From contig CAWJGT010000003.1 of the NCBI GenBank assembly GCA_963842525.1, forward strand, positions 672,001 through 736,000: 64,000 nt of DNA, in the 5' to 3' direction. Under the pieces are notes generated by a model. It was not told the DNA's origin. It worked only from the letters and a program-made list of their open reading frames with translations, and made no database searches. Origin of the DNA: an uncultured Holophagales bacterium (lineage in GTDB: Bacteria; Acidobacteriota; Thermoanaerobaculia; Multivoradales; UBA5704). Made by a program: the position numbers and the translations under genes. Below are positions 1 through 64,000 of the stretch, in pieces. The first letter of the stretch is position 1. Each line of letters opens with the position of its first letter.

Positions 1-1366
1 AGTGCGAAACGCGGGATGTCCCGGGGCTGGACAGTCCGCTGCGAGAGATAGCCGCTGGAAGAAGAGGATGTGGGGGCTCGCGGGGTCGCCGCCGTCCAAC
101 CGCCGGACCCGGCCTTCCAGGACTGGCCGGAAGGCGCGGGCCTGGGCGAGGAACGCGCGGTCGCGCCAGCCGCCGGAGCCGGTCAGCCGCTCGGCCAGGT
201 CCTGGATGAGCGAGGGCGGCGAGAGAGGCGGCGAGGTTGCGGGCGAGCCGCGACCTGCCGAGCTTGCGGCCGATCACCCAGCCGCGGACCTCGTCCTGGA
301 GGTGCCCGGCGTCGTTCTCGGCGCGGGCCGAGACCCTCTCCCAGGCGTAGCCGTCGGCGGCCGCCCATTCCGGCGCCCGCCAGCGGCCCTCCCGGCTGGC
401 GTGCTCGGCCGGCGATCTCCCGCTGGGCCTCCAGCATCCGCTGCGCGATCTCTCCTTCGCTCGGGAAGGGGAGAGAGGCGGTGCGCGAGGAGCGCTCCGA
501 GTGCGGGGACGACGACCGCGGTGCCCACCCAGAGCAGCGTGAGAACGCTCAAGCTGGTGGACGGTGCGCGGGTCGCGGCCGAGACGAGGAGGGCGGTGCA
601 GCGCGAAGAACGCCGCCGCCCACAGGCCGAGAGCACCACCAGCCCGGCTTTGAGCAGATCTTCGCTCCCGAGGGGCACCTCGCCCGGTCCGCGGAGCAGC
701 AGAACGCTCGCCGCCGTGCCCCGGACGCGGGAAGCGGCCAGGCAGATCCAGACGGCCGCCAGCTTGCCAGCAGGATCTTCCAGCGGGGGATCGGTGCGAG
801 AGGACGAGCTTCAGGGTGCCGGCCTCGCGCTCGCCGCAGATCGCGTCATAGCCCAGGAGGAAGGCGGCCAGGGAGAGGACGACCCGGATCGCGAACATCC
901 AGTCCGGCGGCGCGGGACTGGGGAGGCGGTGGTTGCCAGGTTGAACCCGCCGGAGCTCGGGCTCGGCAAAGGGGCTCAAGCGCCTGGGCGAAGAGGTCCG
1001 GCGTTGCGGACTGGCCGCCGTCCACCGCGAAGGCGAGGCGCCAAGCGGGGCGCAGCGCAGGATGGCGTAGCTCGGCCAGATCGTCCAAGGTCGCCCTGCG
1101 CAGCATCCTTCGTAATCCGCCGCGCGCCGCAGCGTGCGCCCGGCTCTCGTCGCGGTATCGCGACGAAGCCGTGAGGGCCGGCAGGATCAGCAGCACCAGG
1201 ATCAGGACCGAGACGGCCCGGAACCGGAAGCTCGCGATCAGCCGTCTCGTCTCCTGCCGTGCGATCGTCGCGATGACGCGGCGAGGAGCCTCGAGAGACG
1301 CCGGGCCAGGCCGCGCAACGCGGCCGGACGTCGGGGAGGGAAGGGGGGGGGCCAGCATCTCGTCAT
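1..1366 (-). CDS. ABC transporter permease subunit (paralog of the upstream permease); frameshifted, runs off the window edge
   Basis: ORF pieces 846..1358 (IATIARQETRRLIASFRFRAVSVLILVLL) and 274..678 (LLVSAATRAPSTSLSVLTLLWVGTAVVVP) mirror the N-terminal and TM motifs of the neighbouring permease; several frame changes. Confidence 0.75.
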
Positions 1367-2980
1367 CCCAGAGCGTAGCGCTCGAACCGAGCCCAGGCTG
1401 CGCCGGCCGTCACGGCAGTCAGCAGCAGCAGGGCGAGGCCCTCCGGAGCGGCGCCGCGGAGGCGTTCCAGGAATCCGCGGCCCCGATAGGCGAACCGCGG
1501 CAGCTCCGCCAGAGGCAGCCGCCGCTGACGGATCCGCCTCGATCTCCTCCCTCTGGAGCTCGATCTTCCGTGCCACCTCCGCCGAGCTGAGGCGGTTGAA
1601 GAGATCGCGGACGTTGGTCGCGTCGACCTCCTCCGGCCGGAGCCCGAGGAGGTGCGGCCAGGGATGCAGCCGGTCCGGCGGGTCGTCGGTGAACCAGCGC
1701 CAGGAACGGAAGGCTCCGCGGCGCGCGAGATACCCCATGAAGGTGAGGCGATAAGCCCGGCAGGCCGCCAGGAAGTCGTCATGGTCGGCGAGCGAGGTCC
1801 CGGAGAAGGTCTCGGAGAGCCGGTCCAGAAGGAAGGCCGGCGAAACGGCCGCAAGGCTCAGCCCCAGCCGCTCCCCCTGTCGCAGACGGTCTTCATACCG
1901 CTGCCGGACCGCGTGGAGCTTCCCGGCGTAGACGATGCCGGACTCGATCTCGACCTGATAATAGGCCCGCAACGCTTCGTAGTAGGCCATCGAGCCGTTG
2001 CGGTAGCGCACGGCCCGGTGCGGCCCGTCCATATAGGAGATCGCCGTGTGCCCGGTAAAGTCGCGGCGCAGGGGATGACGGGCGCGCACCGTCGCGAGCT
2101 TGCGCATCTCCTCTGCAGCCAACTCGCGGCCGCGGGCCGCGGCTCGGCCCGCGGCCTCCTGCGTGTCGACGAGCCCTGCCGCCACCGACCATGCCGCCGA
2201 CGGGATCACGATCACCGTCACCAGCCAGAGGAGGACCGAGGCCACCAGGGCCTGCGAGGCGCTGCGGGCGAGCAGGGAGACGAGCAGCCCGATCAGAAAC
2301 ATGAGCGTGAGATAGCCCATGTAGGAGGCGAGCAGCGCAGCCACGCGCAGCCCGCGGTCCTGGAAGGTCGCGAGCCCGACCGTCCCGGCCAGGACCCCGC
2401 AGCAGACCAGGAGCGCCGCCGCGAGAGGAAGAAACAGCGTGAGCAGCCCGCCGAGCACCTTGCCGGCGAGGACCGTCCGGCGCGAGGTGCCCTGCGCGAG
2501 CACCATGCGCAGCGTTCCCTCCTCGCGCTCACCGATCACCGCGTCGCAGGCGAGGAGCAGGGCGAGGAGGCCCAGGACGACCGCCACGATGGTGGTGAAA
2601 TCCACCTCGGAGGCCGGCAAGGCCACCAGGAGCTCGTTGCCCCGGGAGCCGCCCGCGGCCTCCGCCGGCACCGCGAACAGATGAATGCTCACGTCGGTGC
2701 CGAGGCGCGTCTCGAAACCCTGATCAAAGACGCTCAAGGGCTCCGGCGGGCGCACGAGGAGCGGCTGGAGAAAGGAATAGACCGAAGCGCTCGCGAGCTG
2801 TCTCTGATGCGCCGCCACGCGGTCGCGGTATGCGTTCCACCGCAGCTCGTAATCGCGCGCCGCGATCCACGTCGAGGCTGCCGCGAGCACGATCGTCAGG
2901 ATCGCTCCGACCCAGAAGCGGAAGCTCGCCAGGTGATGGAGCACTTCGCGATGGATACAGGCGCGGAGCATGGTTTTCAT
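1363..2980 (-). CDS. ABC transporter permease subunit (ABC-2-like); one frameshift near 1520
   Basis: N-terminal IHREVLHHLASFRFW; DAVIGEREEGTLRMVLAQGTSRRTVLAGK motif; multiple TM segments; C-terminal TM in the frame of ORF 1363..1854. Confidence 0.88.
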
Positions 2981-3021
2981 CCCGATCGATTGCGTTGCGT
3001 CACGGTCCGCGGACCGGAAAG

Positions 3022-3037
3022 TGCAGCCGCCGTGCCA
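3022..3037 (-). promoter_or_regulatory. sigma54 -24/-12 promoter for the ABC permease genes
   Basis: Minus strand TGGCACGGCGGCTGCA (GG-N10-GC), about 40 bp upstream of the ATG at 2980. Confidence 0.7.
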
Positions 3038-3077
3038 GGGCCCGTCGCAGCGGACCTCGCCGGATCGGCCCTCTCCG

Positions 3078-3115
3078 GGGTAGCCGGTTACCCTCCGGCG
3101 GGTAACGGCTTACCC
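3078..3115. promoter_or_regulatory. Tandem GGGTA-N6-TACCC palindromes; putative enhancer (UAS) between divergent sigma54 promoters
   Basis: gggta-gccggt-taccc (3078-3093) and gggta-acggct-taccc (3100-3115), 22 bp apart; same motif at 5147-5162. Confidence 0.62.
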
Positions 3116-3170
3116 ATTCCACAGCTCCTGGTCGACCCCGCTCCGGGAATCGTCCTCGTTGCCGGCGGCC

Positions 3171-3186
3171 TGGTCCGGCCCTTGCA
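3171..3186 (+). promoter_or_regulatory. sigma54 -24/-12 promoter for the radical SAM operon
   Basis: TGGTCCGGCCCTTGCA (GG-N10-GC with TTGCA), about 50 bp upstream of ATG 3239. Confidence 0.6.
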
Positions 3187-3238
3187 CTAGGGGACCTGCG
3201 TCCGCCGTCATCCATTCCACGATCGAAGAGAGGCCATC

Positions 3239-4748
3239 ATGATCCGGACCAGCAGCTACACGATCTATGTGAAATTGCCGGACAACGATGACGAGGTCCT
3301 CCTGGTGCACGGCTACACCGGCGCCTACGACAGGGTCTCGCGGGACGTGGCCGACTTCCTCCGCTCCCGCGAGACCCGAGGCACGGCGAAGCCTCTCTAC
3401 GGCGCGTGGAGCGCCGAGGCGGAGCCGGAGCCGCGGGACGCGGCGGGCGCCATCTCGGATGCGACGATCGACCTCCTGCGCGAGCAAGGTTATCTAACCG
3501 AGCTCTCCCCGGACGAGGAGGAAGCCTTTTTCTCGCAGCTCGCGACCGCGCTCCACGCACGCGCTCTGCAACAGGCGCCGAGCTACATCTTCATGCCGAC
3601 CTACGACTGCAACCTGCGGTGCTCCTATTGCTATCAGGACCACATGCGCACCGACTGCAGCTTCAAGCACCTGCTGCGCACCATGCGGCCGGCGATGATC
3701 GATCGCATTTTCGCCGCCCTGCCGCGCATCGAGGAGCGGCACGGCCTGGACGCGAGCACGCCGCGCCGGCGCAACATCGGCTTTTTCGGCGGCGAGCCGC
3801 TGCTCGCGGCGAACCGCCCGATCGTCGAGCAGATCCTCGCCCGTGCCTTCGAGATAGGGGAGGCGGATATCTGGGCCGTCACCAACGGCACGGAGATCGA
3901 CGCCTATGCCGACCTGCTCGGGCCCGCCGGCATCGCCTCTCTCCAGATCACGTTGGACGGCCCACCGCGCCAGCACGACCGCCGGCGTGTCTACGCGGAC
4001 GGCTCGGGCTCCTACGAGCGGATCGCGGCCAATATCTCGATGGCGCTCGCAAGGGGAGCCGCGGTCAGCATCCGGCTGAACGTGGACCGCGCGAACCTGG
4101 ACGACCTGCCGGCCATGGCCGACGAGATCGTGGCCCGCGGCTGGGACCGCCATCCGAAGTTCTCGGCCTACACCTCGCCGGTGCGGGCCGGCAACGGCAA
4201 GACCGATCCGAAGTCCGTCTTCAGCTCCGTGGGACCTCGACCGGTCGCTCACGCGGATGCGCGAGGAGCATCCGAACGTGGCGGTCCTGGCGCGCCCTGA
4301 CGAAGGGATGCGCGCGCGGGCGCGGCGGATCTTCGACGCCGACCAGGAGGTCCTGCCGAGCCTGCGGCCCAGCTTCTGCGGCGCCCACGACCGCATGTAC
4401 ATCTTCGATCCCTTCGGCGACATCTACGCCTGCTGGGAACGGACCGGCGACCCGGACGTGCGGATCGGCCGTGTCACTCCGGACGGCGACGTCGAGATGA
4501 AGGCCGACCAGGTCGCAATGTGGCGCAGCCGCACGGTGGCCAGCAACCCGGTCTGCCGGCGCTGCCGCTATGCGCTCCATTGCGGCGGCGGCTGCGCCGT
4601 GCTGGCGCTCTCCCAGAGCGGCCAATTCAATTCCAATTATTGTGACGGTTTCGCCGCCCGCTTCCGCGCGAGCGTCGCCGAAGCCTACCTGGCGCACGTC
4701 GCCGGGGCTCCGTCGGCCTCTCTCGGGCAGCGGGTCTGTGATCTCTGA
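3239..4748 (+). CDS. Radical SAM/SPASM-domain peptide maturase; frameshift near 4230
   Basis: CNLRCSYC motif, FFGGEPLL, QITLDGP in ORF 3239..4300; SPASM cysteines (FCGAH...YACW...CRRCRYALHCGGGC...YC) in ORF 4257..4748; N-terminal extension of RRE-like size. Confidence 0.93.
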
Positions 4749-4776
4749 TCAATGAAGCCTTCGCGGAGGAAGAATC

Positions 4777-5001
4777 ATGAAAAAGACACGACGCGCCCAG
4801 GAAATCACCCGTTTCGGCCGTGCCGCGTTCCGCATCACCGCGGCCGACGTGTGCAACGCGGAGCTGCTGGACGAGGCCCTCGCCCGGGTGATCGGAAGCC
4901 TTTCGATCACGCCGGGCGGAGATTGCTCTTTGTTCACCTGCCATCTCTACGCGCCTCCTCCGCTCCCTCCGCCCAACGCTGTAACTAATGTAACTGAATA
5001 G
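4777..5001 (+). CDS. Putative RiPP precursor peptide (74 aa)
   Basis: GGAGG RBS; 28 bp downstream of the rSAM stop; leader-like ELLDEALARVIGS followed by core-like LSITPGGDCSLFTCHLYAPPPLPPP; followed by a hairpin. Confidence 0.7.
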   Translation: MKKTRRAQEITRFGRAAFRITAADVCNAELLDEALARVIGSLSITPGGDCSLFTCHLYAPPPLPPPNAVTNVTE

Positions 5002-5017
5002 CCGATCGAGCCCTTCC

Positions 5018-5045
5018 GGCCCCTGGGAGGTTCCTCCCGGGGGCC
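5018..5045 (+). terminator. GC-rich hairpin after the precursor gene (terminator or mRNA stabiliser)
   Basis: GGCCCCTGGGAGG-TT-CCTCCCGGGGGCC; no adjacent U-tract. Confidence 0.5.
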
Positions 5046-5146
5046 TCATCCCTCCGTCGTTCGTAGCCTGCTCTCTCTCTCGTTCACTCCCGTCTGGCTT
5101 TCCCGGATTCCCAAACCGTCTTGTGATCATTGGCTCCAGGCGGCAA

Positions 5147-5162
5147 GGGTAATCGATTACCC
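5147..5162. promoter_or_regulatory. Perfect palindrome GGGTAATCGATTACCC; putative UAS
   Basis: 16-bp palindrome about 60 bp upstream of the sigma54 site at 5225; same GGGTA-N6-TACCC as 3078-3115. Confidence 0.62.
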
Positions 5163-5224
5163 AGGAATGGGAAAGCGATGACTCAGTTTTTACGGAAAAT
5201 GGCTGTAAATCGATGCTCCGGAAC

Positions 5225-5240
5225 TGGCATCGCCATTGCA
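5225..5240 (+). promoter_or_regulatory. sigma54 -24/-12 promoter for the fulvocin-related gene
   Basis: TGGCATCGCCATTGCA, near-consensus. Confidence 0.75.
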
Positions 5241-5325
5241 ATTTTCAAAGGCAGGTGCGGTAAGGAGATTGGAAACCCGCCTTGGGTCGAAAAACCGAGG
5301 CCCTTTGAAAAGAGAGGAGACAACG

Positions 5326-6047
5326 ATGACCAGGCTGAGCCGCAACCGTGTCCGTTTCTTCGTCCCCGCCGTCGCCTTCGCAGCCGTTCTCTTGCTGGCC
5401 CAGGCCGCTCCGGCGCAGATGTGTAACGCCGAAGCCCACAACTGGGTGAAGGCGCATCGCAACGAGCTTCCCCAAATCGTATGAGGAGTTCACGCAGTTC
5501 CCTCTGAATTATCGGCAAGCCATCTATTCGGCCCTGGATGCGGGGACCCGGAGCGGGCTCTGGCAGGCGCAGCTCGAGCTCGGCGCTGCAGCGTGAGGAC
5601 CTGACCGAGGCGCAGAGGGACGTCCTCTTCGAAGCGGTCCAGCTCGCCACGCCTGAGACCTTTGCGGCCGCCAAGAACCGGCGTGAGCGGAGCCGAGCGC
5701 TCCGGCAGGTGGAAGAGTTTGACAAGAGGGCGCGTGCGGCGTTCGGCGAAAAGGCGGGTGAGCTCTTTGGACGCCTCGGCCCTGCCGATCTCGAGTTCCT
5801 GGTGGTCGACCGGCGCGAAGCGCAGTCCACGAAACAGGGGGTCCGTGGCGTGAATTCGGCCCTTCTCACCACAGCCCCTCCTCTCTGCAGTTGCAGCACC
5901 GACTCCGACTGGTGCAACAACGCCTCGCACTGCGTGTCCGGCGGCTGCACGCTGGTCCGCGATGAGTGCGGCACTTGGTGGATCTACGATTGCAACGGCC
6001 TGTGCCATGTGAACGGGACGACCGAAATCATTCAGATCCAGCAGTAG
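5326..6047 (+). CDS. Bacteriocin fulvocin C-related protein (signal peptide, helical pro-region, 8-Cys C-terminal domain); two frameshifts near 5475 and 5575
   Basis: AGGAG RBS; signal peptide MTRLSRNRVRFFVPAVAFAAVLLLAQAAPA; WVKAHRNELP motif; C-terminus CSCSTDSDWC..C..C..CGTWWIYDCNGLC matches the Cys pattern of Myxococcus fulvocin C as recalled. Confidence 0.85.
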
Positions 6048-6070
6048 CTCGCGAGGTCCCACCTCCGACG

Positions 6071-6102
6071 AAAAGGGCCCGCGGCGCTGTGCCGCGGGCC
6101 TT
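6071..6102. terminator. Intrinsic terminator-like hairpin between convergent genes
   Basis: AAAAG-GGCCCGCGGC-GCTGT-GCCGCGGGCC-TT. Confidence 0.65.
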
Positions 6103-6320
6103 CGATCGTTCAGGAATACCAGTCCCCACTAATAGCAGTTCTGCCAGAACCAGCCCGTGATCGGGGCAACGCTGCCACCAGGCAGTCGCCGCTCGCGATC
6201 ACCTCGTCGGCGCACCCGCCGACCTCTCCCGTCCCGTCGTCGACGTCATACTCTCCGTCCTCCGTCCCGAGCGAGCCGGGCCGGTGGCCCGCAGCAGGGC
6301 GGCCGAGGGGATGAAGCCGT

Positions 6321-7256
6321 TCACCGAGCGCGCAGGCCCGTCTGCCGCAACAGCCACTCCCGCTGCGCCTGGAAATATCCTGGTGCGTAACGGGTGTAGA
6401 TCCGCTCGCCGTCCTTCACCTCGAACTCGAGGATGCCGTGGTCGGCGTTCGGAAAGATTTTCAGCTCGATGGGCTTTCCCTGCTGTTGCAGCCTTTGCAG
6501 CTCGACGATGGTGGCCTCGTTCGGCGCCTCCAGGTCCTGGCCGCCGAGGAGCCAGAGCATCGGCACGTCGAGCTTCGCGAGGAGCGGTCGCGAGTCGTGG
6601 AACCAGGAATCCTTGGTGGGGAGCTTCCGCTTTATATAAGCCTTGACCAGGGCGTGCGGATACTTGAGGAAGCCTCCGCCTTCCGACCGCCCTGTGCCCC
6701 TCTTGTCGAAGACGAAGGCGGCGATGCCGTACGCTGCGAAGTGATAGGGCTCGTGGTAGTAGAGCGTCGCGGCCTCGTCGCCCGAGCCGTGGACGAGGAC
6801 CACCGCCGGGAAAGGTCCCTCGCCTTGCGGCAGCACCAGCTTGCCGAACAGCTCGATGTCGCCGCTGCGGAAGGTCGCGGCCTCCTCCCGTAGAGGCACC
6901 CTCTCGGCGCTTTTGGCCACACCGCCCACATCGGTCCATTCGAGACGGGCAGCCCTCGCCCCCTCCTTCCGGAAACGCACCCGCAGGTTGACGGGCGCAT
7001 CGGAAGCCCAGCCCGGGCCGGAGTGGAAGGAGAGGCCCTCGTCATCCGAGGGATAGAGCCGTTGGCTCCGGCCGGACTCCAGATCGCGGAAACGGAACGT
7101 GTCCTCGTCACTGTGGGCGATGGTGATCACCCGGCCGTCGTCGAAACGGTACGCACCCACGAAAGGCGAGGGCTCCAGGTCCCGCGAGCAGGCGGCCGCC
7201 AGGAGGAGGAGAGCGAAAACGGGCGCCAGGTGGCCCAGGAAGGTGCGTCGTCGCAT
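6321..7256 (-). pseudogene. Lipoprotein alpha/beta hydrolase (S9/S15-like) lacking the central nucleophile-elbow segment
   Basis: Lipobox LLLAAAC; GPFPAVVLVHGSG; FDKRGTGRSEG joined directly to the C-terminal part with GGQD and FPNADHG; no GxSxG after the DKRG motif. Confidence 0.72.
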
Positions 7257-7438
7257 GCCAGTCCTTTCCATGTGCCCGGGATACAGCCGCGGACACACGA
7301 CGCACACTACGGAAGGGAGCTGCTGAGGGTTCCAGGAACGATCTCAGAGCGTCCGGACGGGCAAGCGACCGGTCGCGTTGACTTGCGCAGTGTAGAATCC
7401 TGCGGCGGTACAAGATCGAGGAAACGGAGCTCGCCGTC

Positions 7439-8485
7439 ATGTGGGATACATGCCTGAGGCGCCTCGCCTGCGCCCTCATGCTGCTCGTCGGACCGGCCGT
7501 GAGCGAGGCGCGGGCCGCCGAGGGCCCGGCCACGCCTCCAGCGCAGCCCACGCGGGTCGCGGCGAGCTTCTTCTTCAGCACGATCGAGAACGTTGACTCG
7601 GTCAATGAGACGTTCAACGCCGATTTCTATCTGCGCCTGGAGTGGGACGATCCGCGGCTCGCGGGGCTGCCTTCCGAGCAGATCGACCGCGCCACGATGT
7701 GGCGGCCGAAGGTCGAGGTGGTCAACTCGCGCGACGTTGAGCAGCCTTGGGAGCCGTACCTCCTGTTCCCCGGGCCGGGCAAGCTCACCCTGATGAACCG
7801 CTTCCATGGGACCTTCGCCGCGCCCATGGATCTCCACGACTTCCCGTTCGACCACCAGGTGCTCCCCGTCGAGGTCGAGTCGCTGCAATACACGGCGCGC
7901 CAGGTGGCCTTCCACTATCCCGGGCACGGGCGCCAGGAGCAGGGCTGGAGCACGATGCTGAAGCAGGAGGAGCTGCTGGGGAGCGGTGTACGGCTGCCTG
8001 AATGGAAGATCGAGGCGGTCCAGGTGCGCGAGCTCGAAAAGTACTACAACTTCATGGACGCCAGATATTCGCGGTACCGCATCGAAATCCTGGTCTCCCG
8101 CCGGTCCGGGTTCTACGTCTGGAAGGTCATCGTCATCGAGGCGATGATCCTGGTGCTGTCCTGGGTCATCTTCCTGATGGATGCGGGCGAGATCGGCAAC
8201 CGTTCGGCCGTCTCCGTCACGCTCCTCCTCGCGACGGTGGCGTTCAGCTACGTGGTCAGCGGAATCACTCCGCGGGTCTCCTACCTGACCCTGTTGGACT
8301 GGTTCCTGCTGGGGTGCTTCGGCCTGATTTTCCTGTCGATGCTGGAGACGGTTGTCGTCTACCTGCTGCACCGGCGGGGAACGAGGGCCGCCGTGGCCGC
8401 GCGGATCGACCGCTGGTCGTTGGCGTTGTTCCCCGTCCTCTTCCTGCTGGTCAATGCCCTGCTCTGGGTGCCGGTGCTGGTGTGA
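7439..8485 (+). CDS. Prokaryotic pentameric ligand-gated ion channel (GLIC/ELIC-like)
   Basis: Signal peptide; FNADFYLRLEWDDPRL, WRPKVEVVN, Pro-loop DLHDFPFD, pre-M1 Arg (VSRRSGFY); four TM helices; M2-M3 PRVSYLT. Confidence 0.92.
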   Translation: MWDTCLRRLACALMLLVGPAVSEARAAEGPATPPAQPTRVAASFFFSTIENVDSVNETFNADFYLRLEWDDPRLAGLPSEQIDRATMWRPKVEVVNSRDVEQPWEPYLLFPGPGKLTLMNRFHGTFAAPMDLHDFPFDHQVLPVEVESLQYTARQVAFHYPGHGRQEQGWSTMLKQEELLGSGVRLPEWKIEAVQVRELEKYYNFMDARYSRYRIEILVSRRSGFYVWKVIVIEAMILVLSWVIFLMDAGEIGNRSAVSVTLLLATVAFSYVVSGITPRVSYLTLLDWFLLGCFGLIFLSMLETVVVYLLHRRGTRAAVAARIDRWSLALFPVLFLLVNALLWVPVLV

Positions 8486-8496
8486 TGCTCCTCAGG

Positions 8497-8525
8497 TTGA
8501 CAGCAATTCTGGAGCGGCCTAGACT
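8497..8525 (+). promoter_or_regulatory. sigma70-type promoter for the 62-aa ORF
   Basis: TTGACA-17 bp-TAGACT. Confidence 0.7.
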
Positions 8526-8557
8526 CCGACGCCAATAAACAAGGGGAGGTAGATCGA

Positions 8558-8746
8558 ATGGCACGATTCTCCGGTACTGCGGACAACGGTGACATCAATA
8601 TAGCCCTGCGCCTGGCGATTGAAGCTGCCAAGGAGGGGTTGGGGTCGGATTTCGTCAAATGGATCCTGATTGTCGCCCACGGGGCCAACGGGGGCGCCGT
8701 CGGCCAGAACGACCTGACGGTAGAGATCGAGGCGTACGTCCCCTGA
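8558..8746 (+). CDS. Small hypothetical protein (62 aa), possibly dodecin-like fold
   Basis: Own sigma70 promoter, GGGGAGGT RBS; beta-alpha-beta-beta hydrophobic pattern. Confidence 0.72.
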   Translation: MARFSGTADNGDINIALRLAIEAAKEGLGSDFVKWILIVAHGANGGAVGQNDLTVEIEAYVP

Positions 8747-8760
8747 TGTCCCCCCTCCTG

Positions 8761-8785
8761 GGGCGGGGACAAGCCCCGCCCCTAC
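8761..8785 (-). repeat. GTAG-family REP palindrome
   Basis: Minus strand GTAG-GGGCGGGG-CTTGT-CCCCGCCC. Confidence 0.7.
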
Positions 8786-8830
8786 AGGTTCTGCTGCACG
8801 ATCCTCACGCCATCCACCGCTCTCGATGCA

Positions 8831-11050
8831 TTACCGTTGTGGGCGACGTGTCGGGGTGCCTCCCTGGACGGCGTCGCCGGTGACCACCAGGGCGAAGGGC
8901 TGCGGCCCGTTCGGCACGTTGAACGAATGGATGGTCACGATGTAGACGCCGGTCGCCGGGCTGTTGAGCAGCACCTGCTCCAGGGTGTTCCTGCGGTCGG
9001 CGGCGCCGCCGGTGGCCGAGGTGCCGCCGGCGAAGACGTTGCCGCGCCACAGGGTGCCGGTGGGGCCGTTCACCTCCAGGTCGAGGTCGTTGTTGAGGTT
9101 GGGGTTGGCCGCCGGGGTCGACGGGAAGTCGGTCCACGCCAGGGTGGCCTTGAATGGCTCGGCGCTGCTGTTGACGCTGAAGATCCAGCTCTGGGTCTGC
9201 GCGCTTCTGGTGAAGGCGGGGGCGTCGTCCTCGACCCAGAGCTTGCGGGTCTGGCCGGTGAAGAAGAGGGCGTTCTCCAGCAGCACGCGGCCCCAGCCCT
9301 GGCAGTTGGCGGGGATCGCGGTCGTGCCGGTCATGTTGGCGGCCGAATTGACCAGCGTGGCCTTGAGCAGGGCGGCGGACGGGGTGAAGCCGTTGGCGCT
9401 GTTCTCGCTGCCCGTGGGGTACCAGCCTTCGGTGTAGTACTGGCGGATTAGGGCCGTCAGGCCGGCGACGCCGGGCGAGGCCATGCTGGTGCCCGAGCTG
9501 AACTTGGTGCCGCAGTTGTTCGTGGTGACGCTCAGGTCGTTGTTCGCCGAAACGATGCTCGACCCGGGGATGGTGATGTCGGGCTTGATGCGGCCGTCGA
9601 GCGTCGGGCCGCAACTGCTGAACGAGGACATGGAGTTGGCGCTCGTGCCGCGCAGTGTGGAGCCTACCGAGACTCCGTTCTTGTTCGTGGAGGGGCTGCC
9701 GACCGTGCCGGTCCCCGGCCCGGCATTTCCGGCCGCGAAGAAGATCAGGAAGTCCGGGTATTTCCACATGAACTCGTCGACGTCCTGGCTGCCGGCCGAG
9801 TAGTTGTTCTGCACCGCGGCGTTCTCGTTGTCGCCCCAGGAGTTGGTGTGCAGGCGGACGCCCTGGTTGTAGGCCTGCAGGAAGACCGGATTCAGGTCGA
9901 CCACCGGGCAGCCGATACCGGGCAGGTCGCCGCAGTTGTCCACCTGGAAACCGGCGTCCTGGATGACCAGCTTGGCGCCCGGTGCCATGCCGTCGGCCGT
10001 GTCGTGGACCAGCGGGGTGGCGAAGTTGTCGCCGGCCGCGGTGCCGGCCACGTGCGAGCCGTGGTCCTGCGTGTCCCACTCGGTGCCCGCGATTCCGCCG
10101 TTGCAGTCGTTCGACCAGAGGAAGTCGACGGCGATCACTTTGCGCTGGTTGGTGTCGACGACGGTTCCGCCGTTGCAGGCATTGGTGGGCGGCAGGCCGC
10201 GGGCGGGGTCGCGGAACCAGCACATGTCGGCGTCGATGCCGGTATCGACGATGCCGATGACCTGCCCTTCGCCGAAGATCCCCTGGCTGAAGATCGGCGT
10301 GGTCTGGCCGCCGGAGAGGCCTGACTGGCCGACCCAGATGGTGGTGTCGTTCGCCAGCGTCCGCCGCCCCTCGACCTCGATCCAGAAGACGTCGCGCAGG
10401 CGGGCGAGGCTGTCGCGGTGCTGCGCGATCTCCGAAGGGGCCAGGAGGAGCCGGATGCGGGAGAAGCGGGGGCCGCTGGCCTCACCCACGGACGGCCGGA
10501 GGCCGAGGTCGCGGACCTGCTGGACCACCTCGCCGAGGTCTGCATCCGGGAAGACGTGGAGCAGGACCGGGCGCGCCTTGCCCGAGATGAGCCCGCGCGC
10601 CGGGTCCGCCGCCTCGGCGGCCTTGAACGCGGCGGCAGCCCGCGAGATCTTGTAAAAAGGATGATAGGGGCCGGACCAGGTCGCGCCCATCCCGGCCAGC
10701 CGCTTGCCGGTGAGCGAGCCCGCCGGCACCTTCACCAGGTAGGCGTAGTAGGGGAGGTAGGTATAGACCCGCAGGCTCGCCGCCCGCAGCGCCTGCTCCT
10801 GCCGGGCCGTGATCGGGCCGGGGAACTTGACCAGCACGATTTCGTCCTCGACCGTGTCGCCCGGACCGACGCGCAGCGCCTCCGGGATCGCCGGCCGCGG
10901 CCGGCTCGTGTCGATGACGGTCGATTCAAGGGAGATCACAGCCGCCGCCCGCGCTTCCAGGCTCCGCAGCTCCTGCCCCCGGAGGACCGGAGAGAAGAGG
11001 GTGGCAACGCACAGCACCGACAGACTCAGCGCCTGCTTTGAATTGGACAT
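8831..11050 (-). CDS. S8 subtilase (KP-43-like), copy 1; C-terminal domain largely deleted
   Basis: Signal peptide; triad IVDTG / HGSHVAG / GTSMA; FAAGN; QGWGRV; highly similar to 11150..13900; residual last codons at 8783-8820. Confidence 0.92.
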   Translation of the reverse strand: MSNSKQALSLSVLCVATLFSPVLRGQELRSLEARAAAVISLESTVIDTSRPRPAIPEALRVGPGDTVEDEIVLVKFPGPITARQEQALRAASLRVYTYLPYYAYLVKVPAGSLTGKRLAGMGATWSGPYHPFYKISRAAAAFKAAEAADPARGLISGKARPVLLHVFPDADLGEVVQQVRDLGLRPSVGEASGPRFSRIRLLLAPSEIAQHRDSLARLRDVFWIEVEGRRTLANDTTIWVGQSGLSGGQTTPIFSQGIFGEGQVIGIVDTGIDADMCWFRDPARGLPPTNACNGGTVVDTNQRKVIAVDFLWSNDCNGGIAGTEWDTQDHGSHVAGTAAGDNFATPLVHDTADGMAPGAKLVIQDAGFQVDNCGDLPGIGCPVVDLNPVFLQAYNQGVRLHTNSWGDNENAAVQNNYSAGSQDVDEFMWKYPDFLIFFAAGNAGPGTGTVGSPSTNKNGVSVGSTLRGTSANSMSSFSSCGPTLDGRIKPDITIPGSSIVSANNDLSVTTNNCGTKFSSGTSMASPGVAGLTALIRQYYTEGWYPTGSENSANGFTPSAALLKATLVNSAANMTGTTAIPANCQGWGRVLLENALFFTGQTRKLWVEDDAPAFTRSAQTQSWIFSVNSSAEPFKATLAWTDFPSTPAANPNLNNDLDLEVNGPTGTLWRGNVFAGGTSATGGAADRRNTLEQVLLNSPATGVYIVTIHSFNVPNGPQPFALVVTGDAVQGGTPTRRPQR

Positions 11051-11149
11051 CCTGTCCTCCATACTGCCCGGCGGACCATGCGGTCTTCATCACCACCAAC
11101 CATATCGCGATGGCCTACCGGTATGGCGATGCCGCGCTGGCCTCTGTGC

Positions 11150-13900
11150 TCAATTCTGCTGCACGATCCTCACGTCATCCACTGCTGCTTCGACCAGGCT
11201 GGCCGTGCTCGCGTCCGCGGCCTCGATGCGGATGCGCACGGTCTGGCCCGCGAAGGCGGTGATGTTGGCCGAGCCGGTGGTCCAGACGGCGTCCACGTCG
11301 GTGGCCGCGCCCAGCCTTTCGAGCACGGTCGAGGTGGTTGTCCCGACCACCCGGATGCGCAGGAAGTCGGCGCTGGACGAGTTATTGCCGTGGGCGAGGT
11401 AGTAGGAGAAGGACAGGGTGAGCGTACCGGTCGCGGGCAGGGTGATGGCCGGCGATTGGATGGTGGTCGTGCCGCCGTCGATGTCGTTGGCCCCGGCTGA
11501 CGAGCCCGCGAGGCGGGCGGTCACCAGGTCGTTGACGCCGCTCACGGTGGTGCCAAGCTGTTTGGGGCCGCTCGAATCGGTCGCCTGCGGATCGCCCCGC
11601 TCCCAGAGCCCGAGGGTCGCCGTATCGGTCCCCAAGGGATTGACTGTCCAGCCCAGGCTTGTTTCGAAGTTGTCGAAGAAGACGGTGACAGGCGGCGGTG
11701 GCGGGGTGCCTCCCTGGACGGCGTCGCCGGTGACCACCAGCGCAAAGGGCTGCGGCCCGCTCGGCACGTTGAACGAACGGATGGTCACCGTATAGACGCC
11801 GGTCGCCGGGCTGTTGAGCAGTACCTGCTCCAGGGTGTTTCTGCGGTCGGCGGTGCCGCCGGTGGCCGAGGCGCCGCCGGTGAAGACGTTGCCGCGCCAG
11901 AGGGTGCCGGTGGGGCCGGTCACTTCCAGGTCGAGGTCGTTGTTGAGGTTGGGATTGGCTGCCGGCGTCGACGGGAAGTCGGTCCACGCCAGGGTGGCCT
12001 TGAACGGCTCGGTGCTGCTGCTCACGCTGAACGTCCAGCTCTGTGTCTGCGCGCTGGCGGTGAAGGCGGGCGCGTCGTCCTTGGCCCAGAGCTTGCGCGT
12101 CTGGCCGGTGAAGAAGAGGGCGTTCTCCAGCAGTACCCGGCCCCAGCCCTGGCAGTTGGCCGGGATCGCGGTCGTGCCGGTCATGTTGGCGGCCGAGTTG
12201 ATCAAGGTGGCTTTCAGCAGGGCGGCGGACGGGGTGAAGCCGTTGGCGCTGTTCTCGCTCCCCGTGGGATACCAGCCTTCGGTGTAGTACTGGCGGATCA
12301 GCGCCGTCAGGCCGGCGGCGCCGGGGGAGGCCATGCTGGTCCCCGAGCTGGACTTGGTGCCGCAGTTGTTCGTCGTGACGTTCAGGTCGTTGTTCGCCGA
12401 GACGATGCTGGAGCCGGGGACGGTGACGTCGGGCTTGATGCGGCCGTCGAGCGTCGGGCCGCAACTGCTGAACGAGGACATGGAATTGGCGCTCGTACCG
12501 AGCAGGGTGGAGCCCACCGAGACGCCGTTCTTGGCCGTGGAGGGGCTCCCGACCGTGCCGGTCCCCGGACCGGCGTTGCCGGCCGCGAAGAAGATCAGGA
12601 AGTCCTTGTGGTTCCACATGAACTCGTCGACGTCCTGGCTGCCGGCCGAGTAGTTGTTCTGCACCGCGGCGTTTTCGTTGTCGCCCCAGGAATTGGTGTG
12701 CAGGCGGGCGCCCTGCGTGTAGGCCTGCTGGAAGATCGGGTTCAGGTCGACCACGGGGCAGCCGATGCCGGGCAGGTCGCCGCAGTTGTCGACTTGATAG
12801 CCGGCGTCCTGGATGACCAGCTTCGCGCCCGGCGCCATGCCGTCCGCCGTGTCGTGGACCAGCGGGGTGGCGAAGTTGTCGCCGGCCGCGGTGCCGGCCA
12901 CGTGGGAGCCGTGGTCCTGCGTGTCCCACTCGGTGCTCGCGATCCCGCCGCTGCACTCGCTCGACCAGAGGAAGTCGACGGCGATCACCTTGCGCTGGTT
13001 GGTGTCGACCACCGTCCCGCCATTGCAGGCGTTGGTGGGCGGCAGGCCGCGGGCCGGGTCGCGGAACCAGCACATATCGGCGTCGATGCCGGTGTCGATC
13101 ACGCCGATGGTCTGCCCTTCGCCGAAGATCCCCTGGCTGAAGATCGGCGTGGTCTGGCCGCCCGAAAGGCCCGACTGGCCGACCCAGACGGTGGTGTCGT
13201 TCGCCAGCGTCCGCCGGCCCTCGACCTCGATCCAGAAGACGTCGCGCAGGCGGGCGAGGTCGTCGCGGTGCCGTGCGATCTCCGGAGGGGTGAGGAGGAG
13301 CCGGATGCGGGAGAAGCGGGAGCCGCGGGCCTTGCCCAGGGATGCCCGGAGGCCGAGGTCGCGGACCTGCTGCACCACCTCGCCGAGGTCTGCGTCCGGG
13401 AAGACGTGGAGCAGGACCGGACGCGCCTTGCCCGCGGCGAGCTCGCGCGCCGGGTCCGCCGCCTCGGTAGCCTCGAATGCCGCGGCGGCGCGGGAGATTT
13501 TGTAAAAAGGATGGTAGGGGCCGGACCAGGCCGCGCCCATCCCGGCCAGCCGCTTCCCCGTGAGCGATCCTGCCGGCACCTTCACCAGGTAGGCGTAGTA
13601 GGGGAGATAGGTATAGACCCGCAGGCTCGCCGCCCGCAGCGCCCGTTCCTGCCGGGCCGTGATCGGGCCGGGGAACTTGACCAGCACGACCTCGTCCTCG
13701 ACGGTGTCTCCCGGGCCGACGCGCAGCGCCTCCGGGATGGCCGGCTGCGGCCGGCTCGTGTCGATGACGGTTGATTCAAGAGAAATCACCACCGCCGCCC
13801 GTGCCTCCAGGCTCCGCAGCTCCTGGCCCCGGAGAGCCGGAGAGAGGAGGGTGGCAATGCACAGCAACAACAGATTCGACACCTGCTTTGAATTGGGCAT
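11150..13900 (-). CDS. S8 subtilase (KP-43-like), copy 2, with an extra C-terminal beta-sandwich (MAM-like) domain
   Basis: GGAGG RBS before MPNSKQ; triad VIDTG / HGSHVAG / GTSMA; Pro linker then FFDNFE...VEAAVDDVRI domain. Confidence 0.94.
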   Translation of the reverse strand: MPNSKQVSNLLLLCIATLLSPALRGQELRSLEARAAVVISLESTVIDTSRPQPAIPEALRVGPGDTVEDEVVLVKFPGPITARQERALRAASLRVYTYLPYYAYLVKVPAGSLTGKRLAGMGAAWSGPYHPFYKISRAAAAFEATEAADPARELAAGKARPVLLHVFPDADLGEVVQQVRDLGLRASLGKARGSRFSRIRLLLTPPEIARHRDDLARLRDVFWIEVEGRRTLANDTTVWVGQSGLSGGQTTPIFSQGIFGEGQTIGVIDTGIDADMCWFRDPARGLPPTNACNGGTVVDTNQRKVIAVDFLWSSECSGGIASTEWDTQDHGSHVAGTAAGDNFATPLVHDTADGMAPGAKLVIQDAGYQVDNCGDLPGIGCPVVDLNPIFQQAYTQGARLHTNSWGDNENAAVQNNYSAGSQDVDEFMWNHKDFLIFFAAGNAGPGTGTVGSPSTAKNGVSVGSTLLGTSANSMSSFSSCGPTLDGRIKPDVTVPGSSIVSANNDLNVTTNNCGTKSSSGTSMASPGAAGLTALIRQYYTEGWYPTGSENSANGFTPSAALLKATLINSAANMTGTTAIPANCQGWGRVLLENALFFTGQTRKLWAKDDAPAFTASAQTQSWTFSVSSSTEPFKATLAWTDFPSTPAANPNLNNDLDLEVTGPTGTLWRGNVFTGGASATGGTADRRNTLEQVLLNSPATGVYTVTIRSFNVPSGPQPFALVVTGDAVQGGTPPPPPVTVFFDNFETSLGWTVNPLGTDTATLGLWERGDPQATDSSGPKQLGTTVSGVNDLVTARLAGSSAGANDIDGGTTTIQSPAITLPATGTLTLSFSYYLAHGNNSSSADFLRIRVVGTTTSTVLERLGAATDVDAVWTTGSANITAFAGQTVRIRIEAADASTASLVEAAVDDVRIVQQN

Positions 13901-13993
13901 CCTGTCCTCCAGGGATGGAAGAAGAGCTGCGCGCTCCCTGTAAAAAGGGGTGCCCGAGGGCCGGTTGCGCGCGCCGGTCGCCTGTAGGACAGT

Positions 13994-14009
13994 TGGCCTC
14001 GTCTTTGCA
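13994..14009 (+). promoter_or_regulatory. sigma54 -24/-12 promoter
   Basis: TGGCCTCGTCTTTGCA (GG-N10-GC), about 30 bp upstream of a small ORF with AAGGAGG RBS. Confidence 0.6.
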
Positions 14010-14038
14010 GAAAGATCCTCCCGAAGGAGGATGGAGAC

Positions 14039-14173
14039 GTGACACGAGAAGCCCAACCCCTGAAGACTCTCCCGAGACCGTTGCTTCCCATCCTCCTCTA
14101 CCTGCTGATTTCCCTGGCCGGGACTCCGGATCTCTCCCGCCTCACGGCCCTGGTCTCCACCCTCATTCCCTGA
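14039..14173 (+). CDS. Putative 44-aa hydrophobic small protein (not in the ORF track)
   Basis: AAGGAGG 8 nt before GTG; MTREAQPLKTLPRPLLPILLYLLISLAGTPDLSRLTALVSTLIP-stop. Confidence 0.55.
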   Translation: MTREAQPLKTLPRPLLPILLYLLISLAGTPDLSRLTALVSTLIP

Positions 14174-14206
14174 ACGAACGCGCAAGCACTGCGTCGTCGA
14201 GCCGCG

Positions 14207-14235
14207 TTGACGCCTCGCCGTCTAAACGGTAGAGT
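14207..14235 (+). promoter_or_regulatory. sigma70-type promoter
   Basis: TTGACG-17 bp-TAGAGT. Confidence 0.6.
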
Positions 14236-14266
14236 CCGCGGGAATCTCGGCGGTACGAACCTCTCG

Positions 14267-15101
14267 ATGGGCGAGCGTTTCTCGCTGGGTCTTCCCTGTC
14301 TGCATGACGTGGATGGAGGTCTCCTGACCAGACTTCGCTCGCGATCCGTGGCCTCGAGATGGGCGGTTTTCATCCTCCTCGGGCTTTTTGCTGCTTGCTC
14401 CCGGGCCGCCTGGGGGGAGGAGACCCCTCCGTCCGACTGGACGATCGACAACTTCCGTTGGACCGGACCCCTTGCGCCGGAGTCTCGCGTGCGAGTGCTC
14501 AATCCCTACGGCGACGTACGCCTGCGCGCCTCGGACGCCGGCGAGGTGGAGGTCTCGGCGATGATCCAGCGGCGGACGAGCGATCCCGTGAAGGCCGAGG
14601 TGCAGATCGGCCGGCGTCGCGGCCGCCTGACGATCGAGGTGGTCTATCCCGCTGCGCCGCGCGGCGATCTCCACCGGGTCGATATCGCGGTCTTCGTCCC
14701 TGCCGGGGCGCAGGTGGCCGTGCGCACCCGGGACGGGATGATCCAGGCGCGTGGCCTGGCGAACGACGTCGAGCTGGAGAGCTTCCGGCGGCAACGTCTT
14801 CCTCTCGACCTCCGGGACGGCAAAGGTCTCTGCCGGCCGGGGAAACATCGCGGCCGATCTGCGGCGTAACGGCCGCGCCTCCCGGCTCCATACCCGGGAG
14901 GGCGACATCACTCTGCGACTCCCGGAGGACGCCGACGCCCGGGTGCGGATCCACGCGGCGGACGGGATCTCTGTCCGCCGGACCGCGCACATCGACCGCC
15001 GGGGCTCCCGCGCGGCGGTCGTCACCCTGGGGGACGGTCATCATCCCCTGTCACTGAAAGCTCGGCGGGGAGAGGTCACCCTCCTCGCTACCCATCCCTG
15101 A
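14267..15101 (+). CDS. DUF4097-like (putative adhesin) beta-strand repeat protein; frameshift near 14785; start uncertain
   Basis: VRVLNPYGDVRLRA, VFVPAGAQVAVRTRDGMI, and repeated SGGNV/GRGNI/REGDI strands across ORFs 14207..14869 and 14751..15101. Confidence 0.72.
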
Positions 15102-15125
15102 CCGACCTGGTTCGAGGAAAACCCC

Positions 15126-18100
15126 ATGCGCCCGATGACCCGTGCCCTGACCTCGATGCTCGTCGCGGCCCTGCTGACCGTTGGCGGCGGCGCCGCCTTT
15201 GCGGCGGAGAAGATCACTTTGCGGGGTGCCGAGCCGCTCGATCCCGCGTATCCGACAGCCTTCAACGGCGACCTGCGCGATTTGCCGCGTTTGCCCGCAT
15301 GGAAGCCCGGCGATCCGATCAAGGAGATCCCGCGGCGCCATCATCACGACGCGGAGATCACCCCGCCCCCGGCCGAGCCGCAGATCGATCCGCTGCTGGC
15401 AGTGCAGGCGAGGGCCCGGAGCAACCGGGCTCTGGGCCCGCCGATCCTGAATTTCGCCGGCCAGGGGTTCACCGGGGTCAACCCTCCGGACACGGTGGGT
15501 GACGTGGGCCTCGATCATTACGTCCAGATGATCAACAGCGCGGGTGGCGCGGTGATGACCATCTACAACAAGTCGGACGGCAGCGTGGCCGCCGGTCCCA
15601 CCGCGCTCGACTCGCTGGGCACGGGCGCCTGCGCCGACGGGCTGGGCGATCCGGTCGTCCTGTACGACCAGCTCGCCGACCGCTGGTTCCTCAGCGAGTT
15701 CAGCGATGCGGCCAACGCGCTCTGCGTCTACATCTCCCAGACCAGTGATCCGATCAGCGGAGGCTGGTTCGCCTATCAGTTCAACACGCCCGGTTTCCCG
15801 GACTATCCCAAATACGGAGTCTGGCCGGACGCGTACTACGCCTCGACCAATGAAGCCAGCCCGGCGGCCTATGCTTTCGATCGGGCGCAGATGCTCGTGG
15901 GCGGCGTCGCGACGGCCCAGCGTTTCACGGCTCCCGACCTTGCGGCCTTCCCCTTCCAGGCGCTGATCCCGGCCGACGCGGATGGCGAGACCCCGCCTCC
16001 GGCCGGTGCGCCCAACCCCTTCATGCGCCACCGTGACGACGAGGCCCACAACCCGCCAGGCACGGCTCAGGACTTCCTGGAGATCTGGGAGTTCCACGTC
16101 GATTTCGCCACTCCCGCGAATTCCACCTTCACGGGCCCGACCAACATCCCGGTCACCCAGTTCGATTCCGAGCTCTGCGGCTTTGTCTCTTTCAACTGTT
16201 TCCCGCAGCCGAGCGGCCCCACCCTCGATCCTCTGCGCGAAGTCGTCATGCACCGGCTGCAATACCGCAACTTCGGAACGCACCAGGCCCTCATCAGCAA
16301 CCTGGTGACCGACGTGGACGGGACGAACCATGGCGGTGTCCGGTGGTTCGAGCTGCGCAATACCGGCTCTGGCTGGGGCGTGCACCAGGAAGGCACCTTC
16401 GCGCCCGACATCCACCACCGCTGGATGGCGAGCGCTGCCATGGACGGCTCCGGCAACATCGGGGTCGGCTACAGCGTCTCGAGCACGACCCTTTTCCCCA
16501 GCATCCGCTTTGCCGCCCGCCAGGCCGGCGATCCGCTCGGCACTCTGCAGGGCGAGGTCTCGGTGATCGCCGGCTCGGCCGCGAACTCGAGCAACCGGTG
16601 GGGCGACTACGCGTCGTTGAACGTCGATCCGGTGGACGACCGCACCTTCTGGCTCACCACCATGTACTCGCCGGCGAGCTCCTGGGCGACCCGCATCGCC
16701 ACGTTCCAGCTCTGCGACCCGCCCGGCGTACCGGATATCGTCAGCGCCACGGCGGCGGCGGACAACCGCATCGACGTCACCTGGACCGATGGCACCCCGT
16801 CGTCGGACAGCTTCAACGTCTATCGGGCCGATGGAACCTGCGCCGCGCCCGGTCCCTTCGTCAAGATCGCCGACGCGGTGCCTGGCTTCATCTATCAGGA
16901 CCTGACGGTCTCCGGCGGCTCCACCTACGCCTACCGGGTGACCGGCCTCCTGAATCTGTGTGAGAGCGGCCAGTCGGACTGCGTCGAGGCCACCGCGACC
17001 GGTGACTGTACTCTGGGTCCGCTCTTCGCGGGGCTCCAGGCGGTGACCAACGCCGCGAGCTCGACCTGCACGCTCGACCTCTCATGGACCGCGGCGACCT
17101 CCCGTTGCGGCGCTGGGGTTACCTATAACGTCTATCGCAGCACCTCGCCCGGCTTCACGCCGGGGCCGGGGAACCAGATCGCCACCGGCGTTACCGGGAC
17201 GACCTACCAGGACCTCAGCCCGCTGAACAACGCCCAGACCTACTACTACGTCGTGCGCGCCGTCGACACGTTGAACAGCGTCGAGGAGACCAACACGGTC
17301 GAGAAGAGCAGCGCTCCGACGGGTCCTTTCGCCCCGGCGGCGCTGAGCGACACGTTCGAAGGCGCGCAGTCGGGCGGCGGCTTCGACCTCCCGGGCTGGA
17401 GCCACAGCGCCCTGGTGGGCGCGGTCGACTGGGTCTGGTCCACGCTCCAGTCGAACACCCCGACCCATTCCTGGTTCTCCGACAGCGAGAGCGTGGTTTC
17501 GGCCCGCGGCCTGGTGTCTCCCGAGTTCCACGTCGTGTCCGGCTCGACGCTGACCTTCCGGCACACGTTTGCGTTCGAGGGCAGCGTCGCGAATTGCTTT
17601 GACGCCGGCACCCTCGAGATCACGACCAACGGCGGGCAGACCTGGACCGTGGTGCCGGACGCTGCATTCACCGCCGGTGGCTTCAACGGCACGGTCAATA
17701 CCTGCTGCGACAACCCCATCGAGGGCAAGCGGGCATGGTGCTCCGGGACCATCGGAGCGATGACCCAGGTCACCGTCAACCTCTCCACCTTCGCCGGCCA
17801 GACGGCGCGCCTGCGCTGGCATGCGGGGGACGACTTCTCCATCCAGGTCACCGGCTGGTTCGTCGATACGGTCAACCTGACGAATGTCGAGCTGCCGACC
17901 ACCTGCACGCCGGCGGCGCCGCCGGCGCCGCTCTCGTTCTACACCCTGACCCCCTGCCGGCTGGTCGATACGCGCACCGCCGACCTTCCGGCTCTCCAGC
18001 CTTCGGCATCGCGCAACTTCACCCTGCACGGGCTCTGCAGCGTGCCGGCGACCGCCAAGGCGCTCTCGGTGAACCTCGCCGTCACCCAGGGCACCGCGGC

Positions 18101-18287
18101 CGGGCATCTGGTCCTGTACCCGACCGGCACCAGCACACCGCCGACCACCTCGATCAACTTTGTGGCCGGTCAGACGCGGGCGAACAACGCCGTCGTCTCG
18201 CTGGACGGCACGGGTCAGCTCACGGTCCTCAACGGCTCCGCCGGCACCGTGCACTTCATCCTGGACGTGAACGGGTACTTCGAGTGA
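15126..18287 (+). CDS. Large secreted protein: uncharacterised N-terminal domain, two FN3-like domains, MAM/immune-inhibitor-like domain, C-terminal TPCRLxDTR...DVNGYF module
   Basis: Signal peptide; PPDTVGDVG, DPVVLYDQLADRW, DYPKYGVW, RWGDY motifs; YNVYRS/YYYVVRA FN3 signatures; intact 1053-aa ORF with GC3-rich codons. Confidence 0.85.
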   Translation: MRPMTRALTSMLVAALLTVGGGAAFAAEKITLRGAEPLDPAYPTAFNGDLRDLPRLPAWKPGDPIKEIPRRHHHDAEITPPPAEPQIDPLLAVQARARSNRALGPPILNFAGQGFTGVNPPDTVGDVGLDHYVQMINSAGGAVMTIYNKSDGSVAAGPTALDSLGTGACADGLGDPVVLYDQLADRWFLSEFSDAANALCVYISQTSDPISGGWFAYQFNTPGFPDYPKYGVWPDAYYASTNEASPAAYAFDRAQMLVGGVATAQRFTAPDLAAFPFQALIPADADGETPPPAGAPNPFMRHRDDEAHNPPGTAQDFLEIWEFHVDFATPANSTFTGPTNIPVTQFDSELCGFVSFNCFPQPSGPTLDPLREVVMHRLQYRNFGTHQALISNLVTDVDGTNHGGVRWFELRNTGSGWGVHQEGTFAPDIHHRWMASAAMDGSGNIGVGYSVSSTTLFPSIRFAARQAGDPLGTLQGEVSVIAGSAANSSNRWGDYASLNVDPVDDRTFWLTTMYSPASSWATRIATFQLCDPPGVPDIVSATAAADNRIDVTWTDGTPSSDSFNVYRADGTCAAPGPFVKIADAVPGFIYQDLTVSGGSTYAYRVTGLLNLCESGQSDCVEATATGDCTLGPLFAGLQAVTNAASSTCTLDLSWTAATSRCGAGVTYNVYRSTSPGFTPGPGNQIATGVTGTTYQDLSPLNNAQTYYYVVRAVDTLNSVEETNTVEKSSAPTGPFAPAALSDTFEGAQSGGGFDLPGWSHSALVGAVDWVWSTLQSNTPTHSWFSDSESVVSARGLVSPEFHVVSGSTLTFRHTFAFEGSVANCFDAGTLEITTNGGQTWTVVPDAAFTAGGFNGTVNTCCDNPIEGKRAWCSGTIGAMTQVTVNLSTFAGQTARLRWHAGDDFSIQVTGWFVDTVNLTNVELPTTCTPAAPPAPLSFYTLTPCRLVDTRTADLPALQPSASRNFTLHGLCSVPATAKALSVNLAVTQGTAAGHLVLYPTGTSTPPTTSINFVAGQTRANNAVVSLDGTGQLTVLNGSAGTVHFILDVNGYFE

Positions 18288-18323
18288 TTGACGGCGGCCC
18301 GGGTTTTCGGTTAGAGTAGCTTG

Positions 18324-18736
18324 CAGCCCGGAAGGGACGTGTGGCAGCACGGTTCTTCACAAAGACGGGCTACTTCGCGGTGTCAGGAGTGGGGGCCGGT
18401 CTCCGGCCCCTGCTCTCTTTCTGGCCGAGCCCTTCTCCCTTCACTTGCAGCCCTCCCCCTGATCCGTCAGGATTCGATCCATGCGGCTGATCCAGATCGC
18501 GGTGGGGAGCCCCAATGCCAATGTCGGGGCCGTGCGCTCGAACGTCGACCGGATGCTCGCGATGGCGCGGGAGATGGCGGCGGCCGGGGTAACGTTGGGG
18601 GCCTTCACCGAGCAGTGTGTCGGCGGGTATCCGCCCGAGGACCTGATCCAGTGGCGCGCCTTCGTGGATGCGCAGGGGCGGGAGCTCGAGCGCTTCGCAG
18701 CCGAGACCGCGGCGCTGCCCACGGTCTTCGTGGCCG
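18324..18736 (+). repeat. 413-bp direct repeat, copy 1 (nadE leader plus 5' end)
   Basis: Nearly identical to 23566..23978 (about four substitutions seen). Confidence 0.95.
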
Positions 18737-18753
18737 CCGGAGGGCAGCTTTGA
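18481..18753 (+). pseudogene. nadE: Truncated duplicate of the nadE 5' end
   Basis: First ~85 aa identical to 23723..25666, then diverges and stops. Confidence 0.9.
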
Positions 18754-18756
18754 AAA

Positions 18757-18925
18757 AACGGCGGCCATGCGCGGCGACAAGCTCTTCACAGGCAAAGCGC
18801 AGTGCGGCACATGCCACGGGCGAAGGAAGCCGGCGCGGAGGCGCCAAGCTCCCCCTTTCCGATCGTCGGCGTCTCGGCCGGCGGGGCTCGAGGCCTTTCA
18901 CGCAGATGCTCGGCGCGTCGCCGGC
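18757..18925 (+). pseudogene. Mosaic remnant: cytochrome c-type fragment fused to a degenerate copy of the cheB 5' region
   Basis: AAMRGDKLFTGKAQCGTCH (CxxCH), then EAGAEAPSSPFPIVGVSAGG resembling 19396-19497. Confidence 0.6.
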
Positions 18926-19167
18926 TAGGCGCACTTCTCGTTCAGAAACCACGTCACCGGCTTCTCGTACAGCTCCGCAAAACGGCAAAGCTCGACGGGA
19001 TCGATCCGGCGATCCCCGGTCTCGACCTTGCTGACGAACGATTGCAGCCGCCCGAACTCGTCGGCGACCTCATCCTGCGTCAGTCCGGATTTCTCGCGAG
19101 CCTCCCGGAGACGTTCGACCATGGTCTGATATTCAACCTGATGTTCAAGGGAATTGATCGGGCTCAT
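18925..19167 (-). CDS. XRE-family helix-turn-helix protein
   Basis: RLREAREKSGLTQDEVADEFGRLQSFVSKVETGDRRIDPVEL. Confidence 0.88.
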   Translation of the reverse strand: MSPINSLEHQVEYQTMVERLREAREKSGLTQDEVADEFGRLQSFVSKVETGDRRIDPVELCRFAELYEKPVTWFLNEKCA

Positions 19168-19307
19168 ACGGAACAGCAGTGCAACCTCCGTGCCGGAATT
19201 CGGTGGTCCTGGCCTGATCAGAGGGCTTCCCACCTCCACGCTGCACACAGGTGTGGAACCTGAATTGGAATATGGTTCTGCAACGAAAGGGTGTAGCGTA
19301 GCTTCGT

Positions 19308-22300
19308 ATGGCGGTCCGAAGACGGAAGCCCCCCGCGGCTCCACCTCCCAAGACCGAACCGGCGCCGTCTGCCGTGGCTGAAGCTCTTGCGGAGGAAGCC
19401 GGCGCGCCGGCTGCAAGCCCCTCTTTCCCGATCGTCGGCGTCGGCGCCTCGGCCGGCGGGCTCGAGGCCTTCACCCAGATGCTCAGCGCGCTGCCGGTCG
19501 ATACCGGCATGGCCTTCGTCCTGGTGCAGCACCTGGCCCCCAAGCACGCCAGCCTGTTGGCGGAGATCCTGTCCCGGACCACCGCGATGACGGTCACGGA
19601 GGTCCAGGATGAGCCGCGGGTGAAGCCGAACCGCGTCTACGTCATCCCTCCCGACCGCAACATGGTCATCTCGCGGGGGTTCCTGCAACTGCTTCCCCGG
19701 GAGGAAGCCCGCGGCCAGTACCGGCCCATCGATTTCTTCCTCCGCTCCCTGGCGGAGGACCAGGGGCACAGAGCGATCGGCGTGATTCTGTCCGGCACCG
19801 CCACCGACGGCACCCTGGGGTTGGAGGCGATCAAGGCCGAGGGCGGGATCACCTTCGCTCAGGACAACACGGCCCAACAGAGCAGCATGCCGCAAAGCGC
19901 CGTCGCCAGCGGCTGCGTGGACTTCGTGCTCCCCCCGGACGAGATCGCCCAGGAGATCGGGCGCATCGCCCGGCACCCGTACGTGGCCCCGGCGGTGCCA
20001 GACCGGCGCAAGGCGCCGCGCAGGCGAGCCGGACTTCAGCAAGATCTTGGAGATCCTCCGCAAGGTCAAGGGAGTCGATTTCAGCCTCTACAAAGCGAAC
20101 ACCCTCTACCGCCGCATCACCCGCCGCATGGTCCTGCACAAGATGCAGGGGTTGCAGGACTACGCGCGCTTCCTGCGGGAAAACCCCGGGGAGGTGGAAG
20201 CCCTCTACCGGGACATCCTCATCAACGTGACGAGCTTTTTCCGCAACCCGGAGACGTTCGAGGCACTCAAGGCCAGGGTCTTGCCCAAGCTGTTCAAGAA
20301 CCGCTCCGGGCAAGAGCCGTTGCGCGTCTGGGTGCCGGGGTGCTCGACCGGCGAGGAGGCTTACTCCATCGCCATCACCTTCGCCGAGCTCACCGCGGCC
20401 AGGGGCAGCCAGGTCTCGGTCCAGGTCTTCGCCACCGACCTGAACGAAGAGTGCATCGACAAGGCCCGCGCGGGCGTGTACTCGCAGAACATCACGCACG
20501 ACGTCTCGCCGGAGCGCCTGCAGCACTTCTTCGCGGAGGTGGACGGCAGCTACCGCATCAGCAAGCCGATCCGCGACATGTGCGTGTTCGCCCGGCACAA
20601 CCTGCTGACCGACCCGCCCTTCTCCCAGATCGACCTCATCAGTTGCCGCAACCTGCTCATCTATCTGGAGCCGGCGTTGCAACAGAAGCTCGTGCCGCGC
20701 CTGCACTATGCCTTGAAGCCGGCCGGCTTCCTCTTGCTGGGGAGCTCGGAGACGATCGGCTCCTACCGCGCCTTGTTCGAGGCCGAAGACGCCAAGCACA
20801 AGATCTACGCCAGGAAGCAAGGCACGCATCGGGTGACCCTCGGCCAGGCTCCCGGCCTCTACCACGGTCGAAGCGAGCTCGGCCGCGGCCCGGGTCGCTT
20901 GCAGCAAGCCGCGGCCGGGTCCGACGTGCAGACAGAGGCCGACCGCATCCTCTTGGCGAGGTACGTCCCGCCCGGCGTGCTGGTCAACGCCGATCTGGAG
21001 ATCCTGCAGTTCCGTGGGGACACCGGACCGTATCTGGCGCCGGCGCCGGGCAAGGCCAGCCTGAACCTGTTCAGGATGGCGCAGGAGGGGCTGGCGGTCA
21101 CGCTGCGGGCCGCGATCAACAAGGCCAGGAAGGACAACGTCCCGGTCCGCGAGGAGGGAGTGCGGGTCAAGTCCAATGGCGGAACCCGGGAGGTCAACCT
21201 GGAGGTGGTTCCCGTCAAGGGAAGCTCGGCAGGGGAAGGCGGCTTCCTGGTCCTGTTCGAAGAGCCCGCTCCACCACCAACCCCTCTCCCGCGAGGGAAC
21301 CGGGGCAGGGGCAAGGCCCCGAGGCCCCAGACCAGGGCTGCCGCGGGGGAGGAGGCCGCCGAACGAGAGAACGCCCGTTTGGCGCAGGAGCTGGCCGCCA
21401 CGGGCGAATACCTGCAATCGGTGATCGAGCAGCAGGAAGCCGCCAACGAAGAGCTGCAGTCCGCCAATGAGGAGGTGCAGTCGGCCAACGAGGAGCTGCA
21501 GAGCATCAACGAAGAGCTGGAGACCTCCAAGGAGGAGATCCAGTCGAGCAACGAAGAGCTGGCCACGGTCAACGACGAGCTGCAGAACCGCAACCTGGAG
21601 CTGAACCAGCTCAACAACGACCTGATCAACCTCCTCGGCAGCGTCGAGATGGCCATCATCATGTTGGGGCAAGACCTGCGTGTCCGGCGCTTCACACCGA
21701 TGGCGGGAGAGATCTTCAACCTGATCCCCACCGACATCGGCCGGCCGATCAACGACATCAAGCTCAGCCTCAGCATCTCCGATCTGGCGCCGTTGCTGGC
21801 GGAGGTGATCTACACGGTGAGCCCCAGGGAACGCGAGGTCCAGGACAGCCAGGGGCGCTGGTATTCGCTGCGCATCCGGCCGTACAGGACCCTGGAGAAC
21901 ACCATCGAGGGCGCGGTAATCCTGCTCGTCGACGTGGACACGCTCCGGCGCGCTCGTGAATTTGCCGAGAGCATCGTGGCGACGGTCCGCGAGTCCCTGC
22001 TGGTGCTGGATGGCAACCTGCGCGTACAGACCGCCAGCCGGTCGTTCTACCAGACCTTCCAGATCACGCCCGAAGAGACGGATGGCCGTCTCCTCTACGA
22101 TCTCGGCAACGGCCCTTGGAACAACCCGGAGCTGCGCCGGCTCCTGGACGAGGTCCTGCCCCGGGACAACGGCTTCGACGATTTCGAGGTGGGGTACGAG
22201 TTCGAGCACATCGGCTGGAAGACCATGCTGCTCAACGCCCGGCGGCTCTTTCAGGAGAGCGGCCAAAGCTCGTTGACCTTGCTTGCCATGGAAGACATCA

Positions 22301-23535
22301 CCGTGCGCAAACAATTGGAAACGACTCTACGCCAGCGCGTCGAGGAGCTGGCCGCCGCCGACCGCAGCAAGAACGAGTTCCTGGCCCTGCTGGCCCACGA
22401 GCTGCGCAACCCCTTGGCACCCCTGCGCAATGCCGCGCACGTGCTGGAGGCTGCCGGCGCCGACGGCGCCGCGATCGAGCAGGCGCGGAACATGATGAAC
22501 CGGCAGATTCAAAACATGACCCGGTTGATCGAAGACCTGCTCGAGGTGTCCCGCATCACCCGGGGCGAGGTCCGCCTTCGCAGAGAGCGGTTAGAGCTGG
22601 CGACCGTTCTCAGGCAGGTGGTGGAGCTGAGCCGGCACCTCATCGAGGCGCGCGGCCAGGAGCTGTCGCTGTCGCTGCCGCGCGAGCCGGTCTACCTCGA
22701 CGCGGATCCCACCCGGCTGGAACAGGTCTTCGGCAACCTGCTGAACAACGCCTCCAAGTTCACCCCCATGGGTGGCCATTTCTGGGTGACGGCCGAGCTG
22801 GCGAGCGAGGGGCATGAGCCTCCCAGCGAGGTCGTGGTGCGAGTGCGCGACGACGGCATCGGCATGGCTCCGGAAACGCTGCCGCAGGTCTTCGACCTGT
22901 TCGTGCAGGCGGACCGCTCGTACGATCGCGGGCGGGGGGGGCTGGGGATCGGCCTGACGGTGGTGCACCGCCTCGTCGAGCTGCACGGCGGCAGCGTCGA
23001 AGCCCACAGCGCAGGACTTGGACAGGGCAGCGAGCTCGTGGTGCGTCTGCCCGTCTTGCCCCCTGCGGACACGGAGCCGGAGCGGCACGGCGATGCAGGG
23101 GGCAGCACGGTCGCAGGTTCGGCGCTCTCCCCTGTCGCTGCCCCGCCGCGTCGCGTCCTGGTCGTGGACGATAACGTGGATACGGCCGAGAGCCTGGCCC
23201 TCCTCCTGCGCTTGCGGGGACACGAAGTAGAAGTCGCTCACGATGGACCGGCGGCGCTGGAAAAGGCCGGCTCGTTCCATCCCGAGGTCGTCCTGCTCGA
23301 CATCGGCTTGCCCGGGCTGGACGGCTACCAGGTCGCCAGCCGACTGCGCCGGCGGCGCCGGACCGCAAGAGCGCTGCTCGTAGCCTTGACTGGCTATGGG
23401 CAAGAGGAGGACCGGAGCCGCGCACGACAGGCTGGATTCGACGATCACCTGACCAAACCGGTCGACCCTCTGGTCATCTACGAGCTGCTCGCCCGTCCCC
23501 GCGGACGTGAACGGGTACCTCCAGTGAGGTGTTGA
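19308..23535 (+). CDS. CheB methylesterase-CheR methyltransferase-PAS-hybrid histidine kinase fusion; frameshift near 20010
   Basis: IVGVGASAGGLEA, ILSGTATDG (CheB); INVTSFFRN, GCSTGEEAYS, ISCRNLLIY (CheR); EELQSANEE coiled coil; AHELRNPL, NLLNNASKF, GLGIGL; C-terminal REC. Confidence 0.95.
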
Positions 23536-23560
23536 CGCCGGCTCGGACTTGGGCTAGACT
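23532..23560 (+). promoter_or_regulatory. sigma70-type promoter upstream of the nadE leader
   Basis: TTGACG-17 bp-TAGACT; equivalent TTGACG-18 bp-TAGAGT at 18288-18317 before copy 1. Confidence 0.72.
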
Positions 23561-23565
23561 GCCTT

Positions 23566-23662
23566 CAGCCCGGAAGGGACGTGTGGCAGCACGGTTCTTC
23601 ACAAAGACGGGCTACTTCGCGGTGTCAGGAGTGGGGGCCGGTCTCCGGCCCCTTCTCTCTTT
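23566..23662 (+). ncRNA. Candidate structured leader RNA (riboswitch/attenuator) or sRNA upstream of nadE
   Basis: Starts about 6 nt after the -10 box; AGCCCG/CGGGCT stem enclosing GAAGGGA/TTCTTC and CGTG-TGGCAG-CACG with an ACAAAGA bulge; ends in GGGGCCGG-TCT-CCGGCCCC-TTCTCTCTTT. Confidence 0.5.
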
Positions 23663-23978
23663 CTGGCCGAGCCCTTCTCCCTTCACTTGCGGCCCTCTCC
23701 CTGATCCGTCAGGATTCGATCCATGCGGCTGATCCAGATCGCGGTGGGGAGCCCCAATGCCAATGTCGGGGCCGTGCGCTCGAACGTCGACCGGATGCTC
23801 GCGATGGCGCGGGAGATGGCGGCGGCCGGGGTCACGTTGGGGGCCTTCACCGAGCAGTGTGTCGGCGGGTATCCGCCCGAGGACCTGATCCAGTGGCGCG
23901 CCTTCGTGGATGCGCAGGGGCGGGAGCTCGAGCGCTTCGCAGCCGAGACCGCGGCGCTGCCCACGGTCTTCGTGGCCG
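23566..23978 (+). repeat. 413-bp direct repeat, copy 2
   Basis: Matches 18324..18736. Confidence 0.95.
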
Positions 23979-25666
23979 GGGTCGCGGTGGCGGTCGGCGG
24001 GCAGATCTTCAACTGCGCCGCGGTGGTCCACGGCGGGCGGATCGTGGGCATCGTCCCCAAGGAGAAGCTGCCCACCTACAACGTCTTCTACGAGGCGCGG
24101 ACCTTCTCGCGCGGCGTGCCCGGCCTGGCGCTCGATGCCGCTTTTCGAGAGAAGAGCGTGCCGCTCGGCGACTACATTTTCACCTTCGACTTCGGCATCG
24201 TCGGTGTTGAGGTCTGCGAGGACGTCTGGTCCCCGGACGGTCCGATGCGCCGGCGCAGCTACTCCGGGGCGGAGGTGGTGGTCAACGTCTCGTCCTCGCC
24301 CTTCCGCGTCGGGGTGGTGTCGACCCGCCAGGAGATGCTCGCCACGCGCTCGGGCGACAACCAGGTGACGCTGGTCTACGCCAACACCTGCGGCTCCCAG
24401 GACGGCCTGATCTTCGACGGCGGCGGCTACATCTACCAGAACGGCCGCAAGGTCCTCGACGCGCCGCGGTTCCGCGAGGGCTGGGTGGCCTGCGTGGTCG
24501 ACCTCGACCGGACGCTGCGCATGCGGCAGGAGCAGACGACCTGGCGCTCGGACTGCGAGTCCTTCTTCCGCAATGAGATTCCGGTGCCGGTGCTGCGGAG
24601 CGCAGCGCCCACCGGCGACCGCTCGGCGCTGCACTATCCCATCCCGGCCGGAGACAGCTTCTTCCTGCCGCCGGCCGGGGTACCGACCCGGTCGCCGCGC
24701 GAGGAGGTGCTCGACGACCTCATCGAGGCGCTGGCGTTGGGGATCCGCGACTACTACCGCAAGACCGGGGCCTTCCGCTCCCTGGGCGTGGCCCTCTCGG
24801 GCGGCCGCGACTCGATGCTCACGCTCCTCCTCGCCTGGCGGGCGGCGCAGCTCATTCATGAGGGGGAGGGGGAGGAGGAGGCCGACGGAGAGGAGCTGCT
24901 GCGCCGGGCCGGGGCCACGATCACGGCCTTCTACATGCCCACCCGCTATTCGGGGGAGGGGACGCGCGACGCGGCGGCCGTCCTCTGCCGGGAGCTGCGG
25001 GTCGAGCTGCGGATCGTGCCCATCGAAGAGGCGTTCGACCGCGAGGTGGAGGCGGTCGCCCGCATGCTCGCCGGCGGCGAGCCGACGGAGGTCACCCACC
25101 AGAACGTGCAGGCGCGGCTGCGTGCCGCGCGCATGTGGAGCTGGGCGAACTCGGCCGGCGCCCTGTTCCTCCAGACCGGTGACATGAGCGAGAAGGCGGT
25201 GGGGTACACGACCATCGGCGGCGACCTCGAAGGGGCGCTGTCGGTGATCGCCAACGTGCCCAAGACCGTGGTCGTCGCCCTGCTCGAGCGGTTCCACCAG
25301 CGCTGGGGCTTCGAGGGGGTCGCGCGGACGCTGGCCACCACGCCCGGCCCGGAGCTCGCGGCGGCGCAGACGGCCGAGGACGAGCTGATGCCCTTTCCGG
25401 TGCTCGACGCCTGCCTCAATTTCTACGCCGGCGAGAAGCTGGCGCCTGCCGAGGTGGCGCTCGCCTTGCGGTCTGCCTTCCCGGACCACGACCCGCAGCG
25501 CCTCGCCGCCTGGGCGGACCGCTTCGCGACCCTGTTCAGCCGATCGATCTACAAGTGGGTGCAATCGCCCCTGTCCCTGCACGTCGGCTCCCTCGACCTC
25601 GACCGCGAGCGGGCCCTCCAGCTCCCCGTGGTGCAGGACAACGAGTGGAGCCGGGAGCCGGGGTAA
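23723..25666 (+). CDS. nadE: Glutamine-dependent NAD+ synthetase
   Basis: CN-hydrolase domain (PKEKLPTYNVFYEAR, EVCEDVW) plus synthetase domain (ALSGGRDS, NVQARLR, SEKAVGYTTIGGD). Confidence 0.96.
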   Translation: MRLIQIAVGSPNANVGAVRSNVDRMLAMAREMAAAGVTLGAFTEQCVGGYPPEDLIQWRAFVDAQGRELERFAAETAALPTVFVAGVAVAVGGQIFNCAAVVHGGRIVGIVPKEKLPTYNVFYEARTFSRGVPGLALDAAFREKSVPLGDYIFTFDFGIVGVEVCEDVWSPDGPMRRRSYSGAEVVVNVSSSPFRVGVVSTRQEMLATRSGDNQVTLVYANTCGSQDGLIFDGGGYIYQNGRKVLDAPRFREGWVACVVDLDRTLRMRQEQTTWRSDCESFFRNEIPVPVLRSAAPTGDRSALHYPIPAGDSFFLPPAGVPTRSPREEVLDDLIEALALGIRDYYRKTGAFRSLGVALSGGRDSMLTLLLAWRAAQLIHEGEGEEEADGEELLRRAGATITAFYMPTRYSGEGTRDAAAVLCRELRVELRIVPIEEAFDREVEAVARMLAGGEPTEVTHQNVQARLRAARMWSWANSAGALFLQTGDMSEKAVGYTTIGGDLEGALSVIANVPKTVVVALLERFHQRWGFEGVARTLATTPGPELAAAQTAEDELMPFPVLDACLNFYAGEKLAPAEVALALRSAFPDHDPQRLAAWADRFATLFSRSIYKWVQSPLSLHVGSLDLDRERALQLPVVQDNEWSREPG

Positions 25667-25672
25667 GAGGGT

Positions 25673-26914
25673 GTGATCCACGTGGTGGAGACGATCGCGG
25701 TCCTGCTTGTGCTTTGCGTCGCGATCACCATCGCGGTCCGCTTCCATCGCCTTTTGCGCAAAGCCAACGAATCCGCCACCGAGCTGGCGCGGGCAAATGC
25801 CGCCTTGCAGACCGAGGTCCGTGAGAGGACCCGCGCCGAGGAGGAGCGCGACCAGTTTTTCGATCTCTCGATCGACCTGCTGTGCATCGCCAGCGCGGAG
25901 GGCACCTTCAAGCAGCTCAGCCCGGCCTGGGAGAAGGTCTTCGGCTGGACTCTCGAGGAGCTGCGGTCCGGCCCCTACGTCCACTTCGTCCATCCCGCGG
26001 ATGTCGAGGCAACGGTCCGCGAAGCCCAGAAGCTCCGGATGGGAGGGGCGACGACCGATTTCGAGAACCGGTTCCGCACCCGCGACGGCTCCTACCGCTG
26101 GCTCTCCTGGCGGGTCTCGGCTCTCCCGGACCGTCAGCTCCTCTTCGGAGTGGCCCGTGACGTCAGCGAGCAGAAGAAGCTCCAGGAGAGGAAGAACGAC
26201 TTCATCTCCGTGGTCAGTCATGAGATGCGTACGCCCTTGACCTCGATCCGCGGCTCGCTGGGCCTGATCGCGGGCGGCGCCGCCGGCGAGATGCCGGAGC
26301 AGATCCGCGTGCTGGTGGAGATCGCCGCCAGGAACTGCGAGCGGCTGGGGCGGCTGATCGACGACATCCTGGACATCGAGAAGATCGAGTCGGGCCAGAT
26401 GGTCTTCCGTTTCGCTCCGCTGGAGCTGACGCCGGCGGTGGAGCAGGCCGTGGAGAGCAACCATCCCTATGCTGCTCCCTATGGCATCGAGCTGCGCGTC
26501 GTCGAGGCTCTTCCGGGAGCGCGGACCTGGGCCGACCCCGACCGGGTCCAACAGGTGCTCGCGAACCTGCTATCGAACGCGACGAAGTTCTCGCCGCGCG
26601 GCGGCACGGTCGAGGTCGGCGTGGAGAAGCGAGACGGCTTCCTGCGCGTCCGCGTCACAGACCGCGGTCCGGGGGTCCCTCCGGACTTCGAGGCCATCAT
26701 GTTCGAGAAGTTTGCCAAGGCGGACGCGTCTTCGACGCGGCAAAAGGGGGGCACGGGCCTGGGGCTCAGCATCTCGCGGGCCATCGTGGAGCGGCACGGG
26801 GGGCGGATGGGGTTCGAGTCCAGCCCGGGCCAGGGCGCCACGTTCTGGTTCGAGCTGCCCGAGAGGGTGCCGGGGGAGGAGGCACCGTGGAGGGACCGGC
26901 CAATACGGGGATAG
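25673..26914 (+). CDS. PAS-domain sensor histidine kinase
   Basis: N-terminal TM; FVHPAD PAS; SHEMRTPL; NLLSNATKF; GGTGLGL. Confidence 0.93.
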   Translation: MIHVVETIAVLLVLCVAITIAVRFHRLLRKANESATELARANAALQTEVRERTRAEEERDQFFDLSIDLLCIASAEGTFKQLSPAWEKVFGWTLEELRSGPYVHFVHPADVEATVREAQKLRMGGATTDFENRFRTRDGSYRWLSWRVSALPDRQLLFGVARDVSEQKKLQERKNDFISVVSHEMRTPLTSIRGSLGLIAGGAAGEMPEQIRVLVEIAARNCERLGRLIDDILDIEKIESGQMVFRFAPLELTPAVEQAVESNHPYAAPYGIELRVVEALPGARTWADPDRVQQVLANLLSNATKFSPRGGTVEVGVEKRDGFLRVRVTDRGPGVPPDFEAIMFEKFAKADASSTRQKGGTGLGLSISRAIVERHGGRMGFESSPGQGATFWFELPERVPGEEAPWRDRPIRG

Positions 26915-26941
26915 ACTCGGGATAGCGCGCGTGGCGCAGGG

Positions 26942-27670
26942 TCAGCCGCCCAGGTCCTCCGCGGGCTCATCGGCGGCGCGGCGCAACCCGGCCAGCAGCT
27001 CCTCGACGCTGGTTTCGGCCGGCGAGGGCGCGGTCCCCTCGAGCGCCGGCTGAAGGGTTTTCTCCAGACGCCGGGCCGCCACTGTCACAGCGGGGAAGCC
27101 GAACGTCCCACCGGCCCCCGCGAGGGAGTGGGCGAGGCGATGGAGCCGCCGCGGCGCCTCCCCGGCCCAGCCGGCGCGCCGGACCTCCTGCCATACCTCC
27201 TCGATCTCGCAGAGACGCTCCTGGAGGCGGCCGGCGAAGCTCTCCCGAAGGGCGTCGTCCTCCGCCGCGCCGTCCCGGGGGCGCGGAGGCAGGCGTCTCC
27301 AGATCGCGCGGATCTGGTCGGACAGGGCCATCGGGTCGAACGGTTTGGCGATGACGTCCGCGGCCCCGAGCTGGCGGTAGCTCGCGATTTCCTGGGCCTG
27401 GACCCGTGCCGTCATGAAGATCACCGGGACCTCGCGCAACGAGGGGGCCTGCCGCAGTGCGGCGAGCGTGGTGGGCCCGTCCATGCCGGGCATCATCACG
27501 TCCAGGAGGACGAGCTGGGGAGAGAACTCTTCACAGTGGGCGAGGGCCTCGGCGCCCGAGCTGCAGGCCAGCACGCGAAAGCCGCCGACGGCCTCGAGGG
27601 CCGTCTTCGCCACGAGCTGGACGTCGGGGTCGTCCTCCACAAAGAGGATGCGGTTGAAGTCCGATCTCAT
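26942..27670 (-). CDS. Response regulator with C-terminal Hpt domain
   Basis: ILFVEDD, LLDVMMP, IAKPF; AHSLAGAGGTFGF. Confidence 0.92.
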   Translation of the reverse strand: MRSDFNRILFVEDDPDVQLVAKTALEAVGGFRVLACSSGAEALAHCEEFSPQLVLLDVMMPGMDGPTTLAALRQAPSLREVPVIFMTARVQAQEIASYRQLGAADVIAKPFDPMALSDQIRAIWRRLPPRPRDGAAEDDALRESFAGRLQERLCEIEEVWQEVRRAGWAGEAPRRLHRLAHSLAGAGGTFGFPAVTVAARRLEKTLQPALEGTAPSPAETSVEELLAGLRRAADEPAEDLGG

Positions 27671-27715
27671 CTTGTGCCTTTCAGGGACAGCCAGTGTAGG
27701 ATACTGCTGGACACT

Positions 27716-28444
27716 ATGCAGCCCTCGTCATCCGTTCCATCTACCGATGCGACCTGCCGCCGCATCCTGGTGGTCGAGGACGATCTCGACCTGCTGCGCC
27801 TGACGCGCCGCGAGCTCGAAGGCGCCGGCTTCGACGTCTGGCCGGCCCTCTCGGGCGAGGAGGCGCTCGCCACGGTCGAGAAACGGGGCCTGCCTCATCT
27901 CGCCCTCGTCGATATCCTCCTGCCTGGGATGGACGGGCTCTCCCTGTCGCGCAAGCTGTATGAGTACACCGACCTTCCCATCGTCCTGCTCACTTCGGTC
28001 GACGAGGAGGAGACGGTCGTGGAGGCGATCGCGGGATTCGCGGAGGACTATATCCGCAAGCCGTTCCGGCCGCGCGAGGTGGTGGCACGGGTCGAGAGGG
28101 TCCTCCGCCGGATCGGCGACTTCGGCTACGCCCTGCAGCCGGTCATCCGGGTCGACGAACGGCTGTCGGTCGACCTCGGGCACCACTGTGCCCTCATCGA
28201 AGGCAGCGCAGTGCCGCTGACGGCCATGGAGAGCAAGATCCTCCACATCCTGATGCGCGACGCCGGCAAGGCTGTCCCGACCGGCTTCCTCCTCGGCCGC
28301 CTGTGGCCGCGCGAGGAGGTCTTCGAGGACGCGTTGCGTGTCCACGTCCACCGGCTGCGCGCCAAGATCGAGCCGGAGCCCAGCCGCCCCCGCTACGTGG
28401 TCACCGAGCGGGGGACCGGATACCGTTTTCCCCGCCTCCCGTGA
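27716..28444 (+). CDS. OmpR-family response regulator
   Basis: ILVVEDD, LVDILLP, DYIRKPF; winged helix LRVHVHRLRAKIE...TERGTGYRF. Confidence 0.93.
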   Translation: MQPSSSVPSTDATCRRILVVEDDLDLLRLTRRELEGAGFDVWPALSGEEALATVEKRGLPHLALVDILLPGMDGLSLSRKLYEYTDLPIVLLTSVDEEETVVEAIAGFAEDYIRKPFRPREVVARVERVLRRIGDFGYALQPVIRVDERLSVDLGHHCALIEGSAVPLTAMESKILHILMRDAGKAVPTGFLLGRLWPREEVFEDALRVHVHRLRAKIEPEPSRPRYVVTERGTGYRFPRLP

Positions 28445-30418
28445 GAGCGCGCCTCTTCCGGTTCCGGCCGACGCTCCTGACCCGGGTCGCCCTGGGTCTG
28501 GCCGCGGTCGGGCTGCTCCCGCTCCTGGTGTCGTGGGTCGGCCTGCCCAAGGTCTCTCGCGACGCCATGTACGAGCAGGTGCTGCGGACGCACATCGTGG
28601 CCGCGCGGACCACGGCGGAGCGCATCGACGCCTTCCTGGCCACCCGCGAGTCGCTGGCGCGCGGCACGGCGGAGAACCCGGCGCTCGCCGCGGCGCCTGC
28701 CGGGCCGGCGGCCCAGGAGCTCCTGCGCAGCGGCCTTCAGGCCTGGGCCGGCCTGGGCGTCCTGGCGATTGCCGTACGCGACGCGCGCGGGGCCGAGGTG
28801 GTGCGCGCCCAGCTCGTAGGCGCCGAGGTCCGGCCGCGGATCGAGGCGGCCCTGCGGGTCCGGGGCGGCGGACGGGTGGCGGCGGCCGGCGGCGAGCCGC
28901 CCGTCCTGCGTGTCGCGGCTCCGCTGCCGGGCGGCGCCGGCTCCGTGGCCCTGGTCTGCGACGGCGGGATGCTGTGGGACTCCCTGCGTCCCGTGGAAAT
29001 CGAGGACGCCGATCTCGTGGTGGCCGACTCCGGGCGGCCGGCGGATCGCGGGGTCGCTCCCTTCGCTCGCGGACCTCCCGCCGGAGCTGGTCCGGATGGC
29101 CCTGACGGGCAAGATCGCGGGGGCGGCGCGCTTTTCCCGTCGCTCCCAGGGAGACGAGCAGGTTCTCGGCGCCTTCGCCCCCGTGCCGGGCACCGGCTGG
29201 GCCGTGATCTCCGTCCAGCCCACGCGGGTCGCCGAGGCGGTCGCGGGCCGCATGCGGCAACAGGCTCTCCTCGCCGTGGGCGTGGCGGCGGCGCTCGTCC
29301 TGGGCCTCTCGGTCGCGGCCTGGGGCTCGGTCGTCCGGCCGATCCGTCGGCTCGCGGCCGTGCCGTCAGCCCTCGCCGGCCCCGGGTCCCGGCAAGGGAC
29401 CGGCGACGAGATCGAGGATCTGCGACGGACCTTCGCGGCCCTGCAACGAGGTCTGACCGAGAAGCGTGCGCTCGAAGGAGTGCTCCTGGGCCGCTACCAG
29501 GTCGTCGAGCCGCTGGGCACCGGCGCCATGGGCACCGTGTTCCGGGGCTGGGACCCCCGGCTCCAAAGGCCGGTGGCCCTGAAGACCATCCGCCTGAGCG
29601 GCGAGCTGACGCCGGAAAAGCGCCGGGACCTGATCGACGCGCTGACCCGCGAGGCGGTCACCGTGGCGCGGCTGAATCATCCGAACGTGGTGGCCGTCTA
29701 CGACCTGGAGGACGCACCCGAGGGGGCCTTCATCGCCATGGAGCTCGTGGAGGGCTCCAACCTGGAGCGGCTCCTCTGGAAGCGCTGGCGGCTGACACCC
29801 GGGGAGGCCGTGCCTCTCGCTGCGGCGATCGCGCGGGGCCTCGCCGCTGCGCACGAGAAGGGGATCGTCCACCGCGACGTCAAGCCCGCCAACGTGCTGC
29901 TCGGCCGCGACGGCAGCATCAAGGTCACCGACTTCGGGATCGCGGGCGCCGTCGCGGCCATCGCGCCGGACTCCGAGGCGGTCTTCGGCACTCCCGGTTA
30001 CATCCCACCGGAGAGCTTGCAGGGGGGCGGCCACGGCAAGGCCGGAGACCTCTTCGCGCTCGGGGCGCTGATGTTCACCTGCCTGGCCGGCCGCCAGCCG
30101 TTCGACGCCGACCGGGCCGAGGACGTGCTCTGGGCCACCCTCTTCGGGCCGATGCCGCGGCTCCGCAAGGAGGTGCCCGACCTGATCGCGCCCGTGGAAT
30201 CGCTCGTCGAGGCCCTCCTGGAGCGGGACCCCGCCCTGCGCCCCGCGAGCGCCGCCGCGGTCGCCGCCGAGCTCGAGCGGATCGCCGTCGAGCACGGGCT
30301 CCGTTGGACGCTCGACGAAAGCGCCGGCGAGGAGGCAGGCACGCACGGCGCCGGAGCGCTCCCGGCACAGTGGGTGCACACCGGCCGCACCCGGACGAAC
30401 GCCCCGGCCGCGCCGTAG
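28441..30418 (+). CDS. Membrane Ser/Thr kinase with extracytoplasmic Cache-like domain; frameshift near 29035
   Basis: Two TM segments; LGTGAMG, VALK, HRDVKPAN, DFG, GTPGY; GTG start overlaps the upstream TGA. Confidence 0.9.
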
Positions 30419-30639
30419 GACCTGGAGGCCCTGAGTCGAGAAATGCAAAGTTCAACTCTGCATTTTCCTCTCCTGCCAAATCCACCTATCTCCCTTGGAT
30501 TGTGTGCCTTACGCCCGTCTCGGCGCTTTCCTCCGTTTTGAGGGCTTGCGTTCCCGGGGACAAGCTGCTCTCCGCGACCGCCGGGGTCATGACGACCTCG
30601 ACGAACGAGCCAAGACCGGCTCAGAAAGAGGAGAGCAAC

Positions 30640-31028
30640 ATGCCTGGCAGAACGTATGCCGTGATTCAGAAGAAATTGGAGCTGCGGAGAAAGGCGCTGG
30701 CGGCGAACAACCAGGAGCTTCCCCACCTGGAGATGCCTCGGGTCAAGCTCGACGAGGTGCTGAACCAGGTGAAGGACCTCACGGCGCAGCAGGCGAGCCT
30801 CACCGCCGCCAAACAGGAGGTCTCGAAGCGTCTCGCAGAATCCATGCGCGAGGGGGAGATCCTGATGGCCTTCTTGGATGCCGGCGTCAAGCAGCACTAC
30901 GGCAACCGGTCGGAGAAGACTGGTGGAGTTCGGCCTGCAACCCTTCCGCAGTCAGCCGCGCATCCGCCTGGTCGGGCCGGCCGGCGAGCCTCTGAAGCGG
31001 AGCTCCCCCGCCGCCGGCGAACCCGTAG
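30640..31028 (+). CDS. Small helical/coiled-coil protein of unknown function (SEKLVEFGLQPFR family), paralog 1; frameshift near 30918; end approximate
   Basis: AGAGGAG RBS; LPHLEMPRVKL...LTAQQASLTAAKQEVSKRL...GVKQHYGNRSEK|LVEFGLQPFR; homologous to 60117..60494. Confidence 0.8.
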
Positions 31029-31052
31029 TCCTTGCGTTTGCCGGAAGCCTCC

Positions 31053-31083
31053 GGGGCGTGGCCACAAGCCATGCCCCTTTTTT
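31053..31083 (+). terminator. Intrinsic terminator
   Basis: GGGGCGTGGC-CACAA-GCCATGCCCC-TTTTTT. Confidence 0.8.
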
Positions 31084-31130
31084 CTTGTCCTCGTACCTTC
31101 CCGACCTGAGTCTCAGGCTCCGCTCTCCCT

Positions 31131-31536
31131 GAGTCAGGTTCAACCTGACTGCGGAAAAGTTGAACCTGAACCGAAGCCGGATTCGACCTGACCTTGGGAA
31201 AGTTGAACCTGACTGGAGTCAACCTCAACCTGACCAATATCAGGTTCTACTCGACCGAGGTCAGACTCAACCTTACTGTAGAAAAATTGAGCTGACCGCA
31301 GTCAACTTCAATCTGACCGAAGTCAGGCTCCACTTGACCGGAGTCAGGTTCAACCTGATCGCGAAAGGTCGAGCCTTGCCGTGGTCAACCTCAACCTGAC
31401 TGGAGTCAGGCTTCACTTGGCCGAAGTCAGCTTCGGCCTGACCATGGAAAGGTTGAGCCTGACTGCAGTCAACCTCGACCTGACCGGAGTCAGATTTCAC
31501 TCGATCGAGGTCAGGTTTAACCTGACTGCGGAGAGG
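31131..31536. repeat. Array of about 19 degenerate 21-bp palindromic units
   Basis: Consensus GGAGTCAGGTTCAACCTGAC(T/C); core AGTCAGGTT-C-AACCTGACT is self-complementary. Confidence 0.9.
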
Positions 31537-31607
31537 CGCCTACTGTATCCCGGAAGGGCCTCTTGGCACTCGACGGACTTTCCACACCCTGCTGGGTTCC
31601 TCCAGCG

Positions 31608-33515
31608 TCATGCGGATTGTACCCGGTTGTATTCGTGGAAGCTCAGGCTCCCGGCGGGCTCAAGCGGGACGTGGAGCGCCGGCCGGAAGAGTAGCATCAG
31701 GCGCCGGGCCGACCTCGGCAGGTGTTTCAGTACCTGTCCGTTCGTTAAGGTTAAGATCACCCACAGGTATCGGCTTAGTTTTAGTGGGACAGTCTGGTGC
31801 ATCAGGACTTCCGGCGGCGAGTGATTCGTTGTCATCGATGAGCGGAGCGATCACAGGGCGGGGGCCGCCAGCGTCTTTTCCCGGTTGTTGCAGGTGGCCG
31901 TCAAATCGGCCTGCTTGGTCTGCCAGCCTTTTTCGAGCTTGGTCTTCAGCGCGGCTACGGCCGTCTTCCATCTCGTCACCTGTTCCGTGGAAAGGAGGCG
32001 AGGCAGCGGCCGGGGGAACCCCCCCAGGTACTCCCACCGCTTCTCGGGACTGGCGAGGGCTGCGGATCTCCTTCAGTCGCGGATCGGTTTTTTCCTCTTT
32101 GGCGGTGGTGACATCTTTGATCTTCGCCAGGGCGAGTTCGGCCTCGTCGAGGCTGGTCGCCAGGTTCTCGAACGCCGATGCCGCTGACGAGTTCTCCGCA
32201 CAACCCCTCGATCGCGTTCGCCTGACAGTCGCGCATCATCGATCCCTGCCGCGGAATCAAGGTGAGTTTGCGCTCGCGCAAGGCGCTCTCGATCGATGCT
32301 TTGGCCTCTTCGCACGTTTTCGCGAACCAGCGATGGGAACGAGGCAGCGGTCCGTCGGATAGGGTCCGCAGAACTGCGTCGGCAGTCGATTCTCGTCGCA
32401 GATCGGTGCCGAGCGCGGGCTGGCGGCGAGAAACGCCACCGGGTCGAGATTGGGGGCGAAGGGCCCGGGAGGTTTCGACAAGAGATAGAACGGAACATCG
32501 AAGGGCAAGGACTCGGTGATCCTGCCCCGCTGGAGGTTGATCTCCACCACCGTGCCAGGATCCCAGCCCTCCCACTCATTGTCTTTCCCGATCACGACAG
32601 GCACCACGATCCCGGCCAATCCAATGAGCGCAATCAAAGCCAAGATGAGGATCTTCGGATTCTGATACCACCTCCCGGGTGGCGCGTAGAGATGGCCGTC
32701 CGGGGTGCGCATGAAGACCACCGGTGTTGCCCATTCGAAGCCTTCCGGGTCCATCGAATGCACCGCCTGCCGCGCTTCGGTGACCGCGAGATCCACCGGG
32801 TCACCGGCCACCAGCCCGCGATAGAACGTCCGACTGAAGACGATCGCCGCCTGATCGGAGATCGGCGTCCGCATTGCGGCCACGGCGGGCAGCCCTCCCA
32901 GCACCAGGGATGCCGCGACTCCCGCAAAAAGGCCGGCTCCTCCCGTACTTCCCGAATCACAGCGCGTTGAGCACGGCGAGACGCAGGGACGGGATGTCCG
33001 CAAGCTTGTTAGCCAGATCCTCACCCCGGATCGGGTCGCCACCTCGGTCCGGGCGCTCGAACCAGAGGAGGCTCCCTTCGGCCGCCGCGAAGTCGCCATG
33101 GCCCATGAAAGGGAGGATGTGGCACTCCCTCTCGAGCAGGGCGGGACCGCCAGATATCGGACGAAGAGGCGACGCCGGCTGAGCGCCAGGAATTCCGGGG
33201 TGCCCGGCTGCCGCATGAGCCCCAGGGCAGATCCTGCAAGGGAGCGACTTGGGGCTCACGCGGGTCGATCATCAGCTTGATCCGCAAACCGAGATCCGGC
33301 TGGCCCTCGATCTGGTCCAGACAACGCTCGTAAAGGCGCAGAACCTCGCCGGAAAAGAGGGCCTCGAAGAGCTCTTCGCCGATCCCCCGGTGGGCTTCCA
33401 GTCGCCCTCCCTCCTTGTGCACAGTTAGATGCCGCCAGCCGGCGATAGCCTCCGAAAGGCCGGCGCGCTGCCTCGTGGCGACATCGAACGGCAGCCCGAA
33501 ATCCAGGTAGGTCAT
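31608..33515 (-). pseudogene. CHAT-domain (caspase-like) protein with TM segment; multiple frameshifts, likely decayed; 3' limit uncertain
   Basis: IGEELFEALF, LQDLPW, FMGHG, LAVLNA(C), PAVAAMRTPISDQAA, EWATPVVFMR spread over several frames. Confidence 0.78.
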
Positions 33516-33620
33516 GAGCGCGGGCGCGGAAGCGCGCCCTTCAGGTAAGACACCACCTGGAGATGACCGGGTGAGGAAACCGGAGCACGGCAAGGCCGGT
33601 TCGGGACCCTAGATCCGTCA

Positions 33621-33660
33621 TGTCATCTTGAGCGTAGCAAAGGATCTGGGGGCAGGGAGG
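33621..33660 (+). repeat. REP-like element (TGTCATyyTGAGCG...AAGGATCT family)
   Basis: Near-identical copy at 61000..61039. Confidence 0.75.
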
Positions 33661-33669
33661 TTGCACGCC

Positions 33670-34040
33670 GCGGGACCATTGCGCGGCCCCGCGGGAAATG
33701 TCCACGGTCCTGCGGTGAACCTTGCCGCTGCCGCGGGACCACTGGGAGCCACTGCAGGGAATGTCCATGGTCCCGTGGTGAACCTTGCTGTGTCCTGCGG
33801 GACCACTGGGAGCCACTGCGGGGAATGTCCATGGTCCCGTGGTGAACCACCGCCGGTACGGTGGAACCTTGCCGCTGTCGCGGGACCACTGGGAGCCACT
33901 GCGGGGAATGTCCACGGTCCCGTGGTGACGGCCACCGTCGGTGCGGTGAAACCTGCCGGTCCCGCGGGACCACTGCGAGTCACCGGGAACGTCCATGGTC
34001 CCGTGGTGGAAACCTGCCGGTCCGCGGGACCGCTGCGAGT
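33670..34040. repeat. Array of degenerate 21-bp units organised as ~63-bp super-repeats
   Basis: gcgggaccactgggagccact / gcggggaatgtccatggtccc / gtggtgaaccttgccgctgcc repeated about 5 times; GGTCCCGCGGGACC palindromic junction. Confidence 0.88.
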
Positions 34041-34055
34041 CCCTACTTTAGGGAC

Positions 34056-35798
34056 CTACGGCAGCTCGATCTCCCAGGTCTCCTTCCGCACGTTCCCCAC
34101 CAGGTCGGCTACCTCGAGATCCAGGGCGATCCTCCGGCCGTCCCGCCTGGACCGGAAGGTGAGATAGAAGATGCGGGCACCGGAGTCCTCGGGGAGGATA
34201 CGCAGCATCTGGCCGGCCCCCAGGACGACATTGCGTCCGCCGGCCGAGAGCCGGGCTCCCGGCGCATGGAGGTAGAGCCGCGGCAGGTCGGCCTCGATCC
34301 GGAGGGCTTCGACCGGCAGGTCCGTCCAGCGCACCCCGCCCGACACGCTGATCGGGCCGGACTGGCCGCGTTTTCCCTTGGGGTTGCGGTACCCTCCAAA
34401 GGGTTGGTAGTCGCCGAGGTCCCAGCGCAGGTCCGGGGGTGTGTCATCCAAGGTCACCCGGATGGGTGCGAATGTCCCCCGGTTGCCGCAACGGTCGACG
34501 GCCACGGCGCCGATCTCCAGCGGCCCGGCGGGGAGCCGCGCGATCGGCCCTGCGGCCTCCTGCCCCTGGACGACCGGCAGCCAGAGGGCCACGCCGCTCC
34601 CGGCGTCGGCCGCCGCCAGCTCGGGCCGGACGTCCGGGCCGGCGAAGAGGACGTCCCCCAGCAGGACCTGCGGACCGGCGAGCGAGAGGGTGCCGGCCGG
34701 CGGCTCGAGGTCGGCCTGCTGCGAGGTGACCGCGAGCTTCGCCGGCTCGCCCGGATAGCCGTCGAGCCCCGAGCGGCTGCGGGCCGTGGCGCGCCAGAAC
34801 AGCTCGCCGGCGGGCAGCGACGAGGGCCGCCACGAGGTGCCGGAGAGCGCGGTCACGCGCTCCACCAGGGCGCCGCAGGCGGGGTCGCGGCAGACCTCCA
34901 CGGTGTAGGAGACCGCGTCCGCGACCGGCTGCCAGGTGAGGACCGGGTTCGAGCATGCCACCTCGGCCCCGGGCGCCGGCGCGAGCGGTTGCGGAGCGGC
35001 GAGCAGCTTCTCGGGCGGTGCAGGCGGGCCCGAGGCCGCCACCGCGGTGCCCATCCCTTCGGGCACCCGGACCTTCGTGCCTCCCGCCTCGACCTCGCCC
35101 TCGCCGCCGTAGATCATGATCCGGGCGCCGCCCTCTTCGGCCTTGCGGGCGCGGCTGCGGGCCTTACCGGCGGCATCCGGCCGCGCTGTCGTGCGGCTCC
35201 CGCCGAGCACGATCTCGACCTCGGGCCGACGCCCGGCCCGACCCGCCTGGGGCAGGACCTCGAGGTCCGCCTGTCCCTCGACGATCTCCACCGACTTGCG
35301 CTCGACACCGCGCAGCGCGCCCTGGACCTTCTGCAGGAAGACCAGCGAGTCTTCGGTCACCCGCAGGAGGGTACCGTCGAGGAACTCCATCTCGGCGGAC
35401 GACCTGGGGTAGGTCCGCAGCCCGTCGCGCTCCACCAGGAGGTCGCCGAGCTGCGCAGCGGACCATGGGATCGGCCGGGGCAGCGCCTCGACCTTGCGCG
35501 ACAGCCGCGAGAGCTGGGCCGCGGAGGAAGGGCCGCGGGGGACGAAGATGTGGATCCGCTGCCCCGGCACGAGCCGGTTCGGATCGCGGATCTCCGGGTT
35601 CAGCCGTGCGAACGCGGGCCAGAGCCTCTCGGCGCCGAGGTACGACTTCGCGAGCCCCTCGAGGGTGTCGCCTGGACGCACGATGTGCGATCCCGGCTCG
35701 GTGCCCTCGGGCACCTGGGCTGGTGCGGGCCCGGCGCGGAGAGCGCAGAGGATGGCGAGGATCAATCCGGAGGCTGAGCGGCGGCCAATTCGGGGCAT
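34056..35798 (-). CDS. Secreted LysM-FecR-FN3-like domain protein
   Basis: Signal peptide; HIVRPGDTLEGLA...LNPEIRDPNRLVPGQ (LysM); RTYPRSSAEMEFLDGTLLRVTEDS (FecR-like); LTWQPV..YTVEV. Confidence 0.88.
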   Translation of the reverse strand: MPRIGRRSASGLILAILCALRAGPAPAQVPEGTEPGSHIVRPGDTLEGLAKSYLGAERLWPAFARLNPEIRDPNRLVPGQRIHIFVPRGPSSAAQLSRLSRKVEALPRPIPWSAAQLGDLLVERDGLRTYPRSSAEMEFLDGTLLRVTEDSLVFLQKVQGALRGVERKSVEIVEGQADLEVLPQAGRAGRRPEVEIVLGGSRTTARPDAAGKARSRARKAEEGGARIMIYGGEGEVEAGGTKVRVPEGMGTAVAASGPPAPPEKLLAAPQPLAPAPGAEVACSNPVLTWQPVADAVSYTVEVCRDPACGALVERVTALSGTSWRPSSLPAGELFWRATARSRSGLDGYPGEPAKLAVTSQQADLEPPAGTLSLAGPQVLLGDVLFAGPDVRPELAAADAGSGVALWLPVVQGQEAAGPIARLPAGPLEIGAVAVDRCGNRGTFAPIRVTLDDTPPDLRWDLGDYQPFGGYRNPKGKRGQSGPISVSGGVRWTDLPVEALRIEADLPRLYLHAPGARLSAGGRNVVLGAGQMLRILPEDSGARIFYLTFRSRRDGRRIALDLEVADLVGNVRKETWEIELP

Positions 35799-35927
35799 CG
35801 GTTCTCTCCTTGTCCCAACATTCTGCACCGGATGACCTTAGGCGCGCCATCACGTTGACGCCCCGCCGCTTTCCGGGCAGACTGCGGGGCCTGTGCCGCG
35901 GCTGCGGACGCGGGGAGGCGTAGCGCG

Positions 35928-37067
35928 ATGAAGAAGATCCTGGTGGTGGACGACGAGCCCGCGGTGCTCTTCGCCCTCTCGGAAGCCCTCACCGACAAGC
36001 GGCGCGGTCTCAAGGTGGTCACCGCCCGCGACGGCCGGGAGGCGATGGCAATCCTGGACTCCGACCGCATCCACCTGGTGGTTACGGACCTGCGGATGCC
36101 CGAGGTGGACGGCTTCGAGCTGCTCGCCCACCTGCGCCGCACGCGGCCCGAGCTGCCGGTGATCGTCATGACGGCGCTCGGCTCGGCCGAGACCTCCGGC
36201 CGGCTCGAGCCGGAGGGCGTGCTGGAATGCCTCAGCAAGCCGTTCGACATCGCCGTCCTGCAGCAGAAGATCCACGAAAAGCTGGCGCAGCGGGTCACCG
36301 GCCGCGTCGAGAACATCAGCCTCGCCTCGTTCCTCCAGCTCCTGGAGATGGAGCGCAAGACCTGCACGCTGAGCATCACCGCGGCCGAGCGCAGCGGCCG
36401 GCTCTACTTCCGGAGCGGCAAGCTGGTCGGCGCCGAGACCGCCGACCTCGCGGCCTCGGAGGCGGCCCTGGAGGTCGTCACCTGGGAGCACGCGGACATC
36501 GAGATCTCGGAGGCCTGCCCCGTGGAGGGACCGCCCCTGCCAGGCGGCCTGCCGTTCCTCCTCCTCGAGGCGATGCGGCTCAAGGACGAACGGTTGCGGG
36601 CCGGCGGGGCCGACGACGAGGCCGAGATCGACGCCCTGCTCTTCGCGCCGATCCCCGCCGCGGTGGCGCCGCCCGCGGCCCATCCCTCCGATCCTTCCGG
36701 GCAGGTCCGCGAGGCCCTCGACCGGGGGAGGGGGATCGAAGGGGCCCTCGCCACCCTGCTCGCCTCGACCGCGGGCACCGTCCTGGCCGCCGCCATCGGT
36801 ACGAAGTCGGTGGACCTGGAGGGGGCCGCCGCGGCCGCCGCGGCGCTACTGCGCCGCAAGGAGGAGATCGAGGACAGACTGGGCCGGCGCGAAACGGTCG
36901 AGGAGCTGCTGCTCGCCACGGCCCGGCGCTGGTACCTGGTGCGCCCCGTCGGCGCGGCGGAGGACCGGTTCCTGCTGCTGATCCTCGACCGCCGGAAGGC
37001 CGACCTCGCCCTCGCCCAGGCCGAGCTGGCCGCCATTGCCCGCGACCTGTTGGAGCCGGAGCGGTGA
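35928..37067 (+). CDS. Response regulator receiver + DUF4388/PATAN-like + Roadblock/LC7-like domain protein
   Basis: ILVVDDE, TDLRMP, SKPF; ISLASFLQLLEMERKTCTL..GRLYFRSG; C-terminal VEELLL...YLVRP...FLLLILDR...LALA. Confidence 0.85.
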   Translation: MKKILVVDDEPAVLFALSEALTDKRRGLKVVTARDGREAMAILDSDRIHLVVTDLRMPEVDGFELLAHLRRTRPELPVIVMTALGSAETSGRLEPEGVLECLSKPFDIAVLQQKIHEKLAQRVTGRVENISLASFLQLLEMERKTCTLSITAAERSGRLYFRSGKLVGAETADLAASEAALEVVTWEHADIEISEACPVEGPPLPGGLPFLLLEAMRLKDERLRAGGADDEAEIDALLFAPIPAAVAPPAAHPSDPSGQVREALDRGRGIEGALATLLASTAGTVLAAAIGTKSVDLEGAAAAAAALLRRKEEIEDRLGRRETVEELLLATARRWYLVRPVGAAEDRFLLLILDRRKADLALAQAELAAIARDLLEPER

Positions 37068-37073
37068 ACGGAC

Positions 37074-37141
37074 AAAAAAAGAGGGACGGTCACTCCGTCC
37101 CTGAGGAGGCGCCGCCATTGAGGCGGTCGTTGTCGCCAACC
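37074..37141 (-). ncRNA. Candidate sigma54-dependent sRNA (~68 nt)
   Basis: Begins 12 nt after a -12 box; GUUG-GCGA-CAAC, CCGCC-UCAAU-GGCGG, unpaired CCUCCU, terminator AGGGACGG-AGUGA-CCGUCCCU-C-U7. Confidence 0.68.
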
Positions 37142-37151
37142 AAGTGTCTTT

Positions 37152-37167
37152 CGCAAGGCGGATGCCA
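37152..37167 (-). promoter_or_regulatory. sigma54 -24/-12 promoter
   Basis: Minus strand TGGCATCCGCCTTGCG. Confidence 0.72.
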
Positions 37168-37309
37168 GCCCCGCCGCCGCCGAAGAAATTTCGGCAAGCC
37201 GTTCTGATTCAGAGAGTTGCGAGACGCGGCGCGAATTCGAGGCCGGCGGGAATGGTCCGGCCTTCGGGTACGTTTGCCATAATGTCGAGGTGAAAAGACC
37301 ATAGAGATC

Positions 37310-38836
<1,527 letters not shown>

Positions 38837-38840
38837 GGCC

Positions 38841-40325
38841 CTACTCCTTCGCGGCGAGGATCCGGGATTCGCGTCGCGCCCGGAGGTCGCGGAGCGCGCG
38901 GAGCATGTCCGCCTCCCGGTCGCGGATTCCCAGCTTGCGGAATTTCTCCAGGGCCTGCTCGTAGGCCTCCTCGGCGGAGGCGAGATTGCCGGCGTGCCGG
39001 TCGATGTCGGCGAGGCCCGCGAGGCCGTTCGCGATGCCCTCTTCGTCTCCCATCTCGCTAGAGATCTCAAGGGCTGCCCGGTACGCGGCGCGGGCGTTGT
39101 CGAGATGGCCCCGCGCGAGCTCCAGCCTGCCGATCTCGCCCTGCAGTGCGGCGATCTTGCGCCCATCGCCCTCGCCTTCGCTGCACTTTGCATCCAGGGC
39201 CTGCCTGTAGCCCTCCAGCGCCCGCGGCAGGTCGCCCGCCAGCTCCGCGAGCTGTGCCGTCTTCATGAGCGCCTGCGATGTACCCTGCGCCTCGGTCCGC
39301 GGTCCGACTTCGACGCGCGGGTACACGAGGGCGAGGGCGCCGGCGAGGACGAAGAGCAGGAGCGCGGCCACGCTGGTCCACCGCGTGGACCGCCCCCACC
39401 ACAGCGTCTCCGGCTCCCGTGACGGGGCGTCCGGGGTCCCCCCTTCCAGCGCGCGGACGATCTCGCCGAGGTCCGTGAAGCGACCCGCCGGCTCGCGTTC
39501 CAGGCAACGCAGGATGACCGACTCCCAGGCCGGATCGAGCTCGGGAACCAGCGCGCGGGGTGCGGGCGGGTCCTCCTGAAGGCGTTTGAGGGCGGTGTAG
39601 AAGGCGCTCTTGCCGAGGAACGGCAGCTCGCCCGTGACCATCTCGTAGAGGACCACGCCCAGCGCGTAGACGTCGGCTGCCGGGGTCGCCTTTTCGCCGC
39701 GCACCTGCTCGGGAGCCATGTACGCGGGCGATCCGATCAGCTCGCCGGTCGCGGTGAGGGTCTCCGACGAGCCCTCCTCCTGCTCCAGGTTCCAGGCGAA
39801 GCCGAAATCGGTGACCACCGCGCGCGCCCCTCCCGAGCCCGCGGTGCCGACCAGGAACACGTTCGAGCTCTTGAGGTCCCGATGGACGATCCCGGCGGCG
39901 TGGGCGGCCGCGAGGGCCGCGACGATCTGCCGCACGATGGGCAGCGCCTCGGCCGGGGTCAGCCGGCACCGGTGGGCCAGCCGCTCCTCCAGCGTCTCGC
40001 CGCGGAGGAGCTCCAGGGTCAGGAACACCCGGGTCCCCCGCGGGTCGCGGTGGTGGACCAGATCGTAGGTGCGGCAGAGGCTCGGGTGGCTCACCCGCCG
40101 CGCGAGCTGGATCTCCTGCTGGAACCGGCGCAGGATCCGCTCGTCGTCCGTGATGTCGGGGCGCAGGACCTTGACCGCGATCCGCTTGCCGAGCTCCAGG
40201 TCCTCCGCCTCGTACACCTCGCCCACCGAGCCCTGCCCCAGGCACGAGACGATCCTGTAGCGTTCGGCCAGGACCTCGCCGTCACAGAGTGTCGGAGGCG
40301 GCGGTTCCACGGGTGGGGTGACCAT
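38841..40325 (-). CDS. Ser/Thr protein kinase with TM segment and TPR repeats
   Basis: IAVK, HRDLKSSN, DFG, GSPAYMAPE, DVYALG; C-terminal TPR-like helices; TACAAT 6 nt before the ATG suggests a leaderless mRNA. Confidence 0.92.
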   Translation of the reverse strand: MVTPPVEPPPPTLCDGEVLAERYRIVSCLGQGSVGEVYEAEDLELGKRIAVKVLRPDITDDERILRRFQQEIQLARRVSHPSLCRTYDLVHHRDPRGTRVFLTLELLRGETLEERLAHRCRLTPAEALPIVRQIVAALAAAHAAGIVHRDLKSSNVFLVGTAGSGGARAVVTDFGFAWNLEQEEGSSETLTATGELIGSPAYMAPEQVRGEKATPAADVYALGVVLYEMVTGELPFLGKSAFYTALKRLQEDPPAPRALVPELDPAWESVILRCLEREPAGRFTDLGEIVRALEGGTPDAPSREPETLWWGRSTRWTSVAALLLFVLAGALALVYPRVEVGPRTEAQGTSQALMKTAQLAELAGDLPRALEGYRQALDAKCSEGEGDGRKIAALQGEIGRLELARGHLDNARAAYRAALEISSEMGDEEGIANGLAGLADIDRHAGNLASAEEAYEQALEKFRKLGIRDREADMLRALRDLRARRESRILAAKE

Positions 40326-40542
40326 AGAGCTATTGTACCGCGTTCATCCCTGCATTCCCTGCTACGAGATGGTTCAGAAGGCAGAGAAATAGGATGGAAA
40401 TGAATCAGAAATGAGTCAGAAAAGAATTCACTTCGAAATGCTGGCAGACTGCGCCCGCAGTTTGAAATAGCGATCCATCGATATTTCGTTCTCTCCGCTT
40501 GCGGGCTCGTGAAGACGCCTCCAGGACACTTCCGTTTCAGAG

Positions 40543-42078
40543 ATGACCGAGCACACGGACATTCCGCTCTCCTACGGCCAGCGCGCCCTCTGGTTCGTCC
40601 AGCGGCTGGCGCCGGATGCGACCGCCTACAACGTGAGCCTGCCGGCGCGGGCCCGCGGCCTCGACACTGCCGCTTTCCGCACGGCGTGGCAGGCGCTGAC
40701 TGACCGCCACCCGGCCCTGCGCACGACCTTCCCCGCTCCGGCCGGGCAGGCAGTCGGGAGGGTCTTTCCGCGCCTGGAGGTCGACTTTGCGGAGGAGGAT
40801 GCCTCGGGCTGGAGCGCGGCGACGGTCGAGCAACGGCTCGGGGACGAGGCGCACCGCCCGTTCGACCTCCAGCAGGCACCGGCCCTGCGCCTGCGGATCT
40901 TCCACCTCGCCGGAGGGGAAACCCTGTCGCTCCTCTCCCTGCATCATCTGCGCATCGATCTCTCGTCGCTCGCCGTCCTGGTCGACGAGCTCGGGGCCGC
41001 CTATGCAGCGGCGCTCGCAGGAGCACCTCTCGTGCTGCCGGCCCCCCCGGCCCCTCCGGGACCTTCCGCGACCTATGAGGAGTTCGTCCACTGGCAGGCG
41101 GAGACGCTCGCCGGAGCCCCCGGCGAGGAGCTGTGGTCCTTCTGGCGTGGGCGCCTGGCCGGGTCGCCTCCCGCGCTCGCGCTGCCGGCGGACCGTCCCC
41201 GGCCGCGCGTTCAGACCTTCCGCGGCGGCGCGCGGGAGGTCGTTTTGGGACCAGGGCTGACCCGGCCGCTCAAGGCGCTGGCCGCGTCCGAGGGGGTGAG
41301 CCTGAGCACGCTCCTCCTCGCCGCGTTCCAGGCCCTCCTGCACCGCTATAGCGGGCAGCAGGACGTCCTGGTCGGCTGCCCGGTCCCGGGTCGCGGGCTG
41401 CCTGATTTCCGGGACGTCGTGGGTTACTTCGTCAATACCGTCGTGGTCCGCGGTGACTTCGCGGGCCGGCCCGGGTTCCGCGAGGTGCTGCGGCGCGTAC
41501 ATCGCCGGGTGGAGGAGGCCCTGGAGCACCAGGACTATCCGTTCCCGCTGCTCGTCGAGCGCCTGCGTCCGCCGCGGGACCCGGGGTGTCCGCCGCTGTT
41601 CCAGGTTCTGTACGCGCTCTACCAGGGCGAAGAGGAGCGGGTGAGCCGGCTCCTCATGGGACAGGCGGGCGACGCGCTGGACCTCGGTGGCGGCCTCGTG
41701 CTCGAGCCCTGGCCGCTGCCCGGCCGGTCGGCGATGCTCGACCTGGCGCTGCTGATGAGCGACGCGGGGGACCGGATCGCGGCGAGCTTCCAGTACAATG
41801 CGGACCTCTTCGAGGCCGCTACGGTCGCCCGCCTGGCGAGCGACTTCGAGGCGGTGCTGGCGGCCGTCCTGGACGATCCCGACCGGGCGGTCGCGAGCCT
41901 GCCGGCCTCGTTGGGCGAGGCGTGCCGGAGCGCCCCGCCGCAGTCACCGCAATTACCGCAGGTCCCGCCGCCGCCCGCGTTCCCCGCCGAAAGGGCCGAC
42001 GAGAGGGCCGAGACCCGTCGCGCTCTTCTCGAGCGCCAGAAGCGCGCGCGCAGCGCCGTATCCAGGAGCCGTCCATGA
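40543..42078 (+). CDS. Stand-alone NRPS condensation-domain protein
   Basis: LSYGQRALW, RHPALRT, HHLRIDLSS, VGYFVN, HQDYPF; basic C-terminal tail. Confidence 0.92.
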   Translation: MTEHTDIPLSYGQRALWFVQRLAPDATAYNVSLPARARGLDTAAFRTAWQALTDRHPALRTTFPAPAGQAVGRVFPRLEVDFAEEDASGWSAATVEQRLGDEAHRPFDLQQAPALRLRIFHLAGGETLSLLSLHHLRIDLSSLAVLVDELGAAYAAALAGAPLVLPAPPAPPGPSATYEEFVHWQAETLAGAPGEELWSFWRGRLAGSPPALALPADRPRPRVQTFRGGAREVVLGPGLTRPLKALAASEGVSLSTLLLAAFQALLHRYSGQQDVLVGCPVPGRGLPDFRDVVGYFVNTVVVRGDFAGRPGFREVLRRVHRRVEEALEHQDYPFPLLVERLRPPRDPGCPPLFQVLYALYQGEEERVSRLLMGQAGDALDLGGGLVLEPWPLPGRSAMLDLALLMSDAGDRIAASFQYNADLFEAATVARLASDFEAVLAAVLDDPDRAVASLPASLGEACRSAPPQSPQLPQVPPPPAFPAERADERAETRRALLERQKRARSAVSRSRP

Positions 42079-45000
42079 GCCATCCTCCCGCCGCCGAGCT
42101 CGATTCCCTGGAGAATGCCATCGCCGTCCTCGGCCTGGCCGGGCGCTTCCCGCAGGCTCGCACCCTCGACGAGCTCTGGGAGAACCTGCGCAACGGCGTC
42201 GAGTCGATCCGCGTCCTGACCGAACCGGAGCTGCTCGCCGCGGGCGTCCTCGCCTCGACCCTGCGCGACCCGAGCTACGTCCGCGCCGCGGGGGTGGTCG
42301 AGGGGATCGACCTCTTCGACGCTCCCTTCTTCGGCTTCAGCGCCCGCGAGGCGGCGTTCCTCGACCCACAGCAACGGCTGTTCCTGGAGTGCGCCTGGGA
42401 GGCCCTGGAGTCGGCCGGCTACGACGCGCTGCGCATCCCGGGCCCGGTGGGCGTCTACGGCGGCACCAGCGCGAACAGCTATTACCTCTTCTACCTCTTT
42501 TCGCGCGCCGACATGCTCAACTCGCCGTCGGCCGGCCAGAGCTTCCTGGGCGGGGACAAGGACTTCCTCTGCACCCGGACCAGCTACAAGCTGGGCCTGC
42601 GGGGTCCCAGTCTCGGCGTCCAGACCGCCTGCTCGACCTCGCTCGTCGCGGTCCACCTGGCCTGCCAGAGCCTGCTCAATGGCGAGTGCGACATGGCGAT
42701 CGCGGGCGGCGCCTCGCTCAGGGTCCCGCAGACGACCGGCTATTTCTGGCAGCCCGGCGGCATCCTGGCGGCGGACGGCCATTGCCGCGCCTTCGACGCC
42801 GAGGCCGGCGGCTCGGTCCCGGGCAGCGGCGTAGGCGTTGTGGTCCTGAAGCGCCTGGAGGACGCTCTCGCCGACGGCGACACGGTGCGGGCGGTGATCC
42901 GCGGCTCGGCGATCAACAACGACGGAGCCCTGCGGGTCGGCTTCACCGCACCCAGTGTCGAAGGGCAGGCCGCTGTCATCGCCGAGGCCCTAGCTCTCGC
43001 CCGGGTCGACCCGGCGACCATCGGCTACGTCGAGGCCCACGGCAGCGGCACTCCCTTGGGCGATCCGATCGAGATGGCTGCGCTCACCCGCGCCTTCGAG
43101 AGCGACCGCACGCGCCGTGGCGCCTGCGCCGTGGGCTCGATCAAGACCAACCTCGGCCACCTGGACGCGGCGGCAGGCATCACCGGCCTGATCAAGGCCG
43201 TTCTGGCGCTGGAGCATCGCGAGATCCCACCCAGCCTGCATTTCCGGACGCCGAACCCGAACGCCGGCTTCGCGGACAGCCCGTTCTACGTCAACACCCA
43301 GCTCCAGGAGTGGACGACGGACGGCGCTCCGCGGCGGGCGGGCGTCAGCTCGTTCGGCATGGGCGGGACGAACGCGCACGTGGTCCTGGAAGAGGCCCCG
43401 GAGCCCGAGCCTTCAGGGGTGTCCTCCGGGGCGCGCCCCTGGCAGCTCCTCCTCCTCTCGGCGGTGACCCGCACGGCCCTGGAGGCCGCCACGGACAACC
43501 TGACCGCGCACCTGGAGAAGCACTCCGGGCAGCCTTTCGCGGATGTCGCGTACACGCTCCAGGCCGGCCGCCGCGTCTTCGCCTATCGGCGGGCCCTTGT
43601 CTGTAGGGACGGAGAGGATACGCGACGGGCCCTGGCGGAGCGCGATCCCGCGCGGCTGCTGGAGGGCTTCGAGGAGCGGACGGACCGCACCGTCGCCTTC
43701 CTTCTCCCTGGCCTTGGGGATCAGTACGACGGCATGGCGCGCGGCCTCTACGAGGGCGAGCCCGTCTTCCGCGACGAGGTGGACCGATGTTGCGAGATCC
43801 TGCGGCCGATCCTGGGGATGGATCTGCGGGAGGTGCTGTTCGCGGGAGGGGAGGAGGGAGACGGGGACGGTCCCGACCTCCGTGCCCTCCTCGGCCGGAG
43901 GAAGGAAACCGGCCGCTCCGACCGCACCGCGATCGCTCAGCCGGCCCTGTTCGTCGTCGAGGTCGCCCTGGCGCGGCTCCTCCGGGAGTGGGGGATCGAG
44001 CCGCGGGCTCTCCTCGGCTACAGCCTGGGCGAGTACGTGGCCGCCCACCTCGCGGGTGTGATGACCCTGGAAGACGCCCTGCGGGTCGTGGCACTTCGCG
44101 CGCGGCTGATCGAGGAGCTGCCCGGCCGGCGCCATGCTGGCCGTGCCGCTGTCCGAGGCCGAGGCCGCCGGTCTGCTCGGCGAGGAGCTGTCCATCGCCG
44201 CGGTGAACGGCCCGGAGCTGTGCGTGGTGGCCGGTCCGGTCGACGCGGTGGCGACGCTGGAGCGGCAGCTCGGGGAGCGCGGCTTGTCCGTACGGCGCCT
44301 CGCGACCTCGCACGCCTTCCACTCGAAGATGATGACACCGGTGGCCGCTGCCTTCGAGCGGGTGCTGCGGGAGGTCGACCTCCGCGCCCCTGAGATGCCC
44401 TACATCTCGAATGTGACCGGCACCTGGATCACGCCGGCCGAGGCCACCGATCCGGCGTACTGGGTGCGCCACCTTCTGGAGCCGGTGCGCTTCGGCGCCG
44501 GGCTGGCGGAGCTGGGGCGCGAGGCCGGGCGGGTGCTGCTGGAAGTCGGCCCCGGCCAGAGCCTGAGCAGCCTGTCTCTCCAGAGGGTGTTTCGAGATCC
44601 TCCCCCTGGGAGCGCCGACGCTCCCAGGGAGGAGGGACGGACCGCTCTTCCGACCCTGCGGCCGTCCTGGGAGCGGCGGCCGGACCAAGCCTTCCTCTTG
44701 GGCACCCTCGGCCGCCTCTGGCTCGCGGGTGTTTCGGTCGACTGGGCCGGCTTCGCGAAGGAGGAACGCCGGCGGCGCGTTCCGCTGCCGACCTATCCCT
44801 TCGAGCGGAAACGGTACTGGATTGAGAGTCCGGTCTCCGAGGTATCCGAGGCCGTGGGACCTCACCCCCGGCCCCTCTCCCATCTCCCTTCCACCCGCCC
44901 GCCGGGAGAGGGGGGAGCGCTGACCGACAGCTCCCAGGCTTTCCAAGGTCTTTCTCCCCTCTCCCGGGGAGGGGAAGGGTGGGAGATGGGAGAGGGGCCG

Positions 45001-48000
45001 GGGGTGAGGTCCATCGCCACCACCACCCACGGCCGTCCCGGGCTCGCCACGCCCTACGTCGCTCCCACGACTCCGACCGAGGCGGCGTTGGCCGAGGTCT
45101 GGCAGGAGCTGCTGGGTGTCGCGCCGGTGGGCATCCATGACAGCTTTTTCGACCTCGGCGGCCACTCGCTGATGGCGTCGCAGCTCGTGGCCCGCCTCTC
45201 CGCGCGCTTCGGCGCCGAGGTGCCGCTCGTTGCGCTCTTCGAGGCCCCGACCGTCGCGGCGCTCGCCGTGCGGCTTCACGGCGCGCCGGAGGCTCAGCTC
45301 GAGACAGCCCTGCCGCGCCGGCCTCAGCGGGATCGCGCTCCGCTCTCCTTCGCCCAGCAGCGCCTCTGGTTCGTGCACCACCTCGCGCCCGAGAGCAGCG
45401 CCTACAACAACCCGGTCGCGATGCGCCTGCGCGGCCCGCTCGATCTTGCGGCGCTGACCGAAGCCCTGGCCGAGATCGAGCGGCGGCACGAGGTCCTGCG
45501 CACCCGCTTCCCCGTCGAGGACGGCGAGCCGGTGCAGCTCATCGAGGACCCGAGGCCGGTCGAGCTTCAGCGGATCGACCTCTCGCATCTGGCAGGGGAG
45601 GAAGGCGAGGCCGCGGCCCGGAGCGCCCTCTGGAGCTTCGTCGAGCCTCCCTTCGACCTCGCCCGCCGGCCGCCCGTGCGCCACCTGCTGGCCCGGCTTA
45701 CGGAGGAGGACCCGGAAGAAGACCACCTCTTCGTCACCGCCATGCACCACATCCTGTGGGACGAGTGGTCGCAGGGGATCTTCGTGCGCGAGCTCGCCAC
45801 CCTCTACGAGGCGTTCCGCGACGGCCAACCCTCGCCGCTCCCCGAGCTGCCGATCCAGTACGGCGACTGGGCCCTGTGGCAGCGCGAGCACCTGCAAGGT
45901 GAGGTCCTGGAAGAGCACCTGTCGTATTGGCGGGCGCGGCTCGACGGCGCGCCGCGCCTGCTCGCCCTGCCCACCGACCGGCCGCGCCCGCCGGTCCAGA
46001 CCTTCCGCGGCGCGACCCGCGCCTTCGCCGTCTCCGAGGAGCTGCAGCGGAGCCTCCATGCAGTCTCCCAACGACAGGGCTCCACCCTCTTCATGACCCT
46101 CCTGGCGACGTTCCAGGCCCTCCTCGGCCGCTATGCGGGCCAGGAGGACGTGGTCGTCAGCACCGGCACCGGCGGTCGCGACCGGGTCGAGGCCGAGAGT
46201 CTGATCGGCTGTTTCATCAACATCCTCCTGCTGCGCGCCGACCTCGGCGGCGGCGTCTCGTTCGACGAGCTCCTGGCGCGCACCCGCGAGAGCACCCTCG
46301 GCGCTTTCGCCCACCAGGACGTCCCCTTCGAGCTGCTGGTCGACGCTCTGCAGATCGAACGCGACCCGAGCACCACGCCGTTCGCCCAGGCCATGCTCGT
46401 CCTGCTCAACGTGCCGCCCGTGGACCTGGAGCTGCGCGGATTGGAGGTCAAGGGGGTGAGGATCGACCGCCAGGTCTCGCAATTCGACCTTGTCCTCTAC
46501 CTCACGGAAGAAGGGGGCCGGCTCGGTGGCCAGCTCGAATACAACGTCGACCTCTTCGACGAGGCCACGGTCGACCGCCTGCTCGGTCACTACCGCAACC
46601 TGATGGAGCGGGCCGCCGCCGACCCTGGCCGCCGGATCGCGGAGATCTCGTTGCTCTCCGAGGCCGAGCGGCGGCAGGCGGTCGAGGAGTGGAACGCCAC
46701 CGCTGAGGCCTTCCCGCGCGATGCCTGCCTGCACGAGCTGTTCGACGCCTGGGCGGACAAACAGCCCGAGGCCACGGGGCTGATCTTCGGCGACGAGCCC
46801 TTCACCTACGCCGAGCTGAGCCGCCGGGCGAACCGCCTGGCCCACCACCTGATGAGGCTCGGCGTCCGCCGGGGCGACCGCGTGGGCGTCTCCCTGGAGC
46901 ACGCGCCCGAGGTGGTGGTCTCCCTGCTCGCCGTGCTCAAGGCGGGCGGCGCCTACATGCCGCTCGACCCCGGGTACCCGCAGGAGCGGCTCGCCGCCAT
47001 GCTGGAGGAAGCCGGTCTGAGCGCCCTCCTCACGCAGAAACGCCTGGCACCTCGTTTTTCTGACGTCCCGACGGTGCTCGTTGATCAGGATTTCGCCGGC
47101 GCAGGAGACGAAAGCCCGCGGACCGGCGTGGGGCCGGAGGACATGGTCTACATGATCTTCACCTCCGGATCGACCGGCCGTCCCAAGGGCGTGCTGCTCG
47201 ACCATCGCGGCCGGGTCAACAACTTCACCGATTTCAACCGCCGCTTCCGCATCGGACCGGGCGACGCCGTGCTCGCCCTTTCGTCGCTGAGCTTCGACAT
47301 GTCGGCCTACGATGTCCTGGGCACCCTCGCGGGAGGCGGCACGATCGTCCTGCCGCGCCTCGAGGAGCTGCGGGAGCCGTCGCGCTGGGCCGGACTGATG
47401 ACCCGCCATCGGGTCACGATCTGGCACTCCGTCCCGGCCATGCTGGAGATGCTGGTGGACAGCCTGGAGCCGCGGCCCGAGGCGGCGCCGCGCTCCCTCC
47501 GCCTGGTCCTCCTGGGCGGCGACTGGATCCCGGTGACGCTGCCGGACCGCCTGCGCGCGCTCGTTCCGGAAGCCGAGGTGATCAGCCTGGGCGGCGCCAC
47601 CGAGGTCTCGATGGATTCGACGATCTTTTCCGTCAGCGCGATCGATCCGGCCTGGAAGAGCATTCCCTACGGCGTGCCCATGGCCAACCAACTCGCCTAC
47701 ATTCTTGGGCCGGACGGCGGCCCCAACCCGGCCGGCGTGGCGGGCGAGCTCTGCCTGGGCGGCGTGGGGGTCGGCGCCGGCTATTTCGGCCGGCCGGAGC
47801 TGACGGCGGCGAAATTCGTGCCCGATCCGTTCGGGTCGGGCGACCGCCTCTACCGCACGGGCGACCTGGCGCGCTGGCGGTCGGACGGCGTCCTGGAGCT
47901 GCTCGGCCGCATGGACTTCCAGGTCAAGGTCCGCGGCTTCCGCATCGAGCCCGGGGAGATCGTGAGCGCCCTGCGCCAGCACCCGGCCGTGGACGACGTC

Positions 48001-48569
48001 GTGGTCCTGGCGCGGGAGGACCAGCCGGGCGCGAAACGTCTGGTGGCCTACCTGGTGCCGGCCCCGGGAGTTGCGGTCGACGTGGACGAGGTGCGGGAGC
48101 TGGCGCGGCGCCTGCTGCCGGGCTACATGGTCCCGTCGGCGTTCGTGGTGATGGAGACCCTGCCGCTCACGCCCAACCGCAAGCTGGACCGCAAGGCCCT
48201 GCCGGTGCCGGAAGAAGCCGCGACCGAGCGCGAGCTGGTGCCGCCGCGCACCGCCCTGGAGCAGGTCCTGGCGGGGATCTGGCGCGACGTCCTGCGGGTT
48301 CCTGACGTGGGCGCCTTCGATCACTTCTTCGACCTGGGCGGGCATTCGCTGGCAGCCACCCGGGTGGTGACGCAGATCCAGGAGGTCTTCCTGCTGGAGG
48401 TGCCCCTGCGCCTGCTGTTCGAGTCGCCGGTGCTCGCCGAGCTGGCGGCCCGTCTGGAGGACCTGGCGGCGCGCGAGGGCGTGGACGCCGCCGGCATCGC
48501 CGAGGTGCTGGCGGACATCCAGGAGCTGCCCGAGGAGGAGGTGCATGCGCTGCTCGCGGAGGAGCCCGG

Positions 48570-48573
<4 letters not shown>
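42075..48573 (+). CDS. Hybrid PKS-NRPS: KS-AT-ACP-C-A-PCP; frameshift near 44125
   Basis: QTACSTS, EAHGSGT, NLGH (KS); GYSLGE, HAFHS (AT); GGHSL twice; HHILWDEWS (C); [23 protein letters not shown] (A). Confidence 0.95.
44599..44635. repeat. In-frame REP-like hairpin inside the AT domain coding region
   Basis: CCCTGGGAGCG-CCGA-CGCTCCCAGGG. Confidence 0.65.
44857..45012. repeat. In-frame palindromic element (CCCTCTCCC family) in the AT-ACP linker
   Basis: Perfect 32-bp terminal inverted repeats (44857-44888 / 44981-45012); 156 bp = 52 codons. Confidence 0.9.
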
Positions 48574-58929
<10,356 letters not shown>

Positions 58930-58933
<4 letters not shown>

Positions 58934-58990
58934 AGCTCCTGGTCGCCAGCCTCACCTTCCGCCCCCTCGCGGAGACCGTGCGCGACACCT
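58930..58990 (+). pseudogene. Remnant of an NAD-dependent epimerase/reductase gene (start fused to the C-terminal motif)
   Basis: GTG overlaps the NRPS stop; MKLLV joined to ASLTFRPLAETVRDT, resembling the C-terminal GLTFRPLxETVRDT motif of extended SDRs. Confidence 0.5.
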
Positions 58991-59003
58991 TTGAGGTCCG
59001 GGC

Positions 59004-59344
59004 TCAGCCCGGCAACAACTCCTCCAGGGCGAGGCGCGTCTTGGGGGGCAGTCGCTCCGCATCGAAGTAGCGGGTGACGACCTCCAGGGCCTCTTCGACG
59101 CTGGTCATGAGTCGTCTGGAACATCGGCCTGGGCGGCAACCCGACCGGCCGCCTGGCGTATTAATCCGGCGGGCCGGAAGTAGCCGTCCACATCGCGCGT
59201 CGCGTGCCGGGCGTCGAGGGCCAGGCACATCACCGCACCGCCCACCAGGTAGAGCTCGCCGTGCGTGTCCTCGGCGGCCAGCTCCGCGTTCAACAGATCG
59301 AACAACCGCAGCATGTCCGACCGGGTCAGGCGGGGGCCGGCCAT
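59004..59344 (-). pseudogene. Nucleotidyltransferase toxin-like gene (DUF6036/AbiEii-like) with internal deletion
   Basis: LYLVGGAVM...TRDVDG N-terminus, stop at 59105; C-terminus SVEEALEVVTRYF...LEELLPG in another frame. Confidence 0.72.
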
Positions 59345-59346
59345 CG

Positions 59347-59838
59347 TTACACGCGATCACCGATCGACGAGTCGATGAAGATGTTGCGGCGCTTGAAGGG
59401 GACTGGGGCCGTCCGCAGCAGGTGCAACCGCAGGCTCGCCAGGGGGGTGGCGAAGTGCGGGGTCGTCTCCAGAGGCTCGACATCGCGCACCCAGGCGGGG
59501 GGCGGTACGTCTCGCTGGTGGGCGGCTAGCTCCACCATGGCTGCCACATAGTTCCTGAGGTATGGGGTGAGCCCTGCCAGATCCGCGTGCTCCACGGCGC
59601 TGCACAGCTCTCCGGCAGCGAGGCCGGAAAGGAGGTCGTTGAGCTCCGCCAGCACGAAGCCGGGCTGGTCGTCGTCGCGCAACGCCTCCAAGAGCCGGGC
59701 GAACCGCATCCGGGCGTCGGGCAGTGCCCGGGACAGCACGTAGGCGGACATGTTCTACCCCGCCCTACGCGACAGGTACAGAATCTTTTTCTGGTCCGGC
59801 GCAATGCGGATCTGGAGCTGCGATGATCTGCTGGCCAT
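59347..59838 (-). pseudogene. Antitoxin-like protein (RHH/DUF1778-like N-terminus) with an in-frame TAG
   Basis: MASRSSQLQIRIAPDQKKIL...RAG-stop-NMSAYVLSRALP...PVPFKRRNIFID; directly upstream of the NTase gene. Confidence 0.65.
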
Positions 59839-60116
59839 GGACTCAGCGTCGCACACGGGCTAGGTGGCGTCAATACACTCGGATTGGCTGCACCGAGATG
59901 CGCTACCTGATAGAGCACTCTACGCAGTCGCGCGAGTGAAGGAGCGGCTCCCGGGGCCCCAGGCCGGACCGCTCCTCCGTCAACGCGTACATCGCTTGTC
60001 AAAGAACCCGTACTGCCAAATCCGCCACGGTGACCCTGCCTCGATGTGAATAAGATAGATGAAGTGTCTGGCATTGTCCAGATGCACTTGACAAACAGGC
60101 GACGCTAGTCCAACGT

Positions 60117-60494
60117 ATGCACATTCAGAGAGTGCACGGCGCCAATTCCGGCGCCGGATGCCTCCGCAAGGAGAGAAAGCCGTATCTGGCAGAGCCCGGC
60201 TCCCGCCTCAGCAACCTGCTCCAGCAGGCGAACGGCCTGAGCGCCGAGTACAGCGCCCTGACCGCGACCAAGCAGGACGTCGGGCAGAGGCTGCAGCAGA
60301 CGCTGCGGGAGGGAGACGCCCTGGCGGCCCTCCTGCGCAACGGGGCGCGCGAGCGCTTCGGCATCCGCAGTGAGCTGCTGGTCCAGTTCGGGCTGAAACC
60401 GTTCCGCGGCCGTCCCCGGCCGGCGGCGCCACCGTCGCCCGGGACGCCGGACCCGGAAACACCCGCTCCCTCTCCTTCTCCCGGGCCTGAGTAG
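60117..60494 (+). CDS. Small helical protein (SELLVQFGLKPFR), paralog 2 of the 30640 gene; native N-terminus probably deleted
   Basis: PYLAEP...SAEYSALTATKQDVGQRL...GARERFGIRSELLVQFGLKPFRGR aligns by eye with paralog 1; an AAGGAG sits directly before the homologous region with no start codon after it. Confidence 0.72.
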   Translation: MHIQRVHGANSGAGCLRKERKPYLAEPGSRLSNLLQQANGLSAEYSALTATKQDVGQRLQQTLREGDALAALLRNGARERFGIRSELLVQFGLKPFRGRPRPAAPPSPGTPDPETPAPSPSPGPE

Positions 60495-60508
60495 GAGCCC
60501 ACCACTCC

Positions 60509-60538
60509 AAGGGGCGTGCGGTCCGCGCGCCCCCTTTC
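60509..60538 (+). terminator. Intrinsic terminator-like hairpin
   Basis: GGGGCGTGCG-GTC-CGCGCGCCCC-CTTT; stem starts GGGGCGTG as at 31053. Confidence 0.65.
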
Positions 60539-60591
60539 CTATCCCCGCAGGAACAACAATGAACCAGTGAGAAGGGCATCCGGTGCGGGTC

Positions 60592-60875
60592 GGAAGGCTT
60601 CGGAGCCGATCCGAAGCCCTGGAGAAACTTTTGGAAGGCTCCAGAAACTTTCCGAGGCCTTCCAGCAATTTTTCCAAGCGTCCAGAAGTTTTCTGGACGC
60701 CTTCCGATCCGATCCGAAGCCCTGGAAAAAATTTTGGAAGGCTCCAGAACTTTTTGGAAGGGCTGGAAAAACTTTTGGAGCCCTTCAGATTTTTTCGGAA
60801 GGCCTCCAGAACCGTCCGGAGGCCCGCCAAATCCTCTCGGAGCCCTCCTGGACTTCATTCCGACGCTTCGCCATC
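60592..60875. repeat. Array of about 13 degenerate 20-21-bp palindromic units
   Basis: gaagccctggagaaacttttg, gaggccttccagcaatttttc, gaagggctggaaaaacttttg and similar; CCTTCCAGAA / TTTTGGAAGG dyad. Confidence 0.85.
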
Positions 60876-60999
60876 GCCCCGAAAGACGGAAAAAGATGCC
60901 GCGGCCCATCAAGTCGAGTTCCCGGGCTGTAGACCAATTCCGGTCAGCGAACGCCACGGCCGGGCCGTCAGGTTCTGTCTCGGGCACTCGGCCCCGTCG

Positions 61000-61039
61000 T
61001 GTCATTCTGAGCGCAGCGAAGGATCTGGGGGAAGGGAGG
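61000..61039 (+). repeat. REP-like element, second copy
   Basis: tgtcattctgagcgcagcgaaggatctgggggaagggagg; matches 33621..33660. Confidence 0.75.
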
Positions 61040-61234
61040 TGTAGACGCCCGCCTTATTTCGTGACCGCCCCCTGAGTTTTTCCCGTCTTGCAGCGTGGTT
61101 GGATAGATTCGTCGGCGCGGTAGTGCGGGACGATCTTCCCTGTCGTGATCTCGGCAAGGCAAGCGAAGCCCGCCGGGCTCTCCTGCGGTCTTGGCGGACG
61201 GGGAAGATGCCCGACGGGCTTCCGAGAGGAGGCC

Positions 61235-62067
61235 ATGGTAAGCGTTGCTGGTTTGGGCTGCAAGCAGTATCGAGAGCGGATGGATGGAGGTGCGGTTCCT
61301 GAGTTGAGTTGCCCGGATCCGGAGTGTCTGACTCCGCTTCGGGGTCATGGCTGGTACAGCCGCTATCTGGGAGGAGAGCGGCAGCGGTTGCGTCGCGTGC
61401 GGTGTCCGCGTTTGTTACCGCTCACCTGAATCCGTAGAAATCTAATCACCTCGTCGCCCGGAGGGAGGGGTAGGGACCGCTGTTTGCGGCACGGCGAGCC
61501 CTGCGTGGGTCTGGGAGAATTTATCAATCTACCACATTCCTCCTCAGAAGTGAACATTGACCCCACTTAAATGCTGTTTTCACCCCCTTGCGGCCCTCTG
61601 CCACCACCGCGCTTCGCGCGGGATGATGCTGCTGCTCGATCTGATGATCAGATTTCTACGGATTCTGGTGATCGCCTACAGCGTTGCAGGGTCAGCCATG
61701 CGGTGTTGCCGGAGGATGTCTGCGCGTATCGCGATTTGACGTTTGGGGCCGTGGAGGCGGGCCTGGCCGCGGGGTCTCCCAGCGCGGGGGCGGAGGCTTC
61801 GGGGCAGATGGGCAGCCCGGGTGTGCGGCGGGTGCGCGGTTGGCTGCGCAGCGCGCAGGAGCCTTATGCCGCGAAGCTCCAGGGGCTTCTGGGACCGATC
61901 TCGGGTCCGTGTGGCGGGGGGTGCAGAAGGTGGTGGGCAAGGCGGCGGGTTGGCTGACGCAGTTGCGGCATTTTGTCTGGTCGAGCTTTCGGTACTTTCT
62001 CGGCGGGGTGAGCGGTCTTTTCCGCCACGGCCGGCCGGCTCCTCGGTCGCCCCGGGTCTCTCCATAG
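61235..62067 (+). pseudogene. DUF6431-like transposon-associated zinc-binding protein interrupted by a MITE
   Basis: GAGGAGG RBS; CPDPEC..LRGHGWYSR..RRVRCPR | CRVSHAVLP rejoin in frame when 61413-61685 is removed. Confidence 0.78.
61413..61680. mobile_element. 268-bp MITE with TGT...ACA ends and a 5-bp target duplication
   Basis: GCGTT at 61408-61412 and 61681-61685; ~36-bp imperfect terminal IRs sharing gaatccgtagaaatct. Confidence 0.9.
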
Positions 62068-62099
62068 TTTGGTAACTGGTCATCGGGAGGTTCCCAACT

Positions 62100-63511
62100 A
62101 AGTGCCAGCCGAATGTTAACCTTCTGAAGTGTCAATCGCACTTTCCCGTCTCGTTTTGGTGTGCAAACTGGTTGGTGAGTAGCATCTAAACCCGCCGCGA
62201 GGCTGTCGCTCACTCTTCGTGGGCGTTTTGGGCGGCTTGTACGACTTCTTTGGGGGTTGAAGGGTAAACCTCTCCCGATCCCGCGCGCAGGAAGTGGTCG
62301 GCGACCGGCTGTAAACTGCGAAGGCTGTCAGCGATCCAAAGGCCCCGAAAGCCTACCCGCTCACCCAGGGTAGGGCCGGCGGGAAGCTGCCTGCCGGGAA
62401 GACAACATCGCGCATCCCCGCCTTGAGCTTTTCCGCGGCTGTCCGGAAGGCGCCCAGGAATTCGCCATAGGCCCGGTAGAGCTCGAGACGGACCTTCTTG
62501 CTCGCAGCATGGAAGAGCGGAGCGGGCGACTTCTTGGGCTTGGCTGGCCGGTCGTGGCGCTTCTGGGCTCGGATCGCCTCGGGCCCGAGCACCGGCCGCC
62601 CCATGGCTTCCCGGACCTCCGCCGCCCGCGCCTCGATGCCGGCGACCAGGGCAGCGATCTGCTCCCGATATTGTTCCGGCGTGAGATGAGCCCAGCAGGG
62701 CAGGGGCTCAAGATGGAGGGTGTATTCGGTCGCGAAGTCGAGGTGGTGGAAGGACTCGCCCCTCTGGCGCGCGGCGTACTCGCGGGAGCGGTTGAACCAG
62801 TGGCCGACGAGGGGAGCACCGTCCAGCAGGGCGGGAATGACGCTGACGCCCGGCCAGTCCCGGAGCTTTTCCACAAGCCCTTCTTTGACCCCGTGGCTCA
62901 AAATGTACGCGAGACGCTCGATCTGGGCCTGAGGCTCGTCGCTGATCGGGATGGCCTGGAAGCGGCGGGACCAGAACTTCTCCCTCCAATCGGCCAGGCG
63001 CCCGGCTTCGCGGGCGAGGTTGGAGTTGAAGTGATTCATGAATGATGCGAGCTGGCGGGTGTCGGCGACCTGGAGGAGGAGGTGATAGTGCCCGGAGCAG
63101 AAGGCGAAGGCGACAAGGCGGACTGGGTAGAGCTCATGGGCGCGTCCAAGAGCACCGAGGATGATGTCGTTGAGCTCCGCTGAGGGAGCGAGCAGGAAGC
63201 GGCCGTGGACGGTCCGTGTGGTGACCTCGACGAGTCCGCTCCCCTCGGATGGCATGAAACGGAGTTTTCGGCTCATGCCCCTTAAAAAGACGTAAAACGG
63301 GTCGCGAATCTTGCATAACGAAGCAAAGTTCTTGTCGCGGACCGGGATTGAGCCCGAATTGTTGCTTAGACGTCAACAGAAGGACGTGCCTGATGGAAGG
63401 CCCGGAGGCTGTTCTATTCTGGTCCTGTTCGGCTGGCACTTCGGCCGCTTCGGCCGGCAGTCCTGTTCGGCTGGCACTTCTGCCGGCACTTCTGCCGGGC
63501 ACTTCCGCCGG
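62100..63511. mobile_element. RAYT unit bounded by inverted AAGTGCCAGCCGAA repeats
   Basis: AAGTGCCAGCCGAA at 62100-62113; reverse complement at 63428-63441 and 63466-63479, then ggcacttc reiterations. Confidence 0.6.
62353..63276 (-). CDS. REP-associated tyrosine transposase (RAYT, Y1 HUH family)
   Basis: EVTTRT, HYHLL HUH motif, KFWSRRF, YILSHGVKEGLV...DWPG. Confidence 0.88.
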   Translation of the reverse strand: MSRKLRFMPSEGSGLVEVTTRTVHGRFLLAPSAELNDIILGALGRAHELYPVRLVAFAFCSGHYHLLLQVADTRQLASFMNHFNSNLAREAGRLADWREKFWSRRFQAIPISDEPQAQIERLAYILSHGVKEGLVEKLRDWPGVSVIPALLDGAPLVGHWFNRSREYAARQRGESFHHLDFATEYTLHLEPLPCWAHLTPEQYREQIAALVAGIEARAAEVREAMGRPVLGPEAIRAQKRHDRPAKPKKSPAPLFHAASKKVRLELYRAYGEFLGAFRTAAEKLKAGMRDVVFPAGSFPPALPWVSG

Positions 63512-63520
63512 TGGGAGCCG

Positions 63521-63942
63521 AACTGAGTGGGGAGCAATCCCTTCTGACCGCCGTGCAGAAGTCAGCAGAGGGCATAGTATATTAGAGGCGAGAGCCTCGA
63601 AGGTCCTGAACGGTGCCCCGGTCAGGACCGGGGTGAATGAGAGGAGAAGTCGCTTCGTGAGGAACCACGGCATTGCATCTGTCAAGCAGCGAAAGCTGCC
63701 TCTGGCTTGTCCGGAGGATGAAGCCGGGGTTAGGTCACGGGGGAGGACACTCCGGTTTGTCCCACGAACCGGCTGGAGCGGGAGTTGGAGCCATCCAATC
63801 CAACATCAGTTCCCGCGACGGCAGTTCGCCGAAGGGCGAATGGCAAGAGGGGCCGACCGAATCAGCCGAACCGCCGTGTACGTGACCCGTATGCACGGTG
63901 GTGTGGGAGGAGGGGGTCCGTGAGGGCCCCCCCTATCCCGAT
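63521..63942 (+). mobile_element. 5'-truncated, ORF-less group II intron (class IIC-like)
   Basis: GCAGAAGTCAGCAGAGGGCATAGTA; DV GAACCGCCGTGTACGTGACCCGTATGCACGGTGGTGT with CGC triad; DVI ending CCCCCTATCCCGAT; no RT motifs in DIV. Confidence 0.88.
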
Positions 63943-64000
63943 TAGGCGGCAGGGGGAAACGCACGTGACAACACAAACGCTATACCTGAGCAGAGCCTAT

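Follow-up and report, generated by a model that had tools for sequence, protein, structure and literature searches.

The locus at the start of the window (the whole 64,000-nucleotide stretch of DNA that was analyzed, from an uncultured Holophagales bacterium, a soil acidobacterium) raises the question of whether a radical SAM/SPASM enzyme, its small peptide partner, and a bacteriocin-related gene represent a co-regulated peptide weapon, as the original prediction held, or a circuit of a different kind. The predicted gene content was confirmed: a radical SAM/SPASM gene is directly followed, at matching coordinates, by a gene for a 74-amino-acid (aa) peptide; the divergent genes encode ABC permeases (Pfam ABC2_membrane_2 and DUF3526); and the fulvocin C-related gene product scores 81.8 bits against NF033852 (cut-off, 35). 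The unit runs past the left edge of the window, where an ABC ATPase, a kinase without a membrane sensor, and a sigma-54 activator, all outside the view of the original prediction, adjoin the permease genes in the present genome and in relatives. The cassette core comprises seven genes, encoding the maturase, the precursor, two ABC permeases, a degenerate ABC ATPase, the kinase, and the activator. The features within the window are as follows.

1 to 1358, with about 140 more bases beyond the left edge, minus strand: ABC-2 permease B (tblastn with the intact relative L020, DNA alignment, Pfam ABC2_membrane_2), with many single-base indels.
1363 to 2971, minus strand: ABC-2 permease A, DUF3526 type (Pfam, tblastn with L020, DNA alignment), with one frame break near 1526-1528.
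3022 to 3037, minus strand: sigma-54 -24/-12 box of the ABC operon, TGGCACGGCGGCTGCA, kept in 24/24 related loci.
3078 to 3093, no strand: palindrome 1, GGGTA-N6-TACCC, predicted enhancer site.
3100 to 3115, no strand: palindrome 2, predicted enhancer site, 22 bp past palindrome 1.
3171 to 3186, plus strand: sigma-54 box of the radical SAM-precursor operon, TGGTCCGGCCCTTGCA, in 24/24 related loci.
3239 to 4748, plus strand: RRE-radical SAM-SPASM maturase, its gene split by a single additional base near 4227-4229; the proteins of relatives measure about 500 aa.
4777 to 5001, plus strand: precursor peptide, 74 aa, with a helical leader up to a GG-like site, a core, and a proline tail.
5018 to 5045, plus strand: GC-rich inverted repeat 3′ of the precursor gene, a possible terminator as read from the sequence.
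5147 to 5162, no strand: palindrome 3, a predicted enhancer of the cargo gene.
5225 to 5240, plus strand: sigma-54 box of the fulvocin-like gene, TGGCATCGCCATTGCA.
5326 to 6047, plus strand: bacteriocin fulvocin C-related protein, variable cargo, with frame breaks near 5477 and 5580.
6073 to 6102, plus strand: GC-rich inverted repeat 3′ of the cargo gene, likewise a possible terminator.

The frameshifts look like assembly errors. Indels are denser in the cassette, with 4 in 6.0 kb against 5 in 35.4 kb of other genes sampled, and DNA alignment places many more in the ATPase, in permease B, and in the activator, as would be expected if the copy in the window, irrespective of the role of the family in other genomes, were a pseudo-cassette in decay. 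Such decay is nevertheless very unlikely, given that no stop codon occurs in 2,413 aligned codons, that the synonymous and nonsynonymous counts of the cassette resemble those of an intact pair, that rpoB and rpoN are likewise split in the same assembly, and that the extra bases at 978, 1124, 1528, and 4227 are absent from a 92%-alike strain.

The maturase exceeds the cut-offs of both Radical_SAM PF04055 (55.3 bits versus 29.5) and SPASM TIGR04085 (56.1 bits versus 27). The three cysteines of its CxxxCxxC motif are invariant in 59/59 sequences, as are the SPASM cysteines C377, C395, C436, C439, C445, C449, and C465, only one of which precedes the AuxI hairpin, as in CteB; an eighth invariant cysteine, at the C-terminal end, could fill the open iron site, which would imply other chemistry. 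CteB is the nearest solved relative by sequence (best PDB match, E of 2e-18; approximately 20% identity) and also by fold, the model of a relative aligning over residues 5 to 481 with a Z score of 22.8, while anSME ties for the core fold. In this model, the N-terminus forms three strands followed by helices, with its residue 5 placed on CteB residue 1, and the maturase is on that basis predicted to carry an RRE domain. None of the NCBIfam maturase families compared over the whole protein of an intact relative (PapB, SCIFF, CefB, geopeptide, TIGR04463, DynA, YhhB, FxsB, and DarE) scored above its curated cut-off, the best reaching 111 against 525 (PapB, 105/340; CefB, 110/600; SCIFF, 60/425; geopeptide, 90/400; YhhB, 54/445; FxsB, 46/370). 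The suggestion that the enzyme/precursor pair lies outside any characterized class is thereby supported, as the pair is real, conserved, and fits no named maturase family. The family itself numbers 1,095 proteins at an E value of ≤1e-60.

The precursor core, C-S-L-F-T-C-H-L-Y (encoded at 4924-4950), is kept among relatives as C-x-x-F/Y-x-C-x-x-F/Y, with almost no variation between genera. Beside homologous radical SAM genes, a C-x-x-[FYW]-x-C precursor, and with it the similar adjacent peptide on which the original prediction hinged, was found at 31/33 loci, a different Cys peptide being present at one more (L029). Position 9, which was not used in selection, is F or Y in all 31 (30 distinct sequences). 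Two small thioether rings on this core are likely, as CteB is closest to the enzyme, and a ranthipeptide- or sactipeptide-type Cys-S to carbon crosslink would be in keeping with both the CteB likeness and the conservation of the cysteines. The precursors of more distant family members are Cys-rich, some lacking the aromatic residue at i+3, and therefore indicate Cys-donor chemistry; F-x-C and Y-x-P could also be read as three-residue motifs of cyclophane chemistry. The RRE-radical SAM-SPASM layout and Cys-containing adjacent precursor are common to CteB/SCIFF and PapB (thermocellin and freyrasin). PapB is described as requiring Cys-X3-Asp/Glu (PMC9413430), whereas the conserved partner here is the aromatic residue at i+3, and the i+4 positions are T/N/S/V and A/V/W/M, which do not match a PapB-type ranthipeptide. 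The active-site profile (Y/F, F, V, T, W, E) differs from that of CteB (F, F, T, S, H, Q). Assignment to the triceptide maturase group (XyeB/GrrM/FxsB/YhhB) was also discounted, the YhhB and FxsB models being far under cut-off. SCIFF ranthipeptides have been linked to quorum sensing in clostridia, as described in PMC8102284.

Six transmembrane (TM) segments are predicted for permease B in the relative. Permease A, a distant match to NosY and a candidate receptor subunit, has two large extracytoplasmic loops whose motifs are common to 30 peptide-linked rows and absent in 13 other rows. A single ATPase gene is present per cassette. Among the peptide-linked ATPases, the Walker A Lys is retained in 24/24, the signature Ser in 5/24, the catalytic Glu in 19/24 (Gln in 5), and the switch His in 1/24; Ser, Glu, and His occur together in none of the 24, compared with 16/16 homologs from modules without the radical SAM enzyme. 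A canonical ABC exporter has at least one site that combines Walker A/B motifs with the signature Ser, the catalytic Glu, and the switch His; the complex does not conform to this pattern, and its degeneracy makes it a poor exporter candidate. Glu-to-Gln replacement is described as lowering hydrolysis with ATP binding retained (PMC12422388), and slow hydrolysis is possible, as 19/24 ATPases keep the catalytic Glu. No covariation of permease loops with the peptide core was detected past shared ancestry (22 loci; partial r of -0.08 to 0.13 after conditioning on activator distance), a comparison of low power as the core varies little. No exporter or peptidase gene was found within the cassette; two C39 domains sit elsewhere in the genome.

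The kinase has a GAF-HisKA-HATPase architecture without an N-terminal TM helix (21 rows). Its maximum 19-residue hydropathy (0.98 to 1.74 in 21/21 rows) is lower than that of all but one of the six segments of permease A (2.07 to 2.61 in those five) and lies inside the GAF domain in peptide-linked rows. The activator is of the NtrC type (REC-AAA-HTH), with a GAFTDA rather than a GAFTGA loop. The kinase, activator, palindrome, and ABC module also occurs in other bacteria without this peptide; therefore, the ancestral cue would not have been this peptide.

The three predicted sigma-54 boxes, at 3022-3037 (minus), 3171-3186, and 5225-5240, were all recovered. A bare GG-N10-GC pattern is uninformative, occurring 25 times per kb, and the fuller TGGY-N8-TGCW occurs 0.2 times per kb. 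As predicted, both intergenic regions carry GGGTA-N6-TACCC, and the first holds a second copy that had been overlooked. Three of the five copies in the 9.95-Mb genome lie at this locus (3078, 3100, and 5147), the other 15 spacer lengths yielding 0 to 4 matches each. Within 300 bp upstream of the radical SAM gene, 24/24 related loci carry boxes on both strands together with one or more palindromes, and two palindromes 21 to 22 bp apart are present in 23/24; the divergent promoter is kept in 24/24 Thermoanaerobaculia loci, with the element on both the peptide-operon and ABC-operon promoters. Across 61 genomes, the palindrome-plus-box pattern occurs in 13 and permease A in 12; the pattern is present in all 12 permease A genomes and absent from 48 of the 49 others (reversed control, 3 matches in all). 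One genome (G050) carries the element, and the kinase was not found there. Together with an rpoN product above cut-off, the -24/-12 boxes, upstream palindromes, and cognate bacterial enhancer-binding protein next door support the shared sigma-54/enhancer control originally proposed. A further element lies ≤4 kb downstream in 7/24 loci. A position weight matrix scan of the present genome returned one plausible distal target only (C34:379013; score, 14.9), and the regulon may therefore be small.

The fulvocin-like protein has a signal-peptide-like N-terminus, a helical pro-region, and, like members of the fulvocin C family NF033852, an 8-Cys C-terminal domain; its membership of that family, above cut-off, is assigned by HMM, and an intact 243-aa homolog at L037 scores 112.7 bits. 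Fulvocin C, a Myxococcus fulvus bacteriocin, is mentioned in PMC8708641. The gene is interchangeable cargo: it occurs at 2/31 related loci and in 2/12 cassette genomes, and 2 genomes that lack the cassette carry it as well. At other loci, lanthipeptide, acyl-ligase, and secreted-protein genes lie downstream of this promoter element. The cargo is a class III lanthipeptide precursor with LanKC (622 bits versus 575) at L041, secreted Cys-rich proteins at L056 and L096, a thioredoxin-like CxxC gene at L050, an M50-type RiPP cluster at L033, and a gene adjoining an SbnA-like cluster at L098. Across related loci, the conserved core includes neither a peptidase gene nor one dedicated to immunity. Of the proposed co-regulated peptide-weapon locus, the shared sigma-54 control and the conserved pair thus stood; the weapon role was not supported as stated, with the fulvocin gene at 2/31 loci and no conserved immunity gene. 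The core has rather the look of a signaling circuit, although the peptide may be toxic.

We propose, at roughly even odds (a probability of about 0.5), that the cassette is a self-amplifying, quorum-sensing-like peptide switch in which the ABC complex is the putative receptor and which turns on secreted products behind the same element. As family and fold suggest, the RRE of the enzyme would bind the leader, and each core Cys would be linked, at an alpha or benzylic beta carbon, to the Phe/Tyr at i+3, so that two small thioether rings would form. The leader might then be cut at the GG-like site, with the peptide perhaps exported by a transporter encoded elsewhere. The outer loops of the ABC complex, whose sole ATPase retains Walker A and not the full hydrolysis motifs, would bind the peptide, and the complex would act as the receptor that serves the cytoplasmic GAF kinase. 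On the promoter architecture observed here, the phosphorylated NtrC-type activator would bind the tandem palindromes and switch on sigma-54 transcription of the enzyme-peptide operon, of the ABC operon, which would close a positive feedback loop, and of any cargo bearing the element, at the present locus the fulvocin-like secreted protein. The fuller claim, of an undescribed quorum-sensing design in Thermoanaerobaculia that unites a bicyclic Cys-to-Phe/Tyr thioether peptide, a non-pumping ABC receptor (a pseudo-ATPase homodimer), a soluble GAF kinase, and a sigma-54 master switch for secreted products and clusters, is advanced tentatively.

That the peptide is instead an antimicrobial is possible if doubtful; the ABC complex would then be a Bce-like module for resistance and sensing that detects the peptide and raises both production and protection, and fulvocin-like and lanthipeptide cargo would be co-deployed. 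Several cargoes are bacteriocin-like or lanthipeptide clusters, paralogs of the enzyme that lack the cassette are accompanied by longer precursors with CxxF repeats and by M50 peptidase-like genes, and Bce-type modules are described as answering to peptide antibiotics (PMC8534201). A resistance pump, however, requires an active ATPase, and motif degeneracy is seen at 24/24 loci; the near-invariance of the core across genera and the rarity of the fulvocin gene also speak against a weapon. Should the peptide act as a toxin and as an inducer alike, the two readings overlap.

The kinase may alternatively sense an unrelated cue, be it a GAF ligand or envelope state via the ABC complex, the radical SAM operon having been captured by an older regulon like other cargo, so that the peptide is one output only. 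Such capture would explain why a module with the same palindrome and no radical SAM gene lies beside TolC-like and NEW3-domain genes on low-GC gut-type contigs and in other bacteria, why GAF surface motifs are invariant across the groups with and without the enzyme, and why permease and core do not covary (at low power). It would also accommodate a kinase/activator pair (G024), orphaned from any ABC or radical SAM gene within 19 kb, that adjoins an NRPS/PKS cluster. We consider it improbable: the radical SAM gene, unlike other cargo, is present in 12/12 permease-bearing genomes (of 61), and ATPase decay and new permease loop motifs, replacing TolC-like neighbors, coincide with the peptide-linked clade, although this counts as one evolutionary event, not 24.

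If the peptide switch is correct, a large maturase family (1,095 proteins) without a named model, with a core motif suggesting Cys-to-Phe/Tyr rings, would be new, as would a ribosomal peptide signal in Acidobacteriota, and an ABC complex would have turned from pump to receptor, with the 16 intact homologs lacking the enzyme and the 24 degenerate ones accompanying it as a natural before/after set. The 16-bp palindrome and sigma-54 box provide a ready tag for clusters under their control, and the 9-residue core, easily synthesized and tested, could help to activate silent clusters in a group with many clusters and few cultured members. Were the enzyme chemistry alone to hold, a new RiPP family of moderate interest would result.

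Divergent autoregulated promoters, a small cyclized ribosomal peptide, and a two-component output are hallmarks of Agr-type autoinduction, whose AgrC is mentioned in PMC8534201, and have counterparts here. The cassette differs in having no AgrB/AgrC-type genes, in its likely radical SAM thioethers rather than a thiolactone, in placing the putative receptor role with an ABC complex, and in its acidobacterial host. BceAB-BceRS similarly pairs a kinase lacking an extracytoplasmic sensor with an ABC transporter on which it depends and whose operon it controls, according to the description in PMC8534201. Bce kinases are intramembrane and their signaling tracks transporter activity, whereas the kinase here is soluble with a GAF domain and is accompanied by a sigma-54 activator, a NosY/ABCA-like ABC complex, and a degenerate ATPase. 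With regard to Bce/Vfm co-sensing, the 21 rows show a kinase without an extracytoplasmic ligand domain that is linked to an ABC operon under its predicted control and do not show a two-TM intramembrane kinase.

Regulation in the Vfm system of Dickeya involves a sigma-54 regulator and an AraC relay. Its described architecture resembles that of the cassette, comprising signal synthesis genes, a putative ABC permease co-sensor, a kinase without a ligand domain, and a response regulator that switches on its own locus, and the permease VfmG has been proposed as co-sensor for that kinase (PMC9306890). The signal of Vfm is non-ribosomal, two TM helices are present in VfmI and none in the kinase here, and VfmG covaries with the signal, whereas the permeases here did not (22 loci, with little core variation). 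AraC genes lie 3′ of the precursor gene in five related loci.

Sequence, profile and motif checks recovered every feature that the original prediction had named at the left end of the window. Beyond that edge the permease operon ends in the ABC ATPase gene, towards which the genes of a histidine kinase and of an NtrC-type sigma-54 activator converge. The palindrome GGGTA-N6-TACCC, a predicted enhancer site, has five occurrences in the 9.95-Mb genome, three of them at window positions 3078, 3100 and 5147; near other palindrome hits of the genome (C3:1274051 and C34:26195) a sigma-54 box was looked for, and none was found. The bare GG-N10-GC motif, at 25 per kb, was discarded as evidence, whereas the fuller sigma-54 consensus occurs at 0.2 per kb. 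The homologous loci nearest to the window are labelled Thermoanaerobaculia or Acidobacteriota. Elsewhere in the genome (L094:5013-6503; G000:C34:379013), an imperfect palindrome is followed after 40 bp by a sigma-54 box; this copy of the element (palindrome plus sigma-54 box) is located ahead of a gene for a 408-aa secreted-looking protein, for which Pfam and NCBIfam searches returned no match and which is a possible distal target.

Frameshifts are evident across the locus: the radical SAM (rSAM)/SPASM gene carries one extra base near 4227-4229 and permease A one near 1527, while the fulvocin C-related (fulvocin-like) gene has two frameshifts and each of the genes for permease B, the ATPase and the activator is interrupted several times. 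That the window copy represents a decayed cassette, as a density of 4 frameshifts in 6.0 kb at the locus versus 5 in 35.4 kb of other sampled genes might suggest (a count by a single method, which missed permease B and the ATPase), is considered highly improbable. No stop codon was present in 2,413 aligned codons, substitution patterns resembled those of an intact pair, rpoB and rpoN are likewise split in the same assembly, and a 92%-alike strain is without four of the extra bases. The frameshifts are likely to reflect assembly error, and intact relatives were consequently used for protein analysis.

Among 61 related genomes, 13 encode the enzyme and 12 permease A, the additional enzyme-bearing genome (G002) harboring only paralogues without the cassette. 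A species-genome scan yielded 27 loci, of which 24 close ones were tallied; the three set aside were one from Methylobacterium, one that is truncated and a distant one already represented as L033. Co-regulation through sigma-54, as originally predicted, is supported by the neighbourhoods of these homologs: upstream of the enzyme gene, all 24 show sigma-54 boxes on both strands together with one or more palindromes; in 23, two palindromes are spaced 21 to 22 bp apart. The combined palindrome and box pattern was detected in 13 of the 61 genomes, and none of the 12 that carry permease A lacks it (reversed control, 3 hits); because loci of this kind served to define the pattern, its informative part is the absence from 48 of the 49 other genomes. 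In G050, palindromes and a sigma-54 box (L097; G050:C1:997303-997384) precede an operon of unannotated secreted proteins, and a search of that genome for the kinase did not find it. Few genomes of the phylum (4 of 301) encode a member of the enzyme family, yet 1,095 database proteins match it at E <= 1e-60. A plasmid collection searched with the enzyme gave no match, and the sequencing runs listed comprised one DNA run at a share of 0.07 and no RNA run.

When the enzyme of an intact relative was scored against maturase family models, no cut-off was reached, and membership of the PapB, SCIFF, CefB, geopeptide and triceptide families was discarded on this basis. The nearest solved relative is CteB, both by sequence and when the predicted model (pLDDT 86) is compared by fold, with the fold alignment running from the N-terminal RRE onward; anSME equals CteB for the core fold. 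In 59/59 rows, seven cysteines of the SPASM domain are invariant, as is an extra cysteine in the C-terminal part. In CteB one auxiliary iron is left open for a substrate cysteine (PMC8326336), and the single cysteine before the hairpin in the present enzyme corresponds to that layout, with the extra C-terminal cysteine as a caveat. At the six active-site positions of Precord et al., the enzyme reads Y/F, F, V, T, W and E. A Pfam Autoind_bind match was recorded in 27/59 rows and falls short of the cut-off in the two rows shown; its position overlaps with the CxxxCxxC region, and it was attributed to chance. No paper on the enzyme family or the cassette was found in open-access text, nor any open-access paper combining radical SAM, SPASM, RiPP and Acidobacteriota, and among 77 further matches none of the 30 listed mentioned Thermoanaerobaculia.

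A C-x-x-[FYW]-x-C precursor accompanies the enzyme in 31 of 33 loci (one a duplicate), and the ninth core position, which had not been selected for, is F or Y in 31/31. The resulting core, C-x-x-F/Y-x-C-x-x-F/Y, probably receives two Cys(i)-to-aromatic(i+3) thioethers, at the alpha or beta carbon, with a cyclophane as an alternative; the PapB rule (Cys-X3-Asp/Glu) is inapplicable because the i+4 positions vary. Paralogues at 53 to 60% identity are associated with cores that are built of CxxF repeats or otherwise rich in Cys, some of them without an aromatic at i+3. The precursor table of Precord et al. (3,421 entries) contained no row related to core or leader, one unrelated peptide being matched, and the best ESM Atlas match to the precursor (0.81) is a lead only, with nothing named. 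Cassette-less paralogues in G003, G002 and G037 (L031, L032, L034 and L036) have C-x-x-F-x repeat precursors, three of them being followed by M50 peptidase-like genes, and other Cys-rich precursors occur in L035, L182 and L183. In a Methylobacterium soli record (L061:7550-7888), the precursor behind a 54%-identical enzyme is 112 aa long, its G-C-I-[IV]-[ND]-W core being repeated; this locus has no regulatory cassette, and its host is cultured.

Each cassette encodes one ATPase. In the 24 loci carrying this enzyme and precursor, Walker A is intact, yet 5 retain the signature Ser and 1 the switch His; the catalytic Glu is present in 19 (Gln in the other 5), and Ser, Glu and His occur together in none. 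Motif positions were checked against ABCA3, a second entry of which shares the Gln of the catalytic position. Such an exchange in TAP lowers hydrolysis while ATP binding is kept (PMC12422388). A metagenome scan for the ATPase/permease module (80 loci kept, 53 examined) recovered the same pair without the enzyme on low-GC gut-type contigs and in other bacteria, often with a GAF kinase, activator and palindrome and beside TolC-like and NEW3-domain genes; all motifs are kept in 16/16 aligned ATPases from enzyme-less loci. Permease A has gained loop motifs in the peptide-linked group, and one event in a single clade may account for both this gain and the ATPase degeneration. The enzyme-less module is widespread (metagenome loci L124, L125, L128, L134, L136, L137, L142 and L143, as well as L112, L116, L117 and L148), combining a GAF kinase devoid of membrane helices, a sigma-54 activator, the same palindrome and an intact ATPase with at least two permeases of the DUF3526 type and with genes for TolC-like or NEW3-domain proteins; no published description of it was found. 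In G024 (L187:9456-12033), a kinase and an activator that are 50% and 69% identical form an orphan pair, flanked by transposase-like genes on one side and an NRPS/PKS cluster on the other; 19 kb of this locus contain neither ABC nor rSAM genes nor a palindrome.

It appears that an older ABC-coupled two-component module was joined to a RiPP pair and lost its ability to pump. We propose, at a probability of about 0.5, that the cassette is a peptide-signal switch, in which the ABC complex would serve as receptor of the peptide beside a kinase that has no membrane helix. Such a role would be its simplest use, because the complex is retained, conserved and apparently non-hydrolysing, adjoins a sensorless kinase and is predicted to be feedback-controlled with the peptide genes. 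Precedents are VfmG, a proposed co-sensor in Dickeya quorum sensing (PMC9306890), and BceAB-BceS (PMC8534201). Counting against a receptor are the orphan pair in G024 and the orphan element in G050, the lack of excess signal when permease and core were examined for covariation, the catalytic Glu still apparent in most ATPases, and an unexplained export route, two C39 domains being encoded elsewhere in the genome. A predicted complex of ATPase dimer and kinase GAF dimer (run values 0.00, 0.43 and 0.00) carries no weight for or against binding. A kinase responding to an unrelated cue, with which the orphan pair would be compatible, is judged improbable. That the peptide-signal switch represents peptide quorum sensing of a new design is advanced tentatively, at somewhat less than even odds; every single part of the cassette belongs to a known kind.

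The original prediction of a peptide-weapon locus survives as a weapon with sensing, a reading we regard as rather unlikely and one that the genes behind the element bear upon. The fulvocin-like gene has its own palindrome and its own box, and its predicted placement under shared palindrome/sigma-54 control is supported; it is no constant part of the cassette, being present in only 2/31 related loci and in 4/61 genomes, two of these without the cassette. It is, in short, cargo. By annotation, the element in relatives precedes the precursor itself (L037 and L038), a class III lanthipeptide cluster (L041), secreted Cys-rich proteins (L056 and L096), a thioredoxin-like CxxC gene (L050), an M50-type RiPP cluster (L033) and a gene adjoining an SbnA-like cluster (L098), while in L025 a half-site and box precede an acyl-ligase gene. 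In L038, L041, L043 and L055, the region downstream of the precursor contains class III lanthipeptide-like precursors behind the cassette, with LanKC above cut-off in L038 and L041.

Further genes in the window are as follows.

6321-7307, minus strand: secreted alpha/beta hydrolase, its central stretch apparently missing relative to family profiles
7439-8485, plus strand: pentameric ligand-gated ion channel homologue with Neur_chan_LBD and membrane domains
8558-8746, after the ion channel homologue: 62-aa ORF with no family match
8831-14185, minus strand: two tandem near-duplicate S8 subtilase genes, the copy at 8831-11062 (second in reading order) having a C-terminus that looks shorter

Follow-up and report, generated by a model that had tools for sequence, protein, structure and literature searches.

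A putative sigma-54-dependent small RNA family of Thermoanaerobaculia encoded divergently from a GAF-domain activator gene

Sigma-54 promoters are recognized by GG at -24 and GC at -12, separated by ten bases, with a consensus near TGGCAC-N5-TTGC, and an enhancer about 130 to 150 bp upstream is at a usual distance for them. Two of the small RNAs (sRNAs) most relevant here, Qrr and Pxr, have families in Rfam. Excerpts of PMC8043402 place V. harveyi qrr1 on the strand opposite luxO and 151 bp upstream of it; sites for phosphorylated LuxO and sigma-54 lie upstream. For Myxococcus and other myxobacteria, excerpts of PMC5568312 describe Pxr as having a predicted sigma-54 promoter and as always lying beside one sigma-54 activator gene, nla19; its stem-loops end in a terminator, and the RNA was defined largely by conservation across relatives. 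The unpaired CCUCCUCCC seeds of a third sRNA, NfeR1, silence mRNAs by occluding their ribosome-binding sites, according to part of PMC10746234. Our search of full-text literature, whose coverage stops short of subscription journals, returned no sigma-54-dependent sRNA in Acidobacteria and no small RNAs of Thermoanaerobaculia. Soils and sediments harbor abundant Acidobacteriota, many of which, like the genomes considered here, are known as metagenome assemblies alone; to our knowledge, their post-transcriptional regulation has been little studied.

The window (the whole 64-kb stretch of DNA that was analyzed) contains a minus-strand locus for which a first-pass annotation, made from the letters alone, had proposed a sigma-54-dependent sRNA gene arranged like LuxO-Qrr1 of Vibrionaceae. 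Table 1 lists its features. The comparison proved apt as an analogy, not as homology: in both systems the sRNA gene is divergent from a sigma-54 activator gene. Qrr RNAs, however, have four stem-loops (PMC12101431, in part), whereas two are predicted here; LuxO carries a phosphorylated receiver as its sensor, whereas the Acidobacteriota activator has a GAF domain and, at 259.1 bits, falls short of the 800-bit cut-off of the LuxO equivalog; and Qrr/LuxO belong to Gammaproteobacteria, while the present RNA comes from Acidobacteriota and was found as a single copy. Within 36500-37800 the Qrr model had no match even at E values up to 10, and at gathering score it matched neither the window nor any of seven homologous loci. 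Membership of the Qrr family was rejected on these grounds, together with the GAF-type activator and the missed LuxO cut-off. The Nla19-Pxr pair shares an sRNA that has a predicted sigma-54 promoter and is tied to one activator gene, as well as stem-loops ending in a terminator, but pxr lies downstream of nla19, which encodes a response regulator, and Pxr has 108 nt and three stem-loops (both from excerpts of PMC5568312), whereas the RNA predicted here is divergent from a GAF gene, with about 68 nt and two. Moreover, Pxr is linked to development, and no such link is known for the Acidobacteriota RNA. Membership of the Pxr family was likewise rejected, since 36500-37800, the window, and the seven loci gave no match to its model and the gene is divergent, not downstream. 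NfeR1 and the rhizobial alpha-r14 sRNAs resemble the predicted RNA in an unpaired CCUCCUC(CC) complementary to ribosome-binding sites. Nonetheless, NfeR1 bears three identical copies of CCUCCUCCC, spread over three hairpins, as opposed to one 7-nt motif between two hairpins, and its transcription, which LsrB activates and NtrC represses, does not start from a sigma-54 promoter next to an activator gene, unlike that predicted for the Acidobacteriota RNA; no sequence or Rfam relationship between NfeR1 or alpha-r14 and the Acidobacteriota RNA was found.

Table 1. Features of the predicted sRNA locus and its neighbors, in window coordinates
Feature	Position	Strand	Basis or remark
Sigma-54-type -24/-12 promoter, TGGCAT-CCGCC-TTGC	37167-37153	-	Sequence reading; TGGCAT 37167-37162, TTGC 37156-37153
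Predicted RNA start	~37141	-	Predicted position
5' tail GGUUGGCGACAA, predicted single-stranded	37130-37141	-	
GC hairpin: CG(A)CCGCC, loop UCAAU, GGCGGCG	37129-37110	-	Bulged A
Candidate seed CCUCCUC, predicted unpaired	37109-37103	-	Complements GAGGAGG Shine-Dalgarno
Rho-independent terminator stem-loop AGGGACGG/AGUGA/CCGUCCCU, 8-bp stem	37102-37082	-	Terminator scan
Terminator tail: C, then U7	U7 37080-37074	-	Terminator scan
Candidate enhancer (UAS) site 1, GGTACGTTTGCC, GGT-N6-RCC dyad	37267-37278	none	Alignment
Candidate enhancer (UAS) site 2, GGTGAAAAGACC	37289-37300	none	Alignment
Sigma-54 activator gene, GAF + Sigma54_activat + AAA_lid_14 + HTH_8, 508 aa	37310-38836	+	Pfam
Response-regulator gene with DUF4388 domain	ends 37067	+	Convergent with predicted RNA gene

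Several elements of the proposed gene were recovered directly. The near-consensus -24/-12 box reads TGGCAT-N5-TTGC on the minus strand, in agreement with the sigma-54 pattern; the GC-rich second hairpin is present; and the gene for a GAF-AAA-Fis protein, expected about 140 bp away on the other strand, is a GAF/AAA+/HTH_8 gene whose start codon lies 143 bp from the T of the -24 element and 169 bp from the predicted RNA start. That start was set by convention 12 nt past the C of the -12 GC, which gives an RNA of about 68 nt to the end of the U-run. A terminator scan confirmed the terminator with its seven U residues, and 37102-37074 (-) was the sole terminator-like site within 36000-38500. Folding of a 73-nt RNA yielded a minimum free energy of -30.9 kcal/mol (z = -2.81), equaled by 1 of 200 shuffles.

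The promoter match by itself is less telling. Five matches to TGGCAYN5TTGCW with at most one mismatch occur in the window, where 1.63 would be expected, a count of five being attained in 2 of 100 shuffles; taken alone, the match is not significant within the window. This lone, nonsignificant match, together with the position of the hairpin 15 nt past the plus-strand stop codon at 37067, would fit a locus with no functional RNA, at which the hairpin merely terminates the plus-strand response-regulator gene and the -24/-12 box has arisen by chance. However, the U-run lies on the minus strand, while in the plus-strand direction UGAGGAGG, with no U-run, comes after the hairpin, and the scan detected no plus-strand terminator. 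Additionally, the whole unit is kept beside the activator gene where the plus-strand neighbor differs, and its core is conserved beyond four-fold degenerate sites (see below). We therefore consider the absence of a functional RNA highly improbable, and the caveat attached to the original proposal, namely, a hairpin acting only as a plus-strand terminator with no conservation, is contradicted by the strand of the U-run and by the conserved unit. Elsewhere in the window, a second, perfect sigma-54-type box, TGGCATCGCCATTGCA, lies at 5225-5240 (+); it is followed, about 85 nt on, by a 52-aa ORF (5327-5484, +) that has a good ribosome-binding site and a signal-peptide-like start. No rpoN was found among the scanned ORFs of the 64-kb window.

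Relatives of the locus were collected by searching the activator protein against species-representative genomes, which yielded 80 loci. Nine of these, L001 to L009, carry full-length activator orthologues (63-78% identity), all in Thermoanaerobaculia or Acidobacteriota metagenome-assembled genomes; the other 71, from many phyla, are at most 49% identical and mostly match the AAA+ part only. A promoter-RNA-terminator unit divergent from the activator gene was present in seven of the nine orthologous loci (L001 to L004 and L007 to L009, with a more divergent form of the RNA in L009). Counting the window, the unit thus accompanies an orthologous GAF activator in 8 of 10 genomes, and this comparative evidence supports the original suggestion of an undescribed sRNA tied to the adjacent activator. 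The eight RNA sequences represent one class, and all relatives are metagenome-assembled genomes. Each unit consists of a GG-N10-GC/TTGC box, a short tail, a CCGCC/GGCGG hairpin, GCGCCUCCUC, and a terminator with U5-7. The GG-N10-GC box with TTGC stands at an equal distance from the activator gene in 9 of the 10 orthologous loci, L005 being the exception; measured to the activator start codon, the -24 box is 144-167 bp away in the seven RNA-bearing relatives, as against 143 bp in the window. Promoter positions G5, G6, and C7 and the CTTGC block are invariant across alignment A1. Because its position is conserved in related genomes, the promoter/RNA unit goes beyond what chance would produce. 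The two orthologous loci that lack the RNA differ from each other. L006, the most divergent of the orthologous loci (63% identity), has a promoter box at the equivalent place followed by a 232-aa signal-peptide ORF (box and ORF at 3067-3829, -), while in L005 (78% identity) neither promoter nor RNA was found in the 207 nt upstream of the activator gene, at which point the contig ends.

We then built a covariance model from the eight RNA sequences and searched 680,874 nt, comprising the window and the 80 loci. The model matched just its eight training sequences, at 47.6-89.7 bits (high scores being expected of a training set), and the next-best match scored 16.7 bits (E = 0.34). By this measure the RNA occurs as one copy per carrying locus, and none was found beside the distant activator relatives in the 71 loci. 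A plain pattern search matched 6 of the 80 loci, with L004 missed through one inserted G.

On the far side of the RNA, the flanking gene changes from locus to locus. The convergent response-regulator gene of the window is replaced by a different convergent gene in L002, L003, L004, and L007; in L001 a protein-kinase-like ORF lies on the same strand about 95 nt past the terminator, and in L009 a gene for a 969-aa signal-peptide protein begins on the same strand 25 nt past it. Since this flank varies, the unit travels with the activator and not with its other neighbor. The same-strand genes of L001 and L009, and the equivalent promoter of L006, which directly drives its signal-peptide ORF, would fit another explanation: the element could be a cis-acting leader or attenuator, whose promoter drives a downstream protein gene with the hairpins and terminator gating read-through, that gene having been lost or moved in most genomes. 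Yet in the window, L002, L003, L004, and L007 the next gene is convergent, leaving nothing to read into, and the RNA is kept in every locus with a different downstream gene. L001, L006, and L009 have same-strand genes that are mutually unrelated and lack relatives in the other loci, and a common downstream protein was rejected because the L006 and L009 products have no relatives in the window or the other loci. Nor was an alternative anti-terminator pairing evident in the folds. A leader function is thus quite unlikely, although read-through into the downstream gene is possible in L009 and L001, given the short distances there.

All eight RNAs share a common fold plan: a mostly free 5' tail (absent from L009), a GC hairpin with a bulged A, a C-rich linker, and a terminator. 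Within the RNA core (alignment columns 16-50), pairwise identity averaged 80%, whereas four-fold degenerate sites in the activator gene averaged 58% over the same 28 pairs, the values for L004 being lowered by an apparent frameshift in its activator gene. GGCGCCTC is invariant in all eight. The tail reads GGCGACAACGA in the window and L001, UCGUCACGACGA in L002, L003, L007, and L008, and the related UCUACGACGA in L004, and its mean unpaired probability ranges from 0.51 to 0.86 across the seven tail-bearing loci. A GNRA-capped hairpin that had been drawn in this region (GUUG-GCGA-CAAC, 37140-37129) is writable but missing from both the minimum-free-energy and centroid folds; it is impossible in L002, L003, L004, L007, and L008 and hence not conserved. 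The CCUCCU stretch, described at the outset as unpaired, is present as part of CCUCCUC, with variants CCUCCUA in L003 and CCUCUGC in L009. Its mean unpaired probability is 0.71-0.92 in 7 of the 8 RNAs but only 0.46 in that of the window, in which the assumed 5' GG is available as a pairing partner. No reading frame common to the eight RNAs was found, and in those of L003, L007, and L008 none of the triplets ATG, GTG, and TTG occurs, which bears out the earlier judgment that no plausible ORF is present.

Covariation among homologues, which had been named as a check, was observed in part. In the GC hairpin, RNAalifold showed seven pairs that are invariant or change on one side only, with no covariation in the stem among the eight sequences; the loop is variable in both sequence and length (3-5 nt). 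The terminator is found in all eight; its stem comprises 8-13 pairs, after which come C and U5-7, and two stem positions show compensatory changes: position 1 is A-U, replaced by G-C in L003 and L009 and by G-U in L007, and position 7 is G-C, replaced by A-U in L001 and L009. These terminator pairs were tabulated from individual folds, not from a structure-consistent alignment, and the upper stem is variable.

Rfam searches detected no family at gathering score in the window or the seven homologous loci, as the expectation of an undescribed RNA implied. Together with the changing far-side gene and the missing ORF, this result favors the reading as an sRNA gene. The closest candidate, M23 RNA (RF03006), was rejected: it scored 22.2 bits (E = 0.17) against a gathering threshold of 41.2, and the match spans 37147-37201, i.e., the promoter and upstream DNA, not the RNA. 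Scr3202 (17.4 bits) and BjrC80 (14.2 bits) appeared in permissive searches as sub-threshold noise. Apart from this locus, a group II intron domain (D1-D4-1, 41.4 bits) was found in the window at 63524-63605 (+), and L003 carries D1-D4-3 at 135.6 bits with Intron_gpII just downstream of its activator gene (5847-6493, +).

The activator protein has the hallmarks of its class. Its Sigma54_activat domain matched Pfam at E = 4.6e-66, a GAFTGA loop is visible in the translation, and the N-terminal domain is GAF, not Response_reg. Its score was under every NCBIfam equivalog cut-off, including those of AtoC, NifA, and NorR, so no specific functional name was retained. Its relatives in PDB are the generic AAA+ domains of NtrC, ZraR, NifA, and FleQ, and the GAF activator family comprises at least 120 protein clusters with generic names alone. 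The L004 gene shows an apparent frame change near 4400 (+), where tblastx segments 4145-4405 and 4398-5087 lie in different frames, and its single-frame translation is 45-50% identical; either an assembly error or a pseudogene might account for this. A few kilobases from the activator gene, the window holds a non-ribosomal peptide synthetase cluster (40543-54677, +) with Condensation, AMP-binding, PP-binding, and Acyl_transf_1 domains.

In an alignment of the intergenic regions, two blocks stand just before the activator start codon, each of the form GG(T/C)-N6-(A/G)CC and usually followed by ATA. Pairs spaced 20-23 bp apart occur in 9 of 10 loci, missing in L005 alone, where the promoter is also missing. 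In eight loci the two dyads begin at distances of about 100 and 122 bp from the -24 box; in L006 these distances are 81 and 101 bp. In the window, the dyad centers lie about 131 and 153 bp upstream of the predicted RNA start, and candidate site 2 lies 10 bp before the activator start codon. As background, such a pair occurs in 0.28% of 93-nt windows across all the collected sequence, a generous comparison given that the motif was defined post hoc. Strong inverted repeats were rejected as enhancer sites, since a repeat tool found none common to the eight intergenic regions. From their sequence and placement, the GGT-N6-ACC dyads look like a putative enhancer of the sigma-54 promoter. They also overlap the ribosome-binding region of the activator gene, and they may additionally mediate autorepression of the activator or instead be a feature of its mRNA. 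The GGT-N6-ACC-ATA blocks as a whole (37267-37304, with equivalents in L001 to L004 and L006 to L009) might form a structured or protein-bound part of the activator 5' untranslated region.

Base-pairing sRNAs usually have an unpaired C-rich stretch beside the terminator. The predicted RNA has this layout, but searches for its partners gave little. With activator leaders (-70 to +40) in eight loci, duplex energies were no better than those of shuffled RNAs: depending on the locus, 50-180 of 200 shuffles were at least as good, by a method that ignores accessibility. Feedback pairing with the activator's own leader was therefore dropped as unsupported. Exact complements of at least 9 nt in the 64-kb window of one genome revealed no convincing target. 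One Shine-Dalgarno-like site with an ATG, near 4960 (-), was rejected as antisense to a plus-strand peptide ORF (4777-5001), and the remaining sites fall inside coding regions. Furthermore, a 7-nt seed would match any strong Shine-Dalgarno sequence and so has little specificity.

The window has other notable features as well. The peptide ORF belongs to a possible peptide-maturation cluster at 3239-5001 (+), with ORF functions inferred by eye: a radical SAM gene (3239-4300), a cysteine-rich ORF (4257-4748), and the 74-aa ORF at 4777-5001 with a Pro-rich tail. An identical 39-nt context, CCGGCCGCCGCCATCTCCCGCGCCATCGCGAGCATCCGG, occurs at about 18582 (-) and about 23824 (-), some 5 kb apart, which suggests a short duplicated segment. 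At 8831-14185 (-), two large genes for subtilases of 743 and 1011 aa lie side by side; they share near-identical short stretches, e.g., near 9825 and 12675, and are probably tandem paralogues. The product of 7439-8485 (+), which carries Neur_chan_LBD and Neur_chan_memb domains, is a bacterial homologue of pentameric ligand-gated ion channels.

The lack of a target in the 64-kb window and the activator leaders, the sequence conservation of the hairpin stem and of the base of the terminator stem, as for a protein-recognition surface, and the overlap of the candidate dyads with the activator's own 5' region would all suit an RNA that is real but does not pair through CCUCCUC. Such an RNA might bind or sequester a protein, or the transcription unit might act chiefly as an autoregulatory device for the divergent activator, by promoter competition or occupancy of shared sites. 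However, repeated protein-binding motifs such as multiple GGA loops are not seen, the target search was confined to 64 kb of one genome, and an unpaired C-rich stretch beside the terminator is the usual layout of base-pairing sRNAs, in line with what PMC10746234 describes for NfeR1. We regard a non-pairing role as unlikely.

Altogether, the reading that we prefer, with a probability of roughly 0.65, is that 37167-37074 (-) is a self-contained gene for a trans-acting, sigma-54-dependent sRNA of about 68 nt, operating with the activator as follows. Sigma-54 RNA polymerase would bind the TGGCAT-N5-TTGC box, and the divergent activator would sense some ligand via its GAF domain, occupy the two GGT-N6-ACC dyads, and open the promoter in an ATP-driven manner. 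The activator probably represses itself too, because the dyads cover its 5' untranslated and ribosome-binding region. Transcription would stop at the terminator at 37102-37074, releasing an RNA in which the 5' tail and CCUCCUC are free, with the GC hairpin between them and the terminator hairpin at the end. One of these free stretches, either CCUCCUC or the 5' tail, would then most likely pair with the ribosome-binding sites of mRNAs from elsewhere in the genome and block their translation. By analogy with known seeds, we infer an anti-Shine-Dalgarno action for CCUCCUC, and the conserved 5' tail could equally serve as the seed in its place. What the sequences show is the elements themselves, their conservation and linkage to the activator gene, and the lack of an ORF and of a known RNA family; the transcript, its 5' end, its dependence on the activator, the enhancer sites, the action in trans, and the anti-Shine-Dalgarno mode are all inferred. 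We would class the element as a so far undescribed sRNA family of Thermoanaerobaculia, i.e., a putative new family within a known class, that of sigma-54-dependent sRNAs encoded beside their activators.

A broader interpretation, which we find doubtful, is that activator, enhancer, and promoter form a portable cassette with a swapped output: an sRNA in most Thermoanaerobaculia lineages, a secreted protein in L006, and a degenerate RNA before a large secreted-protein gene in L009. The sRNA would then be a global, 16S-mimicking damper of translation. If so, CCUCCUC would mimic the 3' end of 16S rRNA and damp translation of a wide range of mRNAs with strong Shine-Dalgarno sequences upon a signal sensed by the GAF domain, making the RNA a global rather than a target-specific regulator.

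As an sRNA gene of the preferred kind, the locus would constitute a compact, testable module that unites a sensor-activator, candidate enhancer sites, a sigma-54 promoter, and a predicted sRNA. The divergent arrangement of an activator gene and its own sRNA, as in LuxO-Qrr1 of Vibrio, would then have had an independent origin in a distant phylum and with a different sensor domain. The predicted sRNA may also offer a handle on what the widespread, uncharacterized family of GAF activators controls.
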